Below, piece by piece: positions 1 to 60,283 of a stretch of DNA of 60,283 nucleotides. This stretch comes from a virus (lineage: Duplodnaviria > Caudoviricetes): the IMG/VR virus record IMGVR_UViG_3300017788_000995, positions 1 through 60,283 of that record; one strand, written 5' to 3'. The translations under genes were made by a program, and so were the position numbers. Numbering within the stretch: the stretch's first letter is position 1; every line of letters begins with the position of its first letter. The notes under the pieces are model-generated. The model saw nothing but the letters and a program-made list of their open reading frames with translations, had not been told where the DNA came from and did not search any database.

Positions 1-313
1 TCTTGTAGCCCAAGCGATTCAAAGCACGCTCAAGAATATCAGCAGTCTCAGTAACCGCTTCCTCGCTCAGTTCTGGGCGAACAACATGAAGCACTTCATG
101 CAACAGCGTGTTCACCAAGTTGCGCTTGGTCTGACACCGATACACAAATATAGTGGGGTTCTCTGTGTCAATCAGATCATTCTTTTTCGATGCAGGCGAA
201 GATATTTCATCATTCCCAACAAACCGAACCTTGCAAATCTTTTGACCGATCTTCAGGTCAAAGTTTTTACGGTGTTTTTCTTTTTTTGGATTGTGTCTTG
301 GGCCTGGGGACAC
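1..313 (-). CDS. Small HExxH metallopeptidase-like protein, partial (runs off the window start)
   Basis: Not in the ORF track. Manual translation gives ...KNFDLKIGQKICKVRFV...NTLLHEVLHVVRPELSEEAV..., open to position 1. The GTG start at 313 is tentative. Confidence 0.6.
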   Translation of the reverse strand, partial: MSPGPRHNPKKEKHRKNFDLKIGQKICKVRFVGNDEISSPASKKNDLIDTENPTIFVYRCQTKRNLVNTLLHEVLHVVRPELSEEAVTETADILERALNRLGYK

Positions 314-1205
314 TCCGCGCTTGTTCGAGTTTCTTGAAGCCATTTTTCTCCTTGATCTTTGCGATGAGTTCTTTGGTGAACTCACTCTGCACATTGGCTG
401 CAATTCCTTTCTCTCCAAAGATACGCTCACGCTCGTCTTCCGTTATGGTTTCCTTCAGAATCTCAATCATCTCTATGATCTCACGCATGGCAGTTGCATT
501 TCGGTTGGACTGATACATTCCCCACAACAGAATACCCACGCCGGTTAGTACCATACCTCCAAGCAGAACTCCACCAACCAATGCAACCTCTTTCAAGTAA
601 TACTGACTGGCACTAGCGAATGCAAGCATGAGTCCACCAGTAAACATTGCAAGCAGTCCAATGCGTTTGTTTGCAAAGAATGCAAACGCTATTCCTCCCG
701 CAATCAGTATGAATCCAATCACCCAAAACAGAGTGATGTATCCATACAGTTTCTGCATGGCTGCTGCGCGACCTTCTTTCTCAATGTTTTCTAGTTCAAT
801 GACTCGCGCTTCAAGGTCTTGAATGCGCGTAGAGACAATCTCCATTTTGGTTGTCTCTGCTTCGATTCGTCCGCTTGCTTCAATCACCTGATCGCTGTGA
901 TTCTTGATCTCAGCAATGGAGTTGGTGGCAACATCAAGGTCTTCCTTGGCCTTGGGACTTGTTGCAGGATCGGAGTAGGCTTTGTCGATATGCTTGTCTG
1001 CTTGCGCTGCTTCTTTCTTGATGATTTGCGCGTCTTCAATGATGCCAGTGACATCTCTTTTAATGTCTTTCGCCGCATCTGCAAGTTTGGTGACTGCTCC
1101 GCTATCAGTCATAGGTATTTTTTTCTGTGGTGCAGAGCAACCACCAGGCTGAGTTGCTGCAAGACTCATTAGCACTACACCCACAATAGACCATAGTTTA
1201 CTCAT
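267..1205 (-). CDS. Membrane protein with N-terminal signal/lipoprotein-like peptide, coiled coil and about 3 TM helices
   Basis: Hydrophobic N-terminus ending ...QPGGC, a long helical region, then three hydrophobic segments. TACATA box upstream. Confidence 0.65.
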   Translation of the reverse strand: MSKLWSIVGVVLMSLAATQPGGCSAPQKKIPMTDSGAVTKLADAAKDIKRDVTGIIEDAQIIKKEAAQADKHIDKAYSDPATSPKAKEDLDVATNSIAEIKNHSDQVIEASGRIEAETTKMEIVSTRIQDLEARVIELENIEKEGRAAAMQKLYGYITLFWVIGFILIAGGIAFAFFANKRIGLLAMFTGGLMLAFASASQYYLKEVALVGGVLLGGMVLTGVGILLWGMYQSNRNATAMREIIEMIEILKETITEDERERIFGEKGIAANVQSEFTKELIAKIKEKNGFKKLEQARSVPRPKTQSKKRKTP

Positions 1206-1252
1206 ACTGTTTCCTTTCTACGAACCAATCTATGTATGCGTTGCCAGTCAAC

Positions 1253-1660
1253 CTAGCGTTTTTGAGCAGCAGCGCGTGTCGTATCTAGTGCAGCAAAGTC
1301 TTTGCTTTTGGCTTTGGCTCCTCCTGCATACGGCCATGCGTATCCTTCTGTGAGCATGAGGCCATTCACAGATGAAGCAGACGAGTCTGAGTATATCTCC
1401 ACAAGCATACGACCGTACTTGTCATCCTTTGTGGTGCGACCCCACAGTTTTGGCTGACGCTTTAGCCAGTCTTCCAAGAACTGTTTGGCAGCAATACCAT
1501 ACTGCTTCTCTTTCAGATTGGTAGTTCTGCTCTCAGGTGCATCAATGCCGCTGAGTCTGCATCGTGTCCATGTCTGTATGTTGAATCCGATATCAAACAT
1601 GACATCAAGTGTGTCGCCGTCTATGACCTTTGGTATGCCAACAATTTTGTACTCGTACAT
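1253..1660 (-). CDS. Thermonuclease (SNase-fold) family protein
   Basis: VIDGDT, RLSGIDAPE, DKYGRML and GYAW motifs. Confidence 0.9.
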   Translation of the reverse strand: MYEYKIVGIPKVIDGDTLDVMFDIGFNIQTWTRCRLSGIDAPESRTTNLKEKQYGIAAKQFLEDWLKRQPKLWGRTTKDDKYGRMLVEIYSDSSASSVNGLMLTEGYAWPYAGGAKAKSKDFAALDTTRAAAQKR

Positions 1661-1670
1661 GGTGATTACC

Positions 1671-2522
1671 TCATTGTGTTCCTGAAAGTCTGTCTATCGC
1701 TCTTTGCGTTTGTCTTTTTCTAGCCTCGCTCCACTCAAAGTGCTTTCCGTTTTTCCAGTATCCTAGTTTCCAATCGTCTGAAGCATACGCATTGGTAGGT
1801 AACTTGTCGGTTGCAAACACCGTGGCAAGACTAAAATCAACATACGCTAGAATGTACTCATCTTTGTACTTCTTGCTTGCAGCGACGGCCAACCGATCCA
1901 ACTCTGCAAATGACTTCACAGGAGTTTGATCGTGTATCTTCCGCTTGTTGGCTGCTTCCGACAACCAAGACCCGAAGCGTAGCGTGTCACGGCCTTCTTT
2001 CATTTTCTCAGCATAGTGTCCCACATAGCGCAGCACAAACTTCACATCAGGGAACTCGCTCTTCAGAGATTCCATGGCAGCCAAGTTCTCTTTGCTGTCC
2101 TCGAACACTTCGATATAGTCCCATCCACCGCGCTTGATGACATCGGCGATCCACTTGCGCTTCGCCTTTGCTATGCCTGCGGAGGTGTTGCCAGCGAAAC
2201 CAATGGCGTGTACTTCCACATTCACACCAATGGAAGCAAGCCACTCTTTCACAGGTCCTCCCTTGCTTCTGCCTGTGAGAACCACGGCAGGACTTGGTTT
2301 GCCCAACACCTTGCGAATGGCCATCATGGTAGGTTTGATGACTTTGGGATGGATCACCTTGTCGAATGCGCTCGTATCGAAACGCTCGCCGTCTTTCAGT
2401 TTGTAGAACTTGAACTCGTGCGAATTCAAATTGCGTACCACCTCATCGCCGCGCATGACACGCACAGGGCTATCGGTGAGCGCAAGCGTATCGTCAAAGT
2501 CGAAGATGCGAAGTTTCTTCAT
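1671..2522 (-). CDS. HAD-superfamily phosphatase-like protein with an extra C-terminal module
   Basis: IFDFDDTL (motif I), LTGR (motif II), FEDS (motif IV). Internal FGSWLSEA segment precedes a second module. Confidence 0.8.
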   Translation of the reverse strand: MKKLRIFDFDDTLALTDSPVRVMRGDEVVRNLNSHEFKFYKLKDGERFDTSAFDKVIHPKVIKPTMMAIRKVLGKPSPAVVLTGRSKGGPVKEWLASIGVNVEVHAIGFAGNTSAGIAKAKRKWIADVIKRGGWDYIEVFEDSKENLAAMESLKSEFPDVKFVLRYVGHYAEKMKEGRDTLRFGSWLSEAANKRKIHDQTPVKSFAELDRLAVAASKKYKDEYILAYVDFSLATVFATDKLPTNAYASDDWKLGYWKNGKHFEWSEARKRQTQRAIDRLSGTQ

Positions 2523-2538
2523 ATCTCCCTACATCCAT

Positions 2539-4593
2539 TCATCGTCCGACTGTTACCTGTAGGTTTTTCTTGATCTTGAACTTGTCCGTCAGGAAGTCTT
2601 TGATGATAACATCGGGATCTACTCTCCTACGCTCCATCCACAGATCAGCGTATGAAGTTGGTTTGCCTGAGGCATCTGCTGCAAAGATCATTGTTTCGTT
2701 TGCGAGAGAAGAGTACGACACGATGTAGTACTTGCCCTTGTAGCGATACAGAGTTTGGTGTCCTGCTTCACGGACTCGGACGACTGATTCCCCGGCGACT
2801 GATTCCTCTTCTTTGGGGAAGTTCTCTCTCTTGCTCACGGTACTCTTGCCACCAGGACCCACATCTCTGATCTCGTATCCAATCTTTGTTTTGGGATTCA
2901 GCGTGACCTTGGCCATGGCTTCGTCAATCTGCAATACATGATCCGATTCTAGTTCGACATGATCCATGATGCCTGGTGAACGCATTCCTTGTTGCATTCG
3001 CTTGAACTTTTTATCATCATACTGTTTCTGCAACAACTCACGAACACGCTGTTTCTCTTCAGAAGAGAGTCCCCTGCCAGCCTTTGCCTTCTTGATGAGG
3101 TGACCTACCCACTCTGCGCTGTTGAGTGCAATGCCTTTCAGCAACTGAGACATCGCAGTGCCGGGCGCAACTGCTATACCAGCAACAAATGCCAGCAGCA
3201 GTATCTCTTCCAAACCAAACGCTTCATCAATCTGCTCCGCTTCTTCCTTGACCTTGACAGACTTCTTGGGCTTGGAAACTCGGTACAGAGTATCGCCCTC
3301 GCCGTGTTGAACGCTTACCTTTTTGCCACTTGCACGAATAGCATTCAAATCGGCTTTAGTCTTTTTCAGAGACTTCCAATCTTCTCCCATGCTCTCTGCT
3401 TCGCTGTACATACTTCGGAAGAACGCATCGCCTTTTCCCCCGACAAGGCCAGATACGATGTCGAAGATCCCGTTGATCGCTTTGTTCCTGTAGTCGTACT
3501 TCTTGGCATCACTAGACTTCAGCATCTTGATGAAGCCAACGATGTCGTTCCCGACCGAAGCCATGGCGGTGTCCGACTGAAGGCTCTTGGCTGACTTTTC
3601 GATGACCTTCATCGCGCCGGCGCCGCGGTGGTCGCCCCACTCCGTGCGGAGGATCTCTATGTAGTTGTAGATCGTGTCAAGAGCCTTCTTCGACGACGGC
3701 TTCAACTCCTCGTTGACCTCTTCCTTCACTCCCAAATTTCGCTTTGGCGGCGACATTTGGACCAAATTTCGCTTTGCTTCTGCCTTCTCTTTTGCCGTTC
3801 CGTACTTTAACAACAACTCCCATGCTTGCCGCTTGTTCATGCCACCCATCACATTTATCATCACATCGTTCATTTTGACGGTTTTCCTTGCGATGTTTAG
3901 AGAGTGTAGAAGTCCAACATCTTCTGCGCCTTCCTCTACACTCATTGCTTCGCTGTACATACTTTCGACCTCTTCCTTCACTCCCGCGTTTCGCTTTGGC
4001 GGCGACATTTGGACCAAATTTCGCTTTGCTTGTGCCTTCTCTTTTGCCGTTCCGTACTTTAACAACAAATCCCATGCTTGCCACTTGTTCATGCCACCCG
4101 CCCGAATCAATTCGTTCGTTTTGACGGTTTTCCTTGCGATGTTTAGAGAGTGTAGAAGTCCAACATCTTCTGCGCCTTCCTCTTGATATGATTGCTCGTC
4201 CAGTTGCTTGCGGAAGTCGGCGAATCGCTTACCTTCGCGCATTCCCTTCGGAGGAATCTTTCCATCCTTACGCAGCGCATCTAGCAGTTGCTCAGCCACA
4301 TCGTAGGCAACATCCATGATGTCTGAATCTGTGAACAAGAATGCAGTACCATCGCCTTCAATCTCCGCAGTTACATCTTCCACCCAAGGCACAATTTCCA
4401 TTGCTGCGGGGTCAAGCGGTAGTTTGCCTGGTGCATTTGCTCCTTGCTTTACCGCTACGAAAATCTTTGAGTAGTCGGCATTGCTCTGTGCTTTCACTTT
4501 GGCATAGATGTTCTTGAACACCTTGGCTGCTGCACTACGCATTGCGGAAGAGTTTGCTCCATACTTTACTTCGTTGATATCTTTCATGGTCAT
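2539..4593 (-). CDS. Modular probable virion-internal (poly)protein with an internal tandem duplication
   Basis: 684 aa. Short modules separated by Glu-rich (I/L/V)xE-type linkers. One module of about 75 aa is duplicated. Confidence 0.6.
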   Translation of the reverse strand: MTMKDINEVKYGANSSAMRSAAAKVFKNIYAKVKAQSNADYSKIFVAVKQGANAPGKLPLDPAAMEIVPWVEDVTAEIEGDGTAFLFTDSDIMDVAYDVAEQLLDALRKDGKIPPKGMREGKRFADFRKQLDEQSYQEEGAEDVGLLHSLNIARKTVKTNELIRAGGMNKWQAWDLLLKYGTAKEKAQAKRNLVQMSPPKRNAGVKEEVESMYSEAMSVEEGAEDVGLLHSLNIARKTVKMNDVMINVMGGMNKRQAWELLLKYGTAKEKAEAKRNLVQMSPPKRNLGVKEEVNEELKPSSKKALDTIYNYIEILRTEWGDHRGAGAMKVIEKSAKSLQSDTAMASVGNDIVGFIKMLKSSDAKKYDYRNKAINGIFDIVSGLVGGKGDAFFRSMYSEAESMGEDWKSLKKTKADLNAIRASGKKVSVQHGEGDTLYRVSKPKKSVKVKEEAEQIDEAFGLEEILLLAFVAGIAVAPGTAMSQLLKGIALNSAEWVGHLIKKAKAGRGLSSEEKQRVRELLQKQYDDKKFKRMQQGMRSPGIMDHVELESDHVLQIDEAMAKVTLNPKTKIGYEIRDVGPGGKSTVSKRENFPKEEESVAGESVVRVREAGHQTLYRYKGKYYIVSYSSLANETMIFAADASGKPTSYADLWMERRRVDPDVIIKDFLTDKFKIKKNLQVTVGR
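3715..4182. repeat. Near-identical tandem duplication of about 220 bp (copies about 3715-3937 and 3967-4182)
   Basis: Both copies encode EEGAEDVGLLHSLNIARKTVK...GGMNK.QAW.LLLKYGTAKEKA.AKRNLVQMSPPKRN.GVKEEV. Confidence 0.9.
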
Positions 4594-5852
4594 TTTCCTT
4601 TCTTGAGTTTAACGGGTACTGCAACTTTGATTTGGGGGGTCTTGATGCCTGCTTGCTTGATGAGTTCTTGTATCTCTGCAACCAGTTTGGCGCCTTCAAT
4701 TACTTCTTTGGGGATCCATACGGTTGCAGCAATTGGATTGGATTCGATACGAGTCACTTCAAACTCAGAACTAAGTGCAACAACACTGGCAATCTTGTTT
4801 GAGAACAGCGGATTCATCACGCAGTGCTGGTCAGGTGTAATCTGAAACACCACGGGTACTGGAGAATTTGATGACAAGTACGAGTTGATGTTGTCTTCAA
4901 TGCTATACTTGATGCCATGGTTTGCGTATTGCATCTCGTATTTGTAATCTTCTCCGCGCTTGTCTTTGGGAAGGCTCTGTAGTTTCTGCTTATGAACAAT
5001 GTATCGCTTCAGTTCAGCAAGGTCACGCTTTAGAGCAGACAGACTAAACACATAGAATCCTCCCTTCCCTGAGTTCCCTGAGTTCTCACCTGTAGCAAAT
5101 TTTAGTGCAACGCTTGGATTAGAACTCCAACTCTCCACAGGATACAGCGGTTTGTATTTGGTGGCGTGACCGATCATCTGCTTGGTATGAATCTTGACAG
5201 TCTGATCCAGTTTCTTGATATTAACCAGGCTCACTGCATCCTTCAGAGAGATATTTATGCCTCGATACACGGTCTTTACGCCGGGATCAAGTTGTTGTTT
5301 GTAGGCTGCCTTGCAGCGTATCAGTTCTGCGTATGCTGTTTTGACCCTTCCATAGTTACCAGGCGAACTCACATAGTTGGATACCTGATCCCAAATCTGC
5401 GCTTCCTTTGGAGTGTCTATTTCTCGTCCACCAGAACTCTGCACCGCCTGAAACAGTTTGGCTTGGAACATCCTTTTGCACGGGTCTTTTTCGTTTGCCC
5501 ATCCTGCTGCGTATGCTTTGGATTTCGCCTCCAACTCAGCGAAGAGTGGTCCCGCGTTTTCTGTCCATGTTTTGTCCGCATACACCAGTTTCTTGAGGGT
5601 GCTTGACCGTACTTTACCATTTCTGATATCCATATGCAGTCCATACACCATAGCATCGACCCATGTTTTGTTCCAAAGTTTTTCTAGTATCGAGTACTGG
5701 CCAGGAGTTTGCGCATATCGAGCAGCATTGTGTGCTTTTTCAGCCTTCGCATACTTTGCTTTCCATTGCTTGATGGTAAACTCTCCCACTTGCGTGGAGT
5801 CTAGTAGTTGCTTGTCTTTGGCTTCAGAGATGAACGATAGGAACGATTTCAT
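4590..5852 (-). CDS. Putative R-S-E class ADP-ribosyltransferase with a capsid-targeting-like N-terminus
   Basis: TVYRG, ESWSSNPSVALKFA and SEFEV occur in canonical order. N-terminus is MKSFLSFISEA. Confidence 0.65.
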   Translation of the reverse strand: MKSFLSFISEAKDKQLLDSTQVGEFTIKQWKAKYAKAEKAHNAARYAQTPGQYSILEKLWNKTWVDAMVYGLHMDIRNGKVRSSTLKKLVYADKTWTENAGPLFAELEAKSKAYAAGWANEKDPCKRMFQAKLFQAVQSSGGREIDTPKEAQIWDQVSNYVSSPGNYGRVKTAYAELIRCKAAYKQQLDPGVKTVYRGINISLKDAVSLVNIKKLDQTVKIHTKQMIGHATKYKPLYPVESWSSNPSVALKFATGENSGNSGKGGFYVFSLSALKRDLAELKRYIVHKQKLQSLPKDKRGEDYKYEMQYANHGIKYSIEDNINSYLSSNSPVPVVFQITPDQHCVMNPLFSNKIASVVALSSEFEVTRIESNPIAATVWIPKEVIEGAKLVAEIQELIKQAGIKTPQIKVAVPVKLKKGK

Positions 5853-5859
5853 TGGTGTC

Positions 5860-6912
5860 TCAGAATTCTATCTTGTTAGTGAACACAACATCCACATCAA
5901 TGTCAAGAAACTCCATCAGGTTTTCCCATTTGGCTTGCAACCAACCTTTGATGCTGTTCCAAATCTCAGAGATGAAAGCGGTGATCTTGCCCCATATACC
6001 GCTCAGAATACCTTCGGTCAGCACAGGTCCAGCAGAAGCAAACTCTTCTTCCACCTTGCCCATGATGAGAGAAACCACGCTCCAATAGCGATAGTATCCA
6101 GTACTCTTTCCACCCTTTTTCTGGGAGGTGGACTTGAATCGCACCTGTACTCTTGCTTTCTTGGCAACAGAAGCGCAGTATGCTGTGTCGTCAATGTCAT
6201 ACAGTTTCACTTGCTTACCGTCTGCACTCGTAGACAGAATGAACTTGGCGCGAGCAGGTGAGTTGCTTCCGAACTTCACCTCTCCACTCATGGCCTCATG
6301 TACGAAAGCAGCAGAGAATCCTGCATCGTTTGCAAACGCATCGCGCAGAGTATCCATCAATTCCTTGTGCGCTGCTTCGGCGCGATTGATTAGTTTGTCC
6401 TTACCTGCTTTAATCTGAGGACCAATCTGTCCCTTTTTGGAAGCAAGTGTGGAGTCAGCAAGTGCTTTGATTTGCTTCTCTATCCGACTTGCAAGATCGG
6501 CTTTACCGCCCTTTACCTTGTTCGCAGCAGCATAGAAAGTGGCGGCGCTTTCTTCTTTGGCACCAGACATGAGTTGTCCAATACCCATCTTTACGCTGCA
6601 ACGATTCTTGCCGATCACCACATCGGTCTTGGCCGTTTTGGTTGAGGGTGGAACCTTTCCTCCCTCAAAGTGCTGACTCCATGCAGAAGTCACTTCGATG
6701 GCACTATTTCCTAGCCTGGAAGCAACCCCGCTCTTGAATCCATACGACTGAAGTGCTTTCACAATCTCATGCCCGACTGCGATTGGCACAGCAGAAGTTC
6801 CTTTGCAAGTTTTCTTGCCTTCTTGCTTGCAGTTCCAAGCATTCACGATGACCACTTCGTAGTCTTCGCCTTTGTTTTCTGCTTCGGATAGATAAGATTT
6901 AAAACTCTTCAT
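5860..6912 (-). CDS. PD-(D/E)xK nuclease-like protein with a capsid-targeting-like N-terminus
   Basis: GEDYE...KTD-x8-SVK pattern. Start moved to MKSFKSYLSEA at 6912, giving a TAATG overlap with the upstream stop. Confidence 0.55.
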   Translation of the reverse strand: MKSFKSYLSEAENKGEDYEVVIVNAWNCKQEGKKTCKGTSAVPIAVGHEIVKALQSYGFKSGVASRLGNSAIEVTSAWSQHFEGGKVPPSTKTAKTDVVIGKNRCSVKMGIGQLMSGAKEESAATFYAAANKVKGGKADLASRIEKQIKALADSTLASKKGQIGPQIKAGKDKLINRAEAAHKELMDTLRDAFANDAGFSAAFVHEAMSGEVKFGSNSPARAKFILSTSADGKQVKLYDIDDTAYCASVAKKARVQVRFKSTSQKKGGKSTGYYRYWSVVSLIMGKVEEEFASAGPVLTEGILSGIWGKITAFISEIWNSIKGWLQAKWENLMEFLDIDVDVVFTNKIEF

Positions 6913-7202
6913 TAGTCCCTCCACTTGTTGTTGTCTCGACCACGGTTCTTTCCGCGATCCATAACTCTGAGATTGCTTGGACGATTGTCAAGCGCGTCGC
7001 CGTTCTTGTGGTCCACATCTTTACCATCTCCCTTGCTCACCTTACCATCCCCTTCCAGTTTGCGTCTTGCCAGAACTCGTTTCACTTTCTTCTGTCGTGC
7101 TGCAAGTTGCTTGGGTGTAGGATTCTTGCCACCGTACAGTTTCAAGCGTTCTGCACGGTAGTCACGATCTGCTTCTGAGATGAACTGAAAGAATGTTTTC
7201 AT
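6912..7202 (-). CDS. Small HNH endonuclease-like protein with a capsid-targeting-like N-terminus
   Basis: DVDHKNG...DNRPSNLRV...NR motif. N-terminus is MKTFFQFISEA. Confidence 0.8.
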   Translation of the reverse strand: MKTFFQFISEADRDYRAERLKLYGGKNPTPKQLAARQKKVKRVLARRKLEGDGKVSKGDGKDVDHKNGDALDNRPSNLRVMDRGKNRGRDNNKWRD

Positions 7203-7234
7203 CTATTTATGTAGTCTCCGTCATAGATACAACA

Positions 7235-7720
7235 ATGGCAAACTGGACTCAACCAAGACCCTCAGACATCGAACAAGAGTACAGGGTAGAGTACAAGCAC
7301 CACCTTGAACCTGAGTACGGTGACTTCTGGCCCACATTCGAGCATTTCAAGAAAGCACTCAGCAAAGCCAAAGTGGTCACGGTTACGCCCAGCATGGACG
7401 GCAAGATACAGAACCGATCAGGAACCAAATCGTTCAAAGAACTGCTGTCGCTCATCAAAGGGTACGCATCCTATCCCAAGTATCGCAATGAGAAAACTCT
7501 GAAGGCCTTGGAAGATCGCATCAAGAGCGGAGAACCAGTATCCATGCCAATTGTACTGAGATTCCCTTCTGGCGTCATGCGAATCATGGGTGGCAATACT
7601 CGCATGGATATTGGATTCTGGCACGCCAGTTCTGTGAAGGTGCTAGTGGTAGATGTGCCAGAAATTGACGAAGAAATGACATATCTTGGGTTCAAAGAAT
7701 GGGCATCCAAAAATATCTAA
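7235..7720 (+). CDS. Hypothetical protein, possibly ParB/Srx-like
   Basis: MPIVL...RIMGGNTR resembles the ParB-N PI(V)...IxdGxxR motif. ATG at 7235. Confidence 0.55.
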   Translation: MANWTQPRPSDIEQEYRVEYKHHLEPEYGDFWPTFEHFKKALSKAKVVTVTPSMDGKIQNRSGTKSFKELLSLIKGYASYPKYRNEKTLKALEDRIKSGEPVSMPIVLRFPSGVMRIMGGNTRMDIGFWHASSVKVLVVDVPEIDEEMTYLGFKEWASKNI

Positions 7721-7749
7721 CTAAAACTTGTAATGCCAGATAATCTGGC

Positions 7750-7777
7750 TTGATTCCTGTGGTACATAGGGTATACT
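7750..7777 (+). promoter_or_regulatory. Sigma70-like early promoter TTGATT-N16-TATACT
   Basis: Hexamers at 7750-7755 and 7772-7777. AGGAGG RBS precedes ATG 7804. Confidence 0.65.
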
Positions 7778-7803
7778 TACCTAGCAAACCACAGGAGGAT
7801 TCT

Positions 7804-8379
7804 ATGACTACCACCGACCGTAAGGTACAAGAGTTTCTTCAAGTTGTGAAGCGGTGTTGCGACCTCACTAATGTGAAGTTGGTATGGGGGAAGGGCGCGA
7901 GCCTGACCACACTTGGTGAACCAAGAGGAGAACTATCAGGATATTTCACTGCTCCCGCAGGCAGGTCGCCTGGTGTGCTTGCTGTTGCCCGCGGGCGGCC
8001 TCGCAGCAAGTGGCTTGCTGTACTAGCACACGAGTTTGGACACATGAGCCAATGGTTCTTCAGCGATCCTGCATGGAACATCACCACCATGTCAAATGGG
8101 CAAGATGCTCAAGAGATCATGGACAATTGGGTGGACGGCAAACTGGAACTGGATGCAGATGAGATTGCAGACATCTTTAATCGCGTTCGGTTGTGCGAAC
8201 TGGATGCTGATGCCCGTGCCCTGCAATACATCAAGGACTACAAGTTGCCTGTGAACATTGCGGTGTACAAGCGCGAGGTTGCTGATATGGACTATTCGTA
8301 TCGTCTTATGCAACGCACTCGCATATGGAAGCGTACCAAAGTAAAACGGGGTAGACTACCATCACCAATAAAGGCATAG
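7804..8379 (+). CDS. HExxH zinc metallopeptidase-like protein (ImmA/IrrE-like)
   Basis: VLAHEFGH and downstream ELDAD. Strong RBS. Confidence 0.7.
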   Translation: MTTTDRKVQEFLQVVKRCCDLTNVKLVWGKGASLTTLGEPRGELSGYFTAPAGRSPGVLAVARGRPRSKWLAVLAHEFGHMSQWFFSDPAWNITTMSNGQDAQEIMDNWVDGKLELDADEIADIFNRVRLCELDADARALQYIKDYKLPVNIAVYKREVADMDYSYRLMQRTRIWKRTKVKRGRLPSPIKA

Positions 8380-8439
8380 CATGAGCAACATATATGACTG
8401 GATCGTTCAAAATTTGAACCGCGATGGAGTGGTTGCAGA

Positions 8440-8468
8440 GCGCCCCATGTAAGGGGCGTTTCTGTTTT
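8440..8468 (+). terminator. Intrinsic terminator
   Basis: GCGCCCC-ATGTAA-GGGGCGT followed by TTCTGTTTT, between convergent genes. Confidence 0.7.
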
Positions 8469-11400
8469 AGATTAACGCTGAGGTGTAGAAGCGTTCTTGC
8501 ACACGGCGGAAAGTGTTCTCATCGTTGCGAAGTTTATTATCGCCCCTGACTTCACCATTGATTACTGCTGGCTGGAACGCGGTGTTGATGAGATTCACGA
8601 TGGTTTCTGCTGCGCCGTTTCCACCACCGCCACCCTGTTGAATGATGTTGAATTCAGGGAAACTGAAAGGCCAGTTGTCAATGTCCATCTGGGCTACATT
8701 GTAGATGTTGGTTGATTCTGCTGGCTCAGGTGAAGGTAGAGGTGCTTGCGCTCCACCTGCAAGTGCCTTGAAGAAGGTCATTATCGCAAGAGCAAACAGC
8801 AACAGCGCGCCTCCTACAAGCAGCATGGGCAGCACAAGCGGCATTAGCAGCAGCACCATTGCACCGATTCCCAATGCAATCAAAGGCATCAGAGCAACAA
8901 TACCAAGCAATCCCAACAATCCTTCTGACATCTGAGCGATTGCGATTGAGAACAGCAATAGACCTGTTCCGAGCAACACCATGGCTACTCCAAACAAGAT
9001 GAAGCCAGGTGCAGCAAATCCTAGAGCAATCCCTGCAACAAACAAGAACGGAGCAAGCATTGCAAGTGCAGCAAGTGCAGCAATGGCAGGCAATACACCG
9101 GCAGCATTCGCTGCAAACGCACCCAATGCAGATCCAAGTGTAAGCAAGGCAAGACTAAACAGCATGAGTCCAGGCGTTGCTGCTGCGAGGAATAGACTAG
9201 AGATAAACAGAGCAGGTCCCATGAGCCCAAGTGCAAGCAACAGCGCAATGGCTGGAATGATTGCACCTGCGGTTCCAACAAAGGCAGCAAGTCCTGCTCC
9301 AAGCGACATCAAGGCAAATCCGAACAGCAAGAATCCAACAGATGCAACAGCAAGTAGAATGCTAGAAGCATAGAGCAATGGTGCAAGCAATCCAAGTGCG
9401 AACAGTATGGCTATCGCAGGCAGAATCGCTCCTGCGGTTCCAATGAACATTTGCATACCAATGCCAAGCGAGATCAACGCAAGACCGAACAGCAAGAATC
9501 CAACAGATGCAACTGCAAGTAGAATGCTTGCAACTGCAAGTAGCGGAGACAACAATGCAAGCGTACTAAGCAAAGCGATGGCAGCCGCAATCTCACCAAA
9601 TCCAATGCTCGCAAACATCTGCAATCCAAATCCTAGTGCAGCGAGTGCTGCACCAAACAGGAAGTAGCCTGGAGCGGCTAGAATCAACAGCAATCCTCCG
9701 AGAGCAAGCCATGGTGCAAGCATTGCAAGTCCTGCAAGCAATCCAAGCACCACGGGCAGAGAAGCAAGGCCTACACTTGCAAACATCTTCATTCCCAAAC
9801 CAAGCGAAACCAACGCTGCACCGAAGAGGAAGAATCCTGGCGCTGCGAGTAACAGTCCTATTCCTGCTATAGCCAGCATGGGGGCAAGCATTGCAAGTCC
9901 CGCAAGCAATATCAGCAGTACACCAACTCCTGCAAGTCCAACGCTTGCAAACAGTTGCATGGCTAGACCAAGCACATACATGGATGCTGCAAACACAAGC
10001 AATGCAATACTCATCACAAGCAGAACATTAGCGAGCATGAACATGAGCGGCAACACAGGTGCTATGAGCGGTGCTATGAGTGCAAGAGCAACTGCAAACG
10101 CTACAAACACACCGATACCAAGCAAAGCGCCCATCCAGTTGGTCTGTCCGAACAGATACATGGCGCCTGCAAATGCAAGCAACCCAACTGCAATGATTCC
10201 TAGTGCTGCCGCGCCTTGGATAACTTGAGCGTTTGCTAGTTTCTTCAGACCTTCAGCAAGCGCCTCGAAGATGGACTTTAGGCCTTCACCGAGGCCTTTC
10301 AGCGCAGAAGCCAGTCCACCTTTGAATGCTGCCAGACCATTCTTGATGCTGTCGAACAGTTTACCACCAAACAGTTTCTGCAAGAATCCTGTTTTGGCAT
10401 CAGGTTTTTCTGTTTCTTTTGCTGCATCTTCGGTGACCTTTTGCTCAGTTTGCGCTGCTTCTTCTCGGGGACCCAAGACTCGATTTCCCAAATCAGTTGC
10501 GAACTCTGTTGCTTTCTCTTTGGCTGCGGAAGTAAACTGAGTGATGTTTCCTTTGATCTGATTGCCGAACTTGAGTGCGCGATCTTTGAGATCACCAAAC
10601 ATCTTTCCGAGAGTGCTACCCGTCATGTTCACTGTGACCGCAACTCCTCCCGCTCCAGCCACGGCGCCAGCAGCAGCAGGGCCTGCCGCAGTTGCCTCAG
10701 GTGCCGCAGTTTGCAAGGCTTCGCCGAGGGGTGGAGTTGGTACTGCGATGGTTGTCGCCGCAGTTGCCGCTGCTTGTGGTTGCTGTAGAGAAGCAGTATT
10801 GAGTGCAATCTCAGCCAGGTTGTTGCTTGACAATTCCAAATGGCGTGTCATTGTCTGTGCTTGCGATAGCAAGTTTGATAGAACACTCGTGGTTTCGGGA
10901 CTTGCAAGCGTTGTAGGTGTGGTGTCAAAAACGCTGTCAACTATAGGGTTTTCGAGAGGCTGAGCAACCATTGGTGCTTCGGTTGAAGAACCTCGTACCA
11001 AGTTTCCCTGAGCATCATACGACAGATTGCCCTTAGCAACCTCGCTCACTAGACCGGCATTGATTCCCATACCACTATTCACTTGCAGATTGCGAAATAC
11101 CTGTTCTTGATTTAGTACAGGATTTGCTTGCAAGGCCGCTTGAATGTCTTCGTAGAGTTTCTTGACCTTCTCGTTTCCTTGCGCGCTTTCATCAAGTAAC
11201 GAATCAATGGATCGCTTTCTTGCTTCTATGAATGCGTTGTTTATTTGTTCTTCAGTTACACCAGCCTGAGTAGCACCTGTTCTAACCTTTTGCTGAAACT
11301 CGTTTTCGGATTGTTGTCTAGCAGCCAACTCAGTTTGCATTTTGGCTTCTGCTTCAGCAATTCGCTGTTGATCTCCGCTGATTTTAGCATTGACCAGTTC

Positions 11401-12282
11401 TTCTTTGGCATCAGTAACTCGTTTCTCTTGCTCTCGCTTGACATCCGCCGCCGCAGTAATCTTTTTCTGCTCTGCTTCTATCATTGCAACCTTGGCAGTA
11501 TCTCCTTGCACTTTGGCAAGTTCCAGTTCTGTTTGCATTCGCTCTTGAACCAGTTTAGCAGCCTCTGCATCCTGTCCAATGCGGATGTTTTGTGCAGCAT
11601 TGGATGCTTCTACTTCAGTCTCATAGGCATCTCGATTTCTTCTTGCTTCTGCTTCTGCTTCTTTTGCTCTGATGTCTGCGGCTGCTCTGATATCGTTCAA
11701 TCTACCTGCTGCAAATCGCTTCAGCATTCTACCAAAGAAGTTGCTGTCGAGTTTGTCAACAAATGGCGACAAATAGTTCGAGCGGATATCTTCCATTGTC
11801 TCGCCAAAGAATCCAACAGAGTTCTTTGACTGCTCTTTCAGCAATCTGCGAGATGATTTGATGTTGTCTAGGATGATTCGCTTCTGCGTTTCATCTTGCA
11901 GTCTTCTTGCATACTCTTCTCTGATCTCAAGGGTCTTGAATGCTCTAACAAAAGCACCGTCTGTACCATCGCGCATTGCTTCCGCAGCAACATCAAAGGT
12001 ATCTCTGATTTGATTCTTGGTTGCTTCGTCCAGTTTGCCTTTGCCTGCTGCTCGGAACTGAGCAGCGGCATCTCTTACTGCTTGTCTTTTCAACACATCA
12101 GTAACAGTATCTGCAATCTGTCTCAGCGGTTCAGCGCGTTCCAAACCTATACGGAAAGTCTTGACGCTGCTTCCTGCATCGCTTACCGCTTTGTTCATAG
12201 CGTCAGTTGACTCCATGGCGCGCAGGAAACTGTCTGCTAACGGTATGACATCTAGTGGTTGGTTTGGATTTGGTGGTGGCAT
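8467..12282 (-). CDS. Tape measure / baseplate hub protein (T4 gp29 position)
   Basis: 1271 aa directly downstream of gp26 and gp51. Coiled-coil N-terminal half and a long hydrophobic 55-56 aa repeat region. Confidence 0.75.
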   Translation of the reverse strand: MPPPNPNQPLDVIPLADSFLRAMESTDAMNKAVSDAGSSVKTFRIGLERAEPLRQIADTVTDVLKRQAVRDAAAQFRAAGKGKLDEATKNQIRDTFDVAAEAMRDGTDGAFVRAFKTLEIREEYARRLQDETQKRIILDNIKSSRRLLKEQSKNSVGFFGETMEDIRSNYLSPFVDKLDSNFFGRMLKRFAAGRLNDIRAAADIRAKEAEAEARRNRDAYETEVEASNAAQNIRIGQDAEAAKLVQERMQTELELAKVQGDTAKVAMIEAEQKKITAAADVKREQEKRVTDAKEELVNAKISGDQQRIAEAEAKMQTELAARQQSENEFQQKVRTGATQAGVTEEQINNAFIEARKRSIDSLLDESAQGNEKVKKLYEDIQAALQANPVLNQEQVFRNLQVNSGMGINAGLVSEVAKGNLSYDAQGNLVRGSSTEAPMVAQPLENPIVDSVFDTTPTTLASPETTSVLSNLLSQAQTMTRHLELSSNNLAEIALNTASLQQPQAAATAATTIAVPTPPLGEALQTAAPEATAAGPAAAGAVAGAGGVAVTVNMTGSTLGKMFGDLKDRALKFGNQIKGNITQFTSAAKEKATEFATDLGNRVLGPREEAAQTEQKVTEDAAKETEKPDAKTGFLQKLFGGKLFDSIKNGLAAFKGGLASALKGLGEGLKSIFEALAEGLKKLANAQVIQGAAALGIIAVGLLAFAGAMYLFGQTNWMGALLGIGVFVAFAVALALIAPLIAPVLPLMFMLANVLLVMSIALLVFAASMYVLGLAMQLFASVGLAGVGVLLILLAGLAMLAPMLAIAGIGLLLAAPGFFLFGAALVSLGLGMKMFASVGLASLPVVLGLLAGLAMLAPWLALGGLLLILAAPGYFLFGAALAALGFGLQMFASIGFGEIAAAIALLSTLALLSPLLAVASILLAVASVGFLLFGLALISLGIGMQMFIGTAGAILPAIAILFALGLLAPLLYASSILLAVASVGFLLFGFALMSLGAGLAAFVGTAGAIIPAIALLLALGLMGPALFISSLFLAAATPGLMLFSLALLTLGSALGAFAANAAGVLPAIAALAALAMLAPFLFVAGIALGFAAPGFILFGVAMVLLGTGLLLFSIAIAQMSEGLLGLLGIVALMPLIALGIGAMVLLLMPLVLPMLLVGGALLLFALAIMTFFKALAGGAQAPLPSPEPAESTNIYNVAQMDIDNWPFSFPEFNIIQQGGGGGNGAAETIVNLINTAFQPAVINGEVRGDNKLRNDENTFRRVQERFYTSALI

Positions 12283-12286
12283 CTAC

Positions 12287-12508
12287 TTACCTTGTTCGTC
12301 TTGCGGGTCTAGAAACTCTGCCTGCGGACTTAGCCTTGGCAGCCTGAGCCTTCATCTGCTCATTCTCCTTCTTGATGCGCTCATTCTCTTTCTTCACCCA
12401 CTCAACCAACAGGTGTACATAGATCGCCCTCTCCCACGGCATCATTTCTTCCAACTCAGTCAGCGAGTACTTGTGATGCTGAATGAGTTGAAAGTTCGTG
12501 TGCATCAT
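12287..12508 (-). CDS. gp51: Baseplate hub assembly catalyst
   Basis: NFQLIQHHKYSLTELEEMMPWERAIYV motif; follows gp26. Confidence 0.85.
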   Translation of the reverse strand: MMHTNFQLIQHHKYSLTELEEMMPWERAIYVHLLVEWVKKENERIKKENEQMKAQAAKAKSAGRVSRPARRTR

Positions 12509-12510
12509 GT

Positions 12511-13272
12511 TTACGATGCTGTCGTGGCAGAGGAGGATCGGAAAAAATCTTGGAGTCCCTTCAGAACAACCAACTGCTTTTGTTCTGTGCAGGGATTGAA
12601 GATTTCTGCTTCATGCTCTAGTTTCGGCATAGTCTCGAAGAACGATGTGATCTTTACGAACTGCTCTTGGGTCAGAGACTCCAAGAACGAGTCGATCTCT
12701 TTCGCTCCAACATCTTCGGCAGCGTGCATCTCTTCATTCTCAAAGATGTACTCTACGCATTCCTTGACCACCTCGAAAGCAAGCATGGGGTCTTTGCTGA
12801 GATCACCGCTCTTTGCGCCTTTGCCTGACATACGAGTAGCAAGATCGAGTTTCGGATAGCGCATGATGACTCCCACCTTGCGTTTCTTGTCTTCAAACAC
12901 GGTGATCGTGTTGGTGTGATTTTCGGTGATCTTGGGGTGAACATCATCTAGATTCAGCGGCACCTTGACTTCTGCACCGCAGTCCAGTTTCACGACAGGC
13001 TCCACGGTGTTTCCAACCGACTTGGATCGTAGTTGCAAGAACAGCCATTCAATATCGAACAGAGGCAGTTCATCCACATCAAATCCTGGCGTTTGAACGC
13101 AATTGCTGATGATGGTTCTGAGGGCACTGATGGTTTCTTTGTCCTTTTTGGATTCCAATGCCATCAGTAGAATCTTCTCTTCCTTCACCAAGAATGGTCT
13201 GAACTTAACAGATTTGCCAGTCGAGATGAGTTTTGTTTCATATGTTGGTGTGCCAATGATTGGTAATGCCAT
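12511..13272 (-). CDS. gp26: Baseplate hub subunit
   Basis: MALP..TPTY...KFRPFLVKEEKILL...FDIE.LFLQLRSKSVG...LKGLQDFF. Confidence 0.9.
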   Translation of the reverse strand: MALPIIGTPTYETKLISTGKSVKFRPFLVKEEKILLMALESKKDKETISALRTIISNCVQTPGFDVDELPLFDIEWLFLQLRSKSVGNTVEPVVKLDCGAEVKVPLNLDDVHPKITENHTNTITVFEDKKRKVGVIMRYPKLDLATRMSGKGAKSGDLSKDPMLAFEVVKECVEYIFENEEMHAAEDVGAKEIDSFLESLTQEQFVKITSFFETMPKLEHEAEIFNPCTEQKQLVVLKGLQDFFRSSSATTAS

Positions 13273-13341
13273 GCTGTTCTCCTATAGGTGTATCGTCGAA
13301 TCACGCATTGTAATAATGCGACTCATGTTATGTATGCTGCC

Positions 13342-13956
13342 TTATAGAAGTGATCCCAAGTCTGGAAGAGAGATGCCACCTCCACCTCCAAGACCCGACT
13401 GTATACGCATCTGTTCAATTCTATCTTGGACTTCTTCCAATGGAACAACTCCAGATGCCAGAAAGTTCTTGTAAGCGAACTTGACTTTCACCGTTACGAA
13501 TGCAGCATCTCCAGCCTCGTTTGCAAAGTCTATGGCTTCAATCTCGGTGGGGTATATCTCGTAGAATTTCCAGGCATATCGCATTACTCCTTTCTTGTCA
13601 TACTGCTGTAGCCCAAGATCGCACACATAGTTCACATAGTAGTTTGGATTTCCACTTTTGGGATCAACCACCTGATCCATCCATCTATTGAACAGATCAC
13701 GCTCGTATCCGTCTTGTCCCAACAAGAACTCCATGGCAAGATCATCTGTGAACTCTTCTCTTGCTGCAATGGTTCGCTTTGGACCGTATGTTTGCAGATC
13801 GTTCCCTGCTACTTTTCTACCAGGCACAGATACATTCCGAACAGTTAGATTCAAGCGTTCGTTATCTGTGCCAGGTCTACCGATGAAAAGTCCCCATCGG
13901 GTAGGATCCAATGGTTTGACTCTTGATATGGCTGCAATGAACTTGTCTATACGCAT
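13342..13956 (-). CDS. gp54: Baseplate tail-tube initiator (gp54/gp19-like fold)
   Basis: SVPG, F..WMD.V, YYVNYV, YP, V.FAY tube-protein motifs; gene order. Confidence 0.7.
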   Translation of the reverse strand: MRIDKFIAAISRVKPLDPTRWGLFIGRPGTDNERLNLTVRNVSVPGRKVAGNDLQTYGPKRTIAAREEFTDDLAMEFLLGQDGYERDLFNRWMDQVVDPKSGNPNYYVNYVCDLGLQQYDKKGVMRYAWKFYEIYPTEIEAIDFANEAGDAAFVTVKVKFAYKNFLASGVVPLEEVQDRIEQMRIQSGLGGGGGISLPDLGSLL

Positions 13957-13965
13957 GGTGTCTCC

Positions 13966-14589
13966 TTACAGATCCCTGATTTGCTTCAACATTTCTGTAT
14001 TCACTGCATTCTGTGTTCTGATTGTCCCACGATACTGTGCAACAGGAAGCAAAGATGCGGTGATCCATCCGTTCGTTGGAATCTCACCAACCACAGATCG
14101 AAAGCGCCTGAGTTTGTATGTTCGTACAGCAACTCGCATAAAGTTTAGTGTGGTTCCATTGATGTAATCGTAGTCCAGTTTAGATATGTGATTCTTATTC
14201 GGTGGAAATCGTGGATCAGTTTTATACAGCATCTCTGCGATGGCAAGCAGGCGATATCTCATCGGCAGATAGTGAAGATTGAATCCCACGATATGATTGC
14301 TCTTGATCGTGAATGGCAGCACCACAGGAAACCGATCATAGTAGTCTTCCACTTTACTTGCTCTGTATTCAAACATATACAGTCTTCCAAACCCTATGTC
14401 TTCAGGACTGATTTTGGTAGTACCTTCTATGGCTGTACGAAATGGAACAAACGACTTGGTTGTTGTTCCGTACAATGCTCGGATCTCTCGGTAGAACCAA
14501 ATCATGGCCGCTTCGATGCTCTTGTCTTGCTTGAGCGCATCGGTGTATTCTTTGTATAGTTGCTCGTATATGTCTTGCTTCTTTGCCAT
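13966..14589 (-). CDS. gp2: DNA end protector protein
   Basis: GRLYMFEY...YYDRFPVV...GFNLHYLP..R. Start moved to MAKKQ (TAATG overlap with the gp4 stop). Confidence 0.85.
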   Translation of the reverse strand: MAKKQDIYEQLYKEYTDALKQDKSIEAAMIWFYREIRALYGTTTKSFVPFRTAIEGTTKISPEDIGFGRLYMFEYRASKVEDYYDRFPVVLPFTIKSNHIVGFNLHYLPMRYRLLAIAEMLYKTDPRFPPNKNHISKLDYDYINGTTLNFMRVAVRTYKLRRFRSVVGEIPTNGWITASLLPVAQYRGTIRTQNAVNTEMLKQIRDL

Positions 14590-15050
14590 TATGGTTTCAG
14601 ATCCTTGTCGGTGATGATCTTGAACACCCAACCTCGTTCTTTACAGTACTGACTTGCTGCTGCCCACTTGGCAGAGTTGATACCCCAATCCTTTACGCTT
14701 CGCACATAGTCTCGGTAGTCTCTTCTGCGGCGATCCACTTTGCCCTCAAATATCCGTATTTTCGGTGCAATGCATTGCCTGTATGGTTTAATCTCAACCA
14801 TAATAGTCTGCTCCATCCCCCCTGAGTCATCAATAGCGATCACGAAATCAACAAAGTATCTATGCCATTTGCCATCTATTGGGGATACATAAGGAATGTA
14901 CAGTTCCTCAGACGCCCACCATCTAACTGTTGCGTTGGTGTCACAGTAAACCATGAATCTGCGTTCCAATAAACTGCGATAGATGATGTTCGTGGAGTCT
15001 CCACGGTACTTGGAAGTATTGGTTGGTTTGTACTTTCCCCTGTATGCCAT
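14589..15050 (-). CDS. gp4: Head completion nuclease (TnsA-like)
   Basis: MAYRGKYKP.N..KY.GD...YRS..E...WASEE...HRYFVDF...EIKP...N.AKW.AA. Confidence 0.92.
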   Translation of the reverse strand: MAYRGKYKPTNTSKYRGDSTNIIYRSLLERRFMVYCDTNATVRWWASEELYIPYVSPIDGKWHRYFVDFVIAIDDSGGMEQTIMVEIKPYRQCIAPKIRIFEGKVDRRRRDYRDYVRSVKDWGINSAKWAAASQYCKERGWVFKIITDKDLKP

Positions 15051-15063
15051 ACATACCTATGTA
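15050..15063. promoter_or_regulatory. Palindromic pair of divergent late-promoter-like boxes, TACATA-CC-TATGTA
   Basis: Perfect inverted repeat in the short gap between divergent gp4 and gp48. Confidence 0.6.
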
Positions 15064-15077
15064 GGGTAGGAGATCAA

Positions 15078-16043
15078 ATGCCAGACAACAACAATCGCGG
15101 AAGACTGTTGAATGACGGTCTAAACAGCGGCATATTTGCCAAACTTGAACGGGTCGAAACACCCGCAGGAACCATTGCAACCATGCAGTATCCTATGGAA
15201 GTTGGCACAGAAGTCATGCAGAACTTCATCCTGCTTACAGCATACTCAGATCAACCAATGAAGTTTGATACTTCGGTGAAAGCATCAAGCAAGCGTGGAA
15301 ATCTCTTTGGAGTTATCTCGGCCGGACTAGGTGGAACTCCAGGCTCTATCGTGAATGTTGCGGGTGCGCTGTTTGATCTTGCAGGATTCAATGCACGAAA
15401 GTCACAAAGCAATGAGTCGTTTGTAGCAACTACTCGTCTTGCGGGAAATGTTGCCAGACAACCACAAGAAAGCATTGCTTTGTACATTCCAGGCGGAATC
15501 GAGATCAGCATGAGTGCTGAATACGAGATGGTCGAATCAGAGAGAAGAGGATGGGGAGGAATGTTTACTGGTATGCTCAAGGGAGCCATGAATGCAGTTG
15601 GAGACTTCTTTACGCCTGGAGGAGAACAAAGTCGTCTGTTGAAGACCGGCAAAGCCAAGAACCCGAACAAAGAAGTGTCATTCAAAGAGGTGAAGGAACG
15701 CTCTTTCACATTCGAGTACACCTTTGCTCCCAAGAGTGCAGATGAAACCGATATGGTTTATCAGATCATCAAAACTTGCCGTTGGCATTCGCATCCTTCA
15801 TTAGATGGTGCTACTAGTTTCAAAGTTCCATCTGAATGGGAGTTGCAGTTCTTCATCAATGGCAGAGAGAACAGATACATTCCTAGACTACGCAGACTTG
15901 TTTGCACCAAGTTCGATGTGACATACGGAGATGAAAGTGGATTTGTTTCGTTTGAAGATGGCGCACCAACCTATCTCACCGTTTCAATGGGATTCCAAGA
16001 AGTCGAACCGTTGCACAGAGAGCATATCGAGAAAGGCTTCTGA
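15078..16043 (+). CDS. gp48: Baseplate tail tube cap
   Basis: YP...IALYIP...NPN.E..F.....R.F.F.Y.FAPKS..E motif; upstream of gp53. Confidence 0.85.
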   Translation: MPDNNNRGRLLNDGLNSGIFAKLERVETPAGTIATMQYPMEVGTEVMQNFILLTAYSDQPMKFDTSVKASSKRGNLFGVISAGLGGTPGSIVNVAGALFDLAGFNARKSQSNESFVATTRLAGNVARQPQESIALYIPGGIEISMSAEYEMVESERRGWGGMFTGMLKGAMNAVGDFFTPGGEQSRLLKTGKAKNPNKEVSFKEVKERSFTFEYTFAPKSADETDMVYQIIKTCRWHSHPSLDGATSFKVPSEWELQFFINGRENRYIPRLRRLVCTKFDVTYGDESGFVSFEDGAPTYLTVSMGFQEVEPLHREHIEKGF

Positions 16044-16954
16044 TGGGTTACTTCAACAAGTTTCCAAACCTGTACTACGATGTAAAAGGCAACAAGAACT
16101 ATCAAGTTGCTGTCGATATACTTCGCAGAGTTCGTATCAATTCCAAAGCAGTTGAAGGGTCTTTGTATGGTGAATATACGGTTAAAGACACAGACCGTCC
16201 TGATACCATTGCTCACAAACTGTATGGTGATTCGGAACTACATTGGGTGATCTTGCTGTTCAATGAGATACACAATCCATACTATGAATGGCCCATGGCA
16301 TACCATGAGTTCTTGCGCTACTGCAAGAACAAATATCCAGGCAATGCGTTTCTGATGGAGATGCATCCAGTAAAGCAGAGTCCACTTCCATCTGTACGCA
16401 AGCGCAGAGATCACAAGATCATCGAAGGATACTATGCATTCGGTATAACAGGATCAACGCTAAACACAAGCAAGCGTGCCTATGTTGTGTGTTGGGACAG
16501 AACCATGAACAAGGCCATTGTAGTAGATGAAGTTGGTTCTTTCCAAGACAACGATCTAGTTGGGTTTGCTGTGACAGGTAATGAAGAAGCAACTGCAAGT
16601 GGCATCATTCGTCGTATCCAACTAAACATCGAAGCAGTACACCACTTCGAGGATGACTCTGGAAACCAACTTGCTCCTCTTGCCTCTTATGACAATCTGA
16701 TACAGCAAGGTACAGAAGTGCAAGCGACCTCCACATTCGATGACTATGGAAGATTCTCTACGCTTCCGTTCTCTGAAACATTGCTAGGTGCTTATCTTGC
16801 CAATCAAACAGAAGCACAGACCATCAAAGCAGTAACCAATCTGCAATACGAAACCGAGATCAATGAGAAGCGCAGACAAATCAGACTGCCTGCTCCAGAG
16901 ATCGTGGGAGAAATAGCAAACAGGTTTGAGCAGATACTGAATGAAGAATTTTAA
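16043..16954 (+). CDS. gp53: Baseplate wedge subunit
   Basis: YF.KFP...RPDTIA.KLYG...LHWVILLFN...WP; C-terminal YE...NE..RQI. Confidence 0.88.
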   Translation: MGYFNKFPNLYYDVKGNKNYQVAVDILRRVRINSKAVEGSLYGEYTVKDTDRPDTIAHKLYGDSELHWVILLFNEIHNPYYEWPMAYHEFLRYCKNKYPGNAFLMEMHPVKQSPLPSVRKRRDHKIIEGYYAFGITGSTLNTSKRAYVVCWDRTMNKAIVVDEVGSFQDNDLVGFAVTGNEEATASGIIRRIQLNIEAVHHFEDDSGNQLAPLASYDNLIQQGTEVQATSTFDDYGRFSTLPFSETLLGAYLANQTEAQTIKAVTNLQYETEINEKRRQIRLPAPEIVGEIANRFEQILNEEF

Positions 16955-16956
16955 GC

Positions 16957-18336
16957 ATGAGCAATACTACCAATCACTTTGATATTCTAAGTCTCAAACT
17001 CATTTCCTATGCGAGTGGAAGTGAGCAAGACATCACAAAGATGTGGGATGAGATTGAGATATTTGAGGATATGTACACCAACTGTCTCAGCGGACAAGTC
17101 ACTATCATTGATTCGCTGAATCTCATCTACCACTTCAGCATCTGTGGTAGAGAAAAACTTGAGATCAGTTTCAAGACTCCATTCTTCGACAACCTGTACG
17201 GTGGAACAGCGGTCACTCGAACATTCAGAGTCTACAAAATTAGCGAACGCGAACCTCAAGCCAATGACAAGTCTTTACGATACACTCTTCACTTTGTGTC
17301 AGAAGAGTTCGTGAAGAGTCAGCAAACAAAGGTCAGCAAGGCATACGAAGGCCGAGTTGATGACATCATCGAAAAGATCTACACGGATTACTTGAAGATA
17401 GACTACACAGGAAACAACAAGAAGGGTCTTGATGTAAGCAAGACCATGTTTCGCCACAAGTTCATCATCCCATACTGGAGTCCATTGTCTGCGATAAATT
17501 GGCTAACTGCAAGAGCAGTCGATGCCGATAACAAAGAGAATTGCAACTTCATCTTTTACGAAGACCTTGAAGGATTCAAGATGAAGTCATTTGCCGAACT
17601 GGCTAAACAGCAACCCATCGGCGAGTACGAGTACTTTCCCCAAGTGAGAGAAGATAAAGATGGAGTTCCTGCTTCTCGGGATCTAATGAAAGAGTATAGA
17701 ACTGTGCGAGAGTTCTTGATGATGGAGTATCACAACACCATGAAGAACATCGAGAATGGCTTTTATGCTTCTCGTCTTCTGTTTCACGACATCGTGCGAA
17801 AGAAATGGGGATACATAGACTATGCATACAATGAAGAGTTCTTTGGTGCAGATCATATTGAAAAGCATCCACTTGTTGCAGCGAACAATGACAACTTGAG
17901 TCCACACCCACTCAGCAACTTCAAGTACTATCCCAAGCACAAGTGGATGTACGGCAACGAAAACCAGTATGCCGACAATGACAAGTATCAGGAGTGGGTA
18001 CTCAAGCGTAATGCCCAAATGCAGCAAATAGAAGGGGCGCGCCTACAGTTCACACTACCAGGCAACTCTAAGATCAGAGTTGGTCAGGTAATCAAACTCA
18101 CAGTACCTTCATTTGAAGAGAAACTGAATCCATTCATAGATTGGTTAGATAAGTACATGAGTGGTAAGTACATCATCAGCGCAATCAGACATAATCTGAG
18201 ATTACGGGATGGATACCGAATGAGGCTAGAACTGTCACGCGACTCTCTACCCACCGCAATACCAGACAGCAAGGTTTGGTACAAGGGCGTGTTTCCCGAG
18301 CAAGGGGATTTCTTCTCATCAAGTGTAAAGGTATAA
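16957..18336 (+). CDS. Baseplate hub protein (gp27-like)
   Basis: IFED.....SG...I.D, IPYWSP..AINWL, F.FYE, PGN....VG, SGKY.I..IRH; follows gp53. Confidence 0.75.
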   Translation: MSNTTNHFDILSLKLISYASGSEQDITKMWDEIEIFEDMYTNCLSGQVTIIDSLNLIYHFSICGREKLEISFKTPFFDNLYGGTAVTRTFRVYKISEREPQANDKSLRYTLHFVSEEFVKSQQTKVSKAYEGRVDDIIEKIYTDYLKIDYTGNNKKGLDVSKTMFRHKFIIPYWSPLSAINWLTARAVDADNKENCNFIFYEDLEGFKMKSFAELAKQQPIGEYEYFPQVREDKDGVPASRDLMKEYRTVREFLMMEYHNTMKNIENGFYASRLLFHDIVRKKWGYIDYAYNEEFFGADHIEKHPLVAANNDNLSPHPLSNFKYYPKHKWMYGNENQYADNDKYQEWVLKRNAQMQQIEGARLQFTLPGNSKIRVGQVIKLTVPSFEEKLNPFIDWLDKYMSGKYIISAIRHNLRLRDGYRMRLELSRDSLPTAIPDSKVWYKGVFPEQGDFFSSSVKV

Positions 18337-18346
18337 GGAGATTGAC

Positions 18347-18496
18347 ATGGATAACAAAATCAAACTCATCGAATCTGATAACAATGCAAGCATGACTGAA
18401 CAAGAGTTGGTGGAGTGGAAACTATGGGCAGAGAAGTGTCTAACAGAAGACAACACTAACTCGGCTATGTCTAGTCAGGACTTGAAAACCAAGTGA
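18347..18496 (+). CDS. Small hypothetical protein (49 aa)
   Basis: AAGGAG RBS, then MDNKIKLIESDNNASMTEQELVEWKLWAEKC...; below the ORF-track length cutoff. Confidence 0.55.
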   Translation: MDNKIKLIESDNNASMTEQELVEWKLWAEKCLTEDNTNSAMSSQDLKTK

Positions 18497-19029
18497 TGCC
18501 CATACTTGCAGATGTAATATGCATCTGCCAAGTCTGCTACTGGACTCTTGATCTGATCTGAAGCAACCCCAAGAATCCCCTGCAAATCCAAACGGCATTC
18601 TGCTTTGAAAGCGGCGTACATATCTTCTTTGTTTGCATTGCCTCGACCTGTTGCAAACTTCTTTACCTGTGTGGGAGGAACACTCTTGTATTCGATCTTG
18701 CTTTCCCACAGACGATACTTGAAGATGCCTGTGTTTTCTCCGATATGAAACACCTTGCCTTTGGCAGCAAACGCATAGTCTTCAATGCATACGAAGTCGC
18801 AATCTTTCACTATGTCTAATGTCCACGCCGATATGGAACCATACCGTTGGCACTCATGCTTGTGTTCTTGCATGAGAGTTCCGTGTATGTTGTTAGGGAA
18901 ACTCTGCTCGTACTTCTTTGTGCCAGACATGAAGTGCATGGTGCATTCAGAGATGCAGAACTTCTTATCGCCTTCAAAGACGCACACAGCAGGGCAGCGC
19001 AAACTGTAATCCACGCCTGCAATTCTCAT
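18475..19029 (-). CDS. RuvC-like Holliday junction resolvase
   Basis: IAGVDYS, IEDY, PTQVKKFATG.GNA.KE, DLADAY. Confidence 0.85.
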   Translation of the reverse strand: MRIAGVDYSLRCPAVCVFEGDKKFCISECTMHFMSGTKKYEQSFPNNIHGTLMQEHKHECQRYGSISAWTLDIVKDCDFVCIEDYAFAAKGKVFHIGENTGIFKYRLWESKIEYKSVPPTQVKKFATGRGNANKEDMYAAFKAECRLDLQGILGVASDQIKSPVADLADAYYICKYGHHLVFKS

Positions 19030-19063
19030 GCCTTATGTATGCAAAAAACGCTATGTTGACAGC

Positions 19064-19099
19064 GAAAAACGAAAGAACGCGGATTGCTCCGCGTCTTTC
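19064..19099 (-). terminator. Intrinsic terminator downstream of gp32
   Basis: ACGCGGA-GCAA-TCCGCGT hairpin followed by TCTTTCGTTTTT on the minus strand. Confidence 0.75.
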
Positions 19100-19135
19100 T
19101 GCGATGGTTCTGAGTTGTTGCGCTGACGCAATGCG

Positions 19136-20095
19136 TCAGTCTTCTGAAGCAAGACGCTCGAAATAACTCATAGCGTCATCAGAATTATCTTCGTCTTCAG
19201 ACTCCTGCACCTTTTTGGGCGCAGGCTCTGGCTTCCTGGCAGTAGCAGGTGCAGCAGGCTTTGCTGCGCCGCTCGGCTTGAAGGTAGCACGAGGAGTCTG
19301 TTCCTCTTCGTCCAAGTCTACATCTTCGGCTGAAGACTTACGCGGAATTCCCGCATCAGACAACCCCATCACCACATCGTAACGGGCCTTCAATTCCTCG
19401 AAAGACTTGTGAGTATCAGGAGAAGTGAACTCCTTAAGAGAGTGCTGCTTCTTCCAAAGTGACTCCAACTTGGCGTCATCTCCATCGAAGAGTTCAGATG
19501 GGGCATCAAACTCGCTCTTGTCGTAGTTGATGTACCCTGCAACCTTACGAATCTTCAGTTTGAAGTCTGCACCCTTCCAAAAGTCGAAAGGATTGATCGG
19601 CTTCTCGTCTTCAAACTCAGGCTGCATTGCTTGCACAATCTTGTCGTGAATCTTCTTACCGTACTTGAAGAGGAACACCTTGCCCTCGTTCTGTGGTGCG
19701 GACGGATCGCTCACCACAAGAATGTTTGAGACATAGTGCAGTCGGCGCTTACGCTGCCGAGCAATATCCTTGTCTCCCTCATCTCCGCTGTTCCAAAGGC
19801 GTGAGTTGGCTTCACACACAGGACACTTCTTACCAACCGTGGTTGGGCAGTTTTCAATGAACCATCCACCTGGTCCTTGGAACCCATGAGAGAAGCAACG
19901 CGCCCACGGAATGTCTTCTCCCTCAACTGGAGGCAAGAATCGAATAACAGCATACCCGTTGCTTGACTTGTCTAGTTCAGGACGCCAGAAGCGATCATCC
20001 TTGTAAGAGTCGCTTCCCTTCTTTGCGAGTTTGTTGAGTTCGCTGCTCAGTTTGTCGAATCCACCTGATGACTTCTTTAAATCTTTGAATCCCAT
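19136..20095 (-). CDS. gp32: Single-stranded DNA-binding protein
   Basis: DDRFW....DK..NGYAVIRFLP, HGFQGPGGW.IENC.TT...CPVC, acidic tail. Start moved to MGFKDLKK. Confidence 0.95.
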   Translation of the reverse strand: MGFKDLKKSSGGFDKLSSELNKLAKKGSDSYKDDRFWRPELDKSSNGYAVIRFLPPVEGEDIPWARCFSHGFQGPGGWFIENCPTTVGKKCPVCEANSRLWNSGDEGDKDIARQRKRRLHYVSNILVVSDPSAPQNEGKVFLFKYGKKIHDKIVQAMQPEFEDEKPINPFDFWKGADFKLKIRKVAGYINYDKSEFDAPSELFDGDDAKLESLWKKQHSLKEFTSPDTHKSFEELKARYDVVMGLSDAGIPRKSSAEDVDLDEEEQTPRATFKPSGAAKPAAPATARKPEPAPKKVQESEDEDNSDDAMSYFERLASED

Positions 20096-20133
20096 TGTTT
20101 CGTTTCCTTTCTGTTTTGTGTAACGATGTATCA

Positions 20134-20161
20134 AGTATACAGTATCTATCAGCAAAGTCAA
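20134..20161 (-). promoter_or_regulatory. Sigma70-like promoter TTGACT-N16-TATACT upstream of gp32
   Basis: Exact hexamers with a 16-nt spacer. Confidence 0.7.
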
Positions 20162-20817
20162 GCCTTGACATCATGCTTGCTGACTTTTTCTTTCAACAAT
20201 TTCTTGAACTTATTTGGGTTGGCGCACACAGATACAAATGGCTTGTACCGTATCACCTTCTTATAGAGTGTGTCCCAAGTGAAATCTCCCTTGAGTGTTT
20301 TGTCTGCTCTACGCATAAAGCCTAGAATGCAGTCTAGTAGCACAAGCGTTTCTATATGAATATCACCACTCATACACATCTGAAATGCTAGAGGATATTT
20401 GGTATGTTCTAGAGTGCCAATCTCGCGTACAACTGTAGGTGAGAACAAAGCATTGAAAGAGATGCCATTCTTTTCAAGATGATTCAGCATGAACTCACAG
20501 TCTTGCCCAAATGTATAAGTGATACTCTCTTGAGTCCGTTTCCAATCGGTATACACCTGATCGCATTGAGAGTCGAAGGCATCTCCGATCCATAACTGAT
20601 CGTTCATCAGAAAGTTGGATACGAAGAACTCTAGTAGTTCGCTTTCACTGTATCGCTTGGCTAACTTCTCAAAGAAGTAACGATCCTGCCTACGCTCAAA
20701 TGTCTGTGCGCTTGCCCGTGTCTTTCCTCCGTACTTGAAATAGTCGTAACTATCGTGGGTAAAATGACTTTTCACGGCTAGATAGACTTTATATGCGGAG
20801 AAGCCTGTTGCTTTCAT
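20158..20817 (-). CDS. gp59: Helicase loader
   Basis: Y..YLA.K.HF....YDYFKY.GK...F..R.DRYFFEKL; lies between gp33 and gp32. Confidence 0.9.
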   Translation of the reverse strand: MKATGFSAYKVYLAVKSHFTHDSYDYFKYGGKTRASAQTFERRQDRYFFEKLAKRYSESELLEFFVSNFLMNDQLWIGDAFDSQCDQVYTDWKRTQESITYTFGQDCEFMLNHLEKNGISFNALFSPTVVREIGTLEHTKYPLAFQMCMSGDIHIETLVLLDCILGFMRRADKTLKGDFTWDTLYKKVIRYKPFVSVCANPNKFKKLLKEKVSKHDVKA

Positions 20818-21029
20818 ACAGGTAACTTTGGAGTTGCGGGAAGCAAGTTGATAGTTTCTCCCTCTGCTCTGATCTTTTCAATGATCGGTTTGGACAAATA
20901 CTTGGCTGCTTGCTCAGGATCAATCCTCATCTCGTCACACACGGCAAGAACACTTTCAATGTATCCATTCTTGTGCTTGGCGAGATGCTTTTCTAGGCGA
21001 TCAAGAAACTGCTTCTGTGTTACTAGCAA
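20814..21029 (-). CDS. gp33: Late transcription coactivator
   Basis: YIE.VL..C....ID.E...K..S..I.EKI..E....NLL; gene order. Confidence 0.85.
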   Translation of the reverse strand: MLVTQKQFLDRLEKHLAKHKNGYIESVLAVCDEMRIDPEQAAKYLSKPIIEKIRAEGETINLLPATPKLPV

Positions 21030-22152
21030 CTTGCATCGCTCCTGTTGGTTGGGGTTGCTGAACCATGTGCTGTAGTTTGCTGATGACCTCTACAAACTTG
21101 TCAACACCTTCCTTGCTGTAGAACCTCGGAGGATCATCAAAGAATGTTGATTCGGGAATCTTTAATGCCGTTACTGCTGCCACAAGTCTCTCGTAGTCGC
21201 TTTTGGTAGTGCGAATGATTCCAACATAAGATCCTCGTAGTTTAGGATACTTGGCGATAGACATACGATAGAAGTTCGCGGCAATTTGCATTCCCTCCAA
21301 CACCATTGCATCTTTGTTTGGATCTTCTGAGTTCTGAATTTGCTCAGTCTGATACTCAAAGAAGTTGCCAGCAAATACAGCGGCTTGTGCTGCTTCAGCA
21401 GGCCATTGAGAATTGTCGTACACGCTCTTCAAGACATCCAAACAAGCAGCGTCTTTGCGATAGTACAGTTGACGCCCATAGTAGTACTTGCGCGTGGGAG
21501 CATCAGAATGCTCCACAGTATCCATACGCATCATCTCAAGAATTCTATCGTTGTCGTGATTCTTGCCCACATCATCAGGGTGATCTACGCTGTGGTCGAT
21601 GACTACCTGAATACCTTTTGTTTCAGGAAGCAAGTGTTCGTGAAAACGATACATCCACTTCGCTTTACCTGGCCGCCAAATGCAGTTGCGCGGAAACTTA
21701 TGCCCAAACTTGGTTCGATGGAAGATGCTAACAACACCGATATGCGGGGTAACTCGCTGTAGTTTCCAACGCAAGTCTCTACCCTTTTCTAGCACTTCAT
21801 CAGCATCAAACATTGCAATCCATGTTGCCTTGCCTGCATTTGCTAGTTCTACTGCCTTGTTTCGCGCATCGGAGAATGAATCAGGCCAAGGCATGGTATG
21901 CACTTCTGCGCCCAACTGCTTGGCAAGTTCAACCGTATTGTCTGTACTACCCGTGTCAACTATCACAACGCGATCAGCAAATCCTTCTAGGCTCTTCATA
22001 AGCCTGGATATATTGTTTGCTTCGTTCTTTGTGATGAACACAGAAACAATGCTGAAGTTACGCAAATCGGTCAAGTACTTGTGTACTTGCTTGCCTCGTT
22101 CTAATCTTTGCTTTTGTGCTTTGTTCTGTTTGCGACGCTCATTCTTTTTCAT
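21001..22152 (-). CDS. GT2-family glycosyltransferase with a helical C-terminus
   Basis: ITKNE, VDTGSTD.T, FS.ARN, DADE, HE motifs. Confidence 0.85.
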   Translation of the reverse strand: MKKNERRKQNKAQKQRLERGKQVHKYLTDLRNFSIVSVFITKNEANNISRLMKSLEGFADRVVIVDTGSTDNTVELAKQLGAEVHTMPWPDSFSDARNKAVELANAGKATWIAMFDADEVLEKGRDLRWKLQRVTPHIGVVSIFHRTKFGHKFPRNCIWRPGKAKWMYRFHEHLLPETKGIQVVIDHSVDHPDDVGKNHDNDRILEMMRMDTVEHSDAPTRKYYYGRQLYYRKDAACLDVLKSVYDNSQWPAEAAQAAVFAGNFFEYQTEQIQNSEDPNKDAMVLEGMQIAANFYRMSIAKYPKLRGSYVGIIRTTKSDYERLVAAVTALKIPESTFFDDPPRFYSKEGVDKFVEVISKLQHMVQQPQPTGAMQVASNTEAVS

Positions 22153-22189
22153 AAAGGACTCCCATCGAGTAAATTATCATAGACACCAA

Positions 22190-22714
22190 TCAAGTCAACC
22201 ATCTGCTCCAAATTGTTTTGTGATACTCGTCAGATATTTCCACAAACAGTAATCCCCGCTTCGGAGCAACTGGTTGTGTTCTGAGTTTCATGTTTGCTTC
22301 GTTCGGAGTGCGATTGCTTTTTTTGGCATTACACTTCTTGCACGACACTACAACATTTGTCCATTCGTGCTTGCCTCCACGAGACTTAGGCATCACATGA
22401 TCTATGGTAGCACGCTCTCCGCTCACATGACATCCGCAATACTGGCATTCGTTGTTGTCTCTGCGAGTGATGTTGCGCTTGCTTGGGCGTGCCAATCTGT
22501 ATGGGATATACACATAGTTCACCAGTACAAGTGCAGATGGTAGATGAAATACACCAGATCCTGTCTTGATCTCGTAGCAATGCTCGTAGTTAAATGGTGA
22601 CCGCGCCTTGCCTTGTATGAGCATGGTTACTGCGCGCCACCAATCAATGACTCCGATGACCTGTTCTGATATGTTTAGAAGAAGAACTTTCCTGTTTTCA
22701 ATTAGCGTGTCCAT
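22190..22714 (-). CDS. HNH endonuclease (McrA-like)
   Basis: RD...CQYCG...TIDHV.P.SRGG...WTNVV.SC..CN.KK. Start moved to MDTLIENRK. Confidence 0.9.
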   Translation of the reverse strand: MDTLIENRKVLLLNISEQVIGVIDWWRAVTMLIQGKARSPFNYEHCYEIKTGSGVFHLPSALVLVNYVYIPYRLARPSKRNITRRDNNECQYCGCHVSGERATIDHVMPKSRGGKHEWTNVVVSCKKCNAKKSNRTPNEANMKLRTQPVAPKRGLLFVEISDEYHKTIWSRWLT

Positions 22715-23438
22715 TCTTGATCTCCTCAATGACCTCATCGGGATCAAACTCTGCATAGAACTCGTCAATGCGTTCTTTCAACTCGGGCACAAATCGTTTG
22801 GGCGATTCCACAAATGCTTGCTCTTCGCCTTCTGCGCTCACCATCATAATCACGATCTGTGGAACACGAGTACCAATCAACTCTTGAAACATGATGGAGT
22901 ACGCGGTTGCTTGCAAGAAATAATCATGGCATCCTCGTGAGTCCTTCATACGCTCTGCTGTCTTGAAGTCGATGACGCTGAGTTTGCCATCAAACTCGGC
23001 AACACAATCTGTTCTGCCAGCGAGTCGCATCATGTTGCTGTACAGAGGCACTTCCAATCCCGCCACATTGTTCACGAAACGATCAACCCTAGGCTTGATC
23101 TTCAAAAACATCTCTTCCAGTTGTGGTCTACCAAACAACACCTGAAATGGATCACGATTTGAAAGGTAGTACTCCATAGTTAGGTGGAAGTTCTTACCTC
23201 GCTCAAGAATCATGCGGCTCTTGTCTGCATTATCTTCGCGCCACTTCTTCCACTTGTCACGATCTCTCCACCCCGTGACGGTGGTTACAGACGGATACCA
23301 CACCAGTTCGCCTTCAGCGCCTGGAGTTTGGTAGAACCGTTTGCCGTTCACAATCTGATCTTTGAGATTGGGCAACTCAATCAAGTTCTGGCGAAAGTTG
23401 CCGATGTTATACTTTGGCTGTGCTTCTTTATTCATCAT
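22698..23438 (-). CDS. PD-(D/E)xK exonuclease (Cas4/RecB-like, T4-like phage family)
   Basis: YPSVTTV, RG..FH...E, E..L......AGR.D......IDFKT, Q..AY. Confidence 0.88.
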   Translation of the reverse strand: MMNKEAQPKYNIGNFRQNLIELPNLKDQIVNGKRFYQTPGAEGELVWYPSVTTVTGWRDRDKWKKWREDNADKSRMILERGKNFHLTMEYYLSNRDPFQVLFGRPQLEEMFLKIKPRVDRFVNNVAGLEVPLYSNMMRLAGRTDCVAEFDGKLSVIDFKTAERMKDSRGCHDYFLQATAYSIMFQELIGTRVPQIVIMMVSAEGEEQAFVESPKRFVPELKERIDEFYAEFDPDEVIEEIKNGHAN

Positions 23439-23441
23439 GTA

Positions 23442-23469
23442 AGTCTACTACAATTTCGAGAAAAGTCAA
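23442..23469 (-). promoter_or_regulatory. Sigma70-like promoter TTGACT-N16-TAGACT, probably leaderless
   Basis: The -10 box ends 6 nt before the second in-frame ATG (23435). Confidence 0.55.
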
Positions 23470-23756
23470 CCAAATCTATCTTTTAAACGCTGACGAGTTC
23501 CATCAAATCGTGGTGCCCGTTTGGCAATCTCTTTCATTCTGTCTCGGAATCCTGCATCCAAGTTGCCGTATCCTAGTGGATCCATGCGAGAGTCTACTGC
23601 CACATTCGGGCCTTCTCCCCATATGGTTTGTTCGATCTTGCCTTTGTGTTTGCAAGCAGGACATGGCGCCTTACAAGGCTTAGTATGATCTGCCATCTTC
23701 AGAAACTCTTCAAACTTGTGTTCGCACTTGTGACACACATACTGATAAATTGGCAT
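23466..23756 (-). CDS. FmdB-family zinc-ribbon protein
   Basis: MPIYQY.C..C...FE......CP.C. Confidence 0.85.
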   Translation of the reverse strand: MPIYQYVCHKCEHKFEEFLKMADHTKPCKAPCPACKHKGKIEQTIWGEGPNVAVDSRMDPLGYGNLDAGFRDRMKEIAKRAPRFDGTRQRLKDRFG

Positions 23757-23758
23757 GA

Positions 23759-24535
23759 TTATCCTTTCGCGTATGGAGCCCTGATATCCAAGCCCCCGTG
23801 GGTCAGCAATGCGCTTGCTGTGTGGTGCTGCGCCTTATCTGCGTCTATCACTGGCATATCTTTACGCGCTGGCGCACCTGCGGGCGGCCTCTTTGCTTTC
23901 AGCGCATTGAAACGCTTCTGCAATTCTTTCTCACCGATCTTGTTTAGCCATGCTGCTGCTTTGTTTTTGTCGTAGAACTTAGGACTAATATACTTTCCTG
24001 TCTTGATGATGTCAAGTATATCTGCGAAAGAAGCGTCATAAAGGCTGATATCTCCACCTCCTGGCGCTCCGCGGCGTTCGTTTCCAAGCGCATCTCCCAA
24101 TGCTCTGAGTACAGGAACCAAGTCTCCGATACCTAGATCGGCTTTGAGTCCTCCAACCTTTGCAGTTGGATTAGCAAGCATGGTTGCTGCCCATCGGTGA
24201 TGCCCGTCCAAGATGTAGTTGTCTTTGGATATGACTGCTTTCAAGTCTCCACCAGCCACTCCACCAATTGCCATACCAATCACTTTACCCATGAAGATTT
24301 CACTTTGAGTTGGCATCAATTGACTCGCTGCGATATTAGCAGGGGATGTCTTAACCACATCGTCTTTGGAGTTTCCATCCTTATGTCCTTTGGTGAGAAA
24401 CACCTTGGCGAGAGCAGTGGTAATGGGATTTGGAAACTGTGCGGGATCAACAACCTTTGTAGGAAGGTCTTCCATGAGTTCAACCGCGTGTTCGATGAGT
24501 CTGCTAATTACGCAATAGTCTTTGAAACTCTTCAT
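23759..24535 (-). CDS. ParB/Srx N-terminal-domain protein with a capsid-targeting-like N-terminus
   Basis: L.PTQ..I and ISKDNYILDGHHRWAA. Starts MKSFKDY. Confidence 0.75.
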   Translation of the reverse strand: MKSFKDYCVISRLIEHAVELMEDLPTKVVDPAQFPNPITTALAKVFLTKGHKDGNSKDDVVKTSPANIAASQLMPTQSEIFMGKVIGMAIGGVAGGDLKAVISKDNYILDGHHRWAATMLANPTAKVGGLKADLGIGDLVPVLRALGDALGNERRGAPGGGDISLYDASFADILDIIKTGKYISPKFYDKNKAAAWLNKIGEKELQKRFNALKAKRPPAGAPARKDMPVIDADKAQHHTASALLTHGGLDIRAPYAKG

Positions 24536-24538
24536 GTA

Positions 24539-25147
24539 TCACCCGTTTGTGTGCTTGAAGAATTCAATCTGACGCAAACGCTTCAGAGCCTTTTCTTCTG
24601 ATCCATACACACCAAAACTTTTGTCTCCGTCTTTGGACATGACTTCGTATTTACCATCATCGCGCTTCACAATCTTTTCTACCAGTTCTTCTGTTAGACG
24701 AATTGAATGAACAGCGTTGATGATAACTTTCTTGGAGGTTGCTCTTGCATATGCCCATGTGACTCCACCCAGGCTACTTGTCTCAGGAACCACTTCTTTC
24801 TTGTTGCTCTTCAGAATGAATTCTGGCTTGCCTAGCATGATGCGTTTCAAGATGATGACCACATCTATTTCTTTGCTTTGATTGGCTGGGTCGAATCCCA
24901 TGGCATCAATCTCTGCGGTCTTCTTCATGCTCATCAGTTTCTTGACTTCAGCAGCAGAATCATCTGTGTCTGCTTTGAGTTTCTTCTCCAACGCCTTGCG
25001 ATCCTTGTCGCTGATTACTGGTTTAGTGGCAATGATATTACCAAAACGATCCGACTTCCGCTTCAGGGAGTTCATTGCACCTGCAAAGAATCCTGGCATT
25101 TCATCGGGAGGAGTAACTGGTGCTTCGTTTACGGTTGGGTCTTTCAT
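24539..25147 (-). CDS. Hypothetical, probable virion-associated protein
   Basis: 202 aa. C-terminal module IVK..GKY.V.SK.G..FG.Y.S...A.KRLRQIEFFKH follows an LTEELVE linker. TACATA box upstream. Confidence 0.6.
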   Translation of the reverse strand: MKDPTVNEAPVTPPDEMPGFFAGAMNSLKRKSDRFGNIIATKPVISDKDRKALEKKLKADTDDSAAEVKKLMSMKKTAEIDAMGFDPANQSKEIDVVIILKRIMLGKPEFILKSNKKEVVPETSSLGGVTWAYARATSKKVIINAVHSIRLTEELVEKIVKRDDGKYEVMSKDGDKSFGVYGSEEKALKRLRQIEFFKHTNG

Positions 25148-25177
25148 AGCGTTCTCTCTTTGCTATATGTAGTCGCC

Positions 25178-25211
25178 AAAGAAAACCCACCCGTACCGAG
25201 TACGGGTGGGC
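25178..25211 (-). terminator. Intrinsic terminator
   Basis: CCCACCCGTAC-TCG-GTACGGGTGGG (11-bp perfect stem) followed by TTTTCTTT. Confidence 0.85.
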
Positions 25212-25318
25212 GGTAGCGAAATCCCTATTCGGGTAAGTTTCCCGACACACGGCGAGTAGCGTAATCCGCCCTGCACCGTTCCAACGACTGACTCCGTGAA
25301 GTAGTGTTGGGGGACGCT
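25178..25318 (-). ncRNA. Candidate structured small RNA of unknown family
   Basis: Intergenic, between TATAAATA (25320-25327) and a terminator. Three hairpins inside a closing stem. Confidence 0.5.
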
Positions 25319-25319
25319 T

Positions 25320-25327
25320 TATTTATA
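25320..25327 (-). promoter_or_regulatory. T4 consensus late promoter TATAAATA
   Basis: Exact match, intergenic. Confidence 0.65.
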
Positions 25328-25339
25328 TCGAAAGGCGCA

Positions 25340-26242
25340 TCAACCGCGAATGATTTTCCAGCCTGTCACATAAAGATCATATCCTTTGGGGCCTCTAGGC
25401 CCGAACCACGGATCAGGCATAGTTACAATCTTTCCTGGCGATTCGTTGAGCCATGCTCCCCACCAACTGAAACTGCTGTTCGAGATGATACAATGATCGG
25501 TTGCTCGTATAAAAGCAAGGTCTTGTGTCATTGATGTTCCTTCGGAATAGGTAAATGATCCAAACCTATTCATGGTTGGAAAGAATGATTTGCACCACGG
25601 GATATCATCGCTCACCACAATGAAATGACACTTGCCGCCCAAACTTTGAGTTATATGCTCCATTGCTCGCTCGTAGTACACAGCAGAGAACGGGAAATTT
25701 AGAGGCAGTCGCAAGTAGTCTCCACGCCGAACATGAATTGATACGACCTTTCCAGTATCCGAACTGGATCGGCTAGACTCTATGCTTTCTGTTGCACAAT
25801 CTCTGATGCATGAATCTGCAAACGAAAATGCAGCACGAACTTCTTGTTCAGCGTGCTTGAAGTACTTCTCGCTCTGAAAATATCCAAAGAAATCAATGGA
25901 ACCTTCGGCAGCAGTTAGTGCTGCAATGCGAGGAAGATACCTGATATCGTTGTGCGGTTCTCGAATCAAAATGTTTGGACGAAGTTGAGAGCAGTCAGCA
26001 ACTTGGATTCCAAACACCTCATCAATCGCCATGTTCGTCCATTGATTGCCTGGACTTTTGTTTGCATAAGGCAAACTAGGACGCAATCCTGTTTGCTTTG
26101 CGACTCCAAGCAGTAACGCATATTGGAACATTTGGTTTCCAAGTCTGCCCATTCTGCCTAAAGTTTTGCACATAACATACCCAGTAGAGGGGGGCCTCGA
26201 TTGCGCTCTACGCCCCGCGTAGGTTTCGTTCACATTCGCCAT
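25340..26242 (-). CDS. Alpha-1,2-fucosyltransferase-like protein (GT11)
   Basis: GRLGNQMFQYA, GYFQSEKYF, HVRRGDY, NSSFSWWGAWL. Confidence 0.92.
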   Translation of the reverse strand: MANVNETYAGRRAQSRPPSTGYVMCKTLGRMGRLGNQMFQYALLLGVAKQTGLRPSLPYANKSPGNQWTNMAIDEVFGIQVADCSQLRPNILIREPHNDIRYLPRIAALTAAEGSIDFFGYFQSEKYFKHAEQEVRAAFSFADSCIRDCATESIESSRSSSDTGKVVSIHVRRGDYLRLPLNFPFSAVYYERAMEHITQSLGGKCHFIVVSDDIPWCKSFFPTMNRFGSFTYSEGTSMTQDLAFIRATDHCIISNSSFSWWGAWLNESPGKIVTMPDPWFGPRGPKGYDLYVTGWKIIRG

Positions 26243-26255
26243 AACTATCCCTTAC

Positions 26256-27959
26256 TCACGATGAAAATATATCGTCGTCTGATCTCTTTTTCTTGTCGAT
26301 TAGCGTTGCAAGATACTGAACAAACTGAGTGGAAGTAGAGAATCTATATCCAAACTGCTTAGAGTATCGTGTGTCGCCAGAGAATGCCGCAGAAAGAACT
26401 TGAAGTATACTGTAGTCAACCAGTAAAGAAGACTCTGTAATGTTCTTCTGCGGATATGGTTCTCCGCGAATGGGTATCTGCTCTAGCATATGATATGCAA
26501 TAATGGCAGGATACAGATGATACCAGTAGTAGTTGTGAGGAAAAGTTGGGGGCCCAGTTGGTCCCGCGAGTCTTTTTTCAGAAATCGTTGGATCAAATGG
26601 ACTAGAAACAGTAATGATGCTAGAAGGATCTAGGGGTTCCAAGAAAGAATATCGCTCAAGAGTACGAACACCTTCTTTCACAGATGAGATCAGAGGATTT
26701 GCGGAACCAGTACTGGTTCTTTGAAATACTGCACGAATGAACTGCACATCTCCCATTTCGCTTGTTGCATGAGGACCAAAATCTGCTGTAGTATACGGGC
26801 AACATCTAGAGTTAGACCAATCATCGTCTGCAATTATATTGTATCCCAAGTATGGATTTGATCTTCCTATTCCTGTCTTGAATGGATGCGATTCCACATA
26901 CATTCTGTTCTTTCCTATCTTGGATTCCAGCCACTTCCAAAACCTCCACCAACCACGCTGCATGGTTCTATTCTGTACTGTTGTGGCAACATTATCTCCA
27001 GGCACAGGACCAGGAGAGAATACCCCAGCATCAAACGCAATTCGACAGTAAGCAGAAATAAACGGAGCAACAGATTCTTTTAGTCTTCTTTCAGCCGCCT
27101 TTGGATTGGTATTGAAGTACTGCTGCCAGCGTTGGATATATGTGACATATGAACCTCCATTCGCTCCGGCTGGATCGGCCAATCCCCCGATATAAATGAT
27201 TACATCAATGGGTTGTGCTGGGTTAAACCAAGCATCAGGACCTATCGTCCAAGCATCCCATGTTGCTTGATCCAAACGACCGCGAGTTCCCGTGGTCAAT
27301 GCTCGAAACACATTAACAAAGTCATTTACTAGCCAAGGAGAAGGTGTATTTAGAGTCTGTCCATTGTATGTGAGTCCATTCTTTGCATTCACATACTGAT
27401 CCACTTCATATACCGTGGCTTGAGGACTATTTGAGGGAACCATTCCAAACGGATTGTGTAAATGAAAGCGTCTGCATCCCCACTTGTACCACTTCTTTAA
27501 ACTCCACGGATTGAGTTGGCCTGGATATGGATTGTACACTCCCTCGTTCTCCAACGATATCCACTTTTCCCAAGTGAACGCGCTGTGGTCAATATTCCAA
27601 CTTCCAACTCTTCGCTTTTCGCTGCCTGTGTTTTGGTCGGATATACCCAAACCCTCAAATCCAAACACGACTCGGAACTTTTTATCAAACAAGTCTTGAG
27701 CAATCGTGGTCGATGCAGAAACGATTCCAACCGTCTGACTTGGTGTTGGAGTGATTGTTGCAGTTGGAGTAACTGAAGGTGACGGAGCAGGTCCTGAACT
27801 CGGAGAAACGCTAGGAGTTACTGTTACTGATGGAGTTGGAGTTGGAGGTGGAGGATTAGCAGAATTTGATGTCGAACTAGAAATTGTGTTGTACGAGATC
27901 ACACGGGCAGGAGGTTGCGTAACAGTTACTGTTATTCTAATAATACTTGACTCTGACAT
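26256..27959 (-). CDS. Hypothetical protein with a Pro/Ser/Thr-rich N-terminal region and an aromatic-rich globular domain
   Basis: NPPPPTPTPSVTVTPSVSPSSGPAPSPSVTPTATITPTPS. AGGAG RBS and TACATA box upstream. Confidence 0.7.
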   Translation of the reverse strand: MSESSIIRITVTVTQPPARVISYNTISSSTSNSANPPPPTPTPSVTVTPSVSPSSGPAPSPSVTPTATITPTPSQTVGIVSASTTIAQDLFDKKFRVVFGFEGLGISDQNTGSEKRRVGSWNIDHSAFTWEKWISLENEGVYNPYPGQLNPWSLKKWYKWGCRRFHLHNPFGMVPSNSPQATVYEVDQYVNAKNGLTYNGQTLNTPSPWLVNDFVNVFRALTTGTRGRLDQATWDAWTIGPDAWFNPAQPIDVIIYIGGLADPAGANGGSYVTYIQRWQQYFNTNPKAAERRLKESVAPFISAYCRIAFDAGVFSPGPVPGDNVATTVQNRTMQRGWWRFWKWLESKIGKNRMYVESHPFKTGIGRSNPYLGYNIIADDDWSNSRCCPYTTADFGPHATSEMGDVQFIRAVFQRTSTGSANPLISSVKEGVRTLERYSFLEPLDPSSIITVSSPFDPTISEKRLAGPTGPPTFPHNYYWYHLYPAIIAYHMLEQIPIRGEPYPQKNITESSLLVDYSILQVLSAAFSGDTRYSKQFGYRFSTSTQFVQYLATLIDKKKRSDDDIFSS

Positions 27960-27993
27960 AAGAGACTCCTTGCGTGTATTCTATGTATCTCGT

Positions 27994-29931
27994 TTAATTG
28001 CTTGATGTGAGATCAACAAGTTCGCACTTGTCTCCGCTGCACGCCAATGTTTGGGTTCCTGCGGTGTTATCTTCTTTCTCGTATTTGGCAAGACTCGTCC
28101 AATCAACATTGGTAGGAATCTTGGCTGCAAGCGATTCGTATTCGGCGACACCGCACTCTTGATACGGTGCTTGCTTGTATGTGTGATCGCTGTGCGGCAA
28201 GAAAGAGATGCCTGAAATCTTATCAAAGTGCCGATACACCCATGCTCCAACTTCCAACCATTCATGCTCTCGCACAGTAATGGTAACGCTAGGCTTGTGT
28301 TCGCACCAATTCTCCTGATACACCAACCACATCTCTAGTTGCTGAATGGCATTTAGATCATTGCGATACACACTCTTGGGAGACTTGATCGGGAAAGAGA
28401 ATACTGTGGTATGATCTGGCTTCATGTTGTCCAGTTCCCACGGGAATCCGAGGTCTTTCATAAACTTGCACAGCGGGTCTTTGTTGTCTGCACGAACAGT
28501 ACGAACATAGTACTCGCTGTGGCGAGCATGGATACCTGATGCAGAATCGGTGAGTTGAGATACAGTTCCGCTTGGCTTTACACAAGTAATTGACGCAGAC
28601 GGATTCACTCCAATCTTCTTGGCGTAATCTGCATTGACCTTTACCGCCAATGTACGAAGATCGGCAAGAGCAGACTTTAGTTCTTGAAGTCCTGCATCTC
28701 CGCGAGTCAGCGGACAGTCCATGATTCCTGTCATGGAAACTCCGAGCAGCGCCTCTTCTTCACAGTTCTTGCGCCACTCACTAGACAGATAGCGGAAGTC
28801 CACAAGAGTAGACTGCCATGTGCCAAGAATAGTTGCAAGGCGCACCTTGCGGGTGAGTGTTTCTACTGTGTCATTTTCTCGTACAATCACTTCGCTGAGA
28901 TTGCAGAACTCACGGTCGCGCAGAATGATCTCGCTGCAAGGATTTGTTCCGAACTCGTAGTTTGGATCACGGCGATCACCCAATTTCGCAACGGTCTTGC
29001 GAGTTGCTTCACGGTTAAAGATACCGCGCTCACCGCTCTTGCTCTTGTACAGAGAAACCCATTCGTCCATGAATGTGCCAATCTCTGGCTTCTCTTTGTA
29101 AGCAACAGAGTTGTTTGCAAGTGCGCGTTGCGGATTGCTCACCCACCATTGCCCTGTTTTTGCTTCGCGCATACGCTCATCTGTGAGATTAGATAGTGAA
29201 ATGAGAGCAGAACGGCGTACTCCACCAACCACAACAATCTCGGCAATCTTGCATACCAAATCGTGCGCTTCGATGCTTGTAAGTTTGCGTCCTGCTGCTG
29301 TCTTGAATGTTTCCACGGTGAAATGAAACAGATCATCAAGAGGACGAGGACCCGATGCGCGGCCTCCGAATGTCTTGAGTCTGGCTCCTGCGGGCCGTAC
29401 CTTTGTTAGATCCCACTTTGGAATCTGTCCACCGATCAACAAGGATACCAGTTCTTTGTAGGCCTTTGCCCAACCGATCTTGCTGTCTTCCACGATAATG
29501 GTAGTGTTGCTATTGGTAAATTCTTCTGCAATAGTAGGCAACTTCTCAACATACTGACGCTCTACAGAAAATCCAACACCAGTGCCACACATCAACACAT
29601 ACATGATTTCGTCAAACGCCCTGACACGATTCACGGCGACATACGAACAATTGTAGCCAGCAACATGATCTCTACGAAGTGCTTCTCCTGCGGTCATTAA
29701 ACACCGCATGGATGGCATGATATCAAGATTCAGTACAGCATCTCTCAACTCTTTTCGTAGTTCTACTGGAACTTTGTACTTGTAGTTCTCGCGCAGATGC
29801 TCGTCAAAGAAATTGAAATAGCGATCAACCGTTTCTTCCCATGTTTCGCGTTTTCCTTTATCATCCATCCATCGTGAGTAGCGAGAAAGATGAATGAAGT
29901 TCTGATATTCGGTAGGTAAAGAGTGACTCAT
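27994..29931 (-). CDS. nrdJ: Ribonucleotide reductase, class II (adenosylcobalamin-dependent) type
   Basis: YNCS, VVGGVRRSA, TNPCSEI, CVKPSGT, C-terminal CSGDKC. No ATP cone and no adjacent beta subunit. Confidence 0.85.
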   Translation of the reverse strand: MSHSLPTEYQNFIHLSRYSRWMDDKGKRETWEETVDRYFNFFDEHLRENYKYKVPVELRKELRDAVLNLDIMPSMRCLMTAGEALRRDHVAGYNCSYVAVNRVRAFDEIMYVLMCGTGVGFSVERQYVEKLPTIAEEFTNSNTTIIVEDSKIGWAKAYKELVSLLIGGQIPKWDLTKVRPAGARLKTFGGRASGPRPLDDLFHFTVETFKTAAGRKLTSIEAHDLVCKIAEIVVVGGVRRSALISLSNLTDERMREAKTGQWWVSNPQRALANNSVAYKEKPEIGTFMDEWVSLYKSKSGERGIFNREATRKTVAKLGDRRDPNYEFGTNPCSEIILRDREFCNLSEVIVRENDTVETLTRKVRLATILGTWQSTLVDFRYLSSEWRKNCEEEALLGVSMTGIMDCPLTRGDAGLQELKSALADLRTLAVKVNADYAKKIGVNPSASITCVKPSGTVSQLTDSASGIHARHSEYYVRTVRADNKDPLCKFMKDLGFPWELDNMKPDHTTVFSFPIKSPKSVYRNDLNAIQQLEMWLVYQENWCEHKPSVTITVREHEWLEVGAWVYRHFDKISGISFLPHSDHTYKQAPYQECGVAEYESLAAKIPTNVDWTSLAKYEKEDNTAGTQTLACSGDKCELVDLTSSN

Positions 29932-29993
29932 TAGGTTGTCTCCAAAATGTACTGGTGCTATAGTTATGTTGGATTACTTGTTCTTGTAAGAGA

Positions 29994-30716
29994 TTACTTT
30001 TTGCCTGTCAAGGCTTTCCATGACTCGGGAAACAACGATTGAATGATTGATCCTACTGCTTCTGCATATTGTCTAATTTCCCATTGTGCATGGGGATCTG
30101 TGCGTTGATTATAGAAACGGCCGTAAGCGGCAAGAGAACCTGTCCAGTACCACTCGGTGTAAGTTCCTTGTGGTAAAACAAATCTTGCTTGCTCAGGTGC
30201 GACTCCTTCTGATAGCAGAGTCTTATATGCGTCTAGCGCATCATCTATTAGATTCTGATACACTTGATCCAACAGCGTTCGATGTTGTAAAAAATCTTCG
30301 CTGCCTTGTTTGGCTCCATTACTCGGCGCGCCGCGCCACTTTGGAGAATAAATCTGTGGTATATCTTGCACATACCGCCTAGAGATTTCATTCTCTACAA
30401 ATCCTTGTTTGTGCTTGAAGAATTGAGTTCGGATCGAAATGGGTGCCTTGATTCGCAAAGTAATTTGCGGATGGGCGAATGGTGTCCAATGGTTATGCTT
30501 TGCGAGATACGAGATTAGTTTCTCATCTCTCTCTGCAAGAATACCATCTCCATTGGTATCAATATCTTCCCATTCGCTTTCTTTGCTGAAAGAAACTCTG
30601 GCAGAATTCACGACCGTTAGATCAGAACCCATGTAGTCCACAAGATGTACGAATCCGTGATCTAGTACAAATACTGCGTCAGTCGGTATCGTCTTCGAGT
30701 TTTTCCCATCCATCAT
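29994..30716 (-). CDS. thyX: FAD-dependent thymidylate synthase
   Basis: VNSARVSF, HWTPF.H, NEISRRY, EQARFVLP, AQWEI. Start moved to MMDGK. Confidence 0.92.
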   Translation of the reverse strand: MMDGKNSKTIPTDAVFVLDHGFVHLVDYMGSDLTVVNSARVSFSKESEWEDIDTNGDGILAERDEKLISYLAKHNHWTPFAHPQITLRIKAPISIRTQFFKHKQGFVENEISRRYVQDIPQIYSPKWRGAPSNGAKQGSEDFLQHRTLLDQVYQNLIDDALDAYKTLLSEGVAPEQARFVLPQGTYTEWYWTGSLAAYGRFYNQRTDPHAQWEIRQYAEAVGSIIQSLFPESWKALTGKK

Positions 30717-31032
30717 TATCACTTTCTTCATATTGTTCGTCTTCATCACCTTCATCACCTTCATCACCTTCATCTACTTCAAAGTATTCTACATTAGCAA
30801 TTACATCTTCACCTTCTGCTGTTTTCACATACTCAAAGGTTATACCATTAACCTCAGTAAAAGTCACGGCGTAATCCACCGCTTTTTTCCACAACTCAGG
30901 ATTCATTTCTTTAATGTACTCAGAGAACTTGCAGTTGAACTGCAACATTGCCCAAGCCAGCGCGCCTTGCGTTTCAGGAGGAAGATCGTTTCCATCTTGG
31001 AAGATATCATCGTTATTATTTTCTTCGGTCAT
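30679..31032 (-). CDS. Acidic hypothetical protein
   Basis: ATGA overlap with the primase stop; D/E-rich tail. Confidence 0.7.
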   Translation of the reverse strand: MTEENNNDDIFQDGNDLPPETQGALAWAMLQFNCKFSEYIKEMNPELWKKAVDYAVTFTEVNGITFEYVKTAEGEDVIANVEYFEVDEGDEGDEGDEDEQYEESDNDGWEKLEDDTD

Positions 31033-32048
31033 ATCCGCCTCCATCTGTTAAGGTTTACTCTTGCCGAAAGACCTCTATATGTATGGTTGTCTACCATCTG
31101 ACGGATACTTTCCGCAGAGCGCGTTCCTAACATCTCATTTATGTCTTTTTCCGAGATTCCGTCAGGCCATATGCATACCTGTTTACCTGATTCGATCAGT
31201 TCTTCGTTGTATTCCACAATCTGTTTGTTACGCGGTTCGTTGTCAAGCACGAACACCAAATCGCTATGAGCAAGAAAGTCGGGCAAGTCATCGCTGGCGT
31301 TTGCTCCAACCATTGCAATGGCATTTGGAAGTATCATGCTGTCGAGCGGCCCTTCCACGACATAGACTCTCTGTGTAGCATCTACCTTCCACAATCCATA
31401 CCACAGTTTTTCTTGTCCCTTTGGCTTCAGAGTGATGTACCGCAGAGATTCCCGTTGGTTCATGGTTCTTCCTTGAACCCCAATGAAATTACCGCTGCGA
31501 TCAAAGAACGGAATCACGATGCGTGGATCTTCTCTGCGAGTGTTTGGAAAGTACTCAGGATCAATCTTCTTACCAACTTTAGTAAAGTCATGGGCATACA
31601 TGAGTTCAGCAAGACAAGACTTGGGAAGTCCTCTGCCTAAAATATACTGTACTGCTTCGTGCTGATCGCTCAACTCCACAAGACGAGGCAATCCTTCCAA
31701 CGGATTTACCTTGCGTTTCTTGGGGAGTTGTGTCTTGGAAACAACAGGAACAGATTGTTCGTTTGGTTGTCCGCTTCTCTCTTTGAAAGACTCCAATGCA
31801 TACTCTCTCGCCAGCGATGGAGCAACCTGCTTTAGAATCGTATGCACTCCGCAAGACACCCCGCAGTTATGACACTTGTATACCCATCGGTCTTTGAACG
31901 GAAAGAAGTATCCACGCGCCTTGGACTTGTTCTTGTCTGAGTCTCCGCAAAACGGACACCGACAGTTAGCCAGCGTTTCTTTCTTCCACACAAAGCGTTC
32001 AAGCGAACTTGAAATGTATCCGATGTACTTCTTGTCTACGAAACTCAT
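31029..32048 (-). CDS. gp61: DNA primase
   Basis: RCPFCGDS...KARG...CHNCG zinc finger; VEGPLDS and DNEPRN TOPRIM motifs. Confidence 0.95.
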   Translation of the reverse strand: MSFVDKKYIGYISSSLERFVWKKETLANCRCPFCGDSDKNKSKARGYFFPFKDRWVYKCHNCGVSCGVHTILKQVAPSLAREYALESFKERSGQPNEQSVPVVSKTQLPKKRKVNPLEGLPRLVELSDQHEAVQYILGRGLPKSCLAELMYAHDFTKVGKKIDPEYFPNTRREDPRIVIPFFDRSGNFIGVQGRTMNQRESLRYITLKPKGQEKLWYGLWKVDATQRVYVVEGPLDSMILPNAIAMVGANASDDLPDFLAHSDLVFVLDNEPRNKQIVEYNEELIESGKQVCIWPDGISEKDINEMLGTRSAESIRQMVDNHTYRGLSARVNLNRWRRI

Positions 32049-32094
32049 TGGAAATGCTCAAAAAGGACTGGGTTGACAGCGAATTCGCGCCGAG

Positions 32095-33516
32095 TCAAAT
32101 CTTCCATTTCTCAAACTTCTTACCTTCAAACTTGCGACTGTAAGACTTGCCATCGTAGCCAGACCCGTATCCACTAGATTCATCGTCATCTTCTTCAGAC
32201 GACTGACCCGTATCAACCAAAGAATCTTGTGCTGATTGCTCTACATCGTAGAACTTCATTTTGCCACGATCTACCCCCATAACAAACTTCTTGTTGGTGT
32301 TCTCGTCTCCGTATCTGTTCTTGAGTTGCTTCACTAGCACCTGATTCAGAGAGTCTAGTTGTTCGGTGCGAATCACGGCAAACATGAAATCGGCGGTTGC
32401 TGGCAAACCAAATGATTCTGAGGTATTTTCAAGTCCAACATCGCTGTTGTTGAATCCGCCGCGGTTTGTCTGTGTTGCTGAGAAGATGGGAACATCGTAT
32501 TCTACAGCAAGACCGCGCAACTCTTCTGCAATCGCCTTGATGTAAACATAGGTGTTCACATTAGAGTTCATCTTGACACGAGAACTGGCACAGATGTTCA
32601 GATAGTCCACAAAGATGATGTCTGGCACAAACTTCTTCTTGATCTTGAGTTCATGCAGCAGATGACGAAAGTGGGCAACCGTTGCAGTTGCAGTCGGATA
32701 CTCCTTGATAATCAAATTTCCGCGCACCGATCCAACCGCTCTGGCTAGACGCTTATCGTAGGTTTCTTTTGGCAAGTCTTTCAGTTCATCAAGCGCCGTA
32801 TCCATGAGATTAGCGTCAATGCGCTCTGCAATACGCTCTTCTGCCATCTCACAGGTGATATACAGCACATTCTTGTTTGCTGTGAGGCAGGCTGCTGCAT
32901 GGTGACACATGAACATGGACTTACCTACCCCTGTTCCTGCCATCACGATGTTCAGCGTTTTGCGTGGAACACCACCCTTAGTGATCTTGTTGAAGAACTC
33001 CAAATCAAACGGCATCTTCTCTTGGGCACGGTGATAGAACTCGTACCGCTTGTCGGCATCTGCCATGTAATCGTGGCCGACTGCGGTATCAAAAGACACC
33101 GCGAGAGCATCCGATAGCAATTGTGGAATGGCGTTCTTGGTGTAGTTCTTGTCTTTGCCATCTAGAATCTGAATTGAAGCAAGCACAGCGTTGTAAACTG
33201 CCTTGTCTTTACAGAACTTCTCTGCGGTATCAATCAGCCATTTCAGATCGGTGTCTTCGTCCAAGCCAAACACTTCATTGATGAGAGAGACACATTGCTT
33301 GTGTTCGTCGCCATTCAAGCGAGAGTCATCCAAGCAAATGACCAATGCTTCTTTGGTCGGTTGAGCATTATAGGTGTCTACGAAGTTTTTGATGCAGCGA
33401 TAAACAACTTGCTCTGGCTTGGTACTGAAGTACTCCTCTCGCGTGAAAGGCAGCACAGCACGAACAAACTCTTCTCTAGTAGCCAATGCACCTAGTATGA
33501 TCTTCTCAGTTTGCAA
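32095..33516 (-). CDS. gp41: Replicative DNA helicase (DnaB-like)
   Basis: AGTGVGKS, EMAEERIAERIDAN, IKEYPT, VDYLNI, SESFGLPATAD. Confidence 0.95.
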   Translation of the reverse strand: MQTEKIILGALATREEFVRAVLPFTREEYFSTKPEQVVYRCIKNFVDTYNAQPTKEALVICLDDSRLNGDEHKQCVSLINEVFGLDEDTDLKWLIDTAEKFCKDKAVYNAVLASIQILDGKDKNYTKNAIPQLLSDALAVSFDTAVGHDYMADADKRYEFYHRAQEKMPFDLEFFNKITKGGVPRKTLNIVMAGTGVGKSMFMCHHAAACLTANKNVLYITCEMAEERIAERIDANLMDTALDELKDLPKETYDKRLARAVGSVRGNLIIKEYPTATATVAHFRHLLHELKIKKKFVPDIIFVDYLNICASSRVKMNSNVNTYVYIKAIAEELRGLAVEYDVPIFSATQTNRGGFNNSDVGLENTSESFGLPATADFMFAVIRTEQLDSLNQVLVKQLKNRYGDENTNKKFVMGVDRGKMKFYDVEQSAQDSLVDTGQSSEEDDDESSGYGSGYDGKSYSRKFEGKKFEKWKI

Positions 33517-33922
33517 GGTATCCTAACTCATTCTGTGACATGATTGGAATAGAATCTGCACCATTGTTCAAGTTGTAATCCATGATGTCTACAAGTATAT
33601 CACCGATGTATTGCAAGAATCGCTGCGAGTCAGCGGTCTTGAATCCGCCTGGGTTTTCAACAATATAGTACTCGAAACTCACACGAACACAATCATCTTC
33701 TTCCAAAAGTCGTGTGCGTCCGTAGTGATAAATCACACCTGCCCATTCTCCGTTTTCAAGGCGGATGGGAGTGAAAGGCGCCATCCTGTTTAGAAGGATG
33801 GTATACTGCTTTCCGTTTACCTCGCGTACAATCTCAGATTGGTTCGCTCTTGGCTGGAAGTTGGTTACTGTTTCCGTCTTCTCTTGATTCGGAAAGAAGC
33901 CGAGGAGAGGTTGTGTCTCCAT
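33506..33922 (-). CDS. Conserved T4-like protein between uvsX and gp41 (gp40 position); start uncertain
   Basis: GVIYHYG...SFEY.I...F...IGDILV.I; gene order; overlaps the 3' end of uvsX. Confidence 0.6.
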
Positions 33923-34982
33923 CGTCAGCATCCCTTTCAACCGAAGAACCATATTTGAAATGCAACGCCACCATCTTTTCCAATTCATCCATTACCTCTT
34001 TCGTAAAGTACTTCTCAGGGTTTTCATTGATGTTCTTCTCGAAAGCCTTGCTTCCATCAGGCAATTCAATGCGTGTGGAAACCTTCTTGAAGATTCCAAA
34101 CTCTAACGCCAAGTCTAGCAAACCATAATACGGATTCAGTCCGCTATCGTAAGACACAAGCACATCTACCTTAGAATTCTCTTTGGTCAAACGGGACTTG
34201 TACAGTTTGCAATGAATGATGTTGCCGATCACCGTATTATCGGCGTCCTTCACCTTCTTCTTGCTGAGATATACGATGGTGGATGCAGCATACTTGAGTC
34301 CACTTCCACCCCCCATTTCCTTTGTAGGAATATACGCACCAACCACATCATATGTGTGATTGGTCATAACTAGCGGAATACCTGCTGCGCCTAACTTCAA
34401 AGTCAGAGTTCTGAAAGTTGCCTTTACCACCTGTGCGCGTGTCATATCGCGCACATCTTTGCCTGATGCTGTGTCTTCCACTTCTTTCTTAGTAGAAAGC
34501 ATTCCAAGCGAATCAAGAACCATCATCATGGGTCGTTGATTTGCCTTAGGCAGAGAACGATAGTTGTCAACAATCTGAATGGCTTGATGCCTAAACTCTT
34601 CTACTGTACCTACAGGAAACACGGCGACACGCTTTGGATCAACCCCTCGCGTTGTGAACATATCAGTAGTTACTGCTTGCTCAGAATCAAAGTATAGAAC
34701 CACTCCATCAGGATTGTCTGCCAAGAACTTGGAAACAATTCCGAGTGTGAAGAAGGTCTTTCCTGTGGCACTCTCGCCTGCAAGTGCAATGATCTTGTTA
34801 TCGGGAATACCACCGTACAGACTTCCACTCAACAGCGCATTGAAAGCATACGAACCTGTGTCGAGAAATCCGCTGATCTCTCCGCTGAGTCCTTCTTCGA
34901 TAACTCCAGCCAGTTCATTGCCTGATAGTTTCACCATGTTTCGCAGAAAATCACCACCACCAGTTTGCTTTGGAACGCTCAT
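33834..34982 (-). CDS. uvsX: RecA-like recombinase
   Basis: [42 protein letters not shown]. Confidence 0.95.
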
Positions 34983-35239
34983 GCTGTTTCTCCTGTCTGT
35001 TTGAGTTCTTGAATACTAAGTTTAAGTCGTACACCGTCTTCAACCGCCTGATTGAAGCGATCAATGTTTGATGTTTTGGAGTTTAGAAGTTCCTTCACCA
35101 ATGCTTTATTTGCTACCGATGCACTCTCCAATGTATGTAGAATGAAATCGTGTGCGTTCTGTGTTAAACGAACACAGCGAGTTGGATTGTTGTTCCAATC
35201 CTTTGCCCATTCAAAGTTTGAGTCAAGGTTTGGCATCAT
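34979..35239 (-). CDS. Hypothetical protein
   Basis: ATGA overlaps at both ends. Confidence 0.65.
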
Positions 35240-36453
35240 TCCATTAGGTTCTCCAACGAAGCAGGCTTAGACTCAAGCACTTCGCTGAGTCTTCTATCTG
35301 CAATCTTACAGTAGTCTGCATTCAAGTCAATACCAATAAACTTGCAGTCTTCCAACAAAGCACCTTTACCCGTGCTGCCGCTGCCCATGAATGGATCAAG
35401 AACAGTTCCTCCCTTGGCGCACACTAGACGCACAAGATGGCGCATGAGTTCTGTTGGCTTTACAGTTGGGTGATCGTTTCCTTCTCCACGATCCGCCTTG
35501 GATATCTTGGCACAATAGAAGAAGCGAGCGGCGGAGCCAATTGACTCATCGCTGCCGCTAGTTTGGCATTTGGTGGGGTTGCCGTTGTTGTTGAAGGGCC
35601 GGGCACCCGCCGTGCGATTCCATGTTCCGCCCTTTACATTGTTCGGGAACATCTCCACCACCTCGTCGCTGCCGTCGTGGATCAGGTTCGCGGGCCAGCG
35701 GCCTTGTGTTGGCATCTCTCGCTTGATGGCTTTCTCTTTGTCGTGGATACCTGCTGCGAACGGACTGCCCCCAACGTAATTCGTTCCCTGATACCCTCGT
35801 TTGTTTGCATCATTCACCCAATCAGCCTCCACCCTGCACCCGTCCACATTGATCGCACCCGTGCCGTACTTCTGCACATTCTCTGCTACAGTTCCTTCTA
35901 ATGGCTTTCGCGCCATGCAAATGGGTTCGCACGATGGCTTCAACGCCGTTCCCCATCCTTCCCATTGCTTTGCTGCATCAGTTGTTGCCTTGGTAACAGG
36001 AATCTCAGCGCCTTTCTGAACAATTCCCACACCACCACGCGCAAATCCACCGTGTCCCTGATTGTCTTCCACGGTGACGCCACGGGAGTATCCGACAACT
36101 TCTCGCTCGGCTCCTGCTGCCTTGTCGATTGCTTTGCTGACATCAAGTGACTTGGGAAAGGTCTTGCTGCTGACCCATGTAACGATATCGCGTACTTCCC
36201 ATCCCGCATCTTCAATCGCGGCAGCAAGTCGATGGTATGTACGAGTTCCGCTGAATGCAAGCAGATACGCTCCTGGCTTGGCAACTCTAAGTGCTTCAAC
36301 CCAAAAGTCTTTACCAGGCACACCGCGATCCCATTCATTGCCCATGAACTCTATGCCATACGGAGGATCACATACAATAGCATCCACGCTGTTCGCGGGA
36401 AGTTTATGCATTTCATCCAAGCAGTTGCCGTTAATTATAGTAAAGTCGCTCAT
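35236..36453 (-). CDS. Beta-class N6A/N4C DNA methyltransferase (downstream copy)
   Basis: CDPPY (motif IV) N-terminal; HPTVKP and LDPFMGSGST (motif I) C-terminal. Confidence 0.92.
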   Translation of the reverse strand: MSDFTIINGNCLDEMHKLPANSVDAIVCDPPYGIEFMGNEWDRGVPGKDFWVEALRVAKPGAYLLAFSGTRTYHRLAAAIEDAGWEVRDIVTWVSSKTFPKSLDVSKAIDKAAGAEREVVGYSRGVTVEDNQGHGGFARGGVGIVQKGAEIPVTKATTDAAKQWEGWGTALKPSCEPICMARKPLEGTVAENVQKYGTGAINVDGCRVEADWVNDANKRGYQGTNYVGGSPFAAGIHDKEKAIKREMPTQGRWPANLIHDGSDEVVEMFPNNVKGGTWNRTAGARPFNNNGNPTKCQTSGSDESIGSAARFFYCAKISKADRGEGNDHPTVKPTELMRHLVRLVCAKGGTVLDPFMGSGSTGKGALLEDCKFIGIDLNADYCKIADRRLSEVLESKPASLENLME

Positions 36454-37788
36454 CCGAATAAACCCTCCAATGAAACAGGCTTAGACTTCACAACATATGT
36501 GAGTCGTTTGTCTGCAATCTTACAGTAGTCTGCATTCAAGTCAATACCAATGAACTTGCAGTCTTCCAACAAAGCACCTTTACCCGTGCTGCCGCTGCCC
36601 ATGAACGGGTCGAGGACCACGCCGCCGGGCGGGCAGACGAGGCGGCAGAGGTAGCGCATCAGATCGGTGGGCTTGACGGTGGGATGATGGTTGCGGCGGT
36701 AAATGCGCGCCTTCTCTCCCGTGTAGACAATCTTGCACCCGCAAGCGTATGTATTCTCTCCGCTCTTATTGCTTTCGCCGTGTTCAGGGCATCTACCCGC
36801 CTTGCCTTGCGAAAACTCGATTGAGCCACGCTCCTCCAGCCCCTCGCACCCCTCATCGCGGTCGCGCTTGTTCGCCTTCGCGCAGTAGAAGAAGCGAGCG
36901 GCGGAACCTGCGCCTCCGTAGCCAAGATGCGGAAAGGTTCTTTTCACGCCTTGTTGAAAACATCCAACTTTGTCGGTGCCGCCCGCCCACCCATCCTTTG
37001 ACTGCGGAAACAGGCCCTCCACCTCATCGCTGCCGTCGTGGATCAGGTTCGCCGGCCAGCGGCCAGCGGGAGATCCCGGCTGCCAGCCATCGCCCGACTC
37101 ATAGCCGCTAGCGAACCCGCTTGCCCCGCGTGCGCCGCCGCCAAACCTATCCTCCGTCCCCACCCTGCACCCGTCCACATTGATCGCACCCGTGCCGTAC
37201 TTCTGCACATTCTCCGCGACCGTGCCGATCAGCGGCTTGCGAGCGACAGTGATCGGCTCCATCGCAGGCTTGAGCGCGGTTCCCCATCCCGCCCATTGCT
37301 TTGCTGCATCGGTGGCGGGGACGGTCAGATTACTGCCTCCAACGCCACCCTGTAATCCGTAATCCGCCATTCCATTGTTCCTGCACTCTCGGTCGTTCGG
37401 ATTCTTTCCCACCACCTCGCGTTCCGCTCCCGCCGCCTTGTCAAACGCCTTGCTTACATCCAACGACTTCGGGAAGCCGCTGCCGTACACCCACGCGATC
37501 ATGTCGCGGATGTCGAAGCCTGCATCTTCGATGTTGACCGCCATGCGGTGTTGCGTGCGCGTACCCGCGAACGCGAGCAGATGTCCGCCTGGCTTCAGTA
37601 CGCGCAGGCATTCGCGCCACACATCAACGCTCGGCACCTCGTAATCCCATTTATTGCCCATGAACTCTATGCCATACGGAGGATCACATACAATAGCATC
37701 CACGCTGTTCGCGGGAAGTTTACGCATTTCATCCAAACAGTTACCGTTAATTATAGTAAAGTCGCTCATCCGAATAAACCCTCCAATG
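36328..37788. repeat. 145-bp direct repeats (36328-36472 and 37644-37788) spanning the upstream gene end and the MTase start
   Basis: Near-identical sequence with about 4 mismatches. A second 95-bp pair lies at 35297-35391 and 36511-36605. Confidence 0.9.
36450..37769 (-). CDS. Beta-class N6A/N4C DNA methyltransferase (upstream copy)
   Basis: Same motifs as the downstream copy. Start moved to MSDFT at 37769 (ATGA overlap with the gp43 stop). Confidence 0.92.
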   Translation of the reverse strand: MSDFTIINGNCLDEMRKLPANSVDAIVCDPPYGIEFMGNKWDYEVPSVDVWRECLRVLKPGGHLLAFAGTRTQHRMAVNIEDAGFDIRDMIAWVYGSGFPKSLDVSKAFDKAAGAEREVVGKNPNDRECRNNGMADYGLQGGVGGSNLTVPATDAAKQWAGWGTALKPAMEPITVARKPLIGTVAENVQKYGTGAINVDGCRVGTEDRFGGGARGASGFASGYESGDGWQPGSPAGRWPANLIHDGSDEVEGLFPQSKDGWAGGTDKVGCFQQGVKRTFPHLGYGGAGSAARFFYCAKANKRDRDEGCEGLEERGSIEFSQGKAGRCPEHGESNKSGENTYACGCKIVYTGEKARIYRRNHHPTVKPTDLMRYLCRLVCPPGGVVLDPFMGSGSTGKGALLEDCKFIGIDLNADYCKIADKRLTYVVKSKPVSLEGLFG

Positions 37789-40306
37789 TTGCTTTGCGTT
37801 CGTGACTCCATCCAACAGTTTCCAAGATGGTCTTTAGTGGTTCCAAGAACGCCTTGTCGAACTGCATATCATAGTCGATAAATCGTTCAAGGTCAAGTTC
37901 CTTCGGAAGATAATCGGGGAATGCAATCACATTCTCTCCAAGTGGATTTGGCACACGCAGATGAATATACTTGATCTTGTCATGGTTGGAAATCTGCTTG
38001 TATTTACGGGTGAGTTTGCGATTCTTCAGCGCCTGATTCCAGACCAACGATGCTCGCACTTGCAGAGGAGTACACTTTTTGTACACCGATGCTGAGTCTG
38101 CGTACTTGTCCATTCCCTTCACTCCGCGAGGAAAGGCGATTGATTGCGGAGGCATACCATTGAACTCTGCGCGGAACGATTCAATGTGCTGAATCACTGT
38201 TTCCTGATCTGTGGTGAGAATCAGATTGATGGCTTTGGTCAAGGCATCACGCACCACCTGTGGTGTAGAAGAACGAGTGGTTTCGATGCCCATGATCTTG
38301 AGAGCAGGCTTGGCGTATCGCACACCCTCAGAGTCATGCACATTCAGAATGTACCGCTTCTTGGCAGTCCAAATGCCTGAGTCAGCGATCACCTCGCGCT
38401 TCATCACCATCTTGTTGGCGTAAGCATTCATGTACTTCGCCAACTCATCGTACTGCGCTTCAATGTACGGTTCGATCTTGTCTTCCACGCACTTGTGCAA
38501 GAAGTTCACGATCTTGGTGGTGTCGGTGCCATTTGGGAACACACGCTTCACAAGCGCACCCATGCGAAGGTATATGGAGTCTGTGTCTGAGGCAACCACA
38601 TAGTCTACACCTGTGGTCTTCAGCAATTCATTCATGTACTTGTTCAGCGCATTCTCAATCCATCTGATGCTAAGTTGTCCCGAAAGAGTGATTGCTTCTG
38701 CTTGCCTGATATCGAAGAATCGGAAGTATTCGTTACCTAGAGCGCCGTAAGCGGAGTTCAGCGCAATCTTCAAAGCCATCTGTTTGGTAGAGTGGTATGC
38801 AATCTGATTGTCGCACTCGCGTTTCTGCTTGGGATCGGTTAGCGTTTCCTTGTGCTTCTTGGCGTGGATCATGGCGGTCTTTGCTGCCTTGCGATCCTCA
38901 TACATTCGATCCATGAGTGCAGGCAAGAATCCCTGCCGATCCTTGCGGAAGCATTGACCGTTCGCAGCCATTGCAACTCCAAGTCCAGGCAGATGCGTTG
39001 TGTCCACCTTGTGGTGCAGCAGATCATCCACCGTGTTTCCTTTGCCCATTCCAATGCGATCCACGATGGTGTCAGGAGAGATGTTGTACTGCATAATGAG
39101 GTGTGGGTATAGCGAGTTCAAGTCAAGCGATACCACCCAATCATGGCGACCAAACAACGGTTCCTTCACATAAGCGCCAGCGTACTGGAAGTCCTTGCGC
39201 GAGTCCTTCTTCATGGGAATCACGGTATTGTGATCCATGAGGTACGAATGAATCAGACAGTCCCATGTACGAACCTGCGAGAACACATCTTCGTAGTTGC
39301 ACTTGGCAAGATACGCAATCGACAGTTGCAGTTCGATGAGTTTCAGTTTGTCGTCCAGGCGCCGAACAAGCGCAACATCCTTGATGTTGTACTCCACGAA
39401 TCGCTTGAAGTTCTGCTTGTAGAAGTCAGTCATGTTGCCGTACTCCTCGTAGGACAACTTGCGCTCGTCCAGTTCCACAAACGCGATATGGTCAAGTTTG
39501 TAACTCTCTTGATTGGTGAAGGTGTACTGCTTGTACAACTCAAAGTAGTCTAGTGACGAGATGCCCACCAGTTCATAGCACACAGTCTCACGCTGCTTGA
39601 TGACCACGCGTTTCTCTTTGATCTTGCGCCAAGGAGACAATCTAACCACCTCTCGGTCGCCCAACACACGCACAATGCGATTGTGTAGATAAGGCAGGTC
39701 AAAGAAGCGAGTGTTCCATCCCGTGATTACATCAGGAGGATTCTGTTCCCAATGCTCCAAGAACGATTCAAGCAAGTCTTCCTCTCGCTTGAATGTGTGC
39801 AGTTCTACGGGAGCATCCGCGTCCAAGTCTCCCGCGATATCACCCAATGCCCAACAATGGTAGCGATCCTTGCGCCAGAGCGTGATGACATTGATCTGCT
39901 CGTTTGGGTCTTCGGGAATTGGAAAGCCTGACTCGCAAGTGGTTTCAATGTCAATCACGGTCACATCAATATGATCGATAGACCACGCGATATCTTTCTT
40001 CCAATGCTGGCGAGTATAGTCATAGGCAAACTGATACTGGTACTGAGTGTTACCGTAAATCTCGAATCCTTGCACGCCTTGGTACTGATCCAAGAACTCT
40101 TTGCAATCACGCATGGTTCCAGGCATCACAGGTTCCACTCGCTTACTATTCACCGTGCTATGCTTGGTGTTTGGTTTGTTGGAAGGCACCCACAGCGTGG
40201 GTTGGTATTCTATTGCCTCGTTAAAGCGCAATCCTGTTGCGGAGTCTACCCCGCGCAACAGGATGCGATTGCCAAGCAGCGAAATGTTGGTGTAGTATTT
40301 GCTCAT
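37766..40306 (-). CDS. gp43: Family B DNA polymerase
   Basis: DIET (Exo I), DLNSLYP, KIALNSAYG, SDTDS, KKRY; C-terminal TLEGLFG clamp-binding tail. Confidence 0.97.
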   Translation of the reverse strand: MSKYYTNISLLGNRILLRGVDSATGLRFNEAIEYQPTLWVPSNKPNTKHSTVNSKRVEPVMPGTMRDCKEFLDQYQGVQGFEIYGNTQYQYQFAYDYTRQHWKKDIAWSIDHIDVTVIDIETTCESGFPIPEDPNEQINVITLWRKDRYHCWALGDIAGDLDADAPVELHTFKREEDLLESFLEHWEQNPPDVITGWNTRFFDLPYLHNRIVRVLGDREVVRLSPWRKIKEKRVVIKQRETVCYELVGISSLDYFELYKQYTFTNQESYKLDHIAFVELDERKLSYEEYGNMTDFYKQNFKRFVEYNIKDVALVRRLDDKLKLIELQLSIAYLAKCNYEDVFSQVRTWDCLIHSYLMDHNTVIPMKKDSRKDFQYAGAYVKEPLFGRHDWVVSLDLNSLYPHLIMQYNISPDTIVDRIGMGKGNTVDDLLHHKVDTTHLPGLGVAMAANGQCFRKDRQGFLPALMDRMYEDRKAAKTAMIHAKKHKETLTDPKQKRECDNQIAYHSTKQMALKIALNSAYGALGNEYFRFFDIRQAEAITLSGQLSIRWIENALNKYMNELLKTTGVDYVVASDTDSIYLRMGALVKRVFPNGTDTTKIVNFLHKCVEDKIEPYIEAQYDELAKYMNAYANKMVMKREVIADSGIWTAKKRYILNVHDSEGVRYAKPALKIMGIETTRSSTPQVVRDALTKAINLILTTDQETVIQHIESFRAEFNGMPPQSIAFPRGVKGMDKYADSASVYKKCTPLQVRASLVWNQALKNRKLTRKYKQISNHDKIKYIHLRVPNPLGENVIAFPDYLPKELDLERFIDYDMQFDKAFLEPLKTILETVGWSHERKATLEGLFG

Positions 40307-40343
40307 GGTTCATAAGCATAGCACATATTCAGCACTATGCAAG

Positions 40344-41075
40344 TCACTTCATATTTTGTTTTACCCGTTTCCAATACTCAAGGGTTTCAGACTTGCGGTG
40401 TCCTTGTGGCCCTCCATTATGGATACGGGCAAGAGTTTCATCTGACGCCCCGCTTGGAGCGTATCGTGCCATATACAGCAACACAATCTTTTTGGCGTAA
40501 ACTGGATTCCAACAATCTTCATATCGTCCTCCGATGAAACTTGGGATACCTTTGCATCTATCACATTGTTCAACAAACCGTTTGTTCATGTCTCGAATGC
40601 AACCACATCCCCGCCGCTGCGTTTCTCTGTAATCGTAATCTACAGCATCCTTCCAGTATGCCCAATGAATCTGAAATATACCAATTGCTTTGCCGTCATC
40701 TCCAACTGCATTGGGATCGTTGTCAGATTCAACCTTGGCAATGGCACGAAGCAACTCCTCCGATGGCACAGATATTTGTTTTGGATATTTGCGCCAGGTA
40801 TTGTGCATTACCCCCGCGCTCAAATGGTTTGGATCCTTCTTGCAACCATTGAATGGCGGCACAGGACAGCGGGGCGGAAGTGACCGCCACTCCCAAAGTG
40901 TCGGATGCTCGCTACTACTTTCGCTATTACTAGCGGAGTTACACAGGGTACAGCAATTGCATCCGCTGCCAATAGCCTCAAAGAGTGGGCATACGAGAGC
41001 AACAGAGGGTGCAGACCAAGAAACGAAAACAACGGCAAACAGGGAAACTGATGCAAAGAAAAGTTGGCGAATCAT
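40344..41075 (-). CDS. Secreted lysozyme-like protein (i-type/destabilase-like) with a Cys-rich N-terminal region
   Basis: AIAKVES...G.FQI...YW.DA and ARIHNGGP.G.....T..YW.RV; signal peptide. Confidence 0.8.
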   Translation of the reverse strand: MIRQLFFASVSLFAVVFVSWSAPSVALVCPLFEAIGSGCNCCTLCNSASNSESSSEHPTLWEWRSLPPRCPVPPFNGCKKDPNHLSAGVMHNTWRKYPKQISVPSEELLRAIAKVESDNDPNAVGDDGKAIGIFQIHWAYWKDAVDYDYRETQRRGCGCIRDMNKRFVEQCDRCKGIPSFIGGRYEDCWNPVYAKKIVLLYMARYAPSGASDETLARIHNGGPQGHRKSETLEYWKRVKQNMK

Positions 41076-41081
41076 GCGCTT

Positions 41082-41109
41082 ATTATATCATCGATCCAAG
41101 ATCAGTCAA
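41082..41109 (-). promoter_or_regulatory. Sigma70-like promoter TTGACT-N16-TATAAT, probably leaderless
   Basis: The -10 box is 6 nt upstream of ATG 41075; no RBS. Confidence 0.7.
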
Positions 41110-41143
41110 GCCAGTTAGTAGATTCTTTATAAACCAGGCATAC

Positions 41144-42184
41144 TCAGTCCTTCGATTCTACCATTCTCTGTAGAAAATCTGCAACTCTACGCATACTCAA
41201 CTGTTCGGGAAGACGGTTATCAACAAATATAGGCTCTTCTATCATCTTACGGCGGATAGATTCATCTGTGTCTATTGATGCGATTCTACTGCGAACTGCA
41301 CCCCAATCTATTGTCATCCAGTTTCCTACTTCGGATTCGTAATCATGGAGATTGATAAACGCCTTTGGATTCCATCCAAACTCAAGTATCTTTGGATTTC
41401 CCCAAAAGATAGGAATAGTTCCAGCGCAAAATGCGTGAGCAATCTTTTCTACTATCAAATGTGGAACGCAAACAAACTGAATTGCCAAAGAAAACTTGTA
41501 ATTGGACTCGAATAGTATTTTTTGGCGTATTGATATGCCGTCTGGTCTATTTCGATAAATTTGCTTGAAAGCATCCCTATTCACTCCACTTTCACTTTCG
41601 TTGATGTTATTTGCAAATCCACCGGCTCCGTCTATTTGTTTGTACTTGCACAATTCTTCATATGCAGCAATTCTATGCGGAGGTTTAGACGCCTGAACTA
41701 CAGAACAAAATCTAACATTTCTTTTGGATATCAACTCGTAGTCTCTACTCAAAAGCCATTGCGTTGGTTCGTCCGTTATCATTGCTTCATCGTATATTGC
41801 CCAAATATCCTGAGCAACTGATGCTTGTTGTAAATAGCGAGAATGCTCAACTGGAGCATTACAAATTCCCCACATATTTGGTAGTCTTACAGATCCAATA
41901 CAATCAGCCCATTCTCCACTATAGAATAGGAACTTCTTTGATGGATGAGTCGCGGGATCATATGATATTTGTGGAGTAGGAATTCCCAGTTCCATAGTCA
42001 ACCAAGAATCTGGCTCAGATCCATGATAGAGCGAAGAATGTATCACTATATCAGGATCATACGGGTCTACAATAACATTATAATGCATCCCTAAGCATCG
42101 TTTGAAGTATGACAATACATAGTTCATACAACTTGAAGCGAACCCCTGTCTAGTGATTTTGATTGTATTGGTTATTGGTTTCAT
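41144..42184 (-). CDS. Alpha-1,3-fucosyltransferase-like protein (GT10)
   Basis: FCS.V, YKFSLA....EKI..AF.AGTIPIFWG, NPKAFIN. Confidence 0.85.
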   Translation of the reverse strand: MKPITNTIKITRQGFASSCMNYVLSYFKRCLGMHYNVIVDPYDPDIVIHSSLYHGSEPDSWLTMELGIPTPQISYDPATHPSKKFLFYSGEWADCIGSVRLPNMWGICNAPVEHSRYLQQASVAQDIWAIYDEAMITDEPTQWLLSRDYELISKRNVRFCSVVQASKPPHRIAAYEELCKYKQIDGAGGFANNINESESGVNRDAFKQIYRNRPDGISIRQKILFESNYKFSLAIQFVCVPHLIVEKIAHAFCAGTIPIFWGNPKILEFGWNPKAFINLHDYESEVGNWMTIDWGAVRSRIASIDTDESIRRKMIEEPIFVDNRLPEQLSMRRVADFLQRMVESKD

Positions 42185-42207
42185 AAATTGTTCTCCTATT
42201 ACTGAAT

Positions 42208-42939
42208 TTACAGATCAAGTGGGAGCGAGTTGCAAGCATCAGTTAGTTTGATGGTTTCGTTTCCCCAAGGTCCATTGTCGTGAACAATAAACGCTGACGA
42301 TTGTATTCCTATTGGAATATCTTTCTCAACAAGAGTTTTATGCTTGGACAGATGTGTGCTGAAAAACAATCTCTGTTCTGCATCTAATACGATGTCTGCT
42401 TTTTTCAAAAGATACAAATTCGTCCATATTGCTTGATCGTCATATGGTGTCATCAGAAATTCATTATTTACTGCCTCTTCAAGAGCAGAAATAATAGATT
42501 TGGTTTTTCCTATCATGCAACCTGAGTTTAAATAACGATACTCGCTATCTGTAGGAGAAGAATTGTACAGGTGACTATATGGTGTTGGTGGCCACATTCC
42601 TTTTTCGGCACACATCACTATGTCACAGTTGAAAGAAAGATACTCTCTCAATAATCCATCCGCTCTTCTCAGAAAATTAGTATCCAATGCGTCTAGAAAA
42701 AGAGTATATTCGTACTTATGTAATACCGATTTCAAATACTCTAAGTGTTTATTAATTTTGAACCACGCCAGTTTAGAGTATAAACTAACTTCTCCATTGG
42801 GAGGAGGAGATGCAGCAGTATCGTATCTCTGAACATGAATGTCTTCGGGTAAGATACCACCCGCAGCACATCTTTCATAGAAAGTAGGCTGATAATACGA
42901 TGGATAATCGAAAAGAACAGTTGTTACAAGTAGACTCAT
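42208..42939 (-). CDS. PLOD-like (lysyl hydroxylase GT domain) glycosyltransferase
   Basis: LFLDALD, AEKGMWP, RYLNSG.MIG, DDQ, LD..QRLF, HDNG. Confidence 0.78.
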   Translation of the reverse strand: MSLLVTTVLFDYPSYYQPTFYERCAAGGILPEDIHVQRYDTAASPPPNGEVSLYSKLAWFKINKHLEYLKSVLHKYEYTLFLDALDTNFLRRADGLLREYLSFNCDIVMCAEKGMWPPTPYSHLYNSSPTDSEYRYLNSGCMIGKTKSIISALEEAVNNEFLMTPYDDQAIWTNLYLLKKADIVLDAEQRLFFSTHLSKHKTLVEKDIPIGIQSSAFIVHDNGPWGNETIKLTDACNSLPLDL

Positions 42940-42941
42940 GG

Positions 42942-43712
42942 TTAAAACTTCAATAGTGATGTTTCTCTATACTTTGGAAGGAACTCATAGTAGTTATTCA
43001 TAATTCCTAAAGGGATTAGAGCAGTCTTCATCTTTGCTACTACTGTAGACATACCAATCTCTACTCCCTCTGCAAATGTCCATATGTTTTCTTGCTGAGA
43101 TTTTGTGTATAGCATATTCCAGTATTCGCAGAAAGCACCAAGTTTTTGATTGTTCGCAAATACCATATACTGTTCGTTGCATACATGGGCATTATCAAAC
43201 TCAGAAGTATTCATCAATCCATAGGCATCAATTTTATGCTTCCAAAAACATCCCGAAGGGTTATGTTTTCCTGATCCTATTTCATGTGGGCGCTCAAACA
43301 GAAAATCAACTTCCATTTCTGACATCTGCTGTAGAACTCTCAAAACACCATCTTCCGAATACTCGGATCTAACTTTCCAATCTGCGTCGCAAAAGATGAT
43401 ATAGTCTGCATCTATGATGTTGTGTGTTTTTGCTATAGGTCTGTGCTTTATATTGTAGTTGAATCCAAATTCATTGAATGCACCTCTAGAGTCGAATCCA
43501 GGCGGAGCATTGAATGCATCATCGTCTGACTCCAATAGATCAAATGTGATTTTTGGAGATGTGTTAGTTATACTAGAAAATGCAGATGGATTTGTAGTAA
43601 TCACAGAACCATGACAGTTTGGATACGAAACAACTTTCGTATGAAACTCTATTGCTTGTTTCAAATACGATTCACCTACTGCAACAGTACAATATGCATA
43701 AGATGGAATCAA
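42942..43712 (-). CDS. Putative GT-A glycosyltransferase
   Basis: TVAVG..Y, IIFCDAD (DxD), EG.EIG; lies within the GT cluster. Confidence 0.55.
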   Translation of the reverse strand: MIPSYAYCTVAVGESYLKQAIEFHTKVVSYPNCHGSVITTNPSAFSSITNTSPKITFDLLESDDDAFNAPPGFDSRGAFNEFGFNYNIKHRPIAKTHNIIDADYIIFCDADWKVRSEYSEDGVLRVLQQMSEMEVDFLFERPHEIGSGKHNPSGCFWKHKIDAYGLMNTSEFDNAHVCNEQYMVFANNQKLGAFCEYWNMLYTKSQQENIWTFAEGVEIGMSTVVAKMKTALIPLGIMNNYYEFLPKYRETSLLKF

Positions 43713-44362
43713 GATATCTTTCTCCTACACACCCAAACAGCCTTGCTAAACTGTTCGTCCATAAAAGGAACCAATCCATTATTAGAGCAAGTATCGTATA
43801 TATTATCATCAGTTATCTCACACCAGTTCCACAAAACCCCACGAATGGTTTGCTCAAATACATCTTTGCTTGAAGCATAATCATGTGCCATGATAATGTC
43901 TCCTACCTTTAGATGTGGTGCAATTTCTTTGAACTCTTCTACCTTTGCTCCACCATCACAAAGAACAATAGAAACACCATCCTGTCTAACAAATGAAATA
44001 GCATCTTCTATGATACCATCTCTAACATTATGGTCGTTTTTCCAAATACTCTGAGTTCTAAAATCTGCAATTCCCTGCTTTTGTAGATCATCAAACCACT
44101 CTCTTCTGTAAATGTCATAGGTAAGAATCTCTATTGGGATGAAATTGTCATCTGCTACAGTTTTGAGGAACCATGTAAATCCTCCTAGTGCAGTTCCAAT
44201 TTCGAGAATTCTTTTAGGTCTAACTACAGATAGCAATTCTGCAAAAGCATACGGTGCATAATGATTTTGCTGCGCCGCGTGCCCGTTTATAGTTATCAAT
44301 CCCTGATTGTTTTTGAGATCAGGAGGAATAATAGTATACTTGTCTAGGTTTGATTGTGTCAT
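43709..44362 (-). CDS. Class I SAM-dependent methyltransferase (CmcI-like, probable sugar O-MTase)
   Basis: RPKRILEIGT..GG, CDGG, L..GD....HD. Confidence 0.8.
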   Translation of the reverse strand: MTQSNLDKYTIIPPDLKNNQGLITINGHAAQQNHYAPYAFAELLSVVRPKRILEIGTALGGFTWFLKTVADDNFIPIEILTYDIYRREWFDDLQKQGIADFRTQSIWKNDHNVRDGIIEDAISFVRQDGVSIVLCDGGAKVEEFKEIAPHLKVGDIIMAHDYASSKDVFEQTIRGVLWNWCEITDDNIYDTCSNNGLVPFMDEQFSKAVWVCRRKIS

Positions 44363-45990
44363 CCTGCATTTTCCTTTCGATGCGATCCATCATAATGAAA
44401 TGCTCGGTTGTGGTTGATAGGACTGGCTAGCAGACATCCTGCTTTGATCTTTCCTTCTGATATCTGCTGATGCACATGACTCATCCATGTTTGCTCATAT
44501 GGATGCGCCCATTTGGTGTCTAGGAATACTTTGCGACTACCTGCTTTATTGAACATCACAGGCCAGTTGCAGTAGTGAAATTCTCCTACTGCATACGAAA
44601 GTCCATCAACAGACCCCGTATGAGTTATCTTGGTTCTGTTGCACACACCCTTGATCTGTGATCCTGGAAAGTACTGCTCTTTCTTATCAGATGGAAGATT
44701 GTGCCAAGACCAATTCAAATGGTTATCGCCAAAGAATTCCGTAAAGGATAGTTTCAGGTAGTCAAGAGATTCCTTTTCCATGATACTCATGCATTTCTGA
44801 AACAGTCTTGGATCGTATCGTATCAATCCATTCTTACAAGGTTCTTCGTCTTTGCCACAAAGCATCATATCGTCTTCAAAGAACACCATGTATTCGTGGT
44901 CAGATTCATCAAACATCTCAGCGCACAGTTGTCTAGCACCACATATTCCTAGATTCTCTGGCTTTCTTATCTCTTGAAATGAATGCTTTTTGCAAAGAGC
45001 AGCGAACTCACCGTCAGTTGATAGGTCTGTTGAATTGTTGATTACATACTTGGAAGAGTATTTGAAAACTGAGTCGTGGTTGCGAGTAGAATCTAACCAA
45101 AGCCTGTATTGTGCAGGGATATTAAAGCACACAGAGTATACACCAAGTTTGCTATTGTTTGTTCTTTCTCTTGGCTTGCTAAGAATCTTCTCTATCCACG
45201 GAGCAATCAATCCGTTTGCTCCAATCATCTGATAGTTGCACAGATCAGGGTAGTTGTAAGTGAGCAATGTAAAAATGCTCTCTTCAGTACCCATCAGTCT
45301 TTTACTCAAACTGTCTGCAAGATATGCGTAGTAGTGATTGTTGAGTTTGTTTATCGTATCTTTAGTTCCGCCGAACAGTCCTCCTCGTGCAACTCTATTT
45401 ACATTCACTCCGCGAGCAAACTCATTCATCTTAGAGGCAACAAATCCGTGGATTTCTCCTTCTGCATCGTATGGAAAACACAAAAACAAGGCAGCATCTT
45501 CCATGTACTTGACTACTTCGGATTCAAACCTCGCACCAAGCAGTCCATCCCATACGGTGTTGCTTATACCTCCGTCTAACCACAAGAAATACTTGGTGTT
45601 GTGCGGATTAATTAGTGTCGTATCATTCAACCAAAAGAACTTCGACATTACAAGCGGATTGTATAACTCCAATCTCGCTTGCGTACTTTCTTCTAGCCAA
45701 GACTTTTGCGTGAACCACGCAGGATCAGTTCTGATAGACTGAATCTGATCGTAGAATGGCATCTTTCTCAGGTCATCTGCACTAACATGGCGTATGGTAG
45801 TATTCGATCTATCGCGGTATTGCCAGACAAAATCCTCCAAATCAGGACTTATGAAAAGCACCATTGGGCATTTCACCGCAGTCAGCAGTTTGGAAAAGCA
45901 TTCCTTGTAGTGATCGAACGAGCGAGAAAAAGAAGTTCCTATTTCTCCTCTACCAATGTTGACAAGGCCACTAACAATAGTCAATGACAT
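44359..45990 (-). CDS. HtrL/YibB-like glycosyltransferase fused to a GT2-like domain
   Basis: TIVSGL.NIGR, YN.LVMSK, WLDGG, GG.FGG, TEE; second domain with FFEDD. Confidence 0.75.
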   Translation of the reverse strand: MSLTIVSGLVNIGRGEIGTSFSRSFDHYKECFSKLLTAVKCPMVLFISPDLEDFVWQYRDRSNTTIRHVSADDLRKMPFYDQIQSIRTDPAWFTQKSWLEESTQARLELYNPLVMSKFFWLNDTTLINPHNTKYFLWLDGGISNTVWDGLLGARFESEVVKYMEDAALFLCFPYDAEGEIHGFVASKMNEFARGVNVNRVARGGLFGGTKDTINKLNNHYYAYLADSLSKRLMGTEESIFTLLTYNYPDLCNYQMIGANGLIAPWIEKILSKPRERTNNSKLGVYSVCFNIPAQYRLWLDSTRNHDSVFKYSSKYVINNSTDLSTDGEFAALCKKHSFQEIRKPENLGICGARQLCAEMFDESDHEYMVFFEDDMMLCGKDEEPCKNGLIRYDPRLFQKCMSIMEKESLDYLKLSFTEFFGDNHLNWSWHNLPSDKKEQYFPGSQIKGVCNRTKITHTGSVDGLSYAVGEFHYCNWPVMFNKAGSRKVFLDTKWAHPYEQTWMSHVHQQISEGKIKAGCLLASPINHNRAFHYDGSHRKENAG

Positions 45991-46005
45991 GGTATCTCCA
46001 ATGCA

Positions 46006-47334
46006 TCAATACCCGATGCTTACTGGCTGTTCGATTCTGTTTAACCAACCCTTGCTCTTGCTGTGAGGCCATATCACAAACTTGCTTGGAGCAGAATCCA
46101 TCTTTGCAGTAAACACAACTGCAAGTCTTGAATATCCTTCTCTCAACTCGTCGTTCGGTTTGATTGATCTGTTCCACATCAGAGGTCTAGTATCTGGCTT
46201 AAAGTCTTCTCTCCACAGAGTATCATTTGCGTCATTGTGAATCGCGCATACCACAAAATCAAGATCATCTGCCTGATGGAAGTTCTTGGGTTCCCATGTC
46301 AGCAAAGTAGCAAACCTACCCTCACCGTCAGGCAGTGTTTCTGCTCTTCGCTTAAAGTCTAATTTGGAATATGCTTCGTACTCTGCCAAGGTTCTGACAG
46401 TTCCGATTCCGTACTTTCCAAACACAATGTTCGGATCTGTCTCCATCTCAAACAGCACTCGATTTCGATGGTGACAGATGTTGTTGCGCTCTACCCAGTT
46501 CATACCATCTACAAGTTTATTCTTGTTTTGATCGGTATGATCTACCCAATGCTTATGAGTTCTATACTCGCGGGTATACTCGTGCCAAACAACATTTCGG
46601 TGCGGGGAAAACAGATCATAACCGTGCGTGAAAGAACGCATTGCAAGAGAAATCTCTTCTCCGTGGAAGTAATAGTTTGGATCGTGGGGAACTTCTCGTA
46701 CCATGTCTCCGATGGTGAAGGCAAAGTGAGCAGAGAAAAATCTACACGGTACGGGAGAAGTCAACTCCGCAAAGCCTTTTCCATTTCCTGCCCAGAAGTT
46801 AGTACCGTCAATGTAGTGTGGTTTGAAGAATACGCATCCTTCGGGGGTAAAACGGTCAAACTCCAAGTACAAAGCATGATTCGTTTCTAGCAGATCGTCA
46901 TGCTGCCTACCGCGATGCTTTTCGGGATTGAATGGTGTTGCATAAGCGGTGAGAATGGGTTTCTTGTGTCCCTTGGCTTGCAAGTCTTTGATCCAACCGA
47001 TCAAAGTCTCGTCCCAATCTTGTGCAAATCTGTGGTGAGAATCCAGTTGTATAGTGTACTCTTCTCCTCCATACAACTGCTCTTGGATAGAGTTACGCGC
47101 CCAACACGCTCCTCTGCTTTGATGCCACGGCACATCAATGATCTTGAAGCGAGGATCGTTCTTGAACTCTTGCAGTTCAGCGTCCCACGGGTCATTTGGT
47201 TCATGCTGCCAGCAGATTCCAAAGCGCAACCGCTCAGGATGTTTGGCCTTGTCTAAGCAATCCTTAATGGTGGGAACCAGTTCAGGATCACGGTATGCTG
47301 CAATCTGAAGGAAAATGCGTTCATCGCTTGCCAT
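46006..47334 (-). CDS. GT60-like polypeptide/hydroxyproline alpha-GlcNAc transferase (Skp1 Gnt1 family)
   Basis: IFLQIAAYRDPE, RG.CWAR, QLDSH.RF..WD, AHFAF, VPHDP...F.GEE...R..THGYD..P....WH.Y. Confidence 0.85.
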   Translation of the reverse strand: MASDERIFLQIAAYRDPELVPTIKDCLDKAKHPERLRFGICWQHEPNDPWDAELQEFKNDPRFKIIDVPWHQSRGACWARNSIQEQLYGGEEYTIQLDSHHRFAQDWDETLIGWIKDLQAKGHKKPILTAYATPFNPEKHRGRQHDDLLETNHALYLEFDRFTPEGCVFFKPHYIDGTNFWAGNGKGFAELTSPVPCRFFSAHFAFTIGDMVREVPHDPNYYFHGEEISLAMRSFTHGYDLFSPHRNVVWHEYTREYRTHKHWVDHTDQNKNKLVDGMNWVERNNICHHRNRVLFEMETDPNIVFGKYGIGTVRTLAEYEAYSKLDFKRRAETLPDGEGRFATLLTWEPKNFHQADDLDFVVCAIHNDANDTLWREDFKPDTRPLMWNRSIKPNDELREGYSRLAVVFTAKMDSAPSKFVIWPHSKSKGWLNRIEQPVSIGY

Positions 47335-47656
47335 TCTGTACTCTCTCTTTCTCTTTCAAGTAAGCACTCAACAGAACCATGTAGTTGATTACATCAACAC
47401 AAGTATCCATAAAACTCTCATTGGAAACATGAAGTTTGCCAGACTCAACAAACGAACTGAGTCTACTCATCTTGTCTGTAAGACGAACCAAGAACCCCTG
47501 CTCGGTGGAGCAGATGCCCATTGATTCTACTCTTGTAAAGTTTGCGAACGGTTCTAGACCGTCATTGCCTGCGTAGTCTCGGTTCTTCGCATCCATAAGG
47601 GTGCGGCCGCTATCACAGATTTCTTTGTGCCATGCCAATAGTTCATCACGGGTCAT
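47321..47656 (-). CDS. DUF1599 / nucleotide-modification-associated domain protein
   Basis: KN.DY....ANF...G..VRL.DK..RL....ES..DT..D..NY. Confidence 0.75.
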   Translation of the reverse strand: MTRDELLAWHKEICDSGRTLMDAKNRDYAGNDGLEPFANFTRVESMGICSTEQGFLVRLTDKMSRLSSFVESGKLHVSNESFMDTCVDVINYMVLLSAYLKEKERVQNGKR

Positions 47657-47662
47657 AATGTA

Positions 47663-48187
47663 TTACACTCCTGTTGATCCGAACCCACCTTTACGATCCG
47701 TGGTTTGTTCGGGTCTAGTATGTATCTCTTCAATCGGAAATCGCAGAACTGGAACCCATTCGCCCTGACATATTTTTTCTCCGTGTTTGATGGATACCAC
47801 CGAAGTGGAGGCATTCTTGACCATCAAAAACAACTCATCGAAATAGTCAGAGTCGATGATTCCTTCTCCATTTGGAAGGTACAATCCTCGCTTCATAGCG
47901 ATCCCTGATCGAATATGGGTACGAAGCGAGTATCCGTGTGGTATCTTGGCAATAAGTCCAGTAGGAATCAATGCAAGATAGCCAGGCCTCAAATTGAAAC
48001 TGAAACTCTTCTCGTATGGATCGGGGTATTCAGGATGTACGGTCAGAATATCAGTAACAACCTTGATACTTCTGGCGATTCCTTGTTCGTCCATGAGATG
48101 AGTAGCAATGTCAAAGCAAGCAGATTCATCTGTTCCGTATGATGGAACGATTGCGTTTTGAAACAACTTGTAAAATCCAAATGTCAT
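47663..48187 (-). CDS. dut: Trimeric dUTPase
   Basis: SACFD, PTG, RSG, GIIDSDY, RKGGFGSTG. Confidence 0.95.
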   Translation of the reverse strand: MTFGFYKLFQNAIVPSYGTDESACFDIATHLMDEQGIARSIKVVTDILTVHPEYPDPYEKSFSFNLRPGYLALIPTGLIAKIPHGYSLRTHIRSGIAMKRGLYLPNGEGIIDSDYFDELFLMVKNASTSVVSIKHGEKICQGEWVPVLRFPIEEIHTRPEQTTDRKGGFGSTGV

Positions 48188-48197
48188 TATGTAACTC

Positions 48198-48872
48198 TTA
48201 CTGTACTGTAATTGGAATCAACTCATTGAAAACTTGTATGTGGGTAGGAGCAAGCGGCGTGTCTGTTAGACTCTGCCACTTGTTTTGGCTTTGTCTGTCT
48301 GCTGATTGAATGAACATCGGAGTTGGTGCAGCGATTACCTTGAACTTCTGCTGTGCTGCGGCAAATCCATTATCCATAGGAATTCTCTTGGAGTACAGAC
48401 ACATATGAGCAATCTCTGCTGCATACTGTCTATACTGTTCACTCACATAAAGAACGGCGTGTGCTGCAAGCATACCAAAGATTCTATACCAACCATTGTT
48501 CAAGTCAACAATTGCTTGCTTTTTATTTCCATGAGAGATTCCCAAATATACTGCATCTGTATCATCGGGTATAGAGATCATGGGGCGAAACGCCGAGGTT
48601 GACAGCGCATCGTCCTCCAGTATCAGAACTGGTGAATTGTTCACAGAGTATAATGCATCTATGTGCGCCTGTCCGCATCCCATATAGTGTTTGCCAAACG
48701 CTCTGAGTCTGACTGAAGACAGGTCTTTTGGTGGTGGAATGATTCTGCCTGGGATTCGCTGATGAGAAACAAATCCCAAACGATCAAATTGCTCGGTCAT
48801 TTGCTTGGCATTTGTAGTGGCACGATCTAGATTGATCCATCTAGTTTGTACATTACGAAGGTCGATTTCCAT
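48198..48872 (-). CDS. GT25-like glycosyltransferase
   Basis: INL.R, GC..AH, LILEDD, YLG, AHA..Y. Confidence 0.75.
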   Translation of the reverse strand: MEIDLRNVQTRWINLDRATTNAKQMTEQFDRLGFVSHQRIPGRIIPPPKDLSSVRLRAFGKHYMGCGQAHIDALYSVNNSPVLILEDDALSTSAFRPMISIPDDTDAVYLGISHGNKKQAIVDLNNGWYRIFGMLAAHAVLYVSEQYRQYAAEIAHMCLYSKRIPMDNGFAAAQQKFKVIAAPTPMFIQSADRQSQNKWQSLTDTPLAPTHIQVFNELIPITVQ

Positions 48873-48901
48873 AATGAATCTCTGATTGTAAGAAAAACTG
48901 A

Positions 48902-49312
48902 TTAGAATTTCTTACCGATATGATACTTGGGAACCAGTTCCCAATCTCCTTTTTCCTTGTGCGGAATAATCTTGATTTGAGCAAGGCCTGCGGTGATATT
49001 TGCTGTCTTTGTGGGATCAACTACTTTGACGAGTCCCCATTCGTCTAACAAAGTCACAATGGTATTTCGTCGAGCGATATCTGCTTCTGTCAGCGTGGAC
49101 GGAAGACCATCAAGCGCAAACATTTCCTTGAAATGTACGATATAGTATTTGCCCCGCTTGTGTAGAATATGACAAGACTGATACAGTTTCTTCTCGGCCT
49201 TCGCGGAAATCCCAATACGGGTCAGGGTTTCCTTTACCTTTAGGAAATCATCTGGCATTGCCAGCGTGATCTCTACTAAGTCGTCACTGGTGATTTTCGG
49301 TTTGTGTTCCAT
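48902..49312 (-). CDS. regA: Translational repressor
   Basis: DDFLKVKETLTRIGI...LYQSCHILHKRG.YYIVHFKE.FALDG. Confidence 0.95.
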   Translation of the reverse strand: MEHKPKITSDDLVEITLAMPDDFLKVKETLTRIGISAKAEKKLYQSCHILHKRGKYYIVHFKEMFALDGLPSTLTEADIARRNTIVTLLDEWGLVKVVDPTKTANITAGLAQIKIIPHKEKGDWELVPKYHIGKKF

Positions 49313-49374
49313 GCATATGCACTCCATGCCAATGAGTATGCCTCATCTTTACAAATATGTAGGAACGGGCTAAC

Positions 49375-49755
49375 TTAGACACCACCCTTGTTTGTTGAAC
49401 GCACAAGGTCTGCAATTTGCTCAGGGGTCAGTACTCGCATGATGTCTTTAGCCTTGGCATCCGAGCAACCATACCGCTCTTTGATAGATGCCAGATTTTG
49501 TGCTTCTTCTGCTTTGAACCACTTGCTGAAACGCTTTCTTGCGCGGACGCTGTGCCGTAGAAAATCAAACTGCATTCGCTTACGCAATCCACCATAGCGG
49601 TTCATCTCATTTGCTTGCAAGATGGTATCGGGGAAGTAAGACAGTCCTCGGTTCACTAAGAACGGAACATATCCCTTCTCGTCATGCTCTTCATCGCATA
49701 GGGGATTCTTGTTCACATTGATGGCATTCAGATAGTCTGTGAGTTTAAGCGTCAT
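49375..49755 (-). CDS. gp62: Clamp loader small subunit
   Basis: YLNAIN..K, Y.PF.VNR.LS...D....NEMN, RKRFSKW. Confidence 0.92.
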   Translation of the reverse strand: MTLKLTDYLNAINVNKNPLCDEEHDEKGYVPFLVNRGLSYFPDTILQANEMNRYGGLRKRMQFDFLRHSVRARKRFSKWFKAEEAQNLASIKERYGCSDAKAKDIMRVLTPEQIADLVRSTNKGGV

Positions 49756-50020
49756 CTCGTACCACCAAAGCAATATGATCCTGATGAACCAAGTCTAAAT
49801 CACCGTAGTGATTGCCACGATTAGTCGCTAGTTCCCAATACACCGTATCTCCAACGCGAACATCTTCAGTCACATCATTTCCAACAGCAACAACCTCGGC
49901 AAGCACATAATACCCCTTTGTTTTGTTGTCATTATAGATGATTCCGCTCTCGGTCTTTTTCTCTTTACCAAGATCGGTGCGTACAGCAATCCACTTACCA
50001 ACAGGTCTAAATGTCATCAC
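49745..50020 (-). CDS. groES: GroES/Cpn10-like co-chaperonin
   Basis: RP....I.V, KTESGII mobile loop, EVVAVG..V....VGD.V, ..I.A.V. Confidence 0.8.
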   Translation of the reverse strand: MMTFRPVGKWIAVRTDLGKEKKTESGIIYNDNKTKGYYVLAEVVAVGNDVTEDVRVGDTVYWELATNRGNHYGDLDLVHQDHIALVVRDDA

Positions 50021-50964
50021 TTGAACTCACACTCCATCATAATCTCAGTCAGGCAAGCAGTCATGTTGATCTCTGTATCGGCAACAAATGCTGCCTTGTA
50101 CTGATACTCAGCAAGAATCAGAACCAGTTTCGGAATGCTAGACGAAGCAAAGCAATCGTACATGGACTCGTAAATCTTACGAAACAGAGATGCTGAATCG
50201 GCATCTGAATTCTCAACCACCCACTTGCGAACAGAAGTGAAGTCTTTCCCCTTCAAGGCAGAAATGAGTTCCTTGATCTTGATTTCACCAAGTTGTGTAA
50301 GGATGCCCACATCAATCTTGCCTGAAACCGAGTACCTCTGCAACTCATTTAAGATGCGGCGAAAGTCGGGAAAGTGTTTCATTATGAGTTCGACAAGCAC
50401 CTTGTCATCATATGCAACACCTTCGATGTCCAAGATGCCCTTGACTCGCTGTAGCATTTGCTTGGCAAGAGCGGGGCGTTCTTTGGTTGGAATTTGGAAG
50501 TTGATGCAAGTACACCGTGAGTGCAACGGTTCGATGATTCTGTTCTTGAAGTTACAAGTCAGGATGAACCGACAGTTTGCGCTGAACTCTTCCATGAATC
50601 CGCGCAAAGCAGGCTGTGTGCTTTGGGCGTTCGAGTAATCAAACTCGTCAAGAATCACTACCTTTTTGTTGCCTGACATGGATACTGTACTCGCAAAGTT
50701 TCGGATGCGAGTACGGAGGGTATCAATGTTGCCGTCTTCTGAACAGTTAACGATAATGCAGTCGCTATCCAGTTCATTGCACAGAGCGCGGGCAACCGTA
50801 GTCTTTCCGCAGCCTGCTCCACCCGATAGCAGTAGATTCTGTACCTCGCCCGACTCTACCATGTCGGTGAAAGTCGTCTTCATTGCGGACGGAAAAATAC
50901 AATCCGCGATCACCTTTGGGCGGTACTTCTCCACCCAAAGGTATTCGGTTGTAGTAGCAGTCAT
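50017..50964 (-). CDS. gp44: Clamp loader large subunit (AAA+)
   Basis: LWVEKYRP, G.AGCGKTT, ILDEFD, PLHSRC, FPDFRR. Confidence 0.95.
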   Translation of the reverse strand: MTATTTEYLWVEKYRPKVIADCIFPSAMKTTFTDMVESGEVQNLLLSGGAGCGKTTVARALCNELDSDCIIVNCSEDGNIDTLRTRIRNFASTVSMSGNKKVVILDEFDYSNAQSTQPALRGFMEEFSANCRFILTCNFKNRIIEPLHSRCTCINFQIPTKERPALAKQMLQRVKGILDIEGVAYDDKVLVELIMKHFPDFRRILNELQRYSVSGKIDVGILTQLGEIKIKELISALKGKDFTSVRKWVVENSDADSASLFRKIYESMYDCFASSSIPKLVLILAEYQYKAAFVADTEINMTACLTEIMMECEFK

Positions 50965-50966
50965 GT

Positions 50967-51680
50967 TTACTCCTTAGAGGCAGTACTTGAAGTTGCCTCA
51001 AGCGCAACGAAGTAAGTCAAATCCTTGCTGCAATGCGAGAACTTGGCGACAATGCTCTTGCTGATATGCACATCGTAATCACCAGACATGAGTTTCAGAT
51101 TCTCCACCTTCATGTGGATATCGAACTTGGTCTTCGCCTTGTTCTCTCCAACCGCAATAGAGTAGGTGTTTGAACCCTTGTCGGCCTTGTCAAACACCAC
51201 AACCTCAATCTTGTCTTTCGTTCCACGCACAGAGATATCACTAACCTGTAGCACAGAACTGGCGCGCATGATTTCAGCAACATTGTCTGCGGTCAACTTG
51301 AACGACACAAGAATGTCGGGCATAGTGATGCTCTTCTTGGGAGCAGTCAGCAGACTTGGTTCGCAGTAGTAGTAGTTGACACTCGGTGCGTTCTTACGAG
51401 TCGCATCGGAGATCACTACAGACTTCTCTCCGAAAGTCAGTAATGGTTCCTTGAACAGCGAGATCACGCCAAGGAACTTGTTCAAGTCCCAAATACCAAA
51501 CTCAATATCAAAGGTTTCATCCACAGTTGCCTCAGCCATGACATTCTTCACAGGAGTCACAGTGGCAATAGTATTGCCTGGACGGATGAGAATGTTTGAG
51601 TTTAGAGAGGCGAAGTTCTTGAGAAGTGCGAGAGTTTCTTGAGAGAGTTTCATACCAGTTTCAGTTTCAGTAGCAGTCAT
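50967..51680 (-). CDS. gp45: Sliding clamp
   Basis: MKLS.ET..LLKNFA.LN, FGIWDLN.FL, ENLK...GDY.V, Y..ALE. Confidence 0.95.
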   Translation of the reverse strand: MTATETETGMKLSQETLALLKNFASLNSNILIRPGNTIATVTPVKNVMAEATVDETFDIEFGIWDLNKFLGVISLFKEPLLTFGEKSVVISDATRKNAPSVNYYYCEPSLLTAPKKSITMPDILVSFKLTADNVAEIMRASSVLQVSDISVRGTKDKIEVVVFDKADKGSNTYSIAVGENKAKTKFDIHMKVENLKLMSGDYDVHISKSIVAKFSHCSKDLTYFVALEATSSTASKE

Positions 51681-51717
51681 TGTGTCTCCATTCTATAGGG
51701 GTCTGTAAATTATACTT

Positions 51718-51885
51718 TCACTTTGGTTTATTGCAACCACAACCACGCTGTTTTGTAACATTTGATGGTGGTGCTGGCTGAGATTGCCTTGCGGCAATAT
51801 CATTCGGTTGTACTGGCTGTTGTCGCTGTACATTTTTATTTGTGGTTGCTCTTCCAATTCGAGAAGGTCTGTTAATTCGCCTCAT
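51718..51885 (-). CDS. Small basic protein (55 aa) ending in GCGCNKPK
   Basis: Manual translation; fills the gap between the 51872 ORF and gp45. Confidence 0.5.
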   Translation of the reverse strand: MRRINRPSRIGRATTNKNVQRQQPVQPNDIAARQSQPAPPSNVTKQRGCGCNKPK

Positions 51886-52417
51886 CTGTTGTCTTGATCG
51901 TCAGGTCTACTTTCCTTTCGATCTGCTCCTTTCGAGTGAAATCGTACTTCATTCTACGCTCAACCGTTTCATCAGCAGACTTGGTATAGTTGCTGAATCC
52001 AGGCATCTGTAGCGGACAAACAACTTTTGGGAAATCTAGTTTAGAGTAGTCTTCAGGAGACTTTGCATTTAGCCATGTGGCTTGTCTATCCCCGCATCCA
52101 CATTCACCACAGTAGAACCTTCCCTCTTCAGCATTGCTGTTTCGTCTAAATGGACATGGAGCAATGTCTAGAGTTTCGTCGCCATGGCAAGATATAGAGC
52201 GAATCCGTTTGGTTTCTGCATCACATCGTTTGTCTTGGGTGATCCCACGAGAAGCATATGCTTCTACAACACTCTTCATTTTGTTCAGCATTGAAGGTGG
52301 ATGCTGAGGTCCTGCAGGTGTAGGTGCTGGACCTGGAGGCGGGGAAGTTCGGCGAGCGCCGCCCTTGCTCCATCCACCAGTAGCAACGATCTTCTTACCG
52401 TTGTTTGGTGCGCTCAT
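51872..52417 (-). CDS. Cys-rich hypothetical protein (possible metal binding)
   Basis: R..SC, CP, YCGECGC, CPL. Start moved to MSAPNN. Confidence 0.6.
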   Translation of the reverse strand: MSAPNNGKKIVATGGWSKGGARRTSPPPGPAPTPAGPQHPPSMLNKMKSVVEAYASRGITQDKRCDAETKRIRSISCHGDETLDIAPCPFRRNSNAEEGRFYCGECGCGDRQATWLNAKSPEDYSKLDFPKVVCPLQMPGFSNYTKSADETVERRMKYDFTRKEQIERKVDLTIKTTDEAN

Positions 52418-52610
52418 TTTGATAATCCTCAAACGAATCGTCTTCGTAACGCTGAATGTCAGAAGATGCTTCACGCATTTTTTGCTTCTGAGAATGACGG
52501 TCGCCGCGCTTTTGCTTTTTCTTTATGCCGCGATCTCTGTGAAAGCGTTCAAAAGAACCAGTATCATCCCAATTATTCCACTCTCTGCTCATATCAGAAC
52601 TCCGAGACAA
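52395..52610 (-). CDS. Small highly charged hypothetical protein
   Basis: Overlaps both neighbours in the operon. Confidence 0.55.
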   Translation of the reverse strand: MSRSSDMSREWNNWDDTGSFERFHRDRGIKKKQKRGDRHSQKQKMREASSDIQRYEDDSFEDYQNERTKQR

Positions 52611-53463
52611 CCTCGACTAGATTTCTCATCTTATGTTCCATCAAGTACGAAAGGATATTACCTTTACGGGCCGGAGTGGAGTCTGCATACCTTTGCAGAA
52701 TGGATTGCTCCAACTCCACAGGTATATATCTGAAATCAACCATGCATCGGTTACGATCCCAGTTTCTTTTCACTTTGTCTGGCATAGTTGCTATAACATC
52801 AAACCGATTACCCACGACAAGAATCTGTTCTTGAATAGCAGCAGACTTCTTGCCAGTGAGAGGAGTCTGTCGCTTACCGTCAGTAACGAAACAATCGTCA
52901 TCGGACAGGATGTTAGGGATGCCGTCACCTGAGTCACCACTCAAGATATGATTCACCAAGAACTCGGTTGGATTCTTACATACCACAAATCCTTTCGTCA
53001 CAGGACTCCATTGCCGAACATTCGGGTAAATCTGCAACTGCTGAAAGTCTTTGTCGCTAGACACAATGATAACCTGTTCGTTAGCAGAGGTGTGCTTGGT
53101 CAGAGTGGCGATCACATCGTCTGCCTCTGCTCCCTGCACTCGCATATGACGATACGGAAACACATCACGAATCTCTTCGCGGATTCCGTCAATCATTCCA
53201 TAAATCGCCTTCCAATCGACATCAGATGACGCCTTTGCCTTGGCTCTGTTCTGCTTGTACTGCGGAAACACAGAGTTACGCCAACACCTACCACCTTCGT
53301 GGCAGAGAACAATCTCGCCAGCGTCACGAAACTTCTGTCGATATGTGCGATAAATGTTCAGTACCGTATGGCGTAACAGGTCTTCTGAAAACTGGGCAGC
53401 ATCGCCTTTGGTAAGGGCGAATAGACTTCCCAACAGTACTTGGTTGTTGTCAATCAGAATCAT
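52594..53463 (-). CDS. rnh: T4-type RNase H / 5'-3' exonuclease
   Basis: MILID, WR...FP.YK..R, EADDVIA, SSDKDF.QL, GD.GDGIPN. Confidence 0.93.
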   Translation of the reverse strand: MILIDNNQVLLGSLFALTKGDAAQFSEDLLRHTVLNIYRTYRQKFRDAGEIVLCHEGGRCWRNSVFPQYKQNRAKAKASSDVDWKAIYGMIDGIREEIRDVFPYRHMRVQGAEADDVIATLTKHTSANEQVIIVSSDKDFQQLQIYPNVRQWSPVTKGFVVCKNPTEFLVNHILSGDSGDGIPNILSDDDCFVTDGKRQTPLTGKKSAAIQEQILVVGNRFDVIATMPDKVKRNWDRNRCMVDFRYIPVELEQSILQRYADSTPARKGNILSYLMEHKMRNLVEVVSEF

Positions 53464-54569
53464 TAGTAGGCTCCAATGAGAATACAGTTCTCATTGATTC
53501 TCCCGCTTATCTTTGTGGGTTTAGTCTTGATGGAGTTCATCGTGTTCTGCACAGCACGGACACCAGTAAGTTTACTCAGCATATCTTTTGGCTTGCGGAG
53601 TTTCTTGGATACAGACTTGTTTTCATCGTAGTTAATAATGGTGGTTCCCTTTACACTTAAGCCACGAGGATCTTTTGCAAACAGTACAGTTAGTGTACGG
53701 TACTTTTCGTTAAACACAACCACCATTTCACTACCAATGATCTTTTCTGGCGAGATACTTTTAATGTTGTATTCCTTAGACTCAACCAAGTACTTTACCT
53801 TTTTGGTGATTTGATTTGGACTCTTCTGCTTCTTCTTGCGAGGCTTACGATCTGATCGCTTCTCGTCAGCAAATGTGCGGAAAGCATTAGCCGTTTCTGA
53901 AAGTATTTGTATGAGTTTTTTGAGTCGAGGCCTGGTCAAGAAAGAATATCCCTCAACCAGTTGTTCATCTTTGCCGGCATATGCTGTTGTCATCTCTTGC
54001 AGATAGGCATTTTCAATGTATGCAGCAATTTTACCGCAATGTAATGCCTTGACTCCATGACTGGTTGCCCACCCCACAGGATCAAAATTCACCTCGCTCT
54101 TGCTCGTACAAGCGTCTACAACCGAATCCACAACCATATCAATATCACCCAAGTACTCACGGTACTTGTGTTCGATGCGCTCCTGAATGGACGGCAGAGC
54201 GGTATCCTGACGCTTGGCGAGGACGACAGAACCAGTTTGCTTCAGATCATCAATCTCCCGTGCAATCTTCTGTTTAGTTTCGTCTGGCAGCGGAGCGCCA
54301 CGAGTTAGCATTCGACACAAATAACCAATGCCAGCATAACTCTTGATGCCATTTTGTGCAATGCACTTGATTGTTTCAGCATCCATCTTGGAATGCTTGC
54401 AGTAGTCTAACACCCACCGCTTTTTGTCTCGGTTGGTGCCTTTATTCCAATACCAACCAATAGCCCGTTGGAGCGCAGAGTCTTGCTCATCTTTAGTAGC
54501 AAAAGACTCTGCGCTCCAAACTGGCTCAGAACCATAGGCTCGTTCTAGTGTTTTGTTGTAGTCTTTCAT
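53463..54569 (-). CDS. Conserved hypothetical protein of T4-like phages
   Basis: 368 aa. C-terminal SI.P.KIIG.....FN.K.R...VKGTT....D...S..K.LRKP...GRINE pattern. Confidence 0.7.
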   Translation of the reverse strand: MKDYNKTLERAYGSEPVWSAESFATKDEQDSALQRAIGWYWNKGTNRDKKRWVLDYCKHSKMDAETIKCIAQNGIKSYAGIGYLCRMLTRGAPLPDETKQKIAREIDDLKQTGSVVLAKRQDTALPSIQERIEHKYREYLGDIDMVVDSVVDACTSKSEVNFDPVGWATSHGVKALHCGKIAAYIENAYLQEMTTAYAGKDEQLVEGYSFLTRPRLKKLIQILSETANAFRTFADEKRSDRKPRKKKQKSPNQITKKVKYLVESKEYNIKSISPEKIIGSEMVVVFNEKYRTLTVLFAKDPRGLSVKGTTIINYDENKSVSKKLRKPKDMLSKLTGVRAVQNTMNSIKTKPTKISGRINENCILIGAY

Positions 54570-54578
54570 CGCATCGTA

Positions 54579-54606
54579 AGTATACGACGAATCGCATACG
54601 AGTCAA
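54579..54606 (-). promoter_or_regulatory. Sigma70-like promoter TTGACT-N16-TATACT
   Basis: Exact hexamers; ATG 9 nt downstream. Confidence 0.7.
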
Positions 54607-54607
54607 G

Positions 54608-55765
54608 TCACCCTACGAGTTTAGGTTCAAATACCTCATTCTTTGTAGATGGCGCCAAGTTTATAGTCTTGACAAGGCTACGAGAAAGGGCAATAACACC
54701 CGCGTATGGGTCTACATTGGCGCCTGGACGGCGATCTTCAATATACAGCAGATGTGCCGCATCCGTGTTCAGAGGAACAGCAGGCACACACAAAGATGTA
54801 GTACGATCACCAAATCCCCAAGTGAACTTGTTGAAGTCACTGATTCCGCCTGTCTTTCCAACTAGGCGTTGCTCGTTGCCCGCACCATATGCTGCCATAT
54901 GTTCGCGGTGATCTTCTCCAATGGTTTCGCAAATTGCCTTGGCGAGGCCTGCATTTCCGCTAGACTTGGTGTAATTGTCCATATACAGGCGGACGATGCA
55001 TCCGTTACCATTCCATTCTGTGCCAGGAAAACTCTTTGGCTGATAACTGATTACACACCGAGGGTTGTCTCGGTCTTCTGCCGTATCTTCCAATAGATAC
55101 CGCGAGATAATCAGATTATCGCAAGCAGTCAGCACATCTGTTTCTTCAGTAACAAATGACCACTGTGATAGGCAGATTCCTGCATTGTATGAATGCATTG
55201 CAATTCCTCTCCATACACATCGGTCGTAGAAAGAAGAAATCAGTTCTTTGCCTCGTTGAAAGTCGCCAGAACCACCATAGTACCTGCCTTGAGGACCAGG
55301 GAATACGACTTGGGTTTCTCCCTTTTCGTTCTTTCCAGTTGGCCAGCGATACGGTTGACGAGTATCAGGATCAATCAGTAGAACATCCTGCTCGAATCCA
55401 ATCTTTACGGAGGTCAGATCGTTTGTGCTGAGAAACTTGCGAAGGTCGGCACGGGCATTAGATGCATGAGGAGTTCCATCTGCGGTTTGCACTTCGCATA
55501 GTACAACACCACTATCGCGGGTAATACCCTCAAATCCAGTTGAATCCTTAACGGTACGAACTGGAACCAAGAACAGATCAGCGTTATCAGTTGATGCCTG
55601 CTTGCAAGCAGAACCATCGAATCGCTGTGTCTTGGGGGTTTCTCCAACTGAGGTGTAGTTAGCACTACGAATAGTACCATCACCAGCCAACCAAATGTAA
55701 GTCCAATCCATTACAACTGGCTTCGTCTCATCCTTTTTCACTTTCACATACTCACTCTTTGTCAT
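54608..55765 (-). CDS. Glutamine synthetase type II-like protein with a degenerate active site
   Basis: YIW..G, FDGS, LCEV, GFEQ, GPQG.YY, WNG.GC, YG.GN..RL.G, EDRRP..N.DPY. Several metal ligands are replaced. Confidence 0.88.
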   Translation of the reverse strand: MTKSEYVKVKKDETKPVVMDWTYIWLAGDGTIRSANYTSVGETPKTQRFDGSACKQASTDNADLFLVPVRTVKDSTGFEGITRDSGVVLCEVQTADGTPHASNARADLRKFLSTNDLTSVKIGFEQDVLLIDPDTRQPYRWPTGKNEKGETQVVFPGPQGRYYGGSGDFQRGKELISSFYDRCVWRGIAMHSYNAGICLSQWSFVTEETDVLTACDNLIISRYLLEDTAEDRDNPRCVISYQPKSFPGTEWNGNGCIVRLYMDNYTKSSGNAGLAKAICETIGEDHREHMAAYGAGNEQRLVGKTGGISDFNKFTWGFGDRTTSLCVPAVPLNTDAAHLLYIEDRRPGANVDPYAGVIALSRSLVKTINLAPSTKNEVFEPKLVG

Positions 55766-57399
55766 TATGATTTCTCCTTTGGTTTGTAAAACACATAAAC
55801 GGGTTCATACTTCATGTAGTCACCATCAATCTTGCAATAGTTTTTGCACATGGGCAATCCTGTTTTTTCGTCAAGACGATTCTGCCCAGGCATAGATTCC
55901 ATCGCCATCTTCACCTTGTATTTATACACGAGTCCAAACTCTTCAAGGAATCTTTGTGAATCTTTTTCAAGCGGAAGATAATCCCCACCAATCTGAATGT
56001 CTGCAATGTTCCATAGCAAGTAACGATCAGGCTTCAAGAACTCTGCACAAGTCTTCAGCGTTGGACGCAAAAATCCATCACGCCAACTCTCATATGATGA
56101 GCCGTACTTCTTATAGGATTGGTTCTCATCCTTTGAATAGGCTTCACGGTTGAAGTAAGGAGGACTTGTGAAGATCATGTCGATCTTACCTTTGTACTTC
56201 TTGAAACGAGGATCGTTGCCAATCTCTTCTGAACCTAGTCTATAAATTTCGTAGGTATTGGTTTCGCTGAAGAATGGATTGCCTCTGTATGTCTTGGTAT
56301 TGTAGAAATCTGCAACATCGGCATATCGAGAACGCTCCTCGCCCGTGTCTTCGTCAATGTAATACAGTTCGGGGTTTGGATCAGTTCCAATGTAATGAAT
56401 CTTGCGATCATCGCGCACACTCATGGCGCCAAGAATACGACCTCCCCATCCCGATGAAGGATCGTAGATCACAAGCGGAGTCTTCTGAGACTTGGCGTGT
56501 TCCGTAAACCGCTCATACAGATACTTGGCAGTCATGGGTGGGAAGTTGTGCGCCACTTGAATGTATCCGATACGGAATGCAGCAAATCCCTTCGGGAATA
56601 CGCGCTCACCTTTCTTGTAAATACGAATGGTGTACACGCGATCATCTGGCATGGCACTCACATCGAAAGTAGAGAAGTGTCGATACTGCAATACTCCCTC
56701 GTCCTTGAGTTGCTGCACCTGTTCTCGCGTGAGATTCAGAATGTCAGACTGATTCAGTTGGAAGTATCCTGTATTGTTGCCTTCACGAATCTTCACCTGT
56801 TCAAGCATGAAGTCGTAACCCTTGAAGATTTCCTTGTTGGTTTGGAATGCTTTGATCCAAGACGAGGCATCAGGCACAGACACAAGAGCAGGTTTAGGAT
56901 TGTTACGCAAGCACGACAGGGCGTGCATATACAGCGAGTCTCTGCGGAAGTGACGCATTGATCCCTTGACCATACGATCAAGAAACCGATCTTCTGCAAA
57001 CAGTTCGTAGATGGAATAGCCATCGTCCCGTTCGCTGTAGTTGATGCGAGTCTTCATCATGGTTGGAAACCATTGATCCACTTCAGAACCAAGCCTTGCC
57101 TTGTTCAGAATCACATCGTTGCCGATGTCTTCCAGTTCATCGTCAAACTCAAACGACTTCACAGGATACTCAGCCATCTTGTTCCACTCTTCAATGATGC
57201 CTTCTTCGATCTTTCCGATGCGCGGAGGACATCCCTTGTTGTCCCAAATATCGACAACTGCCTTACGCATATTGACAACCCACTCGCAGAACTTGTCTGC
57301 GTTCATCTCTAGCAATTCTTCAAAGGTGACATTTACTGGGTGAGTGAGGAGATGGGTGTTCTTCTCAAAAAAGGTTTTGTGTGCTTGTAGAGTTTCCAT
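55765..57399 (-). CDS. Large SAM-dependent DNA amino-methyltransferase-like protein
   Basis: YDPSSGWGGR (motif I), YIGTDPN, FTSPPYF (motif IV); N-terminal extension of about 280 aa. Confidence 0.8.
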   Translation of the reverse strand: METLQAHKTFFEKNTHLLTHPVNVTFEELLEMNADKFCEWVVNMRKAVVDIWDNKGCPPRIGKIEEGIIEEWNKMAEYPVKSFEFDDELEDIGNDVILNKARLGSEVDQWFPTMMKTRINYSERDDGYSIYELFAEDRFLDRMVKGSMRHFRRDSLYMHALSCLRNNPKPALVSVPDASSWIKAFQTNKEIFKGYDFMLEQVKIREGNNTGYFQLNQSDILNLTREQVQQLKDEGVLQYRHFSTFDVSAMPDDRVYTIRIYKKGERVFPKGFAAFRIGYIQVAHNFPPMTAKYLYERFTEHAKSQKTPLVIYDPSSGWGGRILGAMSVRDDRKIHYIGTDPNPELYYIDEDTGEERSRYADVADFYNTKTYRGNPFFSETNTYEIYRLGSEEIGNDPRFKKYKGKIDMIFTSPPYFNREAYSKDENQSYKKYGSSYESWRDGFLRPTLKTCAEFLKPDRYLLWNIADIQIGGDYLPLEKDSQRFLEEFGLVYKYKVKMAMESMPGQNRLDEKTGLPMCKNYCKIDGDYMKYEPVYVFYKPKEKS

Positions 57400-58322
57400 T
57401 ATGATTTCATTCTTTGCTGTACTTCAGTTTCACTAAGTCTGCGTCCAACCACCCAAAAGCAAGTACTCTTGTTTATGTCAAGGTTCTCGCGCATCCACTT
57501 GTGTGCCTTTGCTTCGTACAGATCGTCAAGGATTGTACCATCTGCTATCTTTTCCACAAGAGGTTTTCCGTACACAGTATTTAGACAATGTAGATCATAT
57601 TCTGGCAGCGGATATCCTGCCATTGGATTTACCCACTTGTTGATGTTCTCCGTTCGCTTTGGGCCAACACACAATCCGATCACTTTGCCCACGCTGATCT
57701 TATACCGATGTATACCTCGGAGAATGGCAGCAAAGTGAACTCCGCTTCCCACAGGAACAACCAATTGATCCAACTGGTTCGGTAGGTTGCCCACTTGACG
57801 CTCAATGCCATCAATGATTGCGTCTTCTCTGTTTTCAATGTTATGGGTAAAGACTGCATCGTACAGTTTTTCAGTCTTAGCGATCTCTCGCATTCTAGCA
57901 AGCACAGGACCGTGCATTCCTGTTCCACACACATTGCGAACATCTGCACCCAGCCACTTTGCGTATCGCATCATGTGGTGGTTGTCGATGGTTTCTGGCG
58001 AACTACCACCAATGCAAATCACGCAAGGAATATTCAAATCCTTACACACTCTGGCGATAATCGCTCCCGTTGTAGAATGAACCTGTGTGTGAGTCACTAC
58101 CCCATTGCTGTGTTCTTTGAGAACATTTCTTAGAGGATACAGCAAGCGAATGGCTTGTCTTACTTTGCCTCCGCTCACATCTTCAACCCCGTAGGGAGTG
58201 TACATATCATCACGCTTGTACCATATCCCCTTGATAAACTGCACGGGAGTGCGCGTCAGAACATGGGCAGGAAATGCTTTAGAAAAGTCATATTCCTGTT
58301 GCATATCAACCTGTTCTTTCAT
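57399..58322 (-). CDS. Fold-type II PLP-dependent enzyme (ACC deaminase/D-cysteine desulfhydrase-like)
   Basis: TPV...KRDD...GGKVR (PLP lysine), GA.V, VPVGSG (phosphate loop), LD.LYE.KA. Confidence 0.8.
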   Translation of the reverse strand: MKEQVDMQQEYDFSKAFPAHVLTRTPVQFIKGIWYKRDDMYTPYGVEDVSGGKVRQAIRLLYPLRNVLKEHSNGVVTHTQVHSTTGAIIARVCKDLNIPCVICIGGSSPETIDNHHMMRYAKWLGADVRNVCGTGMHGPVLARMREIAKTEKLYDAVFTHNIENREDAIIDGIERQVGNLPNQLDQLVVPVGSGVHFAAILRGIHRYKISVGKVIGLCVGPKRTENINKWVNPMAGYPLPEYDLHCLNTVYGKPLVEKIADGTILDDLYEAKAHKWMRENLDINKSTCFWVVGRRLSETEVQQRMKS

Positions 58323-58984
58323 AGTGGTAGTGTAGTCTTAGAGTGATTGAATTTTGGATCATAGAACTTCTCTTCCAGTTCGCATCCCCACCATCTGCGT
58401 CCAGTAGTGTTGGCAGCAAGCAGAACTGGGGCAACTCCTGCAAACGGATCGACAACCAAATCACCTGGCTCAGTAAGATTCTCAATCACATACTTGCAGA
58501 AGTTCTGCGACCACACAGACTGATTTAGTACCTTTTCCTGCTGATCCACATAGATGTCGCGCAGCCACTCTCCCTTGCGATGGATGACACCTTGACTTGT
58601 ATACACAAGCATATGTTGGAATGTGAAGTAGTACATATCACGCTTGCCTACTTCGTTTCTTACCACAATCTTGTAGTCTTTCAGGCGCAGTCCTTCGTTC
58701 TCTAGGCATTGCGCGTACCACATATGGTTGGACAGAATGAAACCGTTCACCCTACGATCAGTCTGACACACCACAACAAAGCCAGTAGGTTTCACAATAC
58801 GAGCAAACTCTCGCATTGCCTTCTGTTGAAATTGCCGATACGAGTCAGTTTCATCTTTACCAAACGGGGTCTGAGACAGGTCTGGGCAAGAAGTGAATAC
58901 TAGGTCTACGGATTCTGATGGAATGTTAGGCATATAATCAAATGCATCTCCCAACACATACGAGTTCTCTTGAAACTTTGTCAT
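58319..58984 (-). CDS. Small beta-class MTase-fold protein with an atypical catalytic motif
   Basis: SVDLVFTSCPD in place of TSPPY; GD.VVDPFAG...GRRW.GCE SAM-binding end. Confidence 0.75.
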   Translation of the reverse strand: MTKFQENSYVLGDAFDYMPNIPSESVDLVFTSCPDLSQTPFGKDETDSYRQFQQKAMREFARIVKPTGFVVVCQTDRRVNGFILSNHMWYAQCLENEGLRLKDYKIVVRNEVGKRDMYYFTFQHMLVYTSQGVIHRKGEWLRDIYVDQQEKVLNQSVWSQNFCKYVIENLTEPGDLVVDPFAGVAPVLLAANTTGRRWWGCELEEKFYDPKFNHSKTTLPL

Positions 58985-60283
58985 GGTGTAATCCTACTGA
59001 AGTTGTTCTTCTTCTCAAACGACATGGTGTGTTCAAACTTGTCTACCAACTGATCTGCCTTGTGAGAGATCACAAACACATTTGCGGTGATACCAAAAGA
59101 GTGGAGAATTTTCATAAACTCTTCGGTTCCTGCGGTGTCGAGCGATGAATCAAACACCTCGTCCAAAATGAGCAGATTAGTATTTGCGCTGTTCTTGATT
59201 CGTGCAATCTCACGCCACGCGAGAAGCAAAGCCAAATCAATACGCATCTTTTCACCCTCGCTGAAACTCATGTACGAGAAAGTGTCACGGTGTCTGCTCT
59301 TGATGGTTTCGTTGAACTCTTCATCAAGCGTAAAGTTGGCAAAGAAATCCATCGTGTTCAGATACTTATTGATGGTCTTGTTGATGATGGGTAGATAGTA
59401 GCGAATGATCTTTGCCTTGATACCGCTATCCTTCAATAGAGTTGCCGCTACGCTATAGTAGTGCATCTCTTCCACCAGGCTATTCTTGGAAGACTCGTTC
59501 TTGTTCAAGTCTCCCTCGAAATCCACCAATCTCTTCTGATGATCTGTGTCTTCAGTTTCCTTGCCCTGAATAGTCGTATTCTCTCTGCTGAGTTTACCGA
59601 TATACGAATTGCACGCCGTAATGGTGCTGTTCGCCTCCATCGTCTGTGTATTCAGAGATTCTAGTTCAGCAGATACCTCTTCATACTCTTCAATCTGAGT
59701 TCGCTTGGTTTCAATTTCGGTAACAATGGCACCGACTGCTTCGTTCAGTTCACCCTGCTTGCTTTTCTTCTTGCATAGTAACCCGTGAATAGGCTGACTA
59801 GCCTTGTCAATAGGTTGATAGCAGGTGGGACATACCTCATTGTCGTCAAAGAATGACAACTCTTCACCTACCTTTTTGCGATTGGACTCTAGTTGCTTAT
59901 GAAAGGTTTCTAGTTTAGTGATCTGCTTTAGCAAAGCAACCTTTCCTTGTAACTTGACCTTTACTTTCTGAATCTGCTCATTCAGGACAATCAGTTCTTC
60001 CTGCTTATCTTCAATCAACGATTCAGAGCGGGCGATCTCTTTCAGGTTTCCCTGTACCTGTTCATCACTTTTGCTCTTTAGTCCTACAATCAAGTCTTTC
60101 TGAGCGCGGATAGATTCTCGCAGAATAGCGATCTTGCGTTCGTTGTCTGCAATCTCTTCCTTGAGAGTAGACATCTTTGCCTTGAGAATGGTGTTCATGG
60201 TAGAGAACACATTGATATCAAGGATATCTTCGATCACAGCACGGCGATCTGAGGCAGGCAACTGCATGAATGGAACAAACGAA
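58981..60283 (-). CDS. gp46: Recombination endonuclease subunit (Rad50/SbcC-like), 5'-truncated by the window end
   Basis: FMQL....RR.VIED.LDI, CPTC zinc hook, FSEGEK.RIDLA signature, LILDE.FD, ISH. Confidence 0.95.
   Translation of the reverse strand, partial: SFVPFMQLPASDRRAVIEDILDINVFSTMNTILKAKMSTLKEEIADNERKIAILRESIRAQKDLIVGLKSKSDEQVQGNLKEIARSESLIEDKQEELIVLNEQIQKVKVKLQGKVALLKQITKLETFHKQLESNRKKVGEELSFFDDNEVCPTCYQPIDKASQPIHGLLCKKKSKQGELNEAVGAIVTEIETKRTQIEEYEEVSAELESLNTQTMEANSTITACNSYIGKLSRENTTIQGKETEDTDHQKRLVDFEGDLNKNESSKNSLVEEMHYYSVAATLLKDSGIKAKIIRYYLPIINKTINKYLNTMDFFANFTLDEEFNETIKSRHRDTFSYMSFSEGEKMRIDLALLLAWREIARIKNSANTNLLILDEVFDSSLDTAGTEEFMKILHSFGITANVFVISHKADQLVDKFEHTMSFEKKNNFSRITP

Follow-up and report, generated by a model that had tools for sequence, protein, structure and literature searches.

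A conserved pair of PLP-enzyme and methylase-like genes in an operon of a T4-like phage: a possible route to DNA base hypermodification

Two of the four genes that follow gp46 in a T4-like, uncultured aquatic phage form a conserved module, and it is this pair, rather than the set of four, that would be the actual functional unit. One, PLP307, encodes a fold-type II PLP enzyme; the other, MT221, a methylase-like protein with an altered motif IV. A DNA modification not described before is the probable product of this pair, from which the two remaining genes, MT544 and GS385, are separate. We propose, tentatively and with somewhat less than even confidence, that PLP307 and MT221 perform late steps of an undescribed SAM-linked, post-replicative base hypermodification that does without the 5-hmdU kinase 2/amino acid:DNA transferase route. 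An earlier note on this DNA had read all four genes as one pathway; that interpretation is partly supported.

The window, the whole stretch of 60,283 nt that was analysed (IMGVR_UViG_3300017788_000995), carries the four genes as minus-strand open reading frames downstream of gp46 (table 1). The ATGA or TAATG junctions and the folds reported in the earlier note are confirmed. The gp46/MT221 and MT221/PLP307 junctions are ATGA (4-nt overlaps), and the PLP307/MT544 and MT544/GS385 junctions are TAATG (1-nt overlaps). How much can be read into these overlaps? By crude longest-ORF gene calls, 15 of the 54 same-strand neighbouring pairs in the window overlap by 1 or 4 nt, and the run also takes in gp46 itself and the p368/rnh junction. 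Since such overlaps are common here, they signify a tight operon and not a shared pathway. A 38-nt gap follows GS385. A candidate sigma-70-like site lies immediately past GS385, ahead of a 368-aa gene, and the operon may have its 3′ end there; this is a lead only, because the region is not enriched in such sites (10, against 12.0 ± 3.4 in shuffled sequence). The region also holds auxiliary metabolic genes (CobS, CobT-like, peptide deformylase and GS), and the adjacency of the genes may in part be inherited synteny.

Table 1. Features of the operon and its borders, in window coordinates.
Feature	Position	Strand	Length	Description	Place in the analysis
gp46	58981–60267	−		SbcC/Rad50-like recombination nuclease subunit; phrog_77 E 4.8e-102	upstream neighbour, translationally coupled to MT221, context only
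MT221	58319–58984	−	221 aa	small beta-class N4/N6 DNA-methyltransferase-like protein	core-pair member
PLP307	57399–58322	−	307 aa	fold-type II PLP enzyme, related to ViI gp226-type enzymes	core-pair member
MT544	55765–57399	−	544 aa	complete amino-methyltransferase, motif order I then IV	separately conserved in this phage lineage
GS385	54608–55765	−	385 aa	derived type II glutamine-synthetase homologue	in operon, outside PLP/MT221 module
candidate sigma-70-like site	54579–54606	−		TTGACT, 16 nt, TATACT; matches 10/12	sole intergenic gap

What, beyond adjacency, ties PLP307 to MT221? In IMG/VR a PLP gene adjoins MT221 at 60 of 71 MT221-type loci, in the order MT221>PLP at 29 and PLP>MT221 at 31, and the gaps lie mostly between −42 and +35 nt. 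Five of the 11 loci that lack an adjoining PLP gene are cut at a contig edge; MT221 stands without a PLP gene at 6 of 66 assessable loci. The adjacency survives inversion of the two genes and several replacements of their neighbours: the pair occurs after gp46 or after gp45/gp44, between gp46 and CobT/CobS, and among small ORFs. In P0379 (400 aa, N-terminally cut) one reading frame combines an MT221-type C-terminal half (E 8.6e-27) with a PLP307-family domain (hhalign 97.3%, E 2.5e-11, 233 columns). When 58 PLP sequences are placed on a quick tree, the two arrangements fall into essentially a single clade each (one change for MT221>PLP and one for PLP>MT221), so the 60 linked loci represent few independent events. 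We conclude that PLP307 and MT221 are, as far as gene order and sequence tell, a conserved two-gene module.

It is possible, though unlikely, that nothing special joins the four genes: MT221 and MT544 would be orphan DNA methyltransferases of the ordinary kind, serving as protection from restriction, PLP307 and GS385 would be unrelated auxiliary metabolic genes, and all would have become neighbours through the hyperplastic gp46–rnh stretch of T4-like genomes. The frequency of overlaps and the clade-wise arrangements agree with this, as do two further N6_N4 methyltransferases in the window besides MT221 and MT544, the canonical motifs and solitary occurrence of MT544, and the intact auxiliary GS gene of relatives. 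The persistence of the pair through inversion and new flanks, with one fusion, argues the other way, as do the two proteins themselves.

What kind of enzyme is PLP307? It matches PF00291 (47.2 bits, cut-off 35) and has a predicted Schiff-base lysine, K53, in SGGKVRQA (58152–58175), invariant in 18 of 18 aligned homologues, together with a phosphate loop, VGSGV (57738–57752), and a family motif, YEAKAHKWM (57492–57518). Its dN/dS is 0.075–0.155. The match to phrog_3650 has E 1.4e-32, those to Pfam PALP and NCBIfam ACC_deam_rel just 2.5e-12 and 2e-8, and no solved PALP enzyme was matched at E 0.1. When the profile of the 18 homologues is aligned by hhalign with the 418-aa PLP protein of Shigella phage ChubbyThor (Ackermannviridae), the match (99.8%, E 7e-29) spans 261 columns with the lysine aligned. 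We take this protein of a ViI-like phage to be the counterpart of ViI gp226; with 307 aa to its 418, PLP307 falls short of this ViI-type enzyme by about 110 residues. The link that the earlier note drew to the DNA-adduct enzymes of phages ViI and M6 thus holds. PLP307 belongs with the ViI gp226-type PLP decarboxylases, whose substrates are amino-acid adducts carried by DNA, and specifically lies near DNA-acting phage enzymes and not metabolic PALP enzymes, a placement at odds with an unrelated auxiliary gene. ViI gp226 and M6 gp52 have been shown biochemically to decarboxylate O-serinyl-T and C-alpha-glycinyl-T in DNA (PMC8989533).

MT221 matches PF01555 (59.1 bits, cut-off 26.7). In N4C/N6A DNA methyltransferases the (D/S)PPY motif holds the target amino group; in its place MT221 has TSCPD (residues 31–35; TSCPDLSQ at 58871–58894). 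Motif I is DPFAGVA (58427–58450), and the motif II glutamate is retained in GCELE (58373–58387). S-x-P-D is found in 42 of 47 distinct MT221-type sequences of the locus cluster and, extending the SCPD that the earlier note saw in the window copy, in all 120 of the best 90%-identity database clusters of the family. The motif IV aromatic residue is missing from every one of these 120, and MT221 is therefore not an ordinary amino-methyltransferase, contrary to what mere restriction protection would imply. The family is compact (29 representatives at E ≤ 1e-30). An 11-sequence alignment (A2) has 47 invariant columns, D179, P180, F181, R196 and E202 among them, and the dN/dS of 0.02–0.05 is as low as that of the sliding clamp gp45. 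MT221 descends from N4C/N6A DNA methyltransferases, with its cofactor-binding residues kept, and is a constrained, altered enzyme, not a decaying one. Cofactor binding is not certain, because motif I of the window copy is non-canonical (FAGVA) and varies across the best 120 clusters (FAGSG 56, FAASG 36, FAGVG 11, FAGVA 5).

Might MT221 be a catalytically dead pseudo-methyltransferase, a subunit that binds DNA or flips bases and so delivers PLP307 (or MT544) to its target? Inactive methyltransferase paralogues do partner active ones. The altered motif IV, the variable motif I, the very strong purifying selection, the tight linkage to the PLP gene with its one fusion, and the shortness of PLP307 would all suit such a subunit. 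We consider it improbable nonetheless: the cofactor-side D179, F181 and E202 are invariant, and a pure adaptor would not need them.

If the two proteins work together, what does the PLP enzyme do on its own? MT221 is missing beside the PLP gene at 23 of 79 loci, two of which break off at that gene, and the PLP gene also occurs without MT221 in three long records, 70%, 75% and 95% complete; in the phages with this arrangement we identified no installer. It follows that the PLP enzyme has a function that needs no MT221. A GNAT-like gene lies directly 3′ of the PLP gene at eight loci and together with MT221 at none of the 79. An Asp/Asn-hydroxylase-like gene lies directly upstream at about 25 loci, and P0455 is a fusion of such a domain and a degenerate MT221-like one. 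GNAT and hydroxylase neighbours of this kind are typical of adduct-sculpting clusters. Since the PLP gene occurs without MT221, sometimes with the GNAT there, MT221 probably acts with or after the PLP enzyme. The order first suggested, in which MT221 installs an adduct that PLP307 trims, is weakened by these loci and by the rarity of MT221 without a PLP gene.

The known 5-hmdU pathway uses an amino acid:DNA transferase and 5-hmdU kinase 2, whereas neither was seen in relatives of this phage. PF18724 (ADDT) and PF18747 (HMUD2) rose above cut-off in none of eight related T4-like records, 24–75% complete; both were found in a control phage, at 207 and 527 bits. The two families thus seem to be missing, as the earlier note had observed for the window, an absence that is not proven because all the records are incomplete. 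ThyX (PF02511, 164 bits) and dUTPase (PF00692), which it also named, are indeed encoded in the window.

These distributions also bear on the main rival reading, that of a small-molecule role in SAM and polyamine metabolism. PLP307 would then decarboxylate a free amino-acid/nucleoside conjugate, most plausibly SAM, and the product would serve MT221 as cofactor or substrate; MT221 might, for instance, be an aminopropyl transferase. The PLP enzyme alone, or with the GNAT, would reshape host SAM/polyamine pools, and the DNA would be unmodified, or aminopropylated solely where MT221 is present. We regard this as rather unlikely but worth serious weight. It accounts for the asymmetry between a PLP gene often without MT221 and an MT221 rarely without the PLP gene; GNATs acetylate polyamines; other auxiliary metabolic genes lie in the region; and the DNA-adduct installer was not found in the eight incomplete records searched with PF18724 and PF18747. 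On the other hand, MT221 derives from DNA amino-methyltransferases (PF01555) and lies among replication and recombination genes and other DNA methyltransferases, one locus having a ParB_N protein and a C5 DNA methyltransferase as well. Pyruvoyl SpeD decarboxylates SAM; SpeD (PF02675) is absent from five of five long records, and as it is missing with or without the PLP gene there is no pattern of SpeD replacement. The family's known substrates (PMC8989533) are nucleoside-tethered amino acids, a description that SAM fits too, but the sole characterised relatives of PLP307 act on DNA.

How would hypermodification of DNA, the reading we prefer, proceed? PLP307 would decarboxylate an alpha-amino-acid side chain on the DNA to give a primary amine. 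The side chain would come most economically from the 3-amino-3-carboxypropyl group of SAM, since PLP307 is surrounded by SAM-binding enzymes only. An MT544-type enzyme may be the installer, and MT221 a tailoring enzyme, acting alongside PLP307 or after it, by which the new amine is methylated or capped in another way. This order is favoured by the occurrence of the MT544 family in all records examined, the PLP gene in most and MT221 in fewer, with the GNAT replacing MT221 in some. What we infer is that DNA is the substrate, that the adduct originates from SAM and that the steps run in this order. CmoA/CmoX/CmoY offer a precedent in which a methyltransferase fold transfers a group other than methyl to phage DNA and that group is then tailored further (PMC12783734).

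Is MT544 then part of the module? Its motif I (DPSSGWGGR, residues 313–321, 56437–56463) and motif IV (FTSPPYF, residues 410–416, 56152–56172) are invariant in 17 of 17 aligned homologues; its N-terminal 270–280 aa matched no known fold. The structures closest to its AF2 model (pLDDT 86) are the m2G tRNA amino-methyltransferases aTrm11, TrmN and Trm14 (Z 14.9–15.3, 181–183 residues aligned, rmsd 2.6–3.2). Members of the family occur in five of five long related records. In relatives MT544 follows gp46 by itself or with a glutamine synthetase that has intact catalytic residues. Neither MT221 nor the PLP gene lies in the fetched flank of any of 16 more distant MT544 loci, five of which have GS, and a 68%-complete record has MT544 and GS with neither PLP nor MT221. 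MT544 and GS thus occur independently in relatives, an outcome that the earlier note had named as refuting its pathway, and the four genes are not a single co-inherited cassette. Taken alone, MT544 is most simply read as an orphan amino-methyltransferase that is well conserved; it is also a candidate first step.

In the four-gene pathway, MT221 (or MT544) would add a SAM-derived amino-acid adduct, PLP307 would trim it and GS385 would extend it through an ATP-dependent amide bond. We now judge this very improbable. The genes are translationally coupled, all four keep their order in 10 of 10 complete close relatives and in the distant loci L049, L055 and L072, and PMC12783734 describes an amide ligase, CmoY, that extends a DNA adduct. 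But the GS homologues of those three loci are canonical glutamine synthetases, GS accompanies MT544 at five loci where MT221 and PLP are missing, MT544 also occurs by itself, and GS is found with the pair at none of the 31 PLP>MT221 loci. GS385 itself, which matches plant type II glutamine synthetase (4is4) at E 6.9e-47, has G196, S203, I257, G306 and C326 where the plant enzyme has E192, E199, H249, E297 and R316. Among the five lost catalytic positions are three of the six metal ligands, and the residues that replace the five differ among members of the GS385 clade. Its decay and its absence from the 31 loci make a role in extending an adduct unlikely, and GS385 is not part of the PLP/MT221 module or its pathway. 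All five residues are retained by marine phage homologues and cellular GlnII (alignment A4); GS385 scores 168.7 bits against NCBIfam GlnII (cut-off 500). It is a decayed auxiliary copy, still under purifying selection (dN/dS 0.09–0.19), of a phage type II glutamine synthetase that is otherwise intact.

Do the four overlapping genes that follow gp46 form one functional unit? The window takes in an entire IMG/VR record of 60,283 bases, estimated to be 33% complete, and its gene content (gp43, gp44/62, gp45, gp46, UvsX, gp41, gp61, gp32, gp59, RNase H, baseplate and tail proteins) is that of a T4-like phage. The DNA polymerase shares no more than 48.8% identity with its counterparts in the phage collection, where marine single-cell viruses and cyanomyoviruses give the top matches. 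A blastn search with the 4.4-kb four-gene region against 50,697 phage records gave no match, and there is no cultured close relative among them. The earlier note had described a cassette with overlaps at every junction, and this is correct: in order from gp46 the junctions read ATGA, ATGA, TAATG and TAATG. The genes encode MT221, a 221-residue N4/N6 DNA-methyltransferase-like protein with an altered motif IV; PLP307, a 307-residue fold-type II PLP enzyme; MT544, a 544-residue amino-methyltransferase; and GS385, a 385-residue glutamine-synthetase homologue. Such overlaps are common in the window (15 of the 54 same-strand neighbour pairs, by crude gene calls), and gp46 is itself tied in; they are thus evidence of an operon rather than of a pathway. 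The 38-nt gap 3' of GS385 holds a sigma-70-like site (TTGACT-16-TATACT), the best on its own strand, yet sites of this kind are no more frequent than in shuffled sequence. In one related contig (L011/L041) about 970 bases separate gp46 from MT221, as against the 4-nt overlap here, which points to a gene inserted between the two.

Features of the window discussed in the text
Feature	Position	Strand	Remark
gp46	58981-60267	minus	
MT221	58319-58984	minus	directly after gp46
PLP307	57399-58322	minus	
MT544	55765-57399	minus	
GS385	54608-55765	minus	
368-aa protein	53463-54569		after the cassette
405-aa methyltransferase	35236-36453		N6_N4 type
453-aa methyltransferase	36450-37811		N6_N4 type
Glycosyltransferase-type island	~41100-47400		
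GT2, GT11 and a further glucosyltransferase-like gene	21001-22152, 25340-26242, 48198-48872		outside the island

If the overlaps are silent about pathway, what does the distribution of the genes say? MT544 was present in 28 loci. Ten of these are complete over the region, and all ten carry the four genes in order; the four are also together in three more distant loci (L049, L055 and L072). To this extent the predicted co-occurrence and synteny hold. On the other hand, the prediction fails in the 16 other distant MT544 loci (47–68% identity), where neither MT221 nor a PLP gene lies in the fetched flank; gp46 runs straight or nearly so into MT544 in 12 of them, and a glutamine synthetase homologue follows MT544 in five. 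A 123-kb record, 68% complete, has MT544 and the synthetase, with PLP and MT221 genes nowhere, and the synthetase is absent from all 31 loci in which the PLP gene precedes MT221. The notion that the four genes are one pathway unit is thus not supported, since MT544 and the synthetase occur without the other two in distant relatives. With the GS-fold gene a decayed auxiliary and MT544 separate, the relevant gene set is two or three, not four.

The linkage of PLP307 to MT221 was examined from both sides. Starting from 18 PLP homologues, a pattern scan retrieved 253 IMG/VR relatives, of which the best 80 yielded 79 loci; an MT221-type gene lies in the flank of 56 of these 79 and is missing from 23. 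The reverse scan of IMG/VR, with 11 MT221-type sequences, yielded 71 loci. A PLP gene adjoins MT221 in 60 of them, downstream in 29 and upstream in 31, with gaps mostly of -42 to +35 nt (0.5–2 kb in eight loci). Of the 11 exceptions, five stop at a contig end, on the flank expected to hold the PLP gene, and six (L158, L159, L162, L163, L164, L165) lack it. The pair occurs in several settings (immediately behind gp46; behind gp45/gp44 plus a short MT544-type gene; flanked by gp46 and CobT/CobS; amid small ORFs), and in one N-terminally cut ORF (P0379) an MT221-type half is fused to a PLP307-family domain. A quick maximum-likelihood tree was built from 58 distinct PLP sequences with a length of 240 residues or more, duplicates and ORFs missed by the gene caller left out; in it each gene arrangement is essentially a single clade, so that few independent linkage events are implied. 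We consider PLP307 and MT221 to be probably coupled in function. Searches of a library of open-access papers and of preprints turned up no description of an S-x-P-D methyltransferase-like protein paired with a PLP enzyme of the phage ViI gp226 type.

A second candidate fusion, the 677-residue P0404, was set aside: its match to the PLP family is confined to a 55-column C-terminal fragment (90%), and ParB-like and second methyltransferase parts are also present. Both this protein and the 623-residue P0455, high-GC metagenomic sequences, contain a degenerate MT221-like domain that has no S-x-P-D; in P0455 it is fused to an Asp/Asn-hydroxylase domain.

Other genes also attend the PLP gene in relatives. 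In eight loci (L086, L099, L100, L103–L106, L109) a GNAT-like gene of about 149 codons stands directly 3' of it, in the place of MT221, and the two never occur together at one PLP locus. An Asp/Asn beta-hydroxylase-like gene (about 390 aa) lies directly upstream in some 25 loci, for example L056–L058, L064–L066 and L084–L096, and short MT544-type genes (340–440 aa) lie near the PLP gene. Neither the GNAT-like nor the hydroxylase-like gene is present in the window.

What kind of enzyme is PLP307? The assignment to fold type II with a catalytic lysine stands: the PALP match scores 47.2 bits, K53 and G192 of the VGSG loop are invariant in all 18 homologues, and G194 is nearly so. A search of the PDB by sequence returned nothing at E 0.1. 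Kinship with the enzymes of phages ViI and M6, which had been proposed, was assessed by profile comparison with a 418-residue PLP protein of the Ackermannviridae phage ChubbyThor (Shigella) rather than with ViI gp226 itself, and it is borne out (hhalign 99.8%, E 7e-29, 261 columns, nearly full length). The two lysines are aligned; PLP307 also matches phrog_3650 at E 1.4e-32. Shared with the ViI-type enzymes are the blocks KRDD..P..NG.K.RQA and QV.N.P and the ends YE.K...W and LFW.VG, and both kinds come from large virulent phages. Identity is, however, only 22–25%, and PLP307 is about 110 residues shorter. ViI gp226 and M6 gp52, as described by Lee et al. (NAR 2021/2022, PMC8989533), are PLP-dependent decarboxylases of thymidine hypermodification that act on O-serinyl-T and C-alpha-glycinyl-T in DNA, and PLP307 belongs to the same protein family. 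Judged by sequence, these decarboxylases are its nearest characterised relatives.

Are the installing enzymes of the ViI/M6 pathway present as well? The amino acid:DNA transferase (ADDT, PF18724) and the 5-hmdU DNA kinase 2 (HMUD2, PF18747) that define that pathway were above cut-off in none of eight T4-like records, namely the window and seven relatives, all incomplete (24–75%). For these two families, at least, the reported absence of the usual 5hmU-pathway partners is upheld. In the control phage the same searches scored 527 bits for HMUD2 and 207 bits for ADDT. The Ackermannviridae record that supplied the 418-residue PLP protein, which served as control, has both genes a few genes away from the PLP gene (527.8 and 205.4 bits by hmmscan). 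The constant partner of PLP307 is instead the S-x-P-D methyltransferase-like protein. ThyX and dUTPase are encoded in the window, as had been noted; ThyX is the thymidylate synthase seen here, in contrast to the 5-hmdU-based ViI/M6 pathway. No C5-methyltransferase Pfam match was obtained among the window proteins scanned.

How, then, is MT221 altered? Its reading as a small methyltransferase-fold protein with SCPD for motif IV was right: PF01555 matches at 59.1 bits (cut-off 26.7) over the whole length (residues 26–209 on profile positions 1–217), in the permuted order of motif IV (TSCPD) followed by motif I (DPFAGVA), and a search of the Atlas returned 'DNA methylase domain' clusters only. 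The canonical motif IV, (D/S/N)PP(Y/F/W), is missing. All 120 of the best 90%-identity clusters have S-x-P-D, with x being L in 59, P in 41, C in 17 and M in 3; one of them reads ..PDLSK. Among the distinct sequences of the locus set it is found in 42 of 47, the other five being ordinary (D/S)PPY methylases that cluster alongside. Motif I, canonically FxGxG, is FAGSG in 56 of the best 120 clusters, FAASG in 36, FAGVG in 11 and FAGVA, the form in the window, in 5. On the cofactor side D179, P180, F181, R196 and E202 are invariant, as are the family-specific blocks QTDRxxNG, NH and KDYKIxxRN, and dN/dS is 0.02–0.05. The family comprises 587 90%-identity clusters at E <= 1e-5, the best 120 all below 1e-97. 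A search of 1.84 billion representatives, by comparison, returned only 29 at E 1e-30, looser SPPD-bearing small proteins reaching about E 1e-18; the accessible relatives are viral contigs in IMG/VR. MT221 shares with the beta-class N4C/N6A DNA methyltransferases (PF01555; M.PvuII 1boo, CcrM 6pbd, DpnA 5hfj, N4CMT 8s9n) the permuted order and the DPF..G/GxE cofactor side. In those enzymes the aromatic residue of motif IV stacks on the flipped base, whereas MT221 has an aspartate there, within S-x-P-D-(I/L)-S-Q; unlike them in general, it is genomically bound to a PLP enzyme. On these data MT221 has the look of an enzyme whose substrate pocket was changed; less probably, it is a dead adaptor.

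In what order might the enzymes act? An MT544-family gene is present in all five long records, and three long records (70%, 75% and 95% complete) have the PLP gene but lack MT221. Such nesting is consistent with a route that would begin with an MT544-type enzyme, continue with the PLP enzyme and end with MT221 or the GNAT. The side chain would be the 3-amino-3-carboxypropyl (acp) group of SAM, which the ViI-type PLP enzyme would decarboxylate to 3-aminopropyl; capping would fall to the neofunctionalised S-x-P-D methyltransferase or, in other phages, to the GNAT. SpeD (PF02675), sought to test the alternative of a SAM decarboxylase, was found in none of the five long records, with and without a PLP gene alike, and so favours neither reading. 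The nested distribution fits equally well a different reading, in which the PLP enzyme makes a SAM-derived cofactor or metabolite that MT221 then uses. We regard the chances that DNA is the target of PLP307 and MT221 as evenly balanced. A SAM-derived aminoalkyl adduct is rather unlikely, and so is the full proposal, that a widespread group of uncultured marine and freshwater T4-like phages carries a SAM-derived hypermodification on the exocyclic amine of A, C or G, capped by the S-x-P-D protein or a GNAT. If that proposal were true, it would establish the first amino-acid-derived modification of DNA to dispense with a 5-hydroxymethylpyrimidine, and the first transfer of an acp or aminopropyl group to DNA. 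The literature searches, which covered a library of open-access papers and preprints, likewise turned up no acp or aminopropyl base in phage DNA.

To our knowledge, the amino-acid-derived DNA hypermodifications worked out so far all start at 5-hydroxymethyl-uracil and use a kinase and an amino acid:DNA transferase. Here a PLP enzyme of the same family occurs where neither the HMUD2 kinase nor the ADDT family was found; its partner is a SAM-fold protein whose active site has been rebuilt. Should the pair act on DNA, a new entry route into hypermodification would be opened, with consequences for how phages resist restriction and CRISPR, for nanopore and SMRT reading of aquatic viromes and for the toolbox of DNA-labelling enzymes.

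Is there precedent for such chemistry? In RNA modification, TYW2 and Tsr3 deliver the acp group from a methyltransferase-type SAM site, and in the wybutosine pathway a 2OG hydroxylase and methyltransferases act after the acp transfer. That enzyme set resembles the hydroxylase/PLP/methyltransferase-like neighbourhoods of the relatives, with RNA as the substrate of TYW2 and Tsr3. The closest analogue in logic is the CmoA/CmoX/CmoY system of Synechococcus phage S-B43, a cyanophage (Nat Commun 2025, PMC12783734). There, CmoA makes carboxy-SAM, CmoX, a C5-cytosine methyltransferase with SPPC and R350, transfers the carboxymethyl group, and CmoY, an asparagine-synthetase-like ligase, adds glycine. 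Common to both would be a DNA-methyltransferase fold that moves a non-methyl group from a SAM-type cofactor, an adjoining supplier or processor enzyme and later tailoring, which is here proposed. The differences from that system are the beta-class N4/N6-type fold with S-x-P-D, the PLP enzyme and the GS-fold protein, whose catalytic residues are lost.

What of the third gene? MT544 is the TSPPY methyltransferase that it was taken for, with motif I (DPSSGWGGR) preceding motif IV (FTSPPYF) and both invariant in all 17 homologues; PF01555 scores 30.9 bits against 26.7 and covers the motif IV half. A sequence search of the PDB gave nothing at E 1, and Foldseek with the whole model returned generic class I methyltransferases only (TM to query 0.22–0.28). 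The best structural neighbours, of the Trm11/TrmN/Trm14 type (Z 14.9–15.3), are RNA m2G enzymes, and the target is not readable from the modelled fold. The N-terminal 270–280 residues matched no known fold: the first 280 folded alone (pLDDT 72) gave a best Z of 4.8 in a wide search, with no chain at Z >= 5, and the Atlas returned unnamed viral clusters only, with scores of at most 0.82. Such weak matches are no demonstration of a new fold. MT544 is 63–68% identical to its marine homologues (L019–L034), in loci where gp46 reaches 42–45%, RNase H 39–47% and gp45 49–53%; such conservation is unusually strong for an orphan methyltransferase. In one contig (L018/L003) its match spans 1631 bases, not a multiple of three, and the best tblastn segment covers residues 267–544 only, which may reflect a frameshift or a sequencing error.

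GS385 was described as a rewired glutamine synthetase, and so it proves. Its alignment to plant type II enzymes (2d3a/4is4; E 6.9e-47) runs from one end to the other, with catalytic positions replaced: E192 by G196, E199 by S203, H249 by I257, E297 by G and R316 by C (plant numbering from the alignment), while E131 becomes D127 and the equivalents of D56, E129, R291, R311, E330 and R332 are kept. We take the metal ligands to be E129, E131, E192, E199, H249 and E330, with a flap glutamate also among the roles; E129 and E330 are thus kept, E192, E199 and H249 replaced, and E131 is D. Although it spans the full type II enzyme (GlnII), GS385 fails the family cut-off (NF041605, 168.7 bits against 500; Pfam Gln-synt_C, 21.6 against 24). 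In a 20-sequence alignment, marine phage homologues (L049, L055, L072, L020, L023, P0125–P0128) and cellular GlnII keep the motifs NAEVM..QWE(Y/F)Q, G.G.H.NFS, G(K/E)(H/N)E and S(I/V)RIP. The loss is confined to the clade of the window, where the replacements vary between members; this clade has 16 database clusters of at least 59% identity, after which identity drops to 38%. Yet dN/dS is 0.09–0.19 (Nei-Gojobori, six relatives, several with dS >1), as expected of purifying selection. Because the catalytic residues are lost and the score is below the GlnII cut-off, yet selection is purifying, GS385 is best read from its sequence as a derived or decayed copy of an auxiliary glutamine synthetase, being either a pseudoenzyme or a protein that has taken on a new role. 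As a pseudoenzyme it may act on host nitrogen control. The phage synthetase thus exists in two states, with the catalytic residues all kept in marine relatives and five positions lost in the window's clade. Some marine phage copies (for example L020:9600-11093, L023:9599-10996, P0125 and P0128) have an N-terminal extension of about 100 residues with CGWC, thioredoxin/glutaredoxin-like.

The 368-residue protein that comes after the cassette matches phrog_11903 (E 2.6e-69) and no Pfam or NCBIfam model, and is conserved beside RNase H in many relatives. There are four methyltransferase-fold genes in the 60-kb window; two are tandem, overlapping genes between DNA polymerase and UvsX, each product having a large insert between the halves of its Pfam match. 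The glycosyltransferase-type island (GT10-like, PLOD-GT-like, HtrL/YibB, GlcNAc-transferase and a Methyltransf_24 protein) lies in the lowest-GC part of the window (0.37–0.41), and the targets of the glycosyltransferase-type genes may be host glycan, virion or DNA.
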